NCBI RefSeq assembly: GCF_000372725.1
Contig: NW_005201851.1
Coordinates: 405,179 to 469,178 of the forward strand
Direction of reading: 5' to 3'
Length of the DNA stretch: 64,000 nucleotides
Source: Emiliania huxleyi CCMP1516
Lineage: Eukaryota
Part shown: in pieces, positions 1-64,000 of the stretch
How the letters are laid out: each line of letters starts with the position of its first letter
Position numbering within the stretch: the first letter of the stretch is position 1
The notes under the pieces: generated by a model
The model's database searches: none
Seen by the model: the letters and a program-made list of their open reading frames with translations, nothing else
What the model was told of the DNA's origin: nothing
Made by a program: the position numbers and the translations under genes

Positions 1-743
1 GTGGGGGAGGAGGAGTCGTCGATGGAGTCGTCGATGGAGGAGAAGCAGCCGGGCAGCGGAGTGGGTAGCCCCTTTGACGCGCGGCGGATCATCCTCCGGA
101 CGGAGGCGTTGTCGTGCTCGAGTGCGATGAAGGAGATGGAGTCGTCCGAGGCGCAGGTCGTCCTCGAGGCGTTCGACACCTCGGAGCCGCCGGAGCGGAA
201 GAGGAAGGAGGGAGACGCGGCGCGGCGCGGCGACGGAGTGCTAGGTGTGGTGGGCTGGCGCGGGCTTCCCAGGCCGATGCTCGACGAGCGGCGCGGGCTG
301 CCGGCTGAGCCCATGCTAGAGCGACGGCGCATGACCTCGTCGCCACCTCGAGCCAGGAGCAGGGCCACCATGTCCTCGCCGGACTCCTCGAGCTCGGCGG
401 CCATGTGAATCGGCGTCATGCGGTAGACGTCCGGAAGGCCAATCTCTCTGCACGGAGTCTGCCTCGTAAGGACTTCGACGGCTTGCAAATGCCCGTGAGA
501 GACAGCGACATGCAAGGCCGTCTGCCCGTCCGTGTCTACCGCATCCGCTCGCGCGCCCATGGAAAGCAGGAACGCCAGCTGAGCTGCCTCGCCGCGCTCC
601 GCCGCCTCGTGCAACGGCGTGGAGCCCAGATGAAGAGCGTCGCCGCGCTCCGCCGCCTCATGCCCAGCCTCGTGAGGCGGCGTGATGGCAGCCTCGGCGA
701 GCGGCGCAAGACGAGCAGAGGCGCTTGCCATGGCAGCTTCCAT
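1..743 (-). CDS. Ankyrin-repeat protein, copy 1 (3' end runs off the window)
   Basis: 1-1008 is nearly identical to 2223-3230 (offset 2222), with the same ankyrin motifs TPLHEAAERG, GQTALHVAVSHGHLQAVEVL. Confidence 0.7.
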   Translation of the reverse strand, partial: MEAAMASASARLAPLAEAAITPPHEAGHEAAERGDALHLGSTPLHEAAERGEAAQLAFLLSMGARADAVDTDGQTALHVAVSHGHLQAVEVLTRQTPCREIGLPDVYRMTPIHMAAELEESGEDMVALLLARGGDEVMRRRSSMGSAGSPRRSSSIGLGSPRQPTTPSTPSPRRAASPSFLFRSGGSEVSNASRTTCASDDSISFIALEHDNASVRRMIRRASKGLPTPLPGCFSSIDDSIDDSSSP

Positions 744-1108
744 ATCAGGATCGAGACTGTAAAGCCGAGCACCGACAGCCGCCCCGGGCCCCCCCCACTC
801 TGAAACGCCGTCAAAAACGCTTTGAATGACCCGGTTTGCTGAATCCGACCAGCGCTCTACGCTCGTCGGTGGCGGCTTCCCTCAACCTGCGCCGCGCTCG
901 GCGAACCTCGACAGCGCCTTCGGTGGCATGCAGCTCATTGCGACAGAAGCCTGGAGAGCAGCTCCTCTGCTGCTCACACGCTCTGCAGTCTGCACAGACG
1001 TGTGAGTGNNNNNNNNNNNNNNNNNNNNNNNNNNNNNNNNNNNNNNNNNNNNNNNNNNNNNNNNNNNNNNNNNNNNNNNNNNNNNNNNNNNNNNNNNNNN
1101 NNNNNNNN

Positions 1109-1646
1109 GACCTCTCCTCCTTCCGCGGCGCCCTCATGGACGGCGTTTGGATGGACCTGTCGCAGGGACGATCCTCCTTCCGCGACGGCCCAGCTCACGT
1201 TTCCGTATGAGTGGCTCTCTAGGCGTCCAGATGGACAAGACTCGCGCTGTCCGCACCGACTTCAACCGCGCCTCCCTCCGCGGCGCAGAGCTGGTCGGTT
1301 GCCAGTTCTCCCGCTCCGACGCCCGCTTCGCCGACTTCACGAGCGCCGACCTGACCGGGGCCGACTTCACGGGGGCCCTGCTCTACCGCGCGGTCTTCCG
1401 CAAGGCCGACATCACCGACAGCAGCTTCAGGCGCCCGCCGCACACACGACACGCCAGTGTGTGTAGCGTGCAGGGGTGCACGCGCTCCTTGTGTGCCGAT
1501 CCCTAACCTTGCCTCATAGGCTCGTGAGGTATCACGAGGCGGACTTTGCGGGGGTCATCGGGCTGGCGACGGCAGACTTCATGGACTCGCGGGGGATTCC
1601 AAAGGGCATGCCAAAGACGACCACAGTCTCGAGCTGGCGAGGATAG
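1109..1646 (+). CDS. Pentapeptide-repeat protein (3' part, spliced; 5' end lies in the gap)
   Basis: A(D/N)LXX-type repeats TDFNR ASLRG AELVG CQFSR SDARF ADFTS ADLTG ADFTG ALLYR AVFRK ADITD. Probable last exon LVRYHEADFAGVIGLATADFMDS...SWRG*. Confidence 0.75.
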
Positions 1647-1991
1647 CTTCCACATAGCGCGCAGGCTCCACAGGCAGCGCGCACCCAATCAATACCGCGC
1701 ATTGACATGTGCGGTGTTCGGGTCTCAGAGCTCTCACGCCCATTTTTCATGCACTCATGCACAATAAAAAGTGCTACACCCTACAGCTACACGGCTCACG
1801 CGTCACGGCTCACGTCGTCACTGTGTGCACATACAAGATACGTACATACCGTATAAACTAATACTGGCACACCTGCCCCCGGCCCGGCTGCCGGGTGCCG
1901 CGCACGCCGCACGCCGCACGGCCACGTGCAGCCTGCACATCGTCGTCCCCCACTCTTTCTCTACACTACATTAACGTTGGACAAATCACCG

Positions 1992-2965
1992 TCACTCGTT
2001 AGTGACGATGGCTGCGACCGCGGCGTGGACGGCGTCCTCGAGCTCGTTAGTCAGCTCACACCCCTCGAGGTCGCCCTCGAGGTCGACGGCCCCCGTCGCC
2101 GAGTTGGAGCGGCGGAGCTTCACCTCCTGCAGCGAGGCGCCTGCAAGAGAGCCAGGGGGAAATCAGCCCGGCAGTGCTGTGCACGACGGGGCACGGGGGG
2201 CATGGACCGGCCACCTCGGGGAGTGGGGGAGGAGGAGTCGTCGATGGAGTCGTCGATGGAGGAGAAGCAGCCGGGCAGCGGAGTGGGTAGCCCCTTTGAC
2301 GCGCGGCGGATCATCCTCCGGACGGAGGCGTTGTCGTGCTCGAGTGCGATGAAGGAGATGGAGTCGTCCGAGGCGCAGGTCGTCCTCGAGGCGTTCGACA
2401 CCTCGGAGCCGCCGGAGCGGAAGAGGAAGGAGGGAGACGCGGCGCGGCGCGGCGACGGAGTGCTAGGTGTGGTGGGCTGGCGCGGGCTTCCCAGGCCGAT
2501 GCTCGACGAGCGGCGCGGGCTGCCGGCTGAGCCCATGCTAGAGCGACGGCGCATGACCTCGTCGCCACCTCGAGCCAGGAGCAGGGCCACCATGTCCTCG
2601 CCGGACTCCTCGAGCTCGGCGGCCATGTGAATCGGCGTCATGCGGTAGACGTCCGGAAGGCCAATCTCTCTGCACGGAGTCTGCCTCGTAAGGACTTCGA
2701 CGGCTTGCAAATGCCCGTGAGAGACAGCGACATGCAGGGCCGTCTGCCCGTCCGAGTCTACCGCATCCGCTCGCGCGCCCGTGGAAAGCAGAAACGCCAG
2801 CTGAGCTGACTCGCCGCGCTCCGCCGCCTCGTGCAACGGCGTGGAGCCCAGATGAAGAGCGTCGCCGCGCTCCGCCGCCTCATGCCCAGCCTCGTGAGGC
2901 GGCGTGATGGCAGCCTCGGCGAGCGGCGCAAGACGAGCAGAGGCGCTTGCCATGGCAGCTTCCAT
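1992..2965 (-). CDS. Ankyrin-repeat protein, copy 2 (2 exons, intron 2141-2214)
   Basis: Three ankyrin motifs (STPLHEAAERG, GQTALHVAVSHG, MTPIHMAAE) and a Ser-rich tail. A GT-AG intron restores the frame to ...DAVHAAVAAIVTNE*. Confidence 0.8.
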
Positions 2966-3080
2966 ATCAGGATCGAGACTGTAAAGCCGAGCACCGACAG
3001 CCGCCCCGGGCCCCCCCCACTCTGAAACGCCGTCAAAAACGCTTTGAATGACCCGGTTTGCTGAATCCGACCAGCGCTCT

Positions 3081-3596
3081 ACGCTCGTCGGTGGCGGCTT
3101 CCCTCAACCTGCGCCGCGCTCGGCGAACCTCGACAGCGCCTTCGGTGGCATGCAGCTCATTGCGACAGAAGCCTGGAGAGCAGCTCCTCTGCTGCTCACA
3201 CGCTCTGCAGTCTGCACAGACGTGTGAGTGTTAGAGTTGTTTGTTTATTGCTAAAAATCTCTCTCTCTCTCATTGCACAGATGGCACAGCCTACTGTGCG
3301 GCTGCCACAGCTGTGACAGCGATGGGCTCGCCCTCACTGGCCCTCAGTCACTTGTGCTGCGGCTTGTGTGAGCGACACTGCTCGGCGACTGCCGGCACAC
3401 TGTGAGACCATGGGTGTGAGGTAAAACCACGCTACCAGCGCTTGGTCACATATCGGCCCCGAGGTCAGATCCTTCTACTCTGTTCGTCTGTTGTTGACAA
3501 GAAACTTGTCTACTCGGTACTCGCTCGAGCCGAGCAGGAGGGCCTGGCGCACACAGCCCCTGTGGCTGTGCAACTCAGGGTCCACTCTCCACACCA
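3081..3596 (+). repeat. Long inverted repeat, left arm (partner 7978-8390; partial third copy ~859-1008)
   Basis: Reverse complement of 7978-8390 aligns, e.g. ccatgggtgtgaggtaaaaccacgctaccagcgcttggtcaca. Confidence 0.85.
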
Positions 3597-3756
3597 GGTC
3601 ACCACATCCCGTACTTTTACAGACGGCGCATGATAAAAGATAATAATTATATATATGCAAAAAAAACGCAGGACGCAGCGAGCCACGAGAGATGCACGCC
3701 CAGGACTACATGCGACAGAACAACAACACAAACAGCGCCGACCCACAGCGCGCGTC

Positions 3757-4278
3757 TCACAGCACCCTCTCGGTATCCCTCCCCTCGCGCACAACCACCC
3801 GCACGTCGGGACTGAGCTCGAGCTCGCTCAAGTCGTAGCACTCCTCCCCGTGCTCCCCGTGCGGGTTGCCGAGCCCCTGCCCTCCGCCCGCCTGCCGCTC
3901 CGACACAAAGACAACATCGGGGTCGAGGATCCGCGTGACCGAGGAGATGGGTGCCGGCGCCGCCTCCTCGTCGTGCAGCAGCACACGCACGCCGTCGTCC
4001 TCGCTGCTCGCACACAGAGGACGGATGTGCGGATCGGGCTCCACCACGCTGTGGTGGACGTAGACGCCGAGGCGACGCTCGCCCTCAGACACAAACTCGA
4101 CGCAAGTGAGCCCGTCCTCGTACCACCCGTCGTCCCATTCGGCGGGCGCGTAGGCGACAGGCGAAGCGCGCGGCGCGGCAACCGCGGAGCGCAGCAGCGG
4201 CGCGGCAACCGTGGAGCACAGTGGCGAGAGCGAAGGCCACGTGGGACAACTCAGCGCGACAGCAAGGTGGAGCTGCAT
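3757..4278 (-). CDS. Hypothetical protein, possibly with signal/plastid-targeting presequence
   Basis: Hydrophobic then Ala/Ser/Arg-rich N-terminus, acidic globular-looking body with a GLGNPHGEHGEE motif, GC3-rich codons. Confidence 0.6.
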   Translation of the reverse strand: MQLHLAVALSCPTWPSLSPLCSTVAAPLLRSAVAAPRASPVAYAPAEWDDGWYEDGLTCVEFVSEGERRLGVYVHHSVVEPDPHIRPLCASSEDDGVRVLLHDEEAAPAPISSVTRILDPDVVFVSERQAGGGQGLGNPHGEHGEECYDLSELELSPDVRVVVREGRDTERVL

Positions 4279-4877
4279 ACACATATCCAGCACAAAAATG
4301 CGCTAACCGGGGTTCGGACTTTTTGCGGGGTATGGTATGGTAGGGTCGGCGCCCTGGCGCCGCGACCATACCCCCCCACGCGCAGAGGACGTCCCCTGTG
4401 GCGAGCAGGACCATACCCCCNNNNNNNNNNNNNNNNNNNNNNNNNNNNNNNNNNNNNNNNNNNNNNNNNNNNNNNNNNNNNNNNNNNNNNNNNNNNNNNN
4501 NNNNNNNNNNNNNNNNNNNNAAGGGAGAAGAGGAATGGGGGGAAAGAGAAAGGGTCCGGTTTAAGGGAAAAGGGCGCCGAAAAGGGCGCGCTCATCCGTT
4601 TCACCCCAGTCGACCCCAGCTGAAGGATGAGCGGCGAGGCCGGGGAGGAGCTGGATACACCGGCCGCTCGCATCATGGCGCGTCGCGAGAGCCGCGCCGC
4701 GATGCCGGACCGGCTCAAGGTGGCGGCGCCGGACGACAGCTCGGATGAGGAGTGGAACGGAGACGACGACGAGGATGAGGAGGAGGACGGTCGCGTTTAC
4801 TTGGACGCGTCGAAGTATGGCCGCGTGCGCTTGCACGCGGTGCAAGGAGCTGCGCAGTCGTCAAAGAGAAAGGAAAG

Positions 4878-5152
4878 GAAAACAGACGGGGTGCGAGAGG
4901 CAAACTGTGTTCAGCCCAAACGGGAGGAGTGCGTCCGTTACACGCCCAACGAGTAGGGGGTAGGGGTAGGGGGTGACGCCCAACCCCCCGAAAAGCAAAA
5001 CAAAACAGACGGGGTGCGAGAGGCAAACCTGCGAAAGCCCAAGGCAGAAACAAAGGAAAGGAAAAAAAGGAGGAAAACACTGGATTCCCCAAACACGATT
5101 TGTGCGAGTATAAAGGAAAGGAAAACAGACGGGGTGCGAGAGGCAAACTGTG
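4878..5152 (+). repeat. Three spaced copies of AAACAGACGGGGTGCGAGAGGCAAAC
   Basis: Copies at ~4880, ~5003 and ~5123 (about 120-bp spacing) in an A-rich non-coding stretch. Confidence 0.85.
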
Positions 5153-6199
5153 CTCATCCCAATGCGCTTCTTTCTTAGCTCCCCGGCCCTGGATGTGAGG
5201 TTACTGACTGCACTCCAAGTGCTCCAAGGGCGGCAACACACCCATCAAGCTACAGATCAACGGAGGGGCTGCGCCGTGACCTACAGAGAGTCAGCTCAGC
5301 GGCGCTTGGGAACGACCAACCCGTAGAGATCAAACCCATGGCCGTGGGGGGTGACTCGAGCCCGGTGAGGGAGAACAGAAGCTCAGTCAGCCCCAGCCTG
5401 GGTGACAAATCTTGGTGCACACGTGACCAACTGTGTGGGGCCGAGGAGGGCGGTGGCGGGGGGACACGCCCCCCGGCCTAGTCCGTCCGAGACGTTGGTG
5501 ATAACGGGCTTGCTCCCAATAGTGGACGGGGGTCCTCTGGGCGGCCGCAGATGCCAGGCAGTGGCAACAGCTGCAGTCGGGGAAGGAGATGAGACCGCCC
5601 TTAACCCGGCTGATGGAAGCCCCATGGTCGAGGTGGCACGCCTAATGGCGGGAGAACCGCCTCCTGCGGGCCACGAGATGTAGACTAACGGGGCGATCAG
5701 ATGGGCGCAAACGGTGCCGAGGGGCTGTGGAGCGGTCGTCATGATTGACGAGATCGCCGTCTCCAGGTCGTTCGGGGCCGAGGCTGTTATCGTCGACGTG
5801 CACACCACGTAGGGGAGGAAACGGTGTGGGCTCACGGCTGACTCCACGCTGGGGCAGACACCTGGCGGGAGGACCTCGCGGTTATGCTAGCCGTACCAGG
5901 CCCGACGGGGGGGCCATGTGACACACGAGCTGATGGTGGCCTCCCTCGCCCTCCCGGTGAAAGCTCTAGTGAATGGCCCGGGGGAGGCAGTAGTGGATCG
6001 GACGGAGAGGTCCTACTGTCGGCCGACGTGGCCCGACTGAGTCGATACAATGACGAGGTGGCCACGTGAGGCGAGCAGGTAGGAGGTAGCAGGACGCGAA
6101 GAGCAGAGCCCAAAGAAAAGAACAAAAGGGAAAAGGGAAACGACAGTCTGCTGGGGACGCGTCCACAGCTCGTGGGTGCGTCCTGTCTACACGCCACCA

Positions 6200-7102
6200 A
6201 TGCCTGCCCTCATGATCATGACGACGCTCCCCGCGACCTCGTACCTGCACGGCGGCTTCCACCCGCTCGTGCGCGCGCCGCACTTCGCGCCAGCGCCGCT
6301 CTACTCCCTCTCCGACTTGATGCTCGACCGCCGCCCATCCTTCCACCGCCTCCTTTCGCGTCCGCCCGAGCACTGGTTCGAGGGCGTCGCCTCCTTGGCC
6401 GAGTCGCTACGCCACCACGCTCAAGCTCACTGGACCGATCTCGGCGACGCGGTCGAGCTCAAGCTCGCCGTGCCGGCCAGCGGTGAGGTCGAGGTGATTG
6501 CGCCGGACCCGGACGTCTCTGAGCTCCGGATCATGGCCACGGGAGGAGATGAGCGTGGCGTCAAGTGGTCCAAGACCGTCGCGCTCGACCTGCCCTTCGA
6601 CCTGAAAGACGTGAGTGACGTGAAGGCCAGCCGGGACGGCGGCGTGCTGACGCTCCTGGTCGCCAAGTCGGCCGCGGCGCCTCCGGAGCCTGAGCCTGAG
6701 CCGCCCGTCCCTGTCCGCATCGAAGTCAAGGAGGCGCCGAAGGCGGCACCGGAGGCGGCGCCCGAAGACGGCACGGCGGCCGAGGCTGCCCGGCTCGCGA
6801 GGGCCAAGGAGGAGGAGCAAGCTCTCGAGGCCAAGTTTGGGTCGCTTCCCAAGAAGGAGGAGGAGCCGGCGGCCAAGCCTGAGGCCAAGCCTGAGGCGGA
6901 CGCCGATGCGAAGGAGGCGGCAGACAAGGCCAAAGAGATCGAGGCGAAGGAGGCGGCAGACAAGGCCAAGGAGATCGAGGCAAAGGAGGCCGCAGACAAG
7001 GCCAAGGAGATCGAGGCGAAGGAGGCGGCAGACAAGGCCAAGGAGATCGAGGCGCTGGAGGCGAAGCTGGCGCAGCTCAAGGGCTCGGCCTCGGCTGCCT
7101 GA
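6200..7102 (+). CDS. Small heat-shock protein (HSP20/alpha-crystallin-like) with 12-aa repeat tail
   Basis: WTDLGDAVELKLAVP...WSKTVALDLP...VKASRDGGVLTLLVAK fits the alpha-crystallin strand pattern. Tail is (AKEAADKAKEIE)x4, a 36-bp repeat at ~6908-7054. Confidence 0.7.
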   Translation: MPALMIMTTLPATSYLHGGFHPLVRAPHFAPAPLYSLSDLMLDRRPSFHRLLSRPPEHWFEGVASLAESLRHHAQAHWTDLGDAVELKLAVPASGEVEVIAPDPDVSELRIMATGGDERGVKWSKTVALDLPFDLKDVSDVKASRDGGVLTLLVAKSAAAPPEPEPEPPVPVRIEVKEAPKAAPEAAPEDGTAAEAARLARAKEEEQALEAKFGSLPKKEEEPAAKPEAKPEADADAKEAADKAKEIEAKEAADKAKEIEAKEAADKAKEIEAKEAADKAKEIEALEAKLAQLKGSASAA

Positions 7103-7977
7103 GCCAGCACTCTTGGTGCGACAGAAGAACGCGGCTAGAGGGAGAGCAAGCGGAGAGAGGGGAAGAGGCGTTTCCCCTTGGGATTGTGGGCCATTTAGTA
7201 GGCAGCGTGCAGTAGAGGCGCAGGGCTCGATGAGAGAAAATAGAGTCACAGACAACGTCAGAGTACGACTTTAGTCAGTAGGGCAGTGCCATTTCACTCT
7301 GACACGCTAATCTTGAAAACGTCTCCAACGGAGCTCCGTGTCGCTTCCAGCGCCCTCCCCCGCGCTCCCTGCGGCCATGGCCGATGATCCTAGGAAGAGA
7401 GGTCATCCGGCTACCGCGAGAGCGACCCAACTCGTCGACATCGTCCGATGATGGTGCCGCAAAGTCAGCCTTCGGAGGCTATCGTGGCGTCGAGCCGGCA
7501 GTAGCCGTGACATGTGGTTCCACCACCCCTCGTAGGCTTTGCCTCTGACCGCCACCGTTCCCAGGCTACCTTATGGGATGGAAAGGAAGGCTCGGCGAGC
7601 GTATAGAAGCGTGCTCGACCTCGTCGTGGCAACCTGTATGGCAGCGCTGGTAGGCGCGATGAGCGTCGTGCCACCTGACCCGAGACGGGTCGCAGGCGTC
7701 GTACCGAGCGCGTCGAGAACGTGTCCTGATGTGATCTGCACGGGTGAGTCACGTCGGCGTCAAAGGAGCGACGTGCGACCTGTCAGAGCTTGATCTCCGA
7801 TCTCAGCGGCGTCGAGTCTCGTCTCCGGCGCGCAAGCCCGTCCACTCGGCGGGGTCGCAGCTGCCTCTGGAAGGCACCGAGAGGTACATTTTTCGCGCAA
7901 TGGTCAAAATCAAGGTTTTGTAACGCGGGCTGTGCCACAGTGAAATTGGCACTAGGACTAGCCTAGAGTAATTTACG

Positions 7978-8390
7978 GGGTGTGGAGGGTGAGTTGAACC
8001 CGGGTTGTGCGCCGGGCCCTCCTGCTCGGCTCCAGCCGGTAGACAAGTCTTGTCATCAACAGAGTAGATGGATCTGACCTCGGGGCCGATGTGACCAAGC
8101 GCTGGTAGCGTGGTTTTACCTCACACCCATGGTCTCACAGTGTGCCGGCAGTCGCCGAGCAGTGTCGCTCACACAAGCCGCAGCACAAGTGACTGAGGGC
8201 CAGTGAGGGCGAGCCCATCGCTGTCACAGCTGTGGCAGCCGCACAGTAGGCTGTGTCAGCTGTGCAGAGTGTGTGAGCAGCAGAGGAGCTGCTCTCCAGG
8301 CTTCTGTCGCAAAGAGCTGCATGCCACCGAAAGCGCTGTCGAGGTTCGCCGAGCGCGGCGCAGGTTGGGGGACACCATCACCGACGAACG
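7978..8390 (-). repeat. Long inverted repeat, right arm
   Basis: Inverted copy of 3081-3596. Confidence 0.85.
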
Positions 8391-8691
8391 CGTTGGACTT
8401 TTCACTCCGGACAAAGACGGCCACACGCACACGAGCTGCGGTCGTGTGGCCGTCATAGCGGCGAGGCGCGGGACCGTCTGTGGCGAGGTGGGTCGCGTCC
8501 CCCGATTATGTTCAACCCAGCATCCACACCCTTTACAGAGAGCACTCTCGTTTTGAGTCAGAGGACAGAGCTGCGACCCAGACGCACTCTCGGGAGACAT
8601 CACACGCGTGAGTGTATCAACAGCTGTGTGAACACACAAGGCGTCGAACTGGCGTTGATTCTTTGTGGTTTAAAAAAAGACCCGCAGTCAT

Positions 8692-10421
8692 TCAGGGCAG
8701 CGCTCCGAGCTGCTTCATCGCCGCCGCGAACTCGTCGTAGGAGGAGCTGTCCGGCGCCGCGCCGCCGCTCGCCGCCTCGGCGGGAGGGGCGGGCTGCTCC
8801 GGCTGAGCGGCTGCCGCGGCGGGCGCCCTCCCCTCTGGCTGCGGGAGCGCCGCCTCGGGCTCGAAGGGGGCAGAGGCGACGGGGACCGGCCGCGGCCTCG
8901 CCACTGCAGGCCGTTGCACGCGGACCGCCGTCGGCATCATCTGCGGGCGCAAGCTGGCCGGCAGCGCCTTGCGTTGCGGCGGCAGCTTCGGGCCTTGCTG
9001 CGGCTCGCTGACCAGCTGGGGCTCGCGCTGGACTTGCAGCGCTGGCTGCGGCGCCGGCTGCATCTGCATCTGGCCCTGCATCTGCTGCTGCGGTTGTTGC
9101 TGCTGCGGCTGCGACGGCGGCGGCTGCTGCATCTGCAAGTGTGGCGGCGGCTGCTGCATCGGCCCCTGCCCCGCGTTCCAAGTGTGGCTCGCCGGCGCGA
9201 GCCCTGCAGCTGCAGCCATCCCTGCAGCTGCAGCCAGCCCTGCAGCTGCAGCCATCCCCGCGGCGTGTGGCGGGAGACCGGCCGGCGGGCCGGGAGGGGC
9301 GCCTGTTCACAGCGGGTAGGCGTGAAGACGCGGCGTGGTCTCGGGCCGAGCCGCCAGCCCTCGGCGCACCGGGAGGCGCACCGGGAGGCGCACCGGGAGG
9401 CGGGCCAGGCGGCGGGCCGGGAGGCGGCCGGCCGACGTTCGGCGGCACGCCGAGCGGCTGGCCGGGCGGAGGACCGGGCGGAGGCCCAGGCGGGAGGCGC
9501 GCGGCAGTCGGCGGCGGCGCGCCAGGAGGAGGCCCAGGCGGGAGGCGAGCGCTACTCGGCGGCGGGCCTGGCGGCGGGCCTGGCGGCGGGCCTGGCGGGA
9601 GCCGTGCAGCCTTTGTTGGCGGCGCGCCGGGCGGCGGGCCAGGCGGCACTCGCGCGGCGTTCGGCGGCGGCGCGCCGGGCGGAGGCCCGGGGGGCACCTT
9701 GCGGGCGGGCAGAGCGACTCCGGGCGGCAGGTCCTCCTCCTCCTCCTGTTCACACCCGCACGGCGTGAACGGCGCCTCTTTCACGGCTCGGGCGGGCAGG
9801 CCCTCCTCTGCCTCGCAGGCGGCGGCGGCTGGCGAGGCGGCGGGCGGCGCCGCCTCGGCGGGCGGCGGCGCGGCGGCGGGCGACGGCCCGGCGGCGGGCT
9901 CGAGCTGCGGCCTCTTCCACGATGTCTCCTTGCTCACCGTGTGGTGGTAGTACGTCCTCCCGTCCNNNNNNNNNNNNNNNNNNNNNNNNNNNNNNNNNNN
10001 NNNNNNNNNNNNNNNNNNNNNNNNNNNNNNNNNNNNNNNNNNNNNNNNNNNNNNNNNNNNNNNNNNNNNNNNNNNNNNNNNNNNNNNNNNNNNNNNNNNN
10101 NNNNNNNNNNNNNNNNNNNNNNNNNNNNNNNNNNNNNNNNNNNNNNNNNNNNNNNNNNNNNNNNNNNNNNNNNNNNNNNNNNNNNNNNNNNNNNNNNNNN
10201 NNNNNNNNNNNCTTGATCTTGGCGTTGGTGCCACTCGCCTCACGCAGGTCCTGCCGGCTATTCAGCTTGTTGATCTCCGAATGCAGCGCCTTTGGGTCCG
10301 CCTTGTACTGCGCCTCCTTGCGCTCGTCGCGTTGCTTCTTGATCTTGGCGGCGAGCTTCTTCTTCTCCTCCTTGCGGTGCGCCGAGACGGGGTCCATCGC
10401 GAGCTTGTCCTTCTTGCCCAT
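8692..10421 (-). CDS. WBP11: WW-domain-binding protein 11 (NpwBP)-like splicing factor with an internal WW domain; spans N-gap; intron 9303-9369
   Basis: N-term MDPVSAHRKEEKKKLAAKIKKQR...ADPKAL resembles the Wbp11 domain; PPGPPPG repeats; C-term YDEFAAAMKQLGAL; WW half DGRTYYHHTVSKETSWKRP. Confidence 0.75.
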
Positions 10422-10582
10422 GGCTCTCTGCGGATCGCTCGGTGCGAGGTGTGCGGCCGGCAGGCAGCAAAAAAGACTTTTTAATGCGCGTCTCTTTTCT
10501 TTTCGCAGGCGGCGGCGCGGCAAATCCCGCGGGGTGGGCAGCGATTTCGGGCCTGGGGTTGTGCGTTTGAGTGAGCCAGCCG

Positions 10583-11830
10583 ATGGAGAGCGCGGCAGAT
10601 TATTCGCCGCTTGTGCTTGAGGACCCCGACCTGCTCTGCACAATCCTCGCGCAGCTCCCGGACGCGCACGCACTCGTTGCGGCGGCAGCGGTCGCACGGC
10701 TGTGGCGCGTTCAGGGCCGCGACGACCGCGTGTGGCGCGCCCTCTACCGCAAGGTCTGGGGTCCGCGGGTGGGGTCGGCGGAGCCGCCGCTGCGCGACGT
10801 CCGCGTGGGCTGTTTCGTCGAGCTCTCCGGGCTGACTGCGAGGCCAGACCTGAACGGTCGGGTGGCGCAGGTGTTGGACAATGAGGCGGACGGGACGTGG
10901 AGAGTCAAACCCGTGAATCTCGTCGCGTGGGAACGGTACCTTCGAGATCAGATCGAGGTGATGACCCGCGCTTATTCCCTCCCTCCCCTGTTTGGAGAGA
11001 CCCTCAGCGCAGAAGACTACGCCGCCTCAACTCTTGACGAGGAAGCGCTCCACGTGCAGCCGCAGAATTTGCACGGACAGTGGCGGCTTCGCTTCCGACG
11101 CCGCCACACTGGCTTCGAGTTTGTAAACCTGCTGGGCGGATCGGGGCAGGTGCAGGTCGACGAACACGGCTTCTCGACGGCCGTCGGCCTACAGACCTTG
11201 ACGTACAGACACCATGGTCTCGTGCTGCGCGGCCGCCGCCCGCTCCAGTTTATCGAGGACGAGCTCGCGTACTTTGAGGTCTCCACGAGCGCCTCTTCGG
11301 TCGGCGTCACGGTCGGCTCGGCGTACGATGGACAGCGTGCACTGCACATCGGCTGGCGGAGCACGGCGTACGGCTACCACAGCGATGACGGCGCGAAGTG
11401 GCGCCACGACGCGGTCGCGGGCCCTCGCACGAACGGCGCGATCATGAACGGCGTCACCTTCGGTGAGCCCTTCGGGGGCCACCGCGGCTCAGCGGTCGAC
11501 ACGGTGGGCTGCGGGCTCGACCTACGCCGCCGCTCCGTCTTCTTCACAAAGAATGGCAAGCTGCAGGGCACTGCCTTTGAGAACTGCTGCCTGTCCCGAC
11601 TTTGCCCCCGACTTTACCCGACGGTGGCGCTGCACGAGGACGGTGACCGCTGCCGCTTCAACTTCGGAGCAGAGCCCTTCCTCTTCGACATCGCTGCGTT
11701 TGCGGTGAGCGACGCGCGGTCGGCCGGCGTGATTGGCGGCGGCGAGCTCCCGACGCCGGAGACCGAGGACGACGGCTCGGACGACGACGACTCGGACGAC
11801 GATGACTCGGACGACTCCGACGACGAGTAG
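10583..11830 (+). CDS. F-box + SPRY domain protein with acidic tail
   Basis: F-box DPDLLCTILAQLP...AAAVARLWR. SPRY motifs YFEV, YGYHSDDG, DTVGCGLD, VFFTKNG, LYPTV, FNFGAEPFLFD. Confidence 0.85.
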   Translation: MESAADYSPLVLEDPDLLCTILAQLPDAHALVAAAAVARLWRVQGRDDRVWRALYRKVWGPRVGSAEPPLRDVRVGCFVELSGLTARPDLNGRVAQVLDNEADGTWRVKPVNLVAWERYLRDQIEVMTRAYSLPPLFGETLSAEDYAASTLDEEALHVQPQNLHGQWRLRFRRRHTGFEFVNLLGGSGQVQVDEHGFSTAVGLQTLTYRHHGLVLRGRRPLQFIEDELAYFEVSTSASSVGVTVGSAYDGQRALHIGWRSTAYGYHSDDGAKWRHDAVAGPRTNGAIMNGVTFGEPFGGHRGSAVDTVGCGLDLRRRSVFFTKNGKLQGTAFENCCLSRLCPRLYPTVALHEDGDRCRFNFGAEPFLFDIAAFAVSDARSAGVIGGGELPTPETEDDGSDDDDSDDDDSDDSDDE

Positions 11831-12142
11831 TCGCTCGCACCCGCGACAGAACGGAGGTGGGAGGGCGCCCCGCGTTGGCTGGGCCGCGCTGCGCCAAGGC
11901 GGCGGAGTGCACTCTACAAGTACACGCTCGAGCTCGGCGTCCTCCTCCTTCATCCTCTGCTACGTCGCCACGTACGCGTTGCACGACGTGTCGACGTCGC
12001 ACGCTTGCTCGGCCGCCAACCCAAGCAGCCGCCGCCGCCGCATTCGCAGCTCTGCTGAGGGTGCACGGGGAGGCCGCTGGCGCTTGGGCCGGAGCCCCGA
12101 CCGCTTTCAAAGCTACTAGTTAGCTGCGCCGGGAGGTCCACA

Positions 12143-13943
12143 CGTCTGGGGGGGCGACCCCCCCATCTTTGTTTACCGAATGCGTCTCTGGATTAGAGTG
12201 CGTCTAGTAGGCCTCCTACTTAGACGCTCGCTGTCCTCGGTATGCTCGAGCATCCTAAGATGCGCGAGTCTATATTAGTTGCTCCGCGCATCCCGAATTG
12301 CTCGCGGCATCTCCGATTGGCGTTGCTGTCTCAAAAGACGCGCCGTGCATACTGTGAACAGCGCGTGTCTCAGAAGACGCGCGCATATTTTGAACAGCGT
12401 GTGGATCTCAAGAAATACACGCACGTATAAAAACAAAAAAGAAAACGAAAACTCGGTGTGGCGAGCGCTGCGCGGCGGGCCGTGCCCCCGGCTGTGCGCC
12501 GCGGCTGCTGCGCTACTACTCGCACAGCCGCGGCGCGCCCACCCGAGCACTCGTGGGTGGGCGCCCTATAGCCTCTCCGCGCAACGTGCTGGGGCACGGA
12601 CAGCGGCTCTCACGTGTGGCAGCGGCAGCAGGCCCACCGCTGCACCGACTCACACTGAACAGCACGCACAGGACACAGTCACAGAACACTGCCCCTGACG
12701 CCACTCACGGCCACGGGCTACTCAGACTTGGACACAGGCACCTCGCTTAGCACTCCGTGCACGTGGCTGCCGGTTGCCGTCACCAGCGCCGCTTCCTGCC
12801 CAGATCAAACACCTGCGACGTGGCGGAGGCGATGAGCGGCCCGCGGTCGCCGTGAGAGCGCGCGTGGTGGGCGACGGCTCACCGATCGAGCGGAAGCGGT
12901 CACGCTGTGGGGGCGGCGGAAGCGGTCACGCTGTGGGGGCGGCGGCGAGGCGGGCAAGCCACCCGCAGATCCCCAGAAGGACGCCGTCGCGAGGTCGAGG
13001 GCGGGCGGCGGGGGCGGCGAGAGCGAGGCGCGAGGCGCGAGGCGGTGTTGGCGGCGGCGGTGGCGCGGGCGGCGGCGGTCACGGAGCGGGGGCGAGAGGG
13101 TGGTGGCGAGCAAGACACCCGTGCGCGCTGCGCGGTCGCCGTTCTGACTCACATGCCTGCGGACAGCGCCGACGGGTGGTGAGGAGGGCGGCGAGCCGGC
13201 GGGCACGGTGTGCGCGCGGTCGCCGCGCGCTGGTGGGCGACAGCTCACCGAGTCGGGATGCCCGGTCCCTCAAATCGCCAAGTCAAACAAGAAAAACCGC
13301 GCAGGTGGCCGACTCTCGGAAGTACGCTGTCTTCCGTGTCTAGGCGCACGCCCACGCCCTCAGCCTCGAACTGGCCCCGCTACCTGCCGCGCAAACTGGT
13401 TGGTGGGGGGGGGAGGCGGCGTCGCCGTCGGATCGTCGTAAGCAGTGCATGCAACTTTGGTCTTTGCGCCCAGAGCTCGTGGCGCGAGCAGATGCATGCG
13501 CGGTGCTGAGAACCTGGTTCTCCAGGAGGGGCAGGCCGCGAGGAGAGACCTCACACGAGCACTCAAGGCAGGGCCCCCAGGGGGTGCCGAGAGATCACAC
13601 CGCCTTTTCGTGCTCCCTGGCTCCCTGCTCCCCCCTCGGTGCCCGGTGCACCCGACACACGGTGTCTCCTGAGACGCTTCCCTGTCCAAGTATAGTAAAA
13701 TGTGATCTAGTATGCAAGTGCCATCTCAGAACAGCTGTGCATCTATAGATGCTTGTGGCGTCTAAGATGGAACGCGTAACAAAAGACACGGCGCGGCTAT
13801 CTCCAGGACAGCCATCGCATCCTAGAATGCCCTGTGTACCCGAGACACATGGTATCTTTGAGATGAAAAGTGCGTCCTAGAATGCGTTTTTGCATTCTAG
13901 GACGCATCGGTAAACAAAGATGGGGGGGTCGCCCCCCCAGACG
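12143..13943. mobile_element. Non-autonomous TIR DNA element (~1.8 kb) with a putative 3-bp TSD (ACA)
   Basis: ~45-bp TIRs CGTCTGGGGGGGCGACCCCCCCATCTTTGTTTACCGA(A)TGCGTC at both ends; ACA at 12140-12142 and 13944-13946; no transposase ORF seen. Confidence 0.8.
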
Positions 13944-14221
13944 ACAGCGCCCAGGCCGCAATTTCCCGCAAGACCTCGACCTGCTCTCGTCCTGCTGCTG
14001 CGAGCCTGCGTGCTGGGGTCGAGCTGCGGGCTGCCGTCTTGTGCCGACCGCGACCGGGGGGCGGGGGGTCGGAGTGGTGTTTTGATGCAATGAATATAGG
14101 GACTTGTGATATACAATGAAAGGGATTCGGAAGAAGCGCGACGTCCGACGACCTCACGGACCTGATTGCTGACATTAACTGCTCCACACACACGATGCTC
14201 AGACCCCGGGGGCCTGGGAAA

Positions 14222-17102
14222 TTACACCGCCTTGTCCTGCCGGGGTGGCGCGGGGCGACTGGCGCGGAGAGCGAGGGCGAGCGTGACGAGCCGCTCGACG
14301 AGTTCGCCTGCAGCAGAGGGCAAACGCGGTGTGTGCCGCGGAGACGCGGGCGGGGGCGGGGGGACGCGCGCTGAGCACACCGACGCGTCCGACCCAGCGC
14401 GAGTCGGGCAGCAGATCGCCCGTGGCGGCATCGAAGCATGGCTCCTCGAAGCGGCGGATCGCAACCTCGGGCGCGTTGACAAAGGTGACGTCGATGAACG
14501 ACCCGATCTGACGCAGCGCCTGCTGCCCCCGCACGCCGCCGCCGCCGCCGCCCGACGAGAGGATGGCGCCCGCCTTGCCCGCCCAGAGGTTGCCTTGCGT
14601 CGGCACGCGGGAGGCCCAATCGATGGCATTCTTCAGCGCCGCAGAGATCGAGTAGTTGTGCTCTGGGCAGGCAAAGAGCACCGCGTCGGCCGAGCTGACG
14701 GCGGCGCGCCAGCTGCTGACGGCTCCTCGTGTCGATCCGCCCGCCTCGTCGAGGTCCTGCGAGTAGAGCGGCAGGTCGCCTGCTCACACAGAGCCGCGGT
14801 GAGACGCCCTCGACTGCGGCCCTCCCGCGGGGAGGAGAGCAGCAGGTGTACCGATGGTGGCGAGACGCAGCTCCACGCCGCGCTGCCGCGCCGCCACCGC
14901 CGCAACACGCAGCAAGCCAGCGTTGGTGGAGGCGGCGCGCAGCGAGCCGCAGACGCCCAAGAGCACGAGCGGAGGCCAGGCATCCGGCAGCGGCAGCGTG
15001 TCCGGCGGCGCAGAGGCCGGCGCGGCGGCGGGAGGCTTGGCGGCCTCCGGGTTGCGCTTTTGCGGCCGCTGCTCAGAGCGCCGCGCCTGAGGCGGGAGGC
15101 CGGGTCGGAGATCGGAGCACCGCAATCGGCGGGAGTCTTGTGCGTGTGTGTGTGTGCGTGTGTGTGTGTGTGTGCGTGCGTGCATGCGTGCGTGCGTGCG
15201 TGCGTGTGTGTGTGCGTGTGTGCATGTGTGTGTGTGCGGGCGCTTGTGGGTGCGTGGGAGGTGGGGGGCGCCGGCGCCTTGTGACGGATCGCTATCGTGC
15301 CCGACCCTACCACGGCACCCGTCACGCGAGCGGCGGCCGCGGCCGCCGCAGCAAACGAGGGCGACCTCGGCCGCTCGATCGGCGTCTCGCTCACCTAGCG
15401 CACGGGCGGGCGAGGCGCGGAGATGCTGCCGGGCGGGCGCCAGGCCTTTGCCTTTGGGGCCCGCGGCGAGAGGGAGGCTGGCGTGGCGACACGCGGGGCA
15501 GAGGAAGTGGAGGCGAGGAGGTGGGAGGAGCTGGCGGGTGCGAGAGAGGAGGGCGGTGTTGTGAGGAGATGGTGAGGAGGAGGTGGTGAGGAGGTGGTGA
15601 GGTGGGGAGGGGGCGGGGAGGGGGCGGGGAGGGGGCGGGGAGGGGGCGGGGAGTCACCTCGCTCGCGTCGCAAGAGACGCTCAGCTCGCGAGTCAGCTCG
15701 CGAGGCGTATGCGGCGAGCCGGTCCCGTTGGTCGTGTCTCCCACCGCCGCCGCGCCCGCGCCGTTGGGCGCCCACGGCGGCGGCTTGGCTCCGCGGTACA
15801 TGGAGGGGGAAGGAAGGGGCGACTTGTCAAAGTCCTTCGAGCGGCCGCGCGAGCGGCGCGACTTGGGCGACTGCTTCGTCGGCGACGAGGCGCCCGACCG
15901 GCTTCGAAAGGACGCCGCCTATCGGAAGGCTCGGAGCAGGCTGCAGGAGGTCGCAAGACAAGTCCCGACCGGCCGTGCAGCGACGCCGCCGGCTTTGGCG
16001 AGCCGTTCGGCGGCGCGGAGCTCTTGGAGGTTGGCGTCGCCGGCCTGGCGCGCGCCGCGGCGCCCGAGGCCGCGCCATCTCCCGAGGCAGCCCTCTCTGG
16101 CGCCTGTGCTGCTGGCTCTGCGGCTGCTGGCTCTGCGGCTGCCGCCGAGGAGAGGAGGCTCGAGGATGAGCCCCCCGTCCCAAAGTCGTACTTGCCTCCT
16201 CCGGCGCGCATGGTCTGCATGAAGTGGGGCTTGCAGTAGACTCCGCCGGACAGGTCCATGCACCTGCGGCGCGACAGAGCGAGGCGGGCAGCGGGGAGGG
16301 GAGTGAGAGGACGGGGCGAGGGGAGGGTCGCGAGCCACACGCTGGGAGGGCGGTCCAGGCAACCGCGGCGGTGGTGGCGGCGCGTGCTCGCGCGCGGTCG
16401 GACGTGTTCGCGCGTGGGGGGCCGGCCGCGCCAGTTGGAGGGCGAGAGCTTGATGTTGCACTCGATGCAGCGGAAGCAGGTGTTGTGGAAGACCTGATCC
16501 TTGGCGCTCACGCGCTCGGCCGCGTACACGGTCTTGTTGCAGCGCGTACACTTCTCGCCGCCGCCGCCGAACCGGCCGAACGACGAAGAGCGCATGATCT
16601 TGGAGCCGGAGCGCGGCGCCGGCGAGGCGGTGGCCGGAGCCGGGACGGGAGTGCACACCGGAGCCGGTCCCGGAGTCGGTGCGGGAGAGGACACGTGTGC
16701 AGGCGATCGAGTCTCGCCGTGGGCGGTGGCCGGAGCGAGCGGCCTCTGCGGCGTCGCGGCCGCCTTACCGTTGCTGCTGTCGCTTCGGCGCGGCGTGGAC
16801 GGCGGTGACCGTTCCGATTCGGTGTTGACAGTCAGAGTGCCGCCAGACGTCTTGAGCGCCTGCATGAAGTGCGGCTTGCACCACAGCCCGCCGCACGGGT
16901 CCATGCACCAGGACGACAGCGTGAGCTTCACGTTGCACTCCTTGCACCGAAAGCACGCGACGTGGAAGATCTTGTCCTGCGCGACCGCCCTCTCCGCCAC
17001 GTACACCGTCTTGGCGCAGAGCGCGCACTTCTCGCCGCCGCCGCCGTAGCGGCCGAACGAAGAGGAGCGGCGCACCAGCGCGGGCCTCTCGTTCTCGGAC
17101 AT
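14222..17102 (-). CDS. Multi-exon protein: two LIM domains + Ser/Pro linker + NADPH-dependent FMN reductase (flavodoxin-like) domain
   Basis: LIM: CALCAKTVYVAER...FHVACFRCKEC...WCKPHF and CTRCNKTVYAAER...FHNTCFRCIEC...YCKPHF. Reductase: GVCGSLRAASTN, DLPLYSQD, ADAVLFACPEHNYSISAALKNAIDWASR, WAGKAGAI. Exons join in frame through GC/GT-AG introns. Confidence 0.7.
15138..15237. repeat. (GT)n/(GTGC)n microsatellite in an intron
   Basis: Seen directly. Confidence 0.9.
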
Positions 17103-17861
17103 TTGTAACCCACAGCTACACAGCGCCTAGTTCCTACCAAAAGGTGCATGCAAAAGAAAATCGTCGTGGCCACGCATCATGCTGCGCATTGGCGAGCAAT
17201 CGCGTAACGGAGGGCTGCGATCCAGGCTGCGTCTTATTTGGGCCGCCTTTTGGCGACTTCTTGCGCCTCCCTTTCTCTCTTGCCTTTTTTTTTAGAGCGC
17301 CTTCGTTGTTAATAGTACAAGCCCAATGGTCCCTTGCAAGCGGTCCCTTGTCGCAGTCGCACACACGCACACGCCGCGCCGCACCGCGCGCCCGCCCGCT
17401 GCCCCGCCCAGGCGGGAAAGAGATGAGCTTTTTTTCCATGCGGATGTGACCGCGCGAGGTGGCATGAAGGTTGCTGCGAGAATCAGACGACCTGGTCCTT
17501 TTTCGGGGTTATCAGGCACATAAGGGCGGCGAGGGTGTGATGCTGATGGCTGACGCCTCCGCCCGGCTCTGCGCGTCTGCTGGAGTGCCTTGGCGACGCT
17601 GGTGACGTCGGAGTGACCCGGCACCTGCTTGTGGTGTGGGGTCTTACACAGTGCTTGACATAAGAGGGCGATCTGTCCTGATCCCAGGACTGATGGTGAT
17701 GCTTGGTAGCTACCCACATTCGCTTCACTCGACCAACAGACCCACCCTCGGCGGTGGCCGCCGCAACCTCTTGATAATAATTTAAATGATAAGTCACGAA
17801 GCAGCCATCGTAGAGAGTGGCACGAAAGAGTGCAAGCCCCCCCCCCCCCCCCCGGGGGGCC

Positions 17862-19281
17862 ATGCTTTTGACGGATTCTGAGCACTTGCGCGAGACCTTG
17901 GAGCCCTTGGAGTGCAATTATCAACCGCACATCCAGGGCCGGGGAGCTCAGAAGCGCCAGACCGAATTTTTTTACGGGGTGCCGTTGGCGCGTTGTCGCC
18001 TTCCGCGTTTTCCCTCCTCTCCAGCGTGTCTTCGATGGGCTGGGCAGCGACGACAACCATCATTTCGGCGCCCGAGGCGGCTGCCAAACGCGCGTGGACG
18101 ACCCTCCAGAGCAATTTCGAAAGCTACAGAGAAGGCGAATGCGGTTCCTATGAGTTGGATGCGGGCCTCGCTATGGGCAAGGGGCAGGTGCGCAGACACT
18201 GAGCAAGACGGGTCCTCACTGCGGCTATTCTGACCCGCTACTGGAGGAGCTCAGCGCCATGCGGCACGTCGGCAGCAAACTTGGCCTTTTCGCCCGCGGC
18301 GATATACCATCGGTCGCGAGTCAGCCACCAGATCCACGGGTCCAGCTCCTCTCTGCAGATGAAGACGAGGGCTTCCACTACTGGTGGATGGCGCCTGCGA
18401 GCGCCTTGCTGGAGTCCGGTGGCAGCACGTCCGCCGCTTCGCAGCCCGGTGCAATTAGTCTGGCTTGCATCAAATGTGGCGCAAGCGTGCACCTGCGGGG
18501 TGCACAGTTTTGTGGCACCTGCGGCGAGCGGCTTCCGTCGACCAGCGAAGACGCGGGACGCACCGGCCTCCTCGTCCGTCTCCGCCGCGAGCTCGGCCAG
18601 GCAATGCAAGCGGTCAGCTACGCGCAGCCGGGGGTGCGCCAGGTGGATGGCACGTCTGGTATGCTCTTCAAGCACAACGGGCCACACAGGCGGCGCGCCG
18701 ACGAGTACGCGTTGCCAGTGCGCCAGCAGCTCGCCACGGCGCTGGACGCCCTCAGCAAGCCCGTCGCACAGCCTGCACAGGGCAACGAGCTCAGCTCGTC
18801 CATCAAAGCGGCCCGCGCCGCCCTGCGCGCGTGGGACTCGCGCGACGACGAGCTGGAGGAACGGCGGCGGGGTCGGGACTTTGGCGGCGCCTATGGCGAC
18901 GATGATCCCGACGACCCCGACGACGATGAGGACGACTGCTACGGCTACGGCGGCGGCAGAGTCTGTTTCCAATTCCGCGACCAGGGATGGTGCAGCTACG
19001 GCTCGAGCTGCAGATACCGCCACCCGCGCTACCCGGCCGGCTGCCGCCGGGACTGCCTCGATTGTGGCTTCGCCGTGCGGCAGGCACTCAAGCTCTGCTC
19101 GGAGCACCTTGGTGAGGTGGAGGATGCGCTACAGATTGTCCGGCAGCCTTTCGTCTCCGATGGCGAGATGATTGCGGCCGCCGCCCAGCGCGAGCAGGTG
19201 GCCGGCGTCGCCGGTTTCCTTACGCGTGCGGCGGCTCTAGGCCATTTTGTTCTCATCAACCACGACAACGAAGGCTGCTGA
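17862..19281 (+). CDS. Zinc-ribbon + CCCH zinc-finger protein (5' exons tentative)
   Basis: CIKCGASVHLRGAQFCGTCGERL and CFQFRDQGWCSYGSSCRYRH (C-x8-C-x5-C-x3-H) in the main exon 18259-19281. Confidence 0.65.
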
Positions 19282-19666
19282 GATCAGTGTGCCTGCTGAG
19301 AGCGAAGGGCCGTGCGTCTGTGCGAGGATCAGGTGGGAGCGGGCGGAACGCTGATGTGAACTTCTTTTTCTACGGCGCCCGTGGTGTTACCTGTGTGAGA
19401 CAAGTGTGTGCGTGTGTGTTGGCCTGTTGCACTCTCTGTTCCCAGTTTTCTAATTGGCGAAGTTTCATGCAATAGCTTAAAAAATCTTACATGTTACAAA
19501 ATAAAACTAAATAAGGGACCGGTGGGCGGTGCAACCACACGGGTTTGGGGTTTGGCTCCGGAGTGCCCCACCCGCTCCCAGCGCGGCGTGTGCCTTCCTT
19601 CAGCGGCTGTTCACCGGCATGGGATCTGTGGAAGCTTCGATCGATCCGCTGTTCCGCGGCGACGAC

Positions 19667-21182
19667 TCACGACCCGTCGCGCGGGTCGCGCAACGTCGTC
19701 TCGGTCAGCGCAACCCGCGAGAAACTTGCCGTGCACGCCTGCCCTGTCGGGCACTGCGCCAGGAATCCGACCGACAGCGGCGCGCTCGGCTCGCGCAGGC
19801 AAAAGATCCGGGTGAGCGTCCATGCCTCTCCTCCGTCGTGCGCGTAGTGGAAGGCGAGGGCGGCGCCGAGCTTGGAAATGCGCAGGCGCACCGCCCCGCC
19901 CTCGACCGCCGCGCCGTTCGCGTCGTCCGAGATGCCGCGCGTGACGACGGAGACGACGAGGGGCTTGCCCTCCGGAGAGAGCTCGTAGCAGCACTTGCAC
20001 CAGTCGCCTGGCCCCTGGTGAACGAAGAGGGTGCCTGCGGGAAGCTTCCGAGAAGGTTCAGGGAAGGGCCCCGGGTCGGACTGCCCCAGCTGCAGCAGGG
20101 CGAGTTCCCGCGTCGAAGAGAGACTTGTGTACCACCTCCACGCGCGCCGACAGCTGCCAGTCGCCGGGCGGCGGCGAGAAGACGAGGCACGGCGCGTTTG
20201 CAAGGCCGGAAGGCATTCCTTCGCCGGGCGGAGGGTTGAACCAGTCCGTCCTCGCGCCCGCCGTCATCGTCAGCACGCCCTCCTCGACCGACGCGGCGCC
20301 CTCCACGCCGCCAAGCCAGCGCAGCGCCGGAAGGCCGGAGAGGGAGAGCCCAGCGCCGGCGGGCGCCGCCGAGTCCGAGCCCTCAGGCTCAGCCTCGCGC
20401 GGCCGTTTGCGCGCGCCGTCGGCACCACCCTCTGCGCACGAGCGGGCGAGCGCCTCGTGCTCGGCGATGCCCTGGCCGTATGCGGCCGCGTCCTGTAAGA
20501 GAGAGAGGGAGAGGTGAGTCGCATGGTTGCTTGTGGCAGGCGGCGGCGGCGGCGACAAAAGCAGGGTGGCCCATGGATAGCAGTTCCACACATCCTCCAC
20601 GTTCTCGCCCGCGATGTACGTCACGTCGTCGGGCAGCGAGCCCGTCTTTGGCTTGGCCTTGTTGTGCACCTGCCGTGCCAGCAAGGCACGTGTGGAGGTG
20701 TGCGAAGGGAAGTCGGGCGTGACATTCCGACGCCACCACATAGACGCCCACCGCTGCAGGCGCTTGAGCTCCTCGACGGCAAACTGGAGCGTCGCACGCG
20801 TGTCGTCGACCTACTTCAAAATCAAGAATAAATGCGCGGCGCTCGGAGGCAGGCGCGCCAGCGGAACACCTCATCAATGATGAGGACTCGGCGGCCACGG
20901 ACCAGCGAGCCAAACGTGCCGGGCGCCTCGTCGAACCACTGCTTGCAAATCACGGAGGAGTTCGCCGTCTTTGTGGCGTCGTCGTACAGCTCGAGAGAGA
21001 TGGCGAGGATCGGCTTTTGTACCTCGGTCCGTAGCATCCGCGCCGGTATGAAGCCGCCGCCACCGATCGCAACGGACGTCGGGCGCAAACGCCTGAACCT
21101 CGGGCACCGAACCGCTCACGGTGGCGGCGATCTGACTGTAGGAGAAGTAGCGCTTGCCATCGGGCGCGAGGAAATTGCTCAT
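19667..21182 (-). pseudogene. Xanthine/hypoxanthine phosphoribosyltransferase (fungal Hpt1/Xpt1-like) fused to DUF1349; two apparent frameshifts
   Basis: PRT motifs AIGGGGFIPARMLRT, VLIIDEVDDTRATL, VVHNK, WNCYPW. DUF1349 motifs TDWFNPP, FDAGTLF, VVSVVTRGISDDAN, VGFLAQCPTG. Frame breaks at ~21075 and ~20760. Confidence 0.7.
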
Positions 21183-21260
21183 CGCGACGTTGCACAGCCG
21201 GCACAAGCCGGAGGGTTACTCGAGTAGGGTCCTTGTGGACCGGGGTAGTCGTATTGTCTT

Positions 21261-21659
21261 TTATCGCTTCGGGTCGCTATCGCAAACCCTGTCAGCAGAG
21301 TCTCCTACGGGAATGTACGTAAGAGCTACATACACTGAGAGAGAGCAGTTGCAAAGATCAACCGCCTTGCGCGCAAGGCTCAACGCTCGGGCGTTGACCG
21401 CAGTGGGAGCGGGGCGGGGCTGCAGCAGCTTGGCGGCGTCGGCACGGCCGCACTCTGAGCGAGCGTAGGCGATGGCCGCCTCTTCGGCGGTGTCGAAGTA
21501 GCCGAGGTGGACACGCTTGCCGCCATCCCGCACATGCACCTGAAACTTCATATTGCGGCGGTCGAAGTTCACGTTCTTGTAGCCAGTCGTGCTGTTCTTG
21601 AGGGTGGCCGGGATCAACACGAGGCGCTCTGACGACGCGGTCCGTAGCGGGGCCATCAT
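21261..21659 (-). CDS. Single AP2-like DNA-binding domain protein (possibly truncated)
   Basis: TTGYKNVNFDRRNMKFQVHVRDGGKRVHLGYFDTAEEAAIAYAR is an AP2/ERF-type motif. Confidence 0.7.
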   Translation of the reverse strand: MMAPLRTASSERLVLIPATLKNSTTGYKNVNFDRRNMKFQVHVRDGGKRVHLGYFDTAEEAAIAYARSECGRADAAKLLQPRPAPTAVNARALSLARKAVDLCNCSLSVYVALTYIPVGDSADRVCDSDPKR

Positions 21660-22777
21660 GCAGCCGGAGCACGTAGATTTTCGCGAGTTTGACAATTGGG
21701 ATTCGATTTGGATTATCACAAGGCAGCGTGGGCACCTAAAATCATTGGCCAGGCAATCGTCTCGCGGGCGTTTTGGCGAGTGCAGAAACATAATGCATAT
21801 ACGTAGTACGTCAGCGCCTCCAGGCTGTGGCGCCAGGAAGGGGTGCGTATGCGGATACATGATACGTCATGCGTAACGCGGTCGTCGATGGGCCTGAATT
21901 GATAAAATTACGCTGAGAAAATTTCTGAAACGGCGTGCAGCAGAGTCACCGACGAGTCGGTCCGCGTGACTCCTCGTGTCCCGTACCGTTCTCACACATC
22001 CATAAACTCACTTTGGCCTCACTGAAGCCTCAATCCTGAATCCTCAGTTTAGATTAGGACGGCCTAGCCAACTCTTGTCTCTTGGTGGTCCACGTCACCT
22101 CATCGAGGTACTGGGCCCGCGTCAGCTCCCCGGCCATGCATGGCAACACAAAACAACATCTCTCTCTCTGCATGGCGCGATGCGTCTGTTCGGCGAGCAC
22201 ACCGCGGCCTGACGACAGGTCGTCCATCGAGACCTTTTTTCGAGGGCAATCATGCCCTCGTTGCGTTAGTGTGGAAGCAGCAGCCACCAAGTGGGATGAA
22301 GGCCGCCCAGCAAGGCGCCGCTCGACAAGGCTGTACCACCTTCGTACGATGCATTCTTTTTTCCCGTCGCCCGTCTTTGCGTCCTCCGCCCGTACAAAAG
22401 CAACAAGGGAGACGAGGGTGGGTCACAAAACAGCGCGCCACAAGGCGCTCAGAGCGGAGAGTTGGACAGCGACACACAATGTCTTCTCCGCCCACCGCCG
22501 TTCTCAAGCTGCGCCGCCTCGCGCGCAAACAAAGTCGCGCGCGGCAGCGTTGACCGCACGGCCTACTCGCCCAAGTACTCGCTCTCTTTTATGTCCCACC
22601 ATGCAGAGCCCATCTCTCTCTCTGTTGTGCGAGGCGTGAACCGCGCCATTCGCTCTCACCTGGCAACCCTGTCTGCACGTCTCGCGCGCGCGTGACAGGG
22701 CGACGACCATCGAGAGACAGCTCACACTCGATGCGTCTGATCGTTTCCGGCTTGCACAATTTGGGGGGTGCCCGAGC

Positions 22778-23804
22778 ATGATGTTGCGGAAGGGTAACCA
22801 CCGTCGGGAGAGTTGTCCGAAGTTCGCCGACGGAGGTAAAGGGTGACGGCCTTCGGCTCAGCGCCCTCGTTCAAGCGCACCACCAAGCTTATGGTTGAAG
22901 GGCTCGGCGAGGTCCGCCTCGTGTGCGAGCGTGAGTCGTCCGAGTCGCTAAAGCTCTATGTCGAGGCGGACGCGAACGCATGGGAGAACCTCGCCGTCGT
23001 TTCGTCCGGCTTCGAGGTGTCCATCATGGCCCCGTCCGGCTGCGATCCCTACAAGCACGCCTTCCTGACATTCGGCGCAGGTGGGCACCCGCCGTGGGAC
23101 GGCCGCCAGTTCAACGGCGAGCGCCCCGGCGGATACGGTGTGCCCCATCTGGACGTGCACTTCTTCGTCGTCACGCCCGCGGAGCGCGAGGCCCTCACCG
23201 GCACCTGCAAGGTCTTCGACCCCGGCCCCGCCGACTCGAAGGGGCAGCTTCTTCAGTGCAACGAGACGGCGCCCGAGACTAGTGCCTTCATGAAGCTCCC
23301 GCCCGCCGAGTACATTACGGGCTTCTCGCACGATGGCGCCTTTGGCGGCCATTCGATCGATTCCACGGCCTTCACCTTGTGCCCGACGACGACCTGGCGC
23401 CCGGCGGGCCCGCGCATTGCGTGAGCACCGGCCCGCACAGCGGCGGTCCAGCCGGGTGGCTCGATTGCCACGAGCAGTTTTTGGGCTCTGTGACGCCAAA
23501 TCCGACGGAGGGCTCCTTCGTCGACAAGGACTGCACTTGCGGCTACTGGGCCGATCAGATCTCTGCCATCGTCAACGTCTACGATGGGCAGGTGCTCGGC
23601 AACGAGGCGATGCCGACCCTCGCCCTCGCAGGCCTCCTGCGCAACGGCGAAGTGCCCAACCCCTTCTACAAGCCGTACCCGCAGGCCGACAAGTACCAGA
23701 CCGCCGGCCACCGACCGGTGAGTGTGATGGCCGCTCTCGACCCAAGCACGGTCACTTTCATGACTGGCCTTGCGCTCCACCCGGAGTACATGGAGGCCAA
23801 CTGA
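22778..23804 (+). pseudogene. DUF5602/TTHB210-like protein, frameshifted
   Basis: GHPP...YGVPHLDVHFF, then in a new frame HGLHLVP...YDGQVLGNEAMPTL...PQADKYQTAGHRP. Frame breaks at ~22842 and ~23360. Confidence 0.55.
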
Positions 23805-24548
23805 GCGCGAGCCGCAGGCCGCGCGACTTGCCGCGCGGACGACGCCCGCCGCGGGCTCCCCTGCGCGCGTCTCCTGCCTGGTGAGACAGTCGGTGAGACC
23901 AAGGGAAAAGAATGGCCAGCGCTGCCGTATTTGCCATTGCACTTAGCTCTTAGGAGGAGGTGCATGACTGGGGCTGGATCCAACATGCTTGATGCTACGA
24001 GCACACGCGTATGTAAAGCTGCTTGCGGTGACTACATGGATCATTGCCATTTGGCCGTTTCTGTCATCGACATCGTGGTCTGGATCCTTCATCCTTTGGT
24101 TCAACATTGGTTTTGAAATTTCAAGACCGACCCTCACCTCTACTCTATTACAGCTGGTGGTCACGGGCACAGCATGAGTTGTGCGGTCGGAGGTGGTGCT
24201 TGCGGTGGAGCATTCAACTGTGCTGGTCCTCCTCTCGGGAATCGGTTCTGTGCCTTCGATCTGTGCCTGTGCTCAGTCGGGAGATCTTGCTCTGGAGGGC
24301 TGCATATCTAGCCTCACTGGGAGCCTGCCTTTGGGTCGTGAGGGCAGGGGCCAGGCATCTCCTGTGCGCTGTGGTGCATTCTTGGCAGCCAAGGAGCAAA
24401 GCACGCGGCCCTGGCTAGCTGTGGTGTGGCCGGGAAGCCGTGCTAAAGTTGCGTGCCCTCCTAAAGATGCGGGACCCACAAGTGCTCCACACTAAATGTA
24501 CTGCAGCTGCCCGCACCTAAAGTGAACTAAATGTGGCGCTAAAACACA

Positions 24549-24626
24549 CTAAATATGTGCTAAATATGTGCTAAATACGTGCTAAATATGTGCTAAATAT
24601 GTGCTAAGTATGTACTAAATTTGTGC
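24549..24626 (+). repeat. 11-bp tandem repeat CTAAATATGTG (~7 copies) in an AT-rich island
   Basis: Seen directly; ACTAAA motifs continue to ~24720. Confidence 0.9.
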
Positions 24627-25190
24627 TCTAAAGATATATACGCACTCGAACACACACTAAAAATAGCGCACTATCCACTAAACTATCACTAAATCTAAAA
24701 TTCATTTACACGCACTAAAAATTAAGACCCCCAGAGGCGCCCTCCTCATAGCGGGGAGAGCATCAGCGATCACAGGGTGGGGGCGGAGCGAGACGGGCTG
24801 ACGGGGCTCGGGGGAGACGAGGGAACTCGCTACTCCTCGGAAATCAAGTGAATTCCGTTCATATATACACAACACGCCTCTCTCTCCGTGTCAGTATCAC
24901 GGCCGACCCACAAAACTCTCGTAGACGTGCGCTGCGTGCGCGCGCGCGGAGACAAGGGACACGCGGACAGACGGAGCGCCGCAATACCAATACTAACGAA
25001 TCCCTCACAGGTCACAGACGACAAACCAGAGGTCACGATACGCCCTTGCACAGTCCACAGGAGAGCGTCCCCCTTCCCCGAAGAGCGAGCCCTCTGCGGG
25101 CATTGTCCGCGCCCCGCACGCCGCCGCCTCGAGAGGCGAGGCGGCGAGGCGCACGCGCGAGGGGAGGGGGGGGGGGTGCGAGCCAGCCAC

Positions 25191-28047
25191 TCACTCGAAG
25201 GTGACGGCGAGACGCATGCCGAAGTAGGCGGTGGCGACGTAGTAGGCGAGGTACGCGAGGAGGGCGACGGCGACGGCCGGCGAGCGGTGCACGTTGACGG
25301 CCTTGTCGAAGGTCCACATCCCAAAGAGCTTGACGAGGAACTGCCTACGCGGCGAGGGGCTCCGAGCCGGTGATCAGGCCGCGAGCGAGAGCGAAGCGGA
25401 GCGGAAGGGGGGGGGGGGGGGGCTGCTTGTGCGGCGCGTAGGGCGGGAAGCGCGCGGCGAGCAGCGGCTTGAGGACCGTGTACTCGTCGACGGCGGGCGA
25501 GCGCGAGAGGACGGCCTAGACGGGGAGGCTCAAGAGACTTGCTGGCGGGGGCCCGCAGAGAGGCGGGGGCGAGAGGCGAGAGGACGCGGCCTTCTCGTGC
25601 GTAAAGGCGAGGAAGGAGCGGTGCGCGTGGTACGAGCCCATCCCCGACGCGCCTGGCCTCGGGCGAGCTCGGGTCAGCTCGGGTGTGTCTCGGCCGATCT
25701 CGGCGTCTCTCGAGCCCATCCCGGACGCGCCGACGCCGCCGAAGGGAAGGTCGTGGTTGGCGATGTGCATGACGCAGTCGTTGATGCAGAGCCCGCCAGA
25801 GGTGGTGCGCCTGGGGGAGGGAGGGGGGGTGGCGGTCGCGCGAGCCCGTGGCAAAGACTCGCCGCTTGACGTCCCCCGGCGGCACATCTCGGGCTCATCT
25901 CGGGCTCATCTCGGGCTCATCTCGGGCTCATCTCGGGCTCATCTCGGGCGCGCCGCTTGACATCCTCCACCACCGCCGAGTCGGTCGCGAAGCAGTAGAG
26001 CGCGAGCGGCTTGCCCGTGGGGAGCGCCTTGACGAAGCTGACAACCGCCTCGAGGTCCGAGTAGCGGCAGACGGGCAGGATCGGCCCGAAGAGCTCGTCC
26101 TGCATCGCCTCGCAGCTGGAAAAGGCGCGCCAGTCGCCGCCGTAGTCGAGGACCGTCGGCTCGATGTAGCGCTCCGCCGCGTCGGTCCGCCCGCCAGAGT
26201 AGACGACGCTGGGGGGCGCGCCGCGCACGATCGCCTCGAGGCGCTTGAAGGCGCGCTCGTTGACGCAGCGGCCGAACCACTCGCTCTTTTGCGGGTCTGC
26301 GCCGTAGAACTCCTTGATGGTCGCCTGGAGGGGGAGGGAGGAGGGTGTGTGTGTCCGTGTGAAGCGTCTGTGAAGCGTCTGCGGAGTGTCTATGGTGTGT
26401 CTGCGGAGTGTCTATGGTGTGTCTGTGGAGTGTCTGCGGAGTGTCTGTGGTGTGTGTCTGTGGGGCGTCTGCGGAGTGTCTATGGTGTGTCTGTAGAGTT
26501 GTGTCTGTGGGGGTGTCGCCTTGAGCAGCTTGAGGAAGGGCTCGGCCACCGCCTCGTGCACCAGCAGAAAGTCGGGCCGGATGCAGGTCTGGCCGCCTAG
26601 AGGGAAGGGACGCGCCTTCTCTGCGACTCACCGCGCGTGGGAGACCGCCGGACGACGCCCTCCGCCCGCCGTTGATGAAGGTGCCCCAGACCTGAGCAGC
26701 AGGGGAGGGGCGGCGGGGTGGGAGGGTGGGGCGCTCGCGGCATCGTGTGTTCGTGTGCTCGGCAGGGGCGGGAGTGAGGCGGCGGAGCAGAAGTGTGGCC
26801 ACGTGTCTCCTCGAGCGCCCTCTCTCTCGTTGACAGGGAGGCGCACCCTTCTCCCGCGCTAGTCTGGATGCAGATGCCGGTAGGCGCCACTCTCCGCGCG
26901 GGCGCGGGTTCGGACTCACGCAGGTACAGGTGGGGGTGCATCTACCGCGCGGACGAGGCGGCGGGCGGCGTGGCCGAGGTCGGCCGAGCGGTCGACGATG
27001 GCGGGGGACTTGCCGCCCAGCTCGAGCAGGCAGGGGGTGAAGTGCTTGGCGGCCGCCTGGTGGTGATCTGGTGGTGATGCTGGTGGTGCTGGCGTACTTG
27101 CTTCAGAAGGAGTGACACACGGCTCGAGGGGTCACTCCTTCTGAAGCGAGGGGGGGGGGGGGGGCGAAAGAGGGGGGAGGGGAGGAGGGGAGAGGAGGGG
27201 AGGAGGGCGGGGCGGTGGTGCGAAGGGAGGTGCGAGCGGAGGTGCAGACGCAGGGGCGATCGGGCTGGCGCCTGCAGGATCTTCCCCACGAGGTGTCTAG
27301 GAGGTGTCTAGGAAGTGTCTAGGAAGGCGCCTGCAGGATGATCTTCCCCACGAAGCCCGAGCCCGTGAAGAAGATTTTGTCAAACCGCTGGTCGAGAAGC
27401 GCCGTCGTCACCTCGCGGTCTCCCTCGGCGACGACGATGGCGGCGGGGTCGAGGTACTGCTGAACGAGCCGCGAGATGACGTGCGAGGTGGCCGGCGCGT
27501 ACGAGCCCGGCTTGAGCAGCGCGCAGTTGCCGCCCGCGATTGCGCCGACCAGAGGCGCAAAGCACATCTGGACCGGGTAGTTCCACGGCCCCATGATGAG
27601 GACGACGCCGAGCGGGTCGTGGACGGTGTACGAGCGCGCGGCGGTGTTGAGCGCGGCGGTGTCCGTGTAGTGCCGCGCCATCCACTCGCCCAGGTGGGAG
27701 AGCGCCGTCTCGATCTCCTTTTCGACGAGGCCCATCTCGGTCGAGTACGCCTCAAACGCCGACTTGTGCAGGTCCTCGTACATGGCGTCGCAGAGCTCCT
27801 GGTTGCCCTCTCTGAGGAGCCGCCGCAGTGCGTGCAGCTGGCCCACGCGCCACTCCTTTGAGAAGGTGTGCTCCGACGCAAACGTCCGGCGGAGCGCCTC
27901 CATCGCCGGCACAATGTCGGCCGCGCCGAGCGAGCCAGAGTGAGGCTTTCCGAAGGCGGACTTCTTGCCCCACTTCTCGTAGCGGTCGATGTTGGACTTG
28001 GGGTCGCTCCCCTCGACGGGGAAGGCCTCGCTGCGGGTGGTCGGCAT
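25191..28047 (-). CDS. ALDH3: Aldehyde dehydrogenase family 3 (fatty-aldehyde dehydrogenase-like, C-terminal TM helix), ~9 exons
   Basis: [42 protein letters not shown] (catalytic Cys), [29 protein letters not shown]; hydrophobic tail [19 protein letters not shown]. Confidence 0.92.
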
Positions 28048-28885
28048 CCTGAGCCCTGGTTGATGAGAGGAGACTTGTCCGTGGAGGAGCAGCTAACTAA
28101 ACCCGATTTCTTTTACTTTTCCACGAGCGAAAGAACAAACAACTCATGCGGCAGAGAGGCAACGCACGAAAAGAATTCCCGGTTTGAAGATTTGTTTTAT
28201 CGTTTTTCACTGCGCCCTCTGTTGTGTGTTGAGCACTTGAGCACTGGATAGGGTCGATTCCGCGTGGTACGGGACCCCTCCCTCGTGCCTCGATCGTCTC
28301 GCCCTCCCTCGCCCTCTGTTCATTTGCGAGAGATTCTCCCGCTTTCTGTTCATTTGCGAGAGATTCTCCCGCCATTCTCTCGCTCGCCATTCTTCCTCCG
28401 TTCAGATGTAATTCGCCCGCTTTTCAAATACATTTTGTGGCGCTTTCAAGAGATTTTTACCGCAAATTTAGTGCTCTTCATGGCAGTTTAAGGCAAGCGT
28501 GCCTTATCCTGGGACCTGGCTGGGTCCGGCCGGCGTGGTCGGGAGCCCTCGACTCCTCGGCGAGCTCTTTCCTGCCTCAATGACATTGCAACAATGAGTG
28601 CGAATCAGTGGACAGTGCGTCTTACTTAGTCCTTACTTAGCTGTCGAGAGCACGTCTTGCTACTAACTATGCACGACAACAAAACTCCCTCGCGCGCTTA
28701 ACGGGGTGAATTCTTCTTCCGCGTTTCGTGGCCATACCCACAGGGCCCCCCAGCACATCGCCATGATCACGCAAGCGGAGGATCATCTGCCCTCGAGAGA
28801 AGACAATACCGCTGAGGACTCGGAAGCGGTGAGCAATGGCCCCGTGAGCAGTGCGTTGCACCAACGATGTGTCATTTCTTACCGC

Positions 28886-30397
28886 ATGAAGTCCGCGCGA
28901 AGGCTATTTGGCAGCGTCGCGTTTGCATCGTTTGCTGCCTTCTTGCTCGTGAGTCGTCTTGCATTACAACCTGGAGAAGCTTTGAGACCCCCATTGTCGC
29001 CTTCGCTTTTACCGCCACCTCAGGAGCTCCCGCCGCCGTCTACACCGGCGTCACCACTGCAGCGTCAGCGCATGCAACCACCGTTGCCGAACACCACGTT
29101 GCTGCGCGTGCCGCCTGCGCCTTCGCCACCAGCGTTGCCGCCGCCCGAGCCCGTTAGCTCGTGCGACGCGTGGGACCATGCAGCTCCACCGACGGCCGCA
29201 GCATTGGACCCGCAGACACAGTGGGTGGTTGTGAGCCTCCCGCTGATCGGCCTTGGAGATTACCTTGCAGGTTTGCTGTCCGCTTACATGCTGGCGGCGG
29301 CGACGCAGCGCCACTTGTACATCGAGACGCCATTTAGAGGCCCGTTTGTCTCCTTCGCGCCGTACGAAGTTCCGCCGCCGGTTGGATTGCCATCCATCGG
29401 AGAGAAGGGCAAGCCCACGTGGTGGAAGGGCACGCGGCAGGTCTTTCATGGTCACGGCGGCGAGGCGGGGACGGGCTGCTTTCCCTTGAGCCTGATCAAC
29501 CTTTCAGCACCCGTGCTGATCAATCCGGTGCCGCGCAATAGGGCGTGCGCCAAGGCTTGGCTGGCCGACCTCGAGACGCTCGGCTTGTGGCAACGGCTGG
29601 TTCCCGGTGTGGAGCCGGCGAGCCTAGAGACGCGCGCCGCCTTCGTGTACGGATGCGTGCTGCGATCCCTCTTCAAGCCCTTGCCCGCCGTTACTCGGCT
29701 TTTCCCGGAGCACCCATCGACACGCGCGCGTACGCGCACGCGTGTTGTCGCCGTCCACCTCCGCTACGGCGACCGCTTCATAAAGGACGGGCAGAGCGCC
29801 GCCTCGCGAGGCTCCAGCTGCCCGAGCTCCTCGCCGGAGTGGCAGCGGGAGATCTCGGCCCTTGCGAGGCAGCTGCTCGACTGGACGTCGCTGCCGCCCT
29901 CTCGCATCACGACGTTCCGGCTCGAGTCGGACGATCCGTGCGTACGCTCGGCGCTCGCCACCGAGTTGACTGGCCATCCCAACATGTTCGTCGCGCCAGC
30001 GATCGCCCTGCCGGTGCATCTCACGACGAGCCGCGTCTCCTCCACGGACGAGGCGGCGCAGCTCGCCGCCTGGTTTGCCTTTGCGGACTCGGACGAGTTT
30101 GTCTTCAAGCTCTTTTGCCTGCCGACCGGGACACGCCTCTCGAGCTGGTCGAGCATGGCGATGCTCCGCAGTGGGCGCGACCAGTTCCACCTGCTCTGCG
30201 CCGATGCCATTCACGAGTCTCACGGCTGCCACGCGACGCAGGCTCCGGAGCCGTCCGTGCGCGCTGGCCCCTACGTCGCCAGCTGCAACATCACGGCAGC
30301 CAACTCGCTCGCACTCGGCGCGGGCCACACGACGCGCCATGCGGTCGCCGCGTCGACGGCCGCTGGTCAGCTGTGGTCGATGGCCAACTTTGTGTGA
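28886..30397 (+). CDS. Type II membrane glycosyltransferase, fucosyltransferase-like (NodZ/GT23/GT11-type motifs)
   Basis: N-terminal TM, Pro-rich stem, GLGDYLAGLLSAYMLA, VVAVHLRYGD, FRLESDD, SSWSSMA. Confidence 0.6.
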   Translation: MKSARRLFGSVAFASFAAFLLVSRLALQPGEALRPPLSPSLLPPPQELPPPSTPASPLQRQRMQPPLPNTTLLRVPPAPSPPALPPPEPVSSCDAWDHAAPPTAAALDPQTQWVVVSLPLIGLGDYLAGLLSAYMLAAATQRHLYIETPFRGPFVSFAPYEVPPPVGLPSIGEKGKPTWWKGTRQVFHGHGGEAGTGCFPLSLINLSAPVLINPVPRNRACAKAWLADLETLGLWQRLVPGVEPASLETRAAFVYGCVLRSLFKPLPAVTRLFPEHPSTRARTRTRVVAVHLRYGDRFIKDGQSAASRGSSCPSSSPEWQREISALARQLLDWTSLPPSRITTFRLESDDPCVRSALATELTGHPNMFVAPAIALPVHLTTSRVSSTDEAAQLAAWFAFADSDEFVFKLFCLPTGTRLSSWSSMAMLRSGRDQFHLLCADAIHESHGCHATQAPEPSVRAGPYVASCNITAANSLALGAGHTTRHAVAASTAAGQLWSMANFV

Positions 30398-30855
30398 GGA
30401 AGGACTCAGGTGTCCGAGCTGCGCGTATCGCTGCCGTACAGTATCGATGCTCGTGTAACGAGTCTTGTTTGAGCCCGACAGCCCGACCAGCCTGACAGCC
30501 CGACCAGCCCGACAGCAGCCCAGACCGTACACAGACCGTACAGTCTTGTGCCCCATGAGGGTATAACAGAATATTATACATGCAAATGTGGGAGCTGTCT
30601 GCGGGGGGAGTGGGTATGTGAGTTTTTTTGCCAGTTTTCCAGGTTGTCGAGAGGGGTTCTACTGTACTCTACCCATACCTCGACCGTTCCAATCGAGCGC
30701 TCAGCAGATCACGGCAGATCACGGCCGGTCGAAGCGCGAAGTTCGCCTTCGCGTCCCCGTCCGATTTGCGGTTTCACGCTTCACTGCGGTTGTCGTGAAC
30801 ACATCGTGGGGACTCCGTATCTCATCATATCCACGTGTATCTCCTGGTATCTCCC

Positions 30856-33584
30856 GGAGCGATTCTAAGATCAGGTCTGGCACCTCCCCACTGGAAACGA
30901 ACATCTGAGTTTCAAATCTCGAATAAATCTCGAAACACACTTGAATGCTCACTTGGCAGGTAACATATGCGCCACGCGCCCCAACCGCTGCTCTGGTCGC
31001 CGCCGGCCTCCGCGGCGGCGGCGATGTCCCAGCGCCACCCATCGGCCAGCCCTCAGATCGATCGATCGGCGCTCAAAGTCGGCTTCAGATCCGAGAACGC
31101 TGCTGGCGCCGCCGCCGATCCCAGCGGCGACGCCAGCAGCTTCCTCTGCTCTCCAATGCGCCGAGAAGCGACGCGGGGGTGCTCGGCCCGCCGTGGACGT
31201 CGAAGGCTCCGCCGGGCGCGCGTCGGCCGGTCCGGTGGCACCCTCTGCGCGCGGCACCTGCCGGCGCCCCGACGACAGCCGTCGCGCCACCGCTCATGGA
31301 GGGGCGGTCGGCGCCGCTGCCGCCGCGCCGCCGGTGGGAGGGGCACTGGTGGTGGCCTGGGCGGCCCTCCGCCGCCGCTCGGGGCGCCCGGGCAGCGGTG
31401 GCAGCCTGCCGCCGCACCACTTCGAAATGCCCGCTGCAGTCTGGGAATACCTGGGTTGAGCGCGCCGTTTTGAGTGGCCGATTTCGCCCTCGACCCGGTC
31501 GCCGCCGATGGCTCGCGTTGTGCGGGTCCAGCGCCGCGGCCAGCCAGCGACACCCTCGCCGGCGGCCGGGCGGGTGCGGACGCGAGCTGAGTGCGAGGTA
31601 TCGCCGCTGTTTGAGCTCACCTCTGCCGACGGCGGTGCGCCGAGAGAGCCGCGCCCGGCTGACGCCGCGAGTCGGCCAGTAGTTTGCGAAGATAACATTC
31701 GACAATGGCGACGAGACTTGGAATTTGGCCGCTCTACTACATTTACTCAGCACCTGTGCGCTCACAATACCCGCCCCGACGCGCCCTGCCTCGTAGGTGA
31801 GGCTGAGCCGGACGCAGCGCCGCTCGCGCTGCGCGCGCCAAGGATACAGCGGCCTCGGCCGCCGAGGGAGGCGCCAAGTCAGGGCGCAGTCGGGCACGTG
31901 CCCAACCTGGCGCCAAATTGTTGGCCGGGCCCCCGGCCCGCCAAGGCGTGTTAATCGGGGAAAATCCGCCGTCAAACGAGCTCCTCTTCGCGCTCTCAGA
32001 GCGCCATCCGCTCTCCATCCGGTGCGGGCTGGCCGCACACTTCTCTCCTCCCTCCTCTCTCCTCGCTACCCTCCCCTCGCCCAGGCTCGCCTCATGAGTG
32101 GCCGCGGTTGTCGCCGGTGCTCGCCCGCGACGCGTCGCTCCGTCCCACGTCGCAGGCCAGGCAAACAGGACTGGCTCGTCGACGGGAGTGCCAACGTGCG
32201 GATACCACACACAGGGCTTTCGACTCGTGATGCCTATCGTGTGCTGCTAGAGGAATGGGGAGCGCGCCAGCGGGGCTCGCTTTTTTCTAGGAGCAACAAC
32301 ATCGCCATTCGATTGCTATATTTTTCAAGCCCCCTGTACGAGAACCGTGCCGACCTGGAGCCACTTGCCGCGCGTGCCCCGCCCGGTGACACAAGTGCTC
32401 CATTCTCAGCTGTGGGCGCGGCCGTGTGCGCGCGCGTGGAGGCACGCATGGAACGTGCAAAGCGACTGCGCATCAAGACGCGGCGGGAGAGAGTGTAGTG
32501 CAAAATCATCGCAGTCACGCGATCACGGATACGTGTGTGCACAAAAAAAGCACAGGCGGAACTACATGCACAAGTGACCGTAATGGCCGTCGCGAACGGA
32601 ACGACACGCGAGCCCGGACGCAAGCGTGCGCGTGTCGTCCCGCCACGCTGCGGCGAAAACTCGGCTGGCGCAGTAATCGCCGCAGTAATCGCCGCTCCAC
32701 GACCGGGCGGCCTCGTCTCTTGACGGGGAAGAGCCGCCTGCCGGTCGAGAGTGGGCGATGAGGCGAGAGCGAGAGACGCGCGCACGCGGCGGCGCGCGCA
32801 CGCGGCGCGCGGGTCCGCACAGGAGCGCGTGACAGCGACGGCGCCCTCGCTCCGGTACCTGCGAGGCACAGGTATCGTTGGTGCGTGCTGCCGTGCCGCT
32901 GCGGCGACGAGGGCCGCCGCTATCCGCTGCAGGCGCGCCGTGACGGTGCCGAGGCGGGCCAGGCAAGCGTGGCGCGGTGACGGGAGGGCGGGCGGTGGAT
33001 CGGGGCGGCTCTGGGTCGCGCGGCGGGGCGGCGGCTCGCACGGGCGACGGCGAGAGAGGCGCACCGGAGAGCGGTATCAAAGCTCGAAGATAACACTTGA
33101 ACTGGCCGCTGTCGAGCTGGCCGGGCGTGCCTCGGACGCCCAACTATCGGATGGACCGGCCTCTACCCGCGCCCCGGCGACGTGCCACCTGCGAAAGCGG
33201 CGCAAAGGCGGTGTCGTCCGAAAGGCGCTTGCGCGGCTGTTGCGCAGGCCGCGGTGCGTCCTGACGCGGACTGTGCGTGCTCCGTGGCGGGTGCGTGGTA
33301 CGAGGCGGGCACTCGAGCTTACCCGGGGCAATTTCCGTCACATGCGGGCGCGTGCGGGCGGCCGCAAGCTCACCGTCCACTCAAAAGCCTCCATCGCGCT
33401 GACCCAGGTATTCCCAGACTGCTGACCACTTCGAAATGCCCGCTCAGGCGGCCCGCGGCCGGCGCTATTCTTTTTTCTACAAAGCAAAATTCGAGCCAAT
33501 GGAGGAAACTCAAGCGGGCAGGCTGGAAGCACTGAGGGACGGCCGATGTTCGCCCAGTGCCAGACCTGATTTTAGAATCGCTCC
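30856..33584. mobile_element. Non-autonomous TIR element (outer), 28-bp TIRs, ~10-bp flanking direct repeat GGTATCTCCC
   Basis: GGAGCGATTCTAAGATCAGGTCTGGCAC (30856-30883) vs inverted copy 33557-33584 (1 mismatch); DR at 30846-30855 and 33587-33596. Confidence 0.75.
31436..33422. mobile_element. Nested TIR element (inner) flanked by an 18-20-bp direct repeat
   Basis: TIR GCAGTCTGGGAATACCTGGGT(TG/C)AGCGCG at 31436-31464 and inverted at 33395-33422; ACCACTTCGAAATGCCCGCT at 31416-31435 and 33425-33444. Confidence 0.75.
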
Positions 33585-33924
33585 CCGGTATCTCCCAGGA
33601 GTTGTGTTGACTGTTGTCTTCACACCGTGTCGGGAGGTGTCCGCGACGAGGGGTCGCGACACACATCTCGCACGCGAGGTCGAACCATGTCCTCTTCTCC
33701 TTATTTCTTCACTTTCCTGAACGCCTTGCCTATCATCATGGTTGCAACTAAAAAGACCTCCAAGCCCTGGGAGCCCTCCCCTTACTATTTACAACCCAGG
33801 CGCTCACGATTCACGTGACAGGCGAGGCGCGGGCGACGGCTTCCTCAGAGAAAGAGAAAAGTATTATCCTAACGGTGTGGGGGCGCGGAGGGCTTGTCGG
33901 CGAGCCAAAATGGTGTTTTCCGAG

Positions 33925-34046
33925 GCGCTGCGCTAGGCTCAGAGCGAGTTCACAGCGCTAGGCTCAGAGCGAGTTCGCGCTGCGCTAGGCTCAGACGGCG
34001 AGTTCGCGCTGCGCTAGGCTCACAGATGGCGAGTGCGCTGCGATAG
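33925..34046 (+). repeat. Tandem repeat GCGCTAGGCTCAGAGCGAGTTC-like, ~4 copies (25-30-bp unit)
   Basis: Seen directly upstream of the 34146 ORF. Confidence 0.85.
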
Positions 34047-34145
34047 ATTTGCGCTGCGATGAAAAGACCCCGTTATAGGAGCCGATAACCCAGAGGAAAA
34101 GCGGCGTTTTCTTCTTGCGTCCAACTCCGGCAGTTGGCCTCCAGC

Positions 34146-45243: not shown

Positions 45244-46941
45244 ATGAAGAAAAATCGTCGAAAGAAATTCGTCCTTGGACGTCCCAGCCAAAGTGATCCT
45301 TCCGCGCTCAAAGGAAGTGCCGACAGAGCGCGCTCTGGCATGGCCCGCGTCAAGCCGCTGCGACCACCGCCACCTCCACCGCCGCCGCCTCCGCTGCCTC
45401 CGCTGCCTCCGTCTCCGCCCACGCAGCCGCCGCAGCCGCCGCAGCCGCCGCTGCCACCGCACCCGCCGCCGAGTCCTCCGATCCCTCCCTCGCCGCCTTC
45501 GCCGCCTCCATCGCCGCCCTCACCGCCGCCGCCGCCGCTCTTTCGCTGCCACGAGATGCCGCCGCTCACTGTGGCGATAGCCAACGTCATCGTGGCGACC
45601 TTCATGGCCGAGCACCCTCTCTCGGCGCTCGCTCCGCCTCCCGAGGGCGTGGAGGTGAACACTTACGCCCTCACGACGAACGTCTATCGAGCAAACAACA
45701 CGCTCGAAAGCTTCAGCTACGAGGGCATCAAGCTCTACGGCTGCGAGCGCGACGGGATCGAGCGCGAGCGGTCGTGGTTTGAGCGCTTGCTCGACGCCAC
45801 GCCTGATGCCCTGAGCGACGTCTGGGGCGTCGCCCCCGCCTCTGTCAAGGACCATTACCTGCCAGACGCGATTCGAATGGAAGTGACCGGTGTGCGCTTC
45901 ACCGGTACACTCAAGTACCACGTCACTCAGCTCGGGATTCCGGCCGGCAGCGGCGACCTCCGCTACGAGGCGGGAGGCACGATCGTGTACGACGACATCT
46001 CGATTCGGATGTCGGACATTGAGGCGGACCGCGGCGCGGCCGGCAGGCCTGTCCGCTGTGGAGGCACCGTCCAGATGATGTCCCTCAACTACACCGGCCC
46101 CTACCACGGCTCCGAGTGGATGTACATGGGCAACTCTCCCCTCCGGCCAGACATGATGGGCTTTATCTGCGACGGCCACGAGACGGAGAACCACAACCCC
46201 CTCTCGACAGGCTGGCACTGGGTCGGCCCGGGACCGCCCCCGACCGGCCTGCTGGCAAAGTCGAGGGAGAGCCTGCAGGAGAAGTGCGCGCTCGCGACGC
46301 CCGTCGAGCGCCTGCTTGGCTTCTGCGTCTTCCCGTGGGCGTGGCCTCAGGCGATGGTGCGACTGGCAGAGATGCGCCCGGGGGCGGCGACCGCGGTGCT
46401 GGGCTTCTACTGCGTCCTCCCGGCGGCCTTCTGGCTCGGCGTCATCTGGTGCTGCTGCCGGCGATCGCGCCCCGCAACGGCCCGTGCGGCGACGCACCAC
46501 TCTCGCACCATGCGCCCGTCCGAGTCGTATGAGCCGGGCGCGCGAGACAGCTCCAAGGCGCCGCCCCCGTTCGTGCGCATCCCGTCGGAGGCGCCGGTGG
46601 GCGTCACCGTGGTGTGGTTCGTCGGCGCTCTCGTGAGCAAGTGGCGCCGCGGCAGCTCGCGCGCCGTGTCGCGCAATCCGTCGCAACAGTCGGTGACGAG
46701 GCAGTCGGCGACGAGGCGGCCGCTGCTCCGTGAGATGAGCGACGAGGTGGGAGCCGCGAGCTCTCGCCCCGCCGGGCCGACATGCGGACCGGCCCTCACA
46801 GCGCTGGTGGCCGAGCAAGAGAGGGAGCCGGCGCAGCAGCTGCTCCGGGGCTGCGGCCACGCCAGGCAGCGAGCGTCGCAGAAGCCGTCGGCTGTGACCA
46901 TCGACATCGACCGCGACAGTGCGAGCGAGATGCAGGTCTAG
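45244..46941 (+). CDS. Hypothetical Pro-rich membrane protein
   Basis: 565-codon ORF, extensin-like PPSPP tract, globular middle, TM segment VLGFYCVLPAAFWLGVIWCCC. Confidence 0.6.
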   Translation: MKKNRRKKFVLGRPSQSDPSALKGSADRARSGMARVKPLRPPPPPPPPPPLPPLPPSPPTQPPQPPQPPLPPHPPPSPPIPPSPPSPPPSPPSPPPPPLFRCHEMPPLTVAIANVIVATFMAEHPLSALAPPPEGVEVNTYALTTNVYRANNTLESFSYEGIKLYGCERDGIERERSWFERLLDATPDALSDVWGVAPASVKDHYLPDAIRMEVTGVRFTGTLKYHVTQLGIPAGSGDLRYEAGGTIVYDDISIRMSDIEADRGAAGRPVRCGGTVQMMSLNYTGPYHGSEWMYMGNSPLRPDMMGFICDGHETENHNPLSTGWHWVGPGPPPTGLLAKSRESLQEKCALATPVERLLGFCVFPWAWPQAMVRLAEMRPGAATAVLGFYCVLPAAFWLGVIWCCCRRSRPATARAATHHSRTMRPSESYEPGARDSSKAPPPFVRIPSEAPVGVTVVWFVGALVSKWRRGSSRAVSRNPSQQSVTRQSATRRPLLREMSDEVGAASSRPAGPTCGPALTALVAEQEREPAQQLLRGCGHARQRASQKPSAVTIDIDRDSASEMQV

Positions 46942-48606
46942 ACCACAGAGTCACCCCGGATACGTTCTTGCATGTTGATCTTCTGTGGCCCGGAGTACTC
47001 TGCTTTACGTGTATGTTCCTACGTTCAGTGCGGCGGTTTGTTCAGTGTAGCTGCCTGTGTTGTCGCCAGTGTGCCCGTGATCGGTGTGCGTGATGTGATG
47101 TCGTCGGAGTCTTCAGTCTACGCTTGGCGCCCTCCGTTACCGCCCTCGTACCTAGTTTGTGACGTACGGCATCGCGCCGATGCTCACGCCACTCCGCTGG
47201 CACTGCGGCAGCTCCTCTCCGGCCCACAAAGAGTGAAACTGAAAGTCGCCACAAAACCACAGACCGAGTCATTGTCGGAGAAGCTCCGCCCCGGCGCGCC
47301 GGCCCCGCGCAGCCTCCCCCGCGCGCCGCGGCGCCGACCGCCCCGGTCGAGGCGAACAAGGGGTGCCTCGGCGGGTCGTCAGCAAAGAGCGGCCCGCCCG
47401 CCCGCCGTACATGAGGACCGGCACAGCCCAGCCCGCCGAGGCTCGCTCTCCCAGCTGCCACGCGCGCGGTGGCGCTTCTCCGGCGAAATTTTGATCAAGC
47501 TCTTTGTCGACAAACCTGTGCCCGAGCTCCTCCTGCTCGACTGTGCGGCGGAACCGGCCCCTGGATGCTGAGATGTGAGGCGCCGGCACTGTGATGAGCG
47601 TCGGCAGGACCCTTTGAAATCATAAATGGCGGCGTCTGGAGAGGCCCCCACGGCCGGGGGCGGTAAGTGGGTGATAGGAGGGTGATAAACGACCATCACA
47701 TCCTGTAGACGACCGTCGCATGACTCGAGCGCTGAAGCTCATGCAGCCAAACGGCAAGGTGGCACCCGCCAGGCACCGGCTCTGCTAGATGGACATAGCC
47801 CAGTGATGCATGGCGCTCACGCCGCAGCACTCTATTGGATGCGGATCGCCGCCCTAAGCTCGAGAGCGTTGCGCGTCGCAGGCGCCGGACTGCTGCGCAG
47901 CGCGAGGCATGCAAGTTTGTGCAGCTGGGCCAGGAGGGCAGGGAGGCGGCCAGGTCCTCCCCAACGCACGCTCGACGCCTAGCCTGGTGAGCCGCGTGCG
48001 CGGTACTCCAGCTGACGCTCGTTGCTGCCCTCGGAACCTCTGGGCGCAGCTTGCCACCACGGCGACGGCGGGCCCTGCAGCCGGCCCTGCTGCGCCGCCC
48101 TTCTCCCTGAGCGAGGACAAATGGGCCACGCTGCGGGCCAGGGCCGGCTCGACGATGCACTCCTCGCCGCCTTTTGCGAGAGTGAGCTCGGCTGCGCCCC
48201 TGGCCGAAGTGCGGTGCGCGTCTTGCCATGCTCTGATCTGTAACATCCGTGGCCGCCTCCCTCGCCGCCGGCGCCGCCTCCCCCGCCCGCGCGGTGCGTG
48301 GGCTCCGGCGAGTGCCTAGGGAAGCTGACGAGCCAAAAAAAAGTGCTCGGCGATGCTGCGCGACCCGGAGCACAAGTTTCGTGGTTACTGCCAGGGCCTC
48401 GCTAACGTGTAGACCGCGTCGACTCACGCCTCCACGGTTGAGCATAGGCGGGCTACTGCCATGGCACCGGCTGGAGCACCGACTGGCCCGGCAGCGCGTG
48501 CGCGGGGCGGTGTGTGCTCCACTGCAAACCCTCCCTGCTTCCCATGCCTCGGCCACATGTCGGCCGAAGAATCCATTCGAATGCCGGTCGACTCGCGGGG
48601 CCCTTA

Positions 48607-49100
48607 GGTTCAACATCCTCCGCACGTCGGGGTACGACTTTTGCCGCAACGTGGAGTGGATGGTTTGCGCGGCGGGAGGTGAGGTCGCCCGTGATCGTCC
48701 GAAGTGAAGCGCGCGTGTGTGTGTGCACCACCCCGCGCGCTCTGAGACGCTGTCGTTGCCAGGTCACGCCGGAGTGGGCAACGGCGATATCATCTTCACG
48801 CACAAGCCGAGTGCGCTCGATATTGGCCTCCTGAACGACCACGACGGCTACCACGAGAACGACCTGTACTACCTGGAGGTGTGCGCGCTGAACGAGCTGT
48901 GCGGTAACTACGAGGAGATCTTCCGCGCGGAAGTGGGGGAGACGTTCCGGTGCAGAGTGGACGCGGAGAGGTGGGCAGCCGCCGCGGTGCGCGGAGGACT
49001 TGAGAGCGTTCGGGTGAGGTGCAGGTGGAGAGAAGCTCTGGTCTTTCGACGAGCCTGCTTTGGTTTGTGTCAACCGGTACATGTAAACGAAATATCCTGA
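48607..49100 (+). CDS. 3' exons of a Cys-containing hypothetical protein (5' part not resolved)
   Basis: Spliced read FNILRTSGYDFCRNVEWMVCAAG|GHAGVGNGDIIF...DLYYLEVCALNELCGN; canonical GT-AG intron; GC3-rich codons. Confidence 0.4.
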
Positions 49101-49456
49101 CTCGTCTAGACGTGGAGTCGCGAGGGTGGTCGCCCCTTGCCCTACCACCTTGACGCTTGCTTGAGAAGTGGTGGAAAAAGACGAAAGTGTACCTGGACTT
49201 TACCTTCTCAAGAGGCGAGCCACCGTGTGCAACTTGCGGTCTTCAGCACACATTGCGATTCTTTGCGCGCCGATGCAGACGCGGCCGTGCTAAGACAATG
49301 GCATATTTCTTTTTCTCGAGGGAGAGTTCGTGTTTAAATTCTTTTTCTCTCGGCTCCGGTGGTGTGCCGGTGATAGTACTAGCACGCGCCAGTTCGCACC
49401 TGTGTCGAGCCTGTGTGCTGTGAGAGAGAGTTCTTGTTTAAATTCTTTTTCTCGCG

Positions 49457-50923
49457 ATGTCCACCCCGCCGCGCCGCCGCTCGCGCCGCCTCGCCACCGC
49501 CGCCACCGCCGCTCCCTCGCCAGACACGCCGCCGCCCGCCCGCCTCCTCGACCTCCCCACGGACCTCCTCGTGCGCGTTGTCTCTCGCTGCGACCCCGCC
49601 GACATCTCTCGCGTCGCGGCCGTCTCGCTCCTCTTTCACGCCTCGCTTGCGGTGGAGGGCATCCGCTTGTGGGCGCAAGAGCGCGTCTTCGAGCTGCCGG
49701 CGCAGCCAGAGGGCGAGAGCTGCGCCGTGCGGTGGCTGTGCTTGTCTGCGCTGCTTTGCGAGTCCAACCCGCCGGCGAGGGCGGCGGCAGGCGAGCGGCA
49801 CAGCGTCTTCATCGACGGCGAGGGGCGGCTCTCGTCGTGCGGCAGGGCGCCGGATCACGTCGCAGGCCTCCTTGGCCACGGTGAGGGCGTGACGCGGCTC
49901 AACACGCCGGCCCGCCTCACTTCTCCGCTGGCCGTTAGCGTGTCGGCAGGAAGCAGCCACAGCCTCGCCCTCACCACCGCCGGCGCGGTCTGGAGCTGGG
50001 GCTTTGGAGGCGACGGCCGGTTGGGCCACGGCGACGAGCAGCGCCAGCTGCTGCCGAAGAAGGCCGAGGCCTTCGCTGGCCAGCGCGTCGTCGCTGTGTC
50101 GGCTGGAGCCCGCCACAGCCTCGCCCTCGCCGCCGACGGCTGCGTCTGGAGCTGGGGCGCTGGAGGCTTTTGCCAGTTGGGCCACGGCGACCTGCAGAAC
50201 CAGCTGCTGCCCAAGAAGATCGAGGCCTTTGCTGGCCAACGCGTCGTCTCCGTGTCGGCTGGAACATGGCACAGCCTCGCCATCACTGCCGACGGCGCCG
50301 TCTGGAGCTGGGGCGCTGGAGGCGACGGCAGGTTGGGCCATGGCGACCAGCAGAACCAGCTGCTGCCCAAGAAGATCGAGGCCTTTGCTGGGCGGCGCGT
50401 CGTCGCTGTCTCCCCTGGACTCGGCCATAGCCTCGCCCTCACCGCCGACGGTGCTGTCTGGAGCTGGGGCTGGGGCTTCTATGGCCAGCTGGGCCACGGT
50501 GACGAGCAGAGCCAGCTGCTGCCCAAGAAGATCGAGGCCTTTGCTGGTCGGCGCGTCGTCGCCGTGTCGGCTGAAGCCGCCCACAGCCTCGCCATCACTG
50601 CCGACGGCGCCGTCTGGAGCTGGGGCACTGGAAGCTACGGCAGGTTGGGCCACGGCGACCAGCAGAGGCAGCTGCTGCCCAAGAAGATCGAGGCCTTTGC
50701 TGGCCAGCGCGTGGCCGCTGTCTCGGCTGGAACCCACTGCCTCGCCCTCACCGCCGATGGCGCTGTCTTCACGTGGGGCAAGGGCGAGGACGGCTGCCTA
50801 GGCCACGGAGAGGACCTGTCAGACCAGCTGCTGCCCAAGAAGGTCGAGATGTGGGCGAGCCGGCCGCCGACGCCTACTTCCTCTGATGTAGAGGGCAGCA
50901 GCGGCGGGGAGGACAGTGATTAG
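49457..50923 (+). CDS. F-box-like + seven RCC1 repeats, paralogue B, intronless
   Basis: N-terminus nearly identical to paralogue A; same 52-aa repeats. Confidence 0.9.
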   Translation: MSTPPRRRSRRLATAATAAPSPDTPPPARLLDLPTDLLVRVVSRCDPADISRVAAVSLLFHASLAVEGIRLWAQERVFELPAQPEGESCAVRWLCLSALLCESNPPARAAAGERHSVFIDGEGRLSSCGRAPDHVAGLLGHGEGVTRLNTPARLTSPLAVSVSAGSSHSLALTTAGAVWSWGFGGDGRLGHGDEQRQLLPKKAEAFAGQRVVAVSAGARHSLALAADGCVWSWGAGGFCQLGHGDLQNQLLPKKIEAFAGQRVVSVSAGTWHSLAITADGAVWSWGAGGDGRLGHGDQQNQLLPKKIEAFAGRRVVAVSPGLGHSLALTADGAVWSWGWGFYGQLGHGDEQSQLLPKKIEAFAGRRVVAVSAEAAHSLAITADGAVWSWGTGSYGRLGHGDQQRQLLPKKIEAFAGQRVAAVSAGTHCLALTADGAVFTWGKGEDGCLGHGEDLSDQLLPKKVEMWASRPPTPTSSDVEGSSGGEDSD

Positions 50924-51560
50924 GGTAGCAACTCGGACGTTGGGAGAGGCGGAGGAGGCGTCGGCGGAGGAGGCGGAGGGGGCGGAGGGGGCGGAGGAGG
51001 CGGAAGAAGAGGAGGCGGACGAAGCTGCGGAGGAGGCGGACGAAGCTGCGGAGGAGGCCGCCAAAGTGCGCCGGAAGTCCGAGGCCTTGGCGGACCTGGC
51101 GGCGGCGGCGGCAGAGGTGGAGGCGGCGGCGGCGGAAGAGGAGACAGCTACGGCGGCGCTCGCCGCCGCCAAGGTGAGGCGCGCATCAGCGGTTGCTGCT
51201 TGGGCCAAGGCGGCCGCAGAGGCGGATGCGGCCCCGCCCAGTATGATGCCTAGCCGCGGAGCAAGCACTCTTCACTCTTCCCCTTGTCGTGACCCCCCCC
51301 CCCCAAAAAAAGCTCCTGTCCGACACACTGTCACACTGACTGACAGAGGTGACAGCTGTGTGTATCTCGATGCGCCCCCCTGCCCGCCCTCCGCCCAGCT
51401 CCACGGCGCCGCCGCCGGCCGCGTGCCGGCCGGATGACGTCCCTACTGCCTGGGTGTGGGACCCTGAGCGTCGACACTCAGATTCATTCAACACCACCGA
51501 TTACTAACTGCGGCAAGTAGAGACACGCCGCGCTGACACCGCGAACAAAAGCACAGCGCG

Positions 51561-54500
51561 TCACCTCCGCGGCGCCCGGCCGACCCCAACAATATCCACG
51601 TCAAGCCGCCCGCTCGCCGAGTCGACCGAGCGCACGCGGACGCGCACCGGCCTGCCGGGCGCCAGCCGCGGCACGGCTCGCCGCGCGCCTCCGTCGGCCG
51701 CACCGGCGGGTCCAGCGGAGGGCGCGCCGGGCGCAGCGCCCCACCGCGCGTGGCCGAGGAGGGAGGTGACCTCCCGCAGCCGCACCGTCACGCGCTGCCG
51801 CCTGTCGGTGTCGCCCTCGGCCGGCCGCACAACCTTGACGACGACCGCGTCGAGAGTCGAGAATCGGACCGAGCCGAAGCGGCGGCGCGCCGCTCCGCCC
51901 GAGCCGGCGCCGGCGGAGGACCGCGCCGCCTGCCGCGCGCACACCTGCGTCGGGAGCCGCCGTGTGTGGGGGGGGGGGGGGGGGGCTTTCCCCAAAAGGA
52001 ACGGGCCTCAAAAAAACGGGCGAGGGAACCCCCCTGAAAAGGGGGCGGGAGCTGGCGGCCGTGAGACGCGGGGTAGAGGGGGAGTCTCCGGGAGGACGCA
52101 ACGGGGAGGGGCGGGGCGGTGACGGAAGAAGCTGCGGTGGGAAAGGAGAGGCGCTCGGACACACAGGAGGCGCTTGCGCGCCTGCTCGAGCTCCCGCAAG
52201 CCGGCCAGGGCGCGGGCCGAGGCCTGCTGCGCCGCCAGCCGCGAGCGGATCTCGCCGCCGCGCTGGCGCACCCACCTCTCGAGCGCGGCAACCTAACCAC
52301 GCGAGAGGTGTGAAGAGACGCGCCACGCAGCTGGGGCCCATCCACGCTTGTCGCGGCCGCCTCGCCCGCCCCCATCCCCGCCTCGCCCCGCAGCAGCGCG
52401 CTGAGCTGCCGCTGGGCGATCAGGTCCGCGTACCTGCGGCAGGGAACCGAGCAGACTCAGCGGACGTCCCCACCGCGCTGCCGCCGGGCGAGCGAGCGCG
52501 GCGGTGTACCGACGCAGCGGCGCAGTGGCGACGCGCTGGTGCTCCGCCTGCGGCAGCCGCAGCGTGTTCGCGGCACGCGCCGCCCTCCTCGCCGCGTAGG
52601 AGTACATGCCGAGCGCCTGCACGAGACGGCGCAGGCAAGGCTCAGGAGAGGCGGCAGGCCGCGGCGCCGCCAGTGCGCGCCGAGCGGCGCCTGGGCGGAG
52701 AAGCGGCGACCTCCCTTGTCATTCTCTACTCACCGCGAGCCCACCCGTTGCCGACCCGCGCCTGGTCGACCAGACGGCGAGCCGACGTGTGCACCGTCGC
52801 CTCCGGCCGCAACCCGCCGCCCGCCGTCCCCTTCCACCGCACAGACGCCGCCGCCGCCGCCGCCGCCGCGCCGCCGCTGCCTCCGCCGGCCGCTCGAGCC
52901 GAGACGGCGCCTCCTCTTGCGCCGCCGTCCTCGCGCCGCTGGAAGATTGCGTCGAGGGCGGTGAGGTCGGAGTGGACCTGGCGGGGAAGGAGAGGCCACG
53001 GCTGAGGCGTGAGCCACTTGCGTCGAGGGACCGCCGGCTGGAGAGAGGCCTCGGAGGTCATGCCGTCGCCGGCTAGCAGCGAGTCGACCTGTTGGAGGGG
53101 AGGCAGCGGGCTAGCCGAGATGTGGCCGACATCTAGCCGAGGTGTGGGCGAGGTGTGGGCGAGGTGTGGGCGAGGTGTGGGCGAGGTGTGGGCGAGGTGT
53201 GGGCGAGGTGTGGGCGAGGTGTGGGCGAGGTGTGGGCGAGGTGTGGGCGAGGTGTGGGCGAGGTGTGGGCGAGGTGTGGGCGAGGTGTGGGCGAGGTGTG
53301 GGCGAGGTGTGGGCGAGGTGTGGGCGAGGTGTGGGCGAGCAATGAGTCGCACCTCGTCGAAAGAGAGGCAGCGCACGGGCGGCACCAGAGAGCGAACCAG
53401 CTGGCAGTGCCGGATGTGGCCGTACAAGTCGAGCTGCACCAGGGCGGTGAGGCACTCGTTCGGTGCGTCGTCGGAGAGGGCGGCGGCGGCGAGCAGCGGC
53501 GGCGGCAGCATGTGCAGCGGCGCGGCGGCGGCGTACAGCGACTGGAGCCGCAGCCGCGCGACCTCGTCGAGCAGCGAGCCGGGCTGCACCAGGGAGGAGA
53601 GGTCTGCGATGTGCACACCTGCTCGGGGGAGCGCACGCCTCGTCTGCACCGCAGCTCGGGACCACGAGGAAAGCTCCAGCGCTGCGCACGCCGATGGTGG
53701 CGGAGGCGGCGTCGATCGAGACAGCGTCATCCCGGAACTCCGTGTTGCCGCCTACACAGCCACCCCTGCCCCGTCACCGCCACCTCTCGCTCATGCCCCT
53801 CCCAGACCTCCGCCTCTGGCACGCCGTCAATCGCGTACGCGCGCGGGAAGCGGGCGCGCAAGTCGACGCGGTGGTCGAGCTGCTCCGAGACTGCCTCCGC
53901 ACCACCGCACCCCTCCCTCGCGTCGCCTCCTCCTCCGGCCCCCGGCTCGCCCCACCCAAACATCCCCGCCACCGACGGGGCGGCCGAGGCGGGGCGGCCG
54001 GCGGCCGGGTCGAGCAGCGGGGCGGTGCGAGCGAGCGAGCGCCTCCGCCTCCGGACGGGGGCCGCCCCTTTTGGCAAAAAAGGGTGGGGGGGGGGGGGGG
54101 GGGACGCTGGCCCCAGGGCCTCCTCCCCCCTCCGAGAGGGGCGCCTGGTGCCGCCTCTCGCCGCCTCTGGGAAAATTTGGGCGCCTTTGGGCTGCCTCTG
54201 GGCGCCTTTCAGCGCCTCTCGGCGCGCATTTGGGCGCATTTGGGGGGGTCTCCCCTCGTGCGCCGCGTCGAGCGCGGGGCGCGGGAAGGGCTCGACGAGG
54301 TCGAGGGAGGCAGGCGGGTCCCCACCGCCCTCCTCCTCCTCCTCCTCCTCCTCCTCCTCCTCCTCCTCCTCCTCCTCCTCCTCCCTCACCCACAGGCCGG
54401 GGGACAGCAGCAGCTCGCTCGCACCCTTAGCAGTCGCTGGCAGCGCAAACGACTCGAGCACCCGCGCGGCGGCGGACGAGGTGGCGGAGACGCCGATGGC

Positions 54501-54991
54501 TGCCTGCGCGGCAACGGATTTCGGCCGCATTTCGGCCGGATTTGGGCCAGACATCGTCCAAATCTCCGGCAAACCTCGGACAAGCCTCAGACACCCCCCC
54601 CCCCCGGGACCATCTCGGCCCACTCTCTCGATCTCGGCTCGATCTCGCCATCTCCAGCTCAGATAGGAGCTGCAGCTCCGACGGCGCCCAAGAGATCGCC
54701 TCGCCGCCCCGCGCAGCCACGAGCGACTCCCGCAGCGACGCGTGTGCGCGCGTCACCGCCTGAGCACGCTGCAGCGCCTTGAAGCCGCCGCCACTCACCG
54801 CCGCCGCCCTCCACCCGCACACCTCGCCGCCAGCCGCGCCGCGATCATCCGCCTTATCGGCGGCGAGGTCCAGCGACTGGCGCTTGAAGAGGATCCCCTC
54901 CTCAGACAGCAGCTGCGCCGCAGCCACACGCTGTGCAAAGACGCCGCCGCCCGCCGCGCCCGCGCCGCCCGCCGCGCCGTCGCCGCCCGCC

Positions 54992-55028
<37 letters not shown>

Positions 55029-55831
55029 AGGCGATGGCGGAGAGGAAGGGGGCGAAGAGGACACGCGCGGCCGCGTCGGGCGTCACGGCGCGCCGCTTGG
55101 CCGGCTGCGCGAGCAGCCTCGTCCAGAGCGGCCTGTGGCGTGGAGAGGGAGAGGGGAGGGGGAGTGGGCGCGGAGAAGAAGGCGGCGCACTGTGTAGGCG
55201 CCTGCTGCGGCGAGGAGAAAGGGTGCGGCGGCGATGGAGGCGGGGTGAGGGGCGCTCGAGCGGGACGGCGGGCTGCAGGAGAGCACAGGAAGCTGCACGC
55301 GCGGAGGCATCTAGGCAGAGCGGGCCTCAAGTCGAGCGCTGGCGGAGGCAGGTCGGCGAGCAGCGCCGCAGCACTGTCGTGCACCGCCGCCCACTCAGAG
55401 GGGGAGGAGGGGAGGGAGGCTGGAGGCTCGGGCCAGACGCCGACGAGCTGGCCCGCGTCGATCTTGATCGCACCGTCGCGGCCGTCGTTCCCTCCGCCGC
55501 CGCCGGCGGAGGAGGCTGCCGGAGGAGGAGGCGCCGCCAGCTCGACCAGCAGCGCTCGCGATGGCGAGGGTGCGCGGCCGCGAAAGGTGCCGACGTGCAG
55601 GCTGTTGGCGTGCCAGACCTCCACCACCGACCCCTCGCGCAGCGTGCCTCTCGGAGGCGGCTCAATCAGGGGCGGCGGAGGCGCCGCCGGCTTGGAGGGC
55701 GACTGGCCCTTGCCTGGCGACGCGGCGCGCCGAGGGCCGAGGACGGCCGCAGGGCAGCGAGGCTGCGTGGATCGAGGCGGTGCTAAGAGGGGCGTCGTCA
55801 GGCCGACGCAGAGGAGCAGGTTTGCGAGCAT
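51561..55831 (-). CDS. RNase II/R family (RNB + S1) exoribonuclease, probably plastid-targeted; many introns
   Basis: Signal-like MLANLLLCVGL; RVDLR...YAIDG...DDAVS; VHIAD; LHMLP; spliced TAPLRRYADLIAQRQL; S1-like VRVRVRSVDSASGRLDV. Confidence 0.8.
53139..53338. repeat. 11-bp intronic minisatellite (GAGGTGTGGGC)n, ~18 copies
   Basis: Seen directly. Confidence 0.95.
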
Positions 55832-55916
55832 CGAGCCAGCCGTCGCAGGTTTGCGAGCATCGAGCCAGCCGTCGCCCAGCCGTGCCCAGCAAGGGCCGGT
55901 GAAAAAGAATTTTGTG

Positions 55917-56040
55917 TGCCGCGCACAACAGTGGGCACAGGACTGGGCACGGGACTGGCGCGAAAAAGAATTTTACAACGCATTTTACAACAAAACTCCC
56001 TCGCACAACACTGGGCACGGGACTGGCGCGCACTGGCACT
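55917..56040. repeat. Duplicated GCACAACA...CTGGGCACGGGACTGGCGCG motifs with ATTTTACAAC x2, upstream of the RNB gene
   Basis: Seen directly. Confidence 0.7.
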
Positions 56041-57109
56041 AACACAGGTACACCAAGAAAATTCGGTGCGCATAAAACAGAGGGAAGAGAGAAGAGAGAG
56101 AATTCCCTTTTTTCACGACGGAGTCTCCCTGTGGTGCTATCACAGCGGCACGACCGCTTCTGGCAGGACTAGTGCTAGTGCCGCTGTCGAGGAGCACATC
56201 ACCTGCGCAGCAGAGGCGATGACGAGCAGCGTAGCAGCTGCACCGACGGCAATCAATCCCTGCGAACGACACGCTTGTATCGCCTCGCGTTGGGCCTCGG
56301 GCCAGCCGTCCTTGTGTCGCTGGGGCAGGCGCTGACACCTCCGCGATGCACGTGCCCGAGCGACAGGGTTCGGCTCTCGCGCGTAGCTTGCGCCTCCAGA
56401 CGGTGAGCGCCTCTTGGCACGAGGGATGAAGCAGCGGGAGACGCTCGTGCTCGTCGAAGCGCTCTCGAAGGAGGGCCACAAACTCACGAGACGTGTCGAC
56501 CACCCCGCATTCGCTTAGGTGGCCGACGTGGACGAGCACGTCTCCGCGGAAGGCTCGCAACGCGCGTGCATCCCACGGCTCTGTGGTGCCCTGCCCCTGC
56601 GCTAGGTGCTTGCGGTGAAGATCCATGTGGAACGGCCAGACTAGCAGCAGGGCACGCCCGTGCGGCTGGGACTTGAGCACCTCTGGCCCTCCGGCCAGCA
56701 CGGGGAAGAACTGCCGTTCAAAAAAGTAGTTGGGCATGTTACCTGTCGCCGTGTCCACTGAGGGCGGCGCGATGTCGAATGCGACAATGTTGACGCCGCG
56801 CCTGGCCAGCATGGCCGCCCAGTAACCGGTCCCTGCGCCGAGCTCGACCAGCGGGCCGAGCTTTGCGAGGCACTCGAGGGCGTCCTCCGTGGGTGTAGAG
56901 AAGGAGAGTGATAGGAACGAGTGTATCGCTTTGACGGATCGACCGTACTTGCTATCAAGACTGATGTGACGCACACAGTGACACATCAGACGACACATAT
57001 TCTCCCACCCGCCGGGACGCAAAACGCTCTCGGCGAGAGCCACAAGAAGGCGTCCACACAGCAAGCCGCTCGTCGGACAGGCGTGCTCGCTCGATGCCGG
57101 CGAGCGCAT
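56039..57109 (-). CDS. Class I SAM-dependent methyltransferase-like protein (ends uncertain)
   Basis: FSTPTEDALECL, LVELGAGTGYWAAML, VAFDIAPP, LLLVWP, FRGDVLVHVG. Confidence 0.7.
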   Translation of the reverse strand: MRSPASSEHACPTSGLLCGRLLVALAESVLRPGGWENMCRLMCHCVRHISLDSKYGRSVKAIHSFLSLSFSTPTEDALECLAKLGPLVELGAGTGYWAAMLARRGVNIVAFDIAPPSVDTATGNMPNYFFERQFFPVLAGGPEVLKSQPHGRALLLVWPFHMDLHRKHLAQGQGTTEPWDARALRAFRGDVLVHVGHLSECGVVDTSREFVALLRERFDEHERLPLLHPSCQEALTVWRRKLRARAEPCRSGTCIAEVSAPAPATQGRLARGPTRGDTSVSFAGIDCRRCSCYAARHRLCCAGDVLLDSGTSTSPARSGRAAVIAPQGDSVVKKGNSLSSLFPLFYAHRIFLVYLC

Positions 57110-58164
57110 TGCGCACGCTTTGAACGGTGGCGAAGCCAAAAACACCGATGGTGGCCGTCCGCTGGCGTGAGCGGCGGCGGTCGAGACCTCACCCTTCGCG
57201 CCGACGACCCAACCTCACGCGGAACAACCCAACCCCCAACCAACCCAACCCAACACCAAACAACCCCACTGAAAGCACGATTCTCCTGTTGGGCCCGCGC
57301 GCGGCTTCCTCAGAACGTAACCCCCACCACAGGAGCAGTCACACGACTCCACACCGGCGCCCGCCCCACCCCACCCCAACACCCTCACCCCACAACCCCG
57401 CCCCACCCCGACCCGAGCGACCCCGCCCCGACCCGACCCGATCCACCCCGCCCCGCCCCGCCCCGCCCCCTCAACCGGACCACCCCCCCCCCCCCGGGCC
57501 CCTCTCACACGACACTATACACCAAGAAAAAGAACTGGAAGAGTAGTGGGGACCCTGTCGCTGTCCTTCTCCCACCCCTGGTGTCTTTATTTGGGATTTT
57601 CCTTTCTTTAAATTTTCATTTTTTCTCGTCGACCCAAAAAAGGCGGGAAGCGCTGTAAGCGCGAGGCGGAAGCACATCGCGATCTCCGCTCGCAGGGGTA
57701 TGGTGGACAACCTCAGCGCGTTCGAGGCTGAAGTTGGCGCCATGCCAGCATCAAGTGCAAGCAATCCATCCATGGCGGCGTTGGCGATCCCGAGCGAGCT
57801 GCTCGTCGCCATTGTACGAACGCACACGGCCAAGGACCTGCTGCCACATATGGTGCCCAGAGCCCTCGAGTCCGGCGACGAATAGGACGCGATTGCTGCT
57901 CGAAAAGTGCGTCTTGGTGACGCGGATACTCGATGAGGGCATCGGCGCGCGTTGCATGTGCGTTTGGGGGCCCAAAGACACAAACGCACGTAAAACTTAG
58001 TCGTAAGGAGAGTTGGAGTATTTCACAGTATTTCCAGTATCCCAGTATCTGAGGTGCTGTGGCGAAGTATTCCAGTATTTCAGACACGCAAAGCAAGTAT
58101 TTTTATTGCAATACTGCATGCTACCTGCACACGGCCCTTGCCCAAGTATCCCAATATCCCGCAA

Positions 58165-58530
58165 GCCCGTCGACCAGCGTGGCGAACATCTGGCCCTGCG
58201 GCGCAATCAAGCGCTCGGTGCCGAGACCATACGCGTCGTCGGCGACGTACAGCGCGCACGGCACCACGATTGAGCCGGCCAGGCCGCCGATGAGCTGCGC
58301 GACGAAACCAGAGCGCGGCGGGATGCCGCACAGCTGCAGCGCCTTGCCGTCCTGGCTGAGGTCGTTGGCGGCACTTACGGCGACACACGTGCCCGTGAGG
58401 ACGTTCTGCAGTAGCTCGACGTCGGAAAAGGCGTTGCGTCCCCACGCGAGCAATAGGAGGCAGAAGACGAGGGCGGTGATGAAGATGGTGCCTGAGACCG
58501 ATGACGCGGACGTTCCGATCTGGGGAGAGG
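58165..58530 (-). pseudogene. Internal fragment of an OPT-family oligopeptide transporter
   Basis: VSGTIFITAL...AVSAANDLSQDGKALQLCG...AQLIGGLAG...AYGLGTERLIAPQGQMFATL; no flanking OPT exons found. Confidence 0.6.
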
Positions 58531-58866
58531 ACGGCGCCTAATCGTGGACGTGGGCTGTGAAGAGACGCTCCTTCCCCTTGTTAGTGCCAGTGCGCGCTTG
58601 GCAGGATGGAGGCGAATCTAGATAAGACCTCGCTGGCAGAGAGATCTATACACTCAATCACGCCCTGCGTTTGGTGACCCTAGCTTGCCTTTCGCCAGTT
58701 CCATTCATTCGTTCGATTTATAAACCCAAGATGCCACGGTATTTCTTTTTTCCGAGCGCGGGGAGGGAGGAGCGAAGCGCTGCTGTCGAGGCCCGATGCT
58801 CGCCGCCACTCGCTCCGTCCTCGCCGCCAGCCTTGCGGTTGCTCTGGTGCGCGGACAGAACGCCGC

Positions 58867-59887
58867 ATGCACACGGTCTCAACCAGTCTCAACCTCCTTA
58901 TAAGCCCGCGCCTGAAGGGCCCGTGCTCTCTCCGTCATCCAGGCGGCGCCGCTGCCGACCGCCAACGCGGCGCTCAAACCTCCAGGTCGCCCGTTGACGT
59001 CGGCAGGCGCCGACACCCTGCTGGACAAGTACTTTTGCGACGTGTACTACCCCACGGGCACGGCCGCGGCCAACCTACCGCCGTGCGAAAGCGTGAAGGC
59101 CGAGGTGACGTCCGACCTCACGGCCCCTCTTCCGACGCTGTCGCTTGGCGATCCGACAAAGCCTGCTCTCTTCTTCGTGCACGGCTGGCCCGACAGTGGA
59201 GCCGAGTTTGCCGCACAGTTTGGCGGGCTGTGCTACGGCCCTGCGGCTCGGTTCCGGTGCGTCGCGGCGACATGGCAGAACTTTCATCCGGATCTCCCGA
59301 ACGCACCGCTGGAAGAGCTCACGCTTCAGACGACGATTGACAAGCTCGCGGCCACGATGGAGGCTGCGAGGCTTGTGGACACCACCTTCGTCATTCACGA
59401 CTGGGGTAGCTTCGTGGGCTACCAGCTCATGTGGCAGCATCCACACCTGATGAACCGAACGATCTCCTTTGACATCGGCTCGGGCGGCCACCCAAACGTC
59501 ACGTACCAGGGCCAGAACGCCATCGCCTTTGACACACACAACAGCATCCCGAGCATGACCTCGGCGCGTTACTGGGATGCACCGTGTCCCGACTGTGCCA
59601 CGTGGCGGACCGCTTGGCCGTACGCCACAAATGTGTCCTTTCGCGGCCTCGTCCCGAAGCTGCGCCCTCCAAAGACGAAGCCCCTGCTCTTTGTCTGGGG
59701 CAACATGACGAGAGGCAAGCCCCGAGGGAAAGAGTCGTTGTTCTTTGACAATGCGTGGCTGGAGTTCGTTGAGTCCACCCCGCATGGCCGCGTGGTTTCT
59801 GGGACGGGCGATCACTGGATTTTTCACGAGAATCCGAAGCTAATAAATAGCGCGATGGTGGAGTGGCTGGCGGCATGCGGCCTCTAG
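58867..59887 (+). CDS. Alpha/beta hydrolase, epoxide-hydrolase-like (short 5' exon tentative)
   Basis: FVHGWPD oxyanion motif, HDWGS nucleophile Asp, GDHWIFHENP catalytic His. Confidence 0.85.
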
Positions 59888-60877
59888 GTGTCGAGAAATT
59901 GCCATGCACACACAAAAGATGAGATGAGTGAACACGTGCGAGTTGCCAAGTTTGTTGCGCGAGAGATGCGGATTTCAATATTTCATCCTTTTTGATTTTG
60001 TGAAATTTGGACATTTTTGTCACACGCGTTGTGTGCTAGGAAAGCTGGCTACCGCCCAAGGCACGGCCGACAAGCGGAGATAAGGCGCGGAGGTGCGGCG
60101 GCGAAACTGCGTGGAGAACACCACGGGCACGGCGCACCTGCGACCTGGCAGGGCGTCCTAGTGAGTAGTGACGCACCCGCCTCATGCGCCGCCTCCGCCG
60201 CCGCCGTCGCCGCCGCCGCCGGGCCCTTTGTCGCCGTCCGACTCCGGGGCGATGGAGGAGGTGAGGCCCCACCTGTCGGCGGAGCGGCGGCGTGTCAAGG
60301 GGCGCGAGAAGGCTTTTGGGAAGCAACCCCAGCTGCGGTTTCACAACGCACCTCATTTTTGGCACCCTCTCCTGCTAGCCGCGCATGAGTACGGCTTTAG
60401 GGAGACCGTGTGTGGTGTCTTCGCGGCCTAGAGCACCCTCTTGGCAGTCTATATTCCGGAGATTTAGCCCTCCTGTCGCATCTGGTGAGCCGTACCAACC
60501 ATAGTCTCCATAGTGAGGACCCAACACGTGTTGTGAAAACCAAAGCCAGGACCTGTAGAGGCTAGAGCGGTGACAGTTCGCGATCAGTGTCGATCAGTCA
60601 GCCTCTCGTAAGGCGCGCCGGCGCCGCCGCGGTCCAATAGCATATACACACCACCGTGCCGAGCGTTGCGATCTCTGTGATATGTGAAGTGTGTGCGTGT
60701 GTTGTGTGTATCAGAAACCGACCGCATGGTCATGAATCATACCTCCCTCCCCCCAACGCCGCGCGCATCCGTGTTCGTGTAAGTACGAGTGGGAAGACAT
60801 ATGAAATCCAGAGAGCCATATATTGTGAAGGCGCAACCCGCAAAATGCGCCCGCCGCCCGCGACCCGCGCGCCCGCC

Positions 60878-63800
60878 TCACACGGAGTTGAAAGGCGGCG
60901 GGTAGCTCTGCGGGTACTTGAGCAGGAGCAGCGCCTTCGCATTGTCCACCCAGTGCTGCCAGCCGAGCTCGCGTAGCAGCTCGAGCCTGAGGGGCGTGTC
61001 ATTGACGTGTCACGGACATGTCGCGGACGCGCCTCTTCCCCCGAGCTCACGCAGATCGAGCCTCAGCTCGAGCTTCTCCTTTGGCGGCGGCCCCTTCTCC
61101 TTGGCGAGGTGCTCGTCGAGGGCGGCCAGCGCCGTCGCTGCGTAGCCGTGCGCGCGGTGCCACGCGACGAGCAGCTTCCAGTGCTCCTCCTTGGCCGCCC
61201 AGCGATGCAGCGCCGCGACGGCGGCGTCGAGCGCCTCGAGTGCCGCCTTGCTGTCCGCGCCGTCGCCCGCGCCGTCGCCCGCGCCGTCGCCCGCGCCGTC
61301 GCCCGCGCCGGCCGCCGCCGCCACCTTGTGCAAGTCGGCGAGGGCGGCGGCCTTGAGGTGGAGCGCGCCGACGAGCGCCTTCAGGCCATGTCAGGGACAC
61401 GTCCGGGACATGTCACCGACACGGCCTCGAGGCGGAGCGCCGCGACGCGCCTTCTTCTGCGCCTCGTCCACCTCGCGCCGCTGCTTGGCGCGCTTGTCGT
61501 CCGGGTCGACGTGGGGCACGCCGAGCGCCGCCGCGATCTGCGTCGCGTCGAGCAGCGAGAGCACCTTGCGAGGCGGGCGAGGCGGGCGGTGCTCAGCGTT
61601 GCGGGGGGCGCGCGCCCAAGGGAGGGGCAGCGGGGCAAAGCCGCGCCTCGTCCGCCGCCGCCACTACTCCGCGCAGCAGCTCCTCGCCGGCCCGCCGCCC
61701 CTCCGACATGGCCTCTGCGTGCTCGAGGTGCGCCTGCAGCAGCGGCAGCAGCGGCGGCACCTCCGGAGGCGCGTCGGGCGGCGCCGCCGCCGCGGCGCAC
61801 TCGGCGCGCAGCTCGGCGAGCAGCGCCTCGTACCTAGCCGCCGCCGCCTGCTCACACCCCGCCACACGCGTGAGGATCGGTGCCCCTTGCCGCCAATTCC
61901 TCGTCCGCCTCGCCGCCGCCCGCCTCGTGCGGCAGCGGCGCAGCCTCGCCAGCGGCGGCCGGCTCCTTTGGCGGCTTGCACTTTGGCGACAGATTGACCA
62001 GCTGCGAGATCTTGAGCGCGCGCAGCGCCGCCTCCATCCGATGCGGCGCCGTCTCGTCCTCCTTGTCCATGGACGCCGGCTTGGGCGGCTCCTCCTTCTT
62101 GGCGGCCGGCGGGACGAACAGCGTCACTGGCCAGCCGCCGGGCCGCTTGCCAGCACCGACCCCCTCGGAGGACAGCTTGGCGAAGGTGGCCGAGCCGAGG
62201 AGCGTGTCTCCCGGCTCGGCGATGGCGGGCGCGGCCGGCGACGCCACGTGCAGCGCAACGCGTGTGTGCGGCTCGAGGAGGCGGCGCAGAGGCGGCTTCG
62301 GGCCGGCGGCGGGGTCGTCGAGGGCAGAGGCGCGGCTCCAGTGGAAGGAGAGGGCGACGGGCGCGATCTGCAGGTCAACCACCATCGGCATGTCCTTGAG
62401 CTTCTCGAGATGCGCGGGCGAGTCGTGCCGCAGCTGGAGCCGCACCTGCAGGATGCAGCGGCACGATGAGCACGTCGAGCGACCGCCTTTGGGCCGAGAG
62501 AGATTGGGCCGAGAGACGGCCAACGAGTGCGAGGAGCGCATCTCCAGCTGCGGCGTCTCTCGGCGCGCGCCTCGTACTCTCCGGCCTTGAGCTTTGTCTT
62601 GTCAACGTAGTAGTCGCCCCAGCGCAGCAGCCGCTTGTGCGCGTCGAAGAGAGCCCACAGCTGCGCCTCGTACCCGCTCTCGTACAGCTGCGCCGAGAGC
62701 GACGGGAAGCGGACCGTCACGCCTTCGCACGCCTCCTTGAGCGCGAACTTGTACGAGAGGAGGTAGTCGTAGATCGGCGTCTTGCCGCCGACGCCCGCGT
62801 CGCCGATGCCGACGTCGCCGCACGGAGCGGCGGGCGGGACGAGCTTCGCCTGGAGCGGGCGGCACGCGCGGCGCAGCGTCTTGAGCGAACCCTCCGGCTC
62901 GACCTGTCGACACGTCGTGGACGCGTCATGGACGTGTCCGCCGCGCCAGCGTCTCGGACAAAGCCCTCGGGCGTCGACCGACGTCCGGCGGAAGGAGTGT
63001 AGCTCGAGCGAGCTGAAGAGGGTCCGCCCGTCGAGCGTGAGCTGCTCCACCTAAGAGAAAAGGTTCCGAGAAGGGTCGCGGCAGGGCGCCGTGCGCCCGC
63101 GCGTCGAGCGTGGGCTGCTCCGCCGAGGGCGAGAGGCCGAAGAAGTCGAGCCGCACGTCGAGCTCCGTCTCGCCGAGCGACATCCACCACTGCGCCACCG
63201 CAACCTCCAGCGTCACGCCGCCGACGCACGCGACGGTCGAGACGTACTCCGTCGCCGGCGCGCCAGCCCCCTGCGCCTCGTCAGGCACGCCCATGGTGAC
63301 GCGCCGGGTCTCAGACGACTGGCCGATGTGCTTCTGTGGCAGCAGCTGCGTGAGCGAGTACATGTAGACCACGCTGCCCGCCGGCTCGCGCGAGCGCGGC
63401 GCCCCCCGAGCGCGCAACGTCAGCGTCGCCCAAGTCGCGCCCCGCGGCGGGACGACGAAGCGGCGCTCGATGTGGCCGGGGGAGAAGGCGACGCGCTCGA
63501 AGGCGACGTGGCACGGCGCGTGCGGCGCGGCGAGGTTCGCGTGCGGCCTGCAGACGGTGACGGGGAGCGAGAAGAGCGGGCCGCGCCGCGGCGAAGACGA
63601 GTCGTGGCCCGCCACCTCGGCGTAGTGCGCGCCAGGCGGAAGCTGGCCGGGCGACACTTTGAGGTTGAAGCCCTTGCCGCCGTGCGTGAGCGCGAGGAAC
63701 GGCGCGCAGCTCAACCACGGCGCGCTTGGCTGCAGCGTGACGCCGACGTCGAGGGAGACGCGCTGTGCGTTGGGCGCCTCCTCGTGCAGCCTCGGGCGCA

Positions 63801-64000
63801 CGAAGACGTCGACACCAACCTCCGACGCGCTCGAGTGCTGCGGCTCGCGTAAGTAGACGCCGCGCGCACCCGCGCCCGCGGCGGTCGAGCAGCCGTGCGT
63901 CGTGGCGCTGAGCTCAAAGCGCACGTCACAGTGGGCGTGCCCGCCGTGCTCCTCGAGCCAGCTCAGCGCCGCGCCAACCTGCAGCAGCCCGCGCCCGAGC
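60878..64000 (-). CDS. TPP2: Tripeptidyl peptidase II, C-terminal part (5' end beyond the window), multi-exon
   Basis: GRGLLQV, RGVYLREP, GPLFSLPVTV, FSPGHIERRFVVPPRGATWA, LEVAVAQWW, LYESGYEAQLWALFD, LEKLKDM, C-term LGWQHW...KYPQSYPPPF. Confidence 0.92.

Follow-up and report, generated by a model that had tools for sequence, protein, structure and literature searches.

To our knowledge, few LIM proteins are joined to an enzyme; LIM kinase and MICAL are known examples. MICAL was found only in animals in a survey of nine proteomes. MICAL1-3 carry an N-terminal FAD monooxygenase followed by CH, LIM and bMERB domains, and this catalytic domain is itself needed for F-actin binding (PMC3305314, partial text). 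The CRP, WLIM, EPLIN and LIMD2 proteins have no enzyme. CRP/CSRP and plant WLIM proteins contain two LIM domains, and direct bundling of actin is known for CRP1 and tobacco WLIM2 (PMC1318456 and PMC3603003, partial texts), although proteins of both groups act in the nucleus as well (PMC3603003, PMC3305314, partial texts). EPLIN/LIMA1 and LIMD2 have a single LIM domain. Among flavoenzymes, the ChrR/YieF and plant and algal NQR proteins (PF03358) are stand-alone enzymes of about 190 aa that perform two-electron reduction, minimising radicals and reactive oxygen species (ROS); oligomerisation is obligatory for ChrR, whose FMN sits at the subunit interfaces (PMC3338774). A two-electron quinone reductase held at the cytoskeleton has been described in NQO1, which is found on microtubules (PMC7772575, PMC8027776, partial texts), but NQO1 belongs to another family, uses FAD and contacts tubulin directly, having no targeting domain.

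A gene joining two LIM domains to an FMN reductase was analyzed in a 64,000-nucleotide window of Emiliania huxleyi CCMP1516 DNA; no description of this architecture was found in a literature search. The hand-spliced model comprises seven exons on the minus strand (17102-14222; Table 1) and yields 2043 nt with one stop, forming one frame of 680 aa in the order LIM1, Pro/Ser spacer, LIM2, 230-aa disordered linker and ChrR/NQR-type FMN reductase. Three of the six introns are GC-AG and three GT-AG, and removal of intron 2 switches the frame to that running on to the reductase. The initial annotation had joined exons 3 (15918-15658), 4 (15394-15278) and 5 (from 15086) in phase 0, which is borne out by the sequence. 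It had also proposed that the reductase lacks a convincing start codon of its own; in agreement with this, exons 4 and 5 contain no ATG, and the sole nearby in-frame ATG (15185) lies inside the CA-repeat of intron 4.

Table 1. Features of the LIM-LIM-FMN reductase gene (positions in the window; aa, residues of the 680-aa product).
Feature	Position	Strand	Remarks
Exon 1, coding part	16432..17102	-	aa 1-224; start ATG at 17102; LIM1, spacer rich in Pro, Ser and Thr, and LIM2 up to two-thirds of its length
RSSSFGRYGGGGEK motif ahead of LIM1	17028..17069	-	aa 12-25; diverged in other lineages except GGGG
LIM1	16869..17027	-	aa 26-78; 8/8 zinc ligands, the last His; extra non-ligand Cys in WCMD
RSSSFGRFGGGGEK motif ahead of LIM2	16551..16592	-	aa 171-184; invariant in three lineages
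LIM2	16224..16550	-	aa 185-237; interrupted by intron 1; best-conserved part
Intron 1, GC-AG, 168 nt	16264..16431	-	joint in 8/8 runs
Exon 2	15990..16263	-	aa 224-315; remainder of LIM2, Gly-rich tail and beginning of linker
Intron 2, GC-AG, 71 nt	15919..15989	-	GC donor 15989; joint in 6/8 runs
Exon 3	15658..15918	-	linker, aa 316-402; contains Met355, start of public gene models
Intron 3, GT-AG, 263 nt	15395..15657	-	C-rich repeats; bridged by a single contig in 5/8 runs
Exon 4	15278..15394	-	linker, aa 403-441
Intron 4, GC-AG, 191 nt	15087..15277	-	CA/CACG microsatellite; joint in 7/8 runs
Exon 5	14852..15086	-	conserved basic motif, end of linker, reductase beta1 and FMN phosphate loop; aa 442-520
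RRSEQRP	15063..15083	-	aa 443-449; Arg-His from exon 4 directly before
Intron 5, GT-AG, 72 nt	14780..14851	-	joint in 8/8 runs; in-frame stop if retained
Exon 6	14381..14779	-	reductase core with PEHNY and KNAIDWASR; aa 520-653
Intron 6, GT-AG, 73 nt	14308..14380	-	joint in 8/8 runs
Exon 7, coding part	14222..14307	-	last helix and TAA stop
FMN reductase region	14261..14969	-	spread over exons 5-7

Splicing was determined from assembled contigs of eight runs, in two sets of four. The runs are not on record as RNA, their RNA nature being inferred from the removal of introns, and the contigs are not single molecules; a joint missing from a run means a contig break there or an unlisted joint, and the intron 3 joint was read from adjacent record positions in the contig alignment rather than from listed joint rows. 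All four runs of the second set (two studies) contained a single contig with the seven exons and all six introns removed. None of the four runs of the first set gave a contig spanning the gene, which was represented there by pieces of unequal depth. Contigs began at 17094-17116 and in most runs extended to approximately 14094-14107. A database protein of 680 aa (P0095), on record on two contigs, aligns gap-free with the model and agrees with it at 674 of the 680 residues. The LIM-LIM-FMN reductase fusion is thus real and encoded by one spliced gene, and the placing of the LIM domains and the reductase in one transcript is upheld by the spliced contigs, the full-length database protein and two divergent orthologs. 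Use of a GT donor at 15969, named beforehand as evidence against the fusion, was rejected: it would give a 51-nt intron and a stop at aa 397, and no such joint was listed in any of the eight runs.

Public E. huxleyi gene models begin at Met355 in exon 3 and cover residues 355-680 only; the public annotation thus missed the LIM half. This start, together with the nature of the contigs and of runs only presumed to be RNA, could suggest two separate genes joined merely by hand splicing or contig assembly. Against this stand six canonical introns removed in frame, the 680-aa protein on two contigs and an ortholog (P0268) predicted as one 595-aa gene on a 26.5-kb contig; we consider two separate genes exceedingly improbable and this explanation already largely refuted.

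The same order of LIM, LIM and reductase was found in proteins of two other, divergent lineages (P0003/P0098/P0099 and P0268), with an overall identity of 54-56%. Identity to these orthologs was 67-68% for LIM1, 80-82% for LIM2 (with flanks) and 63-65% for the reductase, whereas the spacer and linker reached only 24-26% and 20-22%, respectively, indicating that all three domains are under selection together. The disordered linker has a length that ranges from about 145 to 230 aa. Its only invariant run of more than three residues in the three lineages is RRSEQRP, within a basic island (net charge +5 to +6 over 30 residues); this conserved basic motif might serve as a nuclear signal.

Neither the nearest named LIM-LIM protein, from Chrysochromulina, nor the other nearest reductases show the fusion. 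Chrysochromulina parva P0104 has the same LIM subtype as the fusion, with an FGGGG(E/Q)KC lead-in and an extra Cys, and ends in an Ala/Lys/Glu-rich repeat; a reductase was absent from the six members scanned of its ten-member cluster. A metagenome scan reduced 223 pattern matches to 13 loci. One is an allele of this gene (L001), which ends before the reductase and in which intron 1 measures 170 nt, and the other 12, distant LIM loci, gave no reductase match. A recent bacterial origin of the reductase is disfavoured, the nearest named stand-alone relatives being eukaryotic, though the deep branches of the quick tree used are weak. Most likely, the fusion arose once, when a LIM-LIM gene of haptophyte type became joined to an NQR-like eukaryotic gene. 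The fusion might be merely a tolerated one of neighbours whose halves work independently, perhaps after cleavage or through shorter isoforms, as the poorly conserved linker, the many unrelated domains to which FMN_red domains are fused, and the broken contigs and retained introns of the first run set would allow. We regard this as decidedly improbable, given retention of the fusion across such diverged lineages, the invariant motif within the linker and the one unbranched contig in every run of the second set.

The LIM domains were assigned by the initial annotation to the CRP/plant-WLIM/MICAL type, and this assignment is supported. Pfam matched LIM twice in P0095 (72.5 bits, cut-off 22.9). 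Among solved structures, LIM1 had its best relatives in EPLIN (E 5e-17), LIMD2 (E 3e-16), CRP1 and CRP2. These score far better than the MICAL1 LIM domain (E 1.4e-9 and 3.5e-8 against the fusion LIMs), and LIM-homeobox and LMO domains score much lower than the actin-associated classes. Like CRP and WLIM proteins, the fusion has paired LIM domains, and its lead-in, which is rich in Gly, aligns with CRP1/CRP2; it differs from them in having His as last zinc ligand, a C-terminal enzyme and a spacer of about 90-105 aa between LIM1 and LIM2, versus about 50 in CRP (PMC3305314, partial text). In the CRP class a Gly-rich motif of 15-20 residues follows each LIM. Gly-containing tails come after both fusion LIMs, but the CRP1/CRP2 alignments of LIM1 end with the LIM itself. 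EPLIN and LIMD2 align over the ten residues that follow LIM1 and have CKPHF and the next helix in common with the fusion LIM; the 22-residue motif found after the single LIM of EPLIN has only a partial counterpart here. RSSSFGR(Y/F)GGGGEK is present before both LIMs, as first reported. Its GGGGEK half is a family feature, aligning with CRP1/CRP2 and shared by LIM proteins that are not fused; only before LIM2 is the motif invariant over its full length in the three lineages. An extra non-ligand Cys occurs in all six fusion LIMs and in 6/6 LIMs of the closest unfused proteins, indicating that it is older than the fusion. No hydrophobic stretch suggesting a signal peptide or membrane anchor was found (maximum Kyte-Doolittle 19-mer 1.38).

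The reductase domain matched Pfam FMN_red with 124 bits in P0095 and 124-131 bits across the fusion proteins (cut-off 24). Confidence of the predicted model is high for the three domains but low for the linkers, and the best matches to the reductase fold were 1rtt, Gh-ChrR and E. coli ChrR, with TM-scores on the target of 0.93-0.84 (1rtt 0.93). By fold alignment, identity to 1rtt and Gh-ChrR is 37-40%, and it reaches about 47-49% with named liverwort and green-algal proteins. The flavodoxin fold, GSLRxxSxN loop, PExNY and KNAIDW helix are common to the fusion and the ChrR/NQR enzymes; on the other hand, the fusion reductase follows 480 residues that include two LIM domains, and has His for Tyr in the signature. 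The FMN ligands of E. coli ChrR are Ser13, Arg15, Ser18, Asn20, Glu82, Asn84 and Tyr85 (PMC3338774). Their equivalents, S489, R491, S494, N496, E559, N561 and Y562, are invariant in all six fusion rows of a residue-by-residue table that reaches position 642, ahead of the last helix. In Gh-ChrR, Arg101 binds anions and NADH, and R101A lowers chromate efficiency about 25-fold (PMC3412864, partial text). This residue corresponds to R577 in the window protein and is Arg in 79 of 91 stand-alone relatives, but it is Ala in the five other fusion rows and so absent from two lineages. Its replacement there may mean that the lineages differ in substrate or even in catalysis.

The initial annotation compared the protein with MICAL, seeing in it LIM domains that tether a flavoenzyme of another fold. 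As a description this is correct: both have a flavoenzyme and LIM of a related type in one chain, the fusion having two LIM domains, not one. However, MICAL1 matches the fusion protein through the LIM region only, and the enzyme lies at the opposite end and is an FMN flavodoxin-fold reductase. In P0095, Pfam detected only LIM, FMN_red and Flavodoxin_2, with no match to an FAD monooxygenase; CH and DUF3585/bMERB had no match at E 0.01 (P0095, P0003, P0098) or E 0.001 (P0268). The analogy is therefore weak, and the suggested MICAL-like oxidation of actin is unsupported, as the fusion lacks the FAD monooxygenase and its ChrR/NQR domain belongs to a two-electron reductase family, for which reduction is predicted rather than the oxygenation performed by MICAL.

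ArsH enzymes, which are related to ChrR, make H2O2. A convergent oxidant could be imagined, in which the reduced FMN would either react with oxygen or pass to a partner oxygenase, while LIM tethering would bring peroxide or oxidation to actin and promote its disassembly. The resemblance to the MICAL1 LIM would fit, as would the formation of some ROS by Gh-ChrR with odd-electron substrates (PMC3412864, partial text). We find it improbable: besides the missing domains and the far better LIM scores of EPLIN, LIMD2 and CRP, the NCBIfam ArsH and SsuE equivalog models reached only 19-33 bits against cut-offs of 164-292, and the ChrR class minimises ROS (PMC3338774).

By analogy with its relatives, we tentatively favour, as the most plausible function, an actin-tethered FMN reductase that would draw electrons from NAD(P)H to reduce quinone-like acceptors and thereby afford local redox protection, instead of oxidising actin. 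The LIM pair would bind and bundle F-actin as do CRP and plant WLIM proteins, and the long disordered linker would tether to it the predicted FMN enzyme, which would bind FMN and act by ping-pong two-electron transfer as in ChrR. ChrR-like dimers or tetramers would present 4-8 LIM domains per complex on flexible arms and could cross-link filaments, and the basic Ser motifs are putative kinase sites that might tune LIM binding.

The invariant FMN ligands, retained even where the substrate-side Arg is lost (two of three lineages), may instead point to an oligomerising switch, sensitive to flavin or NAD(P)H and comparable to that proposed for NQO1 on microtubules, whose redox state would tune clustering or exposure of the LIM arms and thereby actin cross-linking, turnover being secondary. 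The obligate oligomerisation of ChrR around FMN (PMC3338774), the redox-dependent conformation in which NQO1 binds microtubules (PMC7772575, PMC8027776, partial texts) and the extra Cys of the six fusion LIMs are compatible with such a switch. We consider it unlikely, since that Cys is shared with unfused proteins, NQO1 is of a different flavodoxin-like family, and a disordered linker of this length fits a tether better than allosteric coupling.

The LIM pair might also bind a partner other than actin (a transcription factor, DNA or an adaptor) and bring the reductase to the nucleus or elsewhere, for redox-dependent protection or stabilisation of that partner. Both LIMs of tobacco WLIM2 bind a histone promoter, and the protein shuttles to the nucleus (PMC3603003, partial text); NQO1 protects proteins from 20S degradation (PMC8027776, partial text), and the sole conserved island of the linker is basic. 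The closest solved LIM domains are nonetheless actin-associated, those of LIM-homeobox and LMO proteins scoring much lower, and we hold this quite unlikely.

The fusion is a further LIM-enzyme design. It is evident at the transcript level, has been retained in three lineages and was concealed by truncated gene models in an alga that is abundant worldwide. Haptophyte actin is needed for secretion of biomineralised scales (PMC5684398, partial text). The fusion is an expressible candidate for how redox state reaches the haptophyte actin cytoskeleton, the tie to calcification being conjectural. A bolder and, in our judgement, unlikely proposal is that it represents a second, haptophyte invention of a flavoenzyme-LIM protein, independent of MICAL: an oligomeric FMN reductase hub with 4-8 LIM arms might convert NAD(P)H/quinone state into actin cross-linking, as a reductive counterpart of MICAL on the actin network for scale and coccolith secretion.

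Contig depth differed between gene parts in the first set of runs (reductase 100 and LIM 25 in run X2; reductase 62 and LIM 146 in run X3); this difference was dropped as evidence for isoforms, as contig depth cannot rank gene parts. A 110-nt skip at 14990-15101 in run X3 was not accepted as splicing, having no AG end and being seen once. Intron-retaining forms were observed, namely P0093, which ends in intron 5, and low-depth pieces with introns 1 and 3, and shorter isoforms may exist alongside the full-length mRNA.

The seven exons of the minus-strand fusion gene splice into 2043 nt, giving one 680-residue frame with a single stop, and GC3 was 0.79-0.89 across all seven. The run search listed 14 sequencing runs, 10 of which hold 58-64% of the words and none of which (0/14) is recorded as RNA; contigs were examined from eight of the 10, namely X8, X9 and X10 (study P5) with X6 (study P2), and X1, X2, X3 and X5 (four studies). 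The splicing of the LIM exons in frame to the reductase, proposed in the initial annotation, was confirmed by a single contig of 2158-2187 nt in 4/4 runs of the first set, with the seven exons in order and the six introns gone, such contigs not being single molecules; that the fusion is an artefact is very improbable. Whole-gene contigs were found in none of X1, X2, X3 and X5. Single contigs ran from exon 6 to exon 3 in X1 and from exon 1 to exon 3 in each of X2 and X5, and none of nine exon variants tested from this set creates a stop.

Exons and introns of the fusion gene, with window positions and the runs in which each splice joint was found
Feature	Position or type and length	Strand	Remark
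Exon 1	17102-16432	-	fusion gene
Exon 2	16263-15990	-	fusion gene
Exon 3	15918-15658	-	fusion gene
Exon 4	15394-15278	-	fusion gene
Exon 5	15086-14852	-	fusion gene
Exon 6	14779-14381	-	fusion gene
Exon 7	14307-14222	-	fusion gene
Intron 1	GC-AG, 168 nt	-	joint in 8/8 runs
Intron 2	GC-AG, 71 nt	-	joint in 6/8 runs
Intron 3	GT-AG, 263 nt	-	joint in 5/8 runs
Intron 4	GC-AG, 191 nt	-	joint in 7/8 runs
Intron 5	GT-AG, 72 nt	-	joint in 8/8 runs
Intron 6	GT-AG, 73 nt	-	joint in 8/8 runs

Use of a GT donor at 15969, named earlier as something that would refute the fusion, would end the frame at aa 397; no such joint was present in the contigs of the eight runs. With intron 2 retained the frame stops at aa 414, and with intron 3 retained it stops at aa 491. 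Since intron-retaining pieces were present at low depth and the database protein P0093 (541 aa) represents a frame from LIM1 into intron 5, the gene may also yield shorter forms.

The full-length database protein P0095 (680 aa; two contigs, the longest of 2236 nt) matched the model at 674/680 residues in a gap-free alignment. Two annotated E. huxleyi CCMP1516 proteins of its cluster, EOD39867 (326/326 identical) and EOD18036 (325/326), cover only aa 355-680, indicating that the public models are without the LIM half. Pfam assigned LIM twice and FMN_red, each above cut-off. The environmental allele L001 (427-1002) has a LIM1-LIM2 spacer shortened in frame by 96 nt (32 aa). Intron 1 of this allele is 170 nt, and immediately upstream of the ATG the allele differs from the window and matches a loose end in run X1.

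With exon 6 as query, longer proteins yielded 90 matches from 1104 candidates; one of the 90 (P0003, 68% identity over exon 6) had LIM in its precomputed domains, and all three members of the P0003 cluster (583-600 aa) were LIM-LIM-FMN_red. The best single-domain match to the reductase domain among 50%-representatives was the partial P0119 (64%). The P0119 cluster also contains a third fusion, P0268, which was called as one gene of 595 aa on a contig of 26.5 kb that we infer to be intronless genomic DNA. Our guess is that P0003 and P0268 come from related haptophytes. They are 77% identical to each other (436/566 columns) and 54-56% to P0095; by region, identity to P0095 was 67-68% in LIM1, 24-26% in the LIM1-LIM2 spacer, 80-82% in LIM2, 20-22% in the linker and 63-65% in the reductase. 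Only one invariant run in the linker exceeds three residues: RRSEQRP, which lies just past the exon 4/5 junction and is preceded by Arg-His.

LIM was absent from the 62 reductase representatives scanned with Pfam (47 after the top match and 15 longer, out of 150, the rest being P0001 and 87 of 221 aa or less), and two further searches gave no new fusion, the one hit in 20 being the query itself and the one in 30 being P0003. The Chrysochromulina parva LIM-LIM protein P0104 has the LIM subtype of the fusion but an Ala/Lys-rich repeat at its C-terminal end. A quick tree was built from 83 reductase domains, leaving out P0120, all representatives ranked lower than P0190 and any row matched at fewer than 130 positions; several of its plant and bacterial labels are guesses. 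In this tree the fusion rows and P0126, a fragment missing its N-terminus, formed one branch (SH-aLRT 98). The named neighbours in a wider, weakly supported group were one green alga, two choanoflagellates and MMETSP transcripts. Across the three fusion lineages the LIM1s group together and the LIM2s group together. One lineage-restricted fusion of two eukaryotic genes would fit best.

Tandem reductase repeats were seen in P0001 (four FMN_red in 762 aa; no LIM on record) and P0125 (at least two in 459 aa). The altered C-terminal tail and Gly-to-Asp change in the reductase Gly-rich loop of P0098, from the P0003 lineage, may reflect an error or a decaying allele.

Both LIM domains have all eight zinc ligands, the last being His. 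The best solved match to LIM1 was EPLIN (5e-17), followed by LIMD2, CRP1, CRP2 and then MICAL1 (1e-9). The phospho-site-like motif noted ahead of each LIM does exist at both places, with its RSSSF half invariant only before LIM2; the Gly-rich half can be aligned to the CRP lead-in and also occurs in unfused proteins. An extra Cys occurs in 6/6 fusion LIMs and in 6/6 from the two closest unfused proteins, against 0/14 others. The related LIM proteins P0100, P0101 and P0112 carry three or four FGGGGGEKC-LIM repeats or, in one case, a RanBP zinc finger followed by two LIMs.

The nearest solved relatives of the reductase by sequence and fold were 1rtt, Gh-ChrR, E. coli ChrR/YieF and FerB; ArsH and SsuE models scored far below their cut-offs. 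In the fold predicted from a 97-row alignment, block values of pLDDT were about 77-98 for the three domains, whereas the linkers were mostly below 50. The ChrR FMN ligands, as listed in PMC3338774, are invariant in 6/6 fusion rows. R101 of Gh-ChrR is reported to bind an anion and NADH, its R101A change lowering chromate efficiency about 25-fold (PMC3412864); the equivalent is R577 in the window protein, Ala in 5/5 other fusion rows and Arg in 79/91 stand-alone rows.

We tentatively favor, at a little under even chances, a tethered reductase in which a LIM pair would bind F-actin, a disordered linker would supply reach, and an FMN domain would oligomerise and pass NAD(P)H electrons to quinone-like acceptors, reducing them; the local cytoskeleton would be protected and cross-linked via several LIM arms. 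Direct actin bundling is reported for CRP1 and tobacco WLIM2 (PMC1318456, PMC3603003). A redox-switched cross-linker, drawn by analogy with NQO1 as described in PMC7772575 and PMC8027776, would be a less probable arrangement. Tobacco WLIM2 is also reported to be active in the nucleus (PMC3603003), and a non-actin or nuclear partner of the LIM pair appears unlikely. MICALs are defined by FAD monooxygenase, CH and C-terminal domains, according to PMC3305314; since the fusion protein is without them, it is not a MICAL, and their absence also makes a MICAL-like oxidant improbable. Independent function of the two halves is given slightly less weight still than such an oxidant.

A search of the accessible literature returned no paper combining a LIM domain and an FMN reductase and none with any of the six gene accessions; on LIM domain, haptophyte and actin, the available text led to dynactin and myosin papers only. 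In the accessible part of the E. huxleyi proteogenomics study (PMC10290126, 11 supplementary files), one LIM row appeared in the Pfam enrichment table and the FMN reductase term was absent; its long-read annotation may list the full-length model. The architecture is apparently undescribed so far. It is verified and conserved; each of its domains was known before, as were fusions of LIM to an enzyme. Haptophyte scale secretion is reported to require actin (PMC5684398); none of the present results links the fusion gene itself to calcification.

About 280 nt downstream of the fusion-gene stop codon ends a 1.8-kb element (12143-13943) with perfect 37-nt terminal inverted repeats and ACA on both flanks, probably a 3-bp target duplication. 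In three runs, contigs exit the window at 13943-13944 into differing flanks, so the element is probably a non-autonomous DNA transposon present in multiple copies. Numerous deep, divergent contigs at 17160-17485 and 13600-13945 suggest that repeats flank the gene on either side. Plus-strand open frames lie at 10571-11830 (F-box-like and SPRY domains) and, divergent from the fusion gene, at 18154-19281 (weak zinc-ribbon and CCCH zinc-finger matches).

Follow-up and report, generated by a model that had tools for sequence, protein, structure and literature searches.

Some introns of the haptophyte Emiliania huxleyi CCMP1516 have the anatomy exon, copy plus filler plus AG, exon, in which a decayed copy of the following exon's start is joined to repeat DNA of a recognizable family; they are removed from RNA and, in the gene for which orthologues were compared, are absent from a sister lineage. 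In the window, by which we mean the whole 64,000-nucleotide stretch of contig NW_005201851.1 that was analyzed, 8 of 17 RNA-confirmed introns, in three genes, open with such a copy of 20 to 40 nt. The copies that an earlier note on this DNA had described in three introns of the TPP2 (tripeptidyl-peptidase II) gene are therefore real and more widespread than described. We think it probable that these introns arose at a staggered break or template switch in coding sequence, where the overhang was duplicated and repeat DNA was inserted, and were kept if they could be spliced.

Splicing and exon copies

The 17 introns comprise all those of TPP2 in the window, all those of an aldehyde dehydrogenase (ALDH) gene, and two of a gene that, judged by eye from its cysteine pattern, appears to be LIM-domain-like; the other introns of 15260-28100 were left out of the count. 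RNA contigs skip all 17 (7 in TPP2, 8 in ALDH, and 2 in the LIM-like gene), 15 of them in two studies: six of the seven TPP2 introns were skipped in both X11 and X13 and the seventh in one, and 9 of the 10 ALDH and LIM-like introns were skipped in two RNA studies. No skip of any of the 17 was found in the DNA runs X7, X8, and X10, of which the metagenomes X7 and X10 were those compared for TPP2. The three introns of the earlier note, for which the coordinates, lengths (73, 75, and 75 nt), and quoted sequences were correct, were skipped exactly in X11 and X13 and in neither X10 nor X7. The RNA junctions slide by 2-9 nt, and for each of the 17 introns a single placement has GY...AG ends and preserves the spliced product, giving 15 GC and 2 GT donors. 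The spliced TPP2 product is an open frame of 847 aa plus stop, and that of ALDH one of 557 aa plus stop. Removal from mRNA, GY...AG ends, and a restored frame are the properties of U2-type spliceosomal introns. For read mapping and gene prediction, the junctions of copy-bearing introns are ambiguous. Two joints found in DNA only (X10, 63222>63282 and 63352>63422) enclose sequence that is unknown, and at position 61974 the TPP2 coding sequence has a 6-nt in-frame insertion polymorphism that is a short tandem duplication without filler.

Features of the window, with positions numbered from its first nucleotide
Feature	Position	Strand	Evidence and remarks
TPP2, 3' two thirds, 7 introns	60878..64000	-	Pfam PF21223, PF21316; RNA joints; exits window
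TPP2 intron, GC-AG, 73 nt	63051..63123	-	RNA joint 63049>63123, X11 and X13
Exon-start copy, 29 nt (25/29), of 63050-63022	63095..63123	-	In intron 63051..63123; holds donor
Filler, CCTTCTCGGAA-type unit plus AG acceptor	63051..63094	-	In intron 63051..63123
TPP2 intron, GT-AG, 75 nt	62904..62978	-	RNA joint 62898>62974, X11 and X13
Exon-start copy, 40 nt (31/37 aligned), of 62903-62867	62939..62978	-	In intron 62904..62978
Filler, three 11-nt GACACGTCC-type units ending in AG	62904..62938	-	Lag-11 periodicity p=0.005
TPP2 intron, GC-AG, 125 nt, copy not detectable	62446..62570	-	RNA joint and copy scoring
TPP2 intron, GC-AG, 76 nt, 25-nt copy	61848..61923	-	RNA joint; copy p=0.013
TPP2 intron, GC-AG, 82 nt, copy not detectable	61565..61646	-	RNA joint in X13 only
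TPP2 intron, GC-AG, 72 nt	61379..61450	-	29-nt copy (25/29) 61450-61422, then 11-nt-unit filler
TPP2 intron, GC-AG, 75 nt	60987..61061	-	21-nt copy 61061-61041, then 11-nt-unit filler
ALDH gene, 8 introns	25190..28047	-	PF00171; 8 RNA joints
ALDH intron, 78 nt	25653..25730	-	Next-exon-start copy (19/20) followed by 10-nt CCGAGAT-type filler
ALDH intron, 75 nt, ~24-nt copy of next exon start	25516..25590	-	RNA joint in X11 only
ALDH intron, 274 nt	27057..27330	-	Three 11-nt CTTCCTAGACA units, then nested 25-nt copy 27291-27267
ALDH intron, 143 nt	25811..25953	-	Six 11-nt units, then nested 16/18 copy 25877-25860
LIM-domain-like gene intron, 71 nt, 26-nt copy of next exon start	15919..15989	-	RNA joint
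Candidate intron of 79 nt with 24-nt next-exon-start copy	39749..39827	-	Sequence
Candidate intron, 264 nt	53089..53352	-	~19-nt next-exon-start copy, then 18 perfect 11-nt units; sequence

Copies were scored by aligning the start of each intron, with the first 3 nt dropped, to the start of the next exon, and the background was given by about 300 random GY-starting coding 40-mers per intron taken from the same genes. The eight copy-bearing introns scored 7.5-19, each at p<=0.013 against the random 40-mers; one of them, the GCG repeat in the TPP2 intron 61848..61923, is of low complexity and is the weakest case. The three introns of the earlier note each scored above all of their random 40-mers (p=0.003). 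Over the 17 introns the mean score was 5.94, compared with 1.11 when introns and exons were re-paired, and it was reached in 0 of 200,000 permutations; with those three introns omitted it was 4.5 compared with 1.10, again reached in 0 of 200,000. The similarity of intron starts to next exons is therefore enriched over background. The copy is absent in 9 of the 17. It begins at the donor in nearly all cases, and a further copy-bearing TPP2 intron (61379..61450) had escaped the earlier list. The size of 15-30 bp first given for the duplication fits the copies with 25/29 and 19/21 identities, the latter (61061-61041) lacking one codon of the next exon, and is too small for the second, about 40 nt (31/37). 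A scan of the whole window for copies was dominated by low-complexity repeats and was used to find candidates only.

In L012, a near-identical TPP2 locus in which introns were defined by homology only, the true pairing of seven further upstream introns with their exons was the best of 5,040, and three of the seven scored at least 7. In one of these sequences (L012:980-1047) the intron copy starts GTC where the exon now has ATC and the sister GTG, so that the intron likely keeps an earlier state of the exon. Among control TPP2 introns, from which non-GT calls were left out as unreliable, a score of at least 7 was found in none of the 33 plant-like and none of the 37 green-alga-like cases, the labels of these loci, like those of Phaeocystis-like and Chrysochromulina-like ones, being deduced from GC content, repeats, and the tree.

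The tight size of about 75 nt in the original description holds for copy-bearing introns, which measure 71-78 nt, and not for the set of 17, which spans 71-274 nt. A copy was present in 8 of the 9 introns of at most 78 nt and in 0 of the 8 longer ones (p=0.0004), a relation noticed after the fact and opposed by the 264-nt candidate at 53089-53352 and by a 123-nt intron of locus L004. GC or GT stands at the start of every one of the 17 next exons, compared with 25 of 70 controls (p=5e-7) and a background of 20%, which suggests that the introns without a copy may share the same origin. The donor equals the first two bases of the next exon in 13 of the 17, in agreement with the proposal that GC donors come from exon codons; in the other 4, including the copy at 63095..63123, the exon has GT and the donor GC, contrary to that proposal, so donors also drift to GC after birth.

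Fillers and nested copies

With the copies removed, the fillers of 24 introns were compared in 276 pairs, of which 19 were alike at p<=0.02 (about 6 expected); 10 of the 24 fillers had a 10-12-nt period at p<=0.01. The fillers are 10-11-nt minisatellite families present in both orientations. The 11-nt GACACGTCC-type unit is common to the TPP2 introns 62978-62904, 61450-61379, and 61061-60987, each of two other units has one orientation in some introns and the opposite one in others, and the filler of intron 63123-63051 matches one L012 filler. The view that the fillers look unrelated was therefore mistaken; what is shared is the repeat unit, with no end-to-end identity among the 24 introns and no terminal inverted repeats evident by eye. 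Fillers differ in unit number, orientation, end register, and the last bases before AG, and several unrelated unit types occur within one gene. The CTAGACAC family is of very high copy, with a summed contig depth of 126,935 compared with ~50-140 in single-copy bins (X8). Read and colleagues (2013) reportedly described repeats of 10-11 bp as frequent in the introns of E. huxleyi, which fits the filler families seen here. Filler motifs sought in viral contigs and prokaryote genomes led to no further DNA of this organism. Of seven loci in the viral collection with a CCCTAA-plus-acceptor motif, six were chance matches; one viral-collection contig (L087, ~1100-1170) holds a 54-nt candidate stretch, not counted here, with a 14-nt direct repeat around a telomere-type filler ending CAG.

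Two of the longer ALDH introns contain nested copies of another kind, derived from the end of the upstream exon together with the donor's first 5 nt (27291-27267) or with GCG (25877-25860). Nested copies of the upstream exon end were also found in 6 of 9 introns of locus L023, among TGATTGC-type repeats, compared with 0 of 33 plant-like introns; the 5' copy was not enriched in L023 (6,820 of 50,000 permutations). Some nested copies, in L023 and in intron 27330-27057, contain bases from the very start of the intron, so their template was unspliced. Within the 274-nt ALDH intron, the 5'-most 59 nt (27272-27330, minus strand) end in CAG and are followed by GCGCC, which makes removal in two steps (recursive splicing) possible; no joint for such a short-form splice was among the RNA joints listed.

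Elsewhere in the window, two more intron-rich genes on the minus strand (38226-40283, presumably DMAP1/SWC4, and 52200-55800) have several candidate exon-copy introns and 10-11-nt arrays. Two related intronless genes (36640-38050, minus strand, and 49460-50850, plus strand) have an F-box-like start and 156-nt tandem units that look RCC1-like by eye. A near-identical 1-kb direct duplication (1-1008 and 2220-3230) lies across an N gap; it could have arisen recently or be an artefact of the assembly. In run X8, the summed DNA depth is very high at ~17000-18260, 21270-22980, and 23840-24700, which points to dispersed high-copy repeats.

Orthologues and other lineages

The TPP2 of the sister lineage (P0015/L001-L003) is intronless over residues 1-1352, and L003 is genomic, with a 10-kb flank containing other genes. 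In the protein tree, built without L019 and L028, which have stops in translation, this is the group closest to the window organism (98/97). Intron positions were analyzed in 23 of 80 loci with a spliced aligner that, when checked, recovered 6 of 7 RNA-confirmed junctions exactly. None of 14 intron positions recurred in the 22 other loci, most of which span the gene incompletely; two old positions, 223.2 and 372.1, were recovered as common to L023 and the green-alga-like L053/L057. There were two near-coincidences, 475.0 with 474.2 in L040/L046 (1 nt) and 438.1 with 437.2 in L023 (2 nt). The genomic orthologues that cover the seven window introns are few, namely L001-L003, L023, the distant L006 and L011, and plant loci to about residue 940. 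At informative sites, where the exon differs from the sister, the copy follows today's exon in 36 of 40 cases, so the copies postdate the split from the sister. Since the sister gene is intronless and none of the 14 positions recurs, the TPP2 introns are likely lineage-specific gains; alternatively, the sister lineage could have lost them. No intron-free allele was seen within the species in L012 or in runs X7, X8, and X10, whose contigs drop rare variants. Csuros et al. (2011) could not detect conservation of introns between E. huxleyi and other eukaryotes. The L001-L003 lineage is intron-poor; an intron of L003 (~10694-10800, minus strand) carries no exon copy and its donor, GTGAGC, is canonical, and the process that makes introns may be off in that lineage.

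A separate clade (99/99), consisting of L004/L005 and L033/L034, has four complete introns, each of which begins with a next-exon copy and continues with a CCCTAA-type fill, at positions that are not those of the window. The copy is 28/30 in L004 and 9-11 nt in the three introns of L033, which have GC donors; one of the four scores at least 7, and the true pairing is 1 of 24, which is weak taken alone. TTAGGG is given as the haptophyte telomere repeat in PMC3622300, and in Calcidiscus interstitial telomeric tracts are described as pervasive (PMC13518057). In the CCCTAA lineage, the branch-point motif CTAAC lies within the telomere repeat, which a single base separates from an acceptor (CCCTAG, found in L033).

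Origin of the introns and comparison with known systems

In the origin that we favor, a staggered DNA break or template switch would occur inside an exon, and repair would duplicate the overhang and insert repeat DNA between the two copies. The insertion would survive only if the spliceosome removed exactly copy plus filler, for which the copy would have to start with GT or GC and the filler to end in AG; tolerance of GC donors would widen the target. Newborn introns of ~65-78 nt would then see their copy decay and their donor drift toward G(C/T)GCG; they would be lengthened when the process struck again or the repeats expanded. Local duplication of 14-40 nt with filler at an existing donor would give a nested copy and a longer intron. 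The filler would come from different sources by lineage: 10-11-nt minisatellites in the window, telomere-type CCCTAA in L004/L033, and TGATTGC-type repeats in L023. At the intron boundary the flanking exon is directly repeated, above background, as in intron gain by break repair. Since random staggered breaks do not obviously predict a copy at the donor together with no mirror copy at the 3' end, selection or an AG-ending filler would be needed. We infer break, enzyme, and selection from these sequences, and likewise the choice between break repair and a mobile repeat element.

The choice of a mobile element leads to an unlikely but serious alternative, that the fillers are remnants of mobile repeat-built Introners or products of a reverse transcriptase (telomerase-like, or retro-element tails), inserted with a long target-site duplication (TSD) and bringing the acceptor while the duplication supplied the donor. 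The filler families, the very high copy of CTAGACAC, and the start of the copy at the donor would all be expected of such elements; Gozashti et al. (2022) list five E. huxleyi families (37 and 70 nt, 653 copies) and describe families that have their own 3' site and draw the 5' site from the TSD, and telomere repeats are described as entering breaks, sometimes with target duplication (PMC7215372). The published E. huxleyi families may be the fillers found here. The duplications, however, vary from 14 to 40 nt, compared with 3-9 bp given for Introners, and the variation among fillers and the mixture of unrelated unit types in one gene also speak against this origin. The alternative of Rogers, in which a whole exon segment of 65-78 nt was duplicated head to tail and its 3' half later overwritten by minisatellites, predicts the 5' copy and rests on a mechanism demonstrated elsewhere (PMC3443670, as excerpted), but it also requires that the end of the upstream exon be copied at the 3' end of the intron or that the match extend over the whole intron. 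Neither was found: the mirror score was 0.91 compared with 0.83 in the 17 introns (76,763 of 200,000 permutations), the seven L012 introns were likewise null, and, aligned to 80 nt of downstream exon, the copies stop matching at 21-40 nt while still 84-95% identical. Only 8 of the 17 upstream exons end in AG. We regard this origin as improbable. The lack of a 3' mirror copy is also what places the donor inside the first copy and the AG in the filler, as the earlier note had it.

Another conceivable origin is that repair rewrote the 5' ends of older introns with spliced mRNA or cDNA as template, in an intron loss that was broken off and left the old 3' part as the filler. This would account both for the exact start of the copy at the junction and for the working acceptor at the filler's end. 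It is similarly improbable, given that 0 of 14 positions are old by orthologues, that the sister is intronless, and that the nested copies carry intron bases and so were not read from spliced RNA; the copies here are too short to span a second junction, where such rewriting would show directly. Artefact is the explanation that we find hardest to credit. Chance similarity in GC-rich DNA, or skipping of reverse transcriptase between repeats, is suggested by a GC content of about 70%, the one low-complexity case, and junctions that slide; it is already largely refuted by the permutation and same-gene background tests, by the placement of all 17 skips at GY...AG, and by the open frames that the skips restore, which align with the intronless orthologue.

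The present sample is three genes of one window and one orthologue set. It is conceivable, if doubtful, that prymnesiophytes share an active intron factory, in which telomerase-like or other repeat-adding repair would write repeats into staggered gene breaks, with the overhang becoming the donor and the repeat the rest. If so, this factory would have built most E. huxleyi introns and would explain their GC donors, their 10-11-nt repeats, and the lack of intron positions shared with other eukaryotes. Where most newly gained introns come from is still debated. Of the introns studied here, about half keep a target-site copy long enough to align and date, with an identifiable filler family, so that the break-repair route becomes countable across a genome for which many strains are sequenced; three separately reported oddities of the species are linked, and telomere repeats are indicated as the seed of introns in a related lineage. 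Long copies with simple-repeat or telomeric filler, at a share of about half, were not found for a haptophyte in the literature searched, on which the supplements of Read 2013 and Huff 2016 may bear. It is this variant of break-repair gain that is new; break-repair gains, Introners with a donor from the TSD, and tandem-duplication introns are already known.

Comparison with these systems draws on portions of the published accounts. Introners resemble the present introns in that one splice site is brought in and the other comes from the duplicated target, and in forming families of similar introns; their TSDs are short and of fixed length (3-9 bp), whereas the copies here are long and variable (14-40 nt), with no conserved ends seen. 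In the tables used from Gozashti et al. (2022; PMC9860276), TSDs and terminal inverted repeats (TIRs) of the E. huxleyi families are undetermined in four and absent in one, and several Introner families are listed for Phaeocystis and Chrysochromulina. In the tandem duplications of Rogers (PMC3443670), as here, an exon duplicate becomes an intron in place and leaves the protein unchanged; there, a duplicated AGGT supplies the two splice sites and the intron derives from exon throughout, whereas here only the 5' part does, the acceptor coming from the filler, and a duplicated AG|GY at both sites was not found. The GC donors (15 of 17 here) and 10-11-nt repeats agree with E. huxleyi (Gephyrocapsa) introns as described in PMC4028052 and PMC7779022, where, in the passages used, GC donors are ascribed to the GC content of the genome and exon copies and intron origin go unmentioned. 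The GC content near 65% and the marine source of the sequencing runs likewise fit this species or a close relative. Interstitial telomeric insertions (PMC7215372), which place telomere repeats at breaks and show direct target duplication in 3 of 66 horse loci, match the CCCTAA-type introns of L004/L033; unlike these, they are not presented there as an intron source, and the window fillers are not telomeric. In Daphnia pulex, 33 neointrons attributed to double-strand breaks carry repeats of 4-12 bp, and the introns are AT-rich, from a source not known (Li et al. 2014; PMC4202315). As in the introns described here, the insertion is flanked by a direct repeat of the adjacent exon, and later staggered breaks add internal repeats and length; here, unlike in Daphnia, the repeats are 14-40 nt long and supply the donor, and the filler is a recognizable simple repeat.
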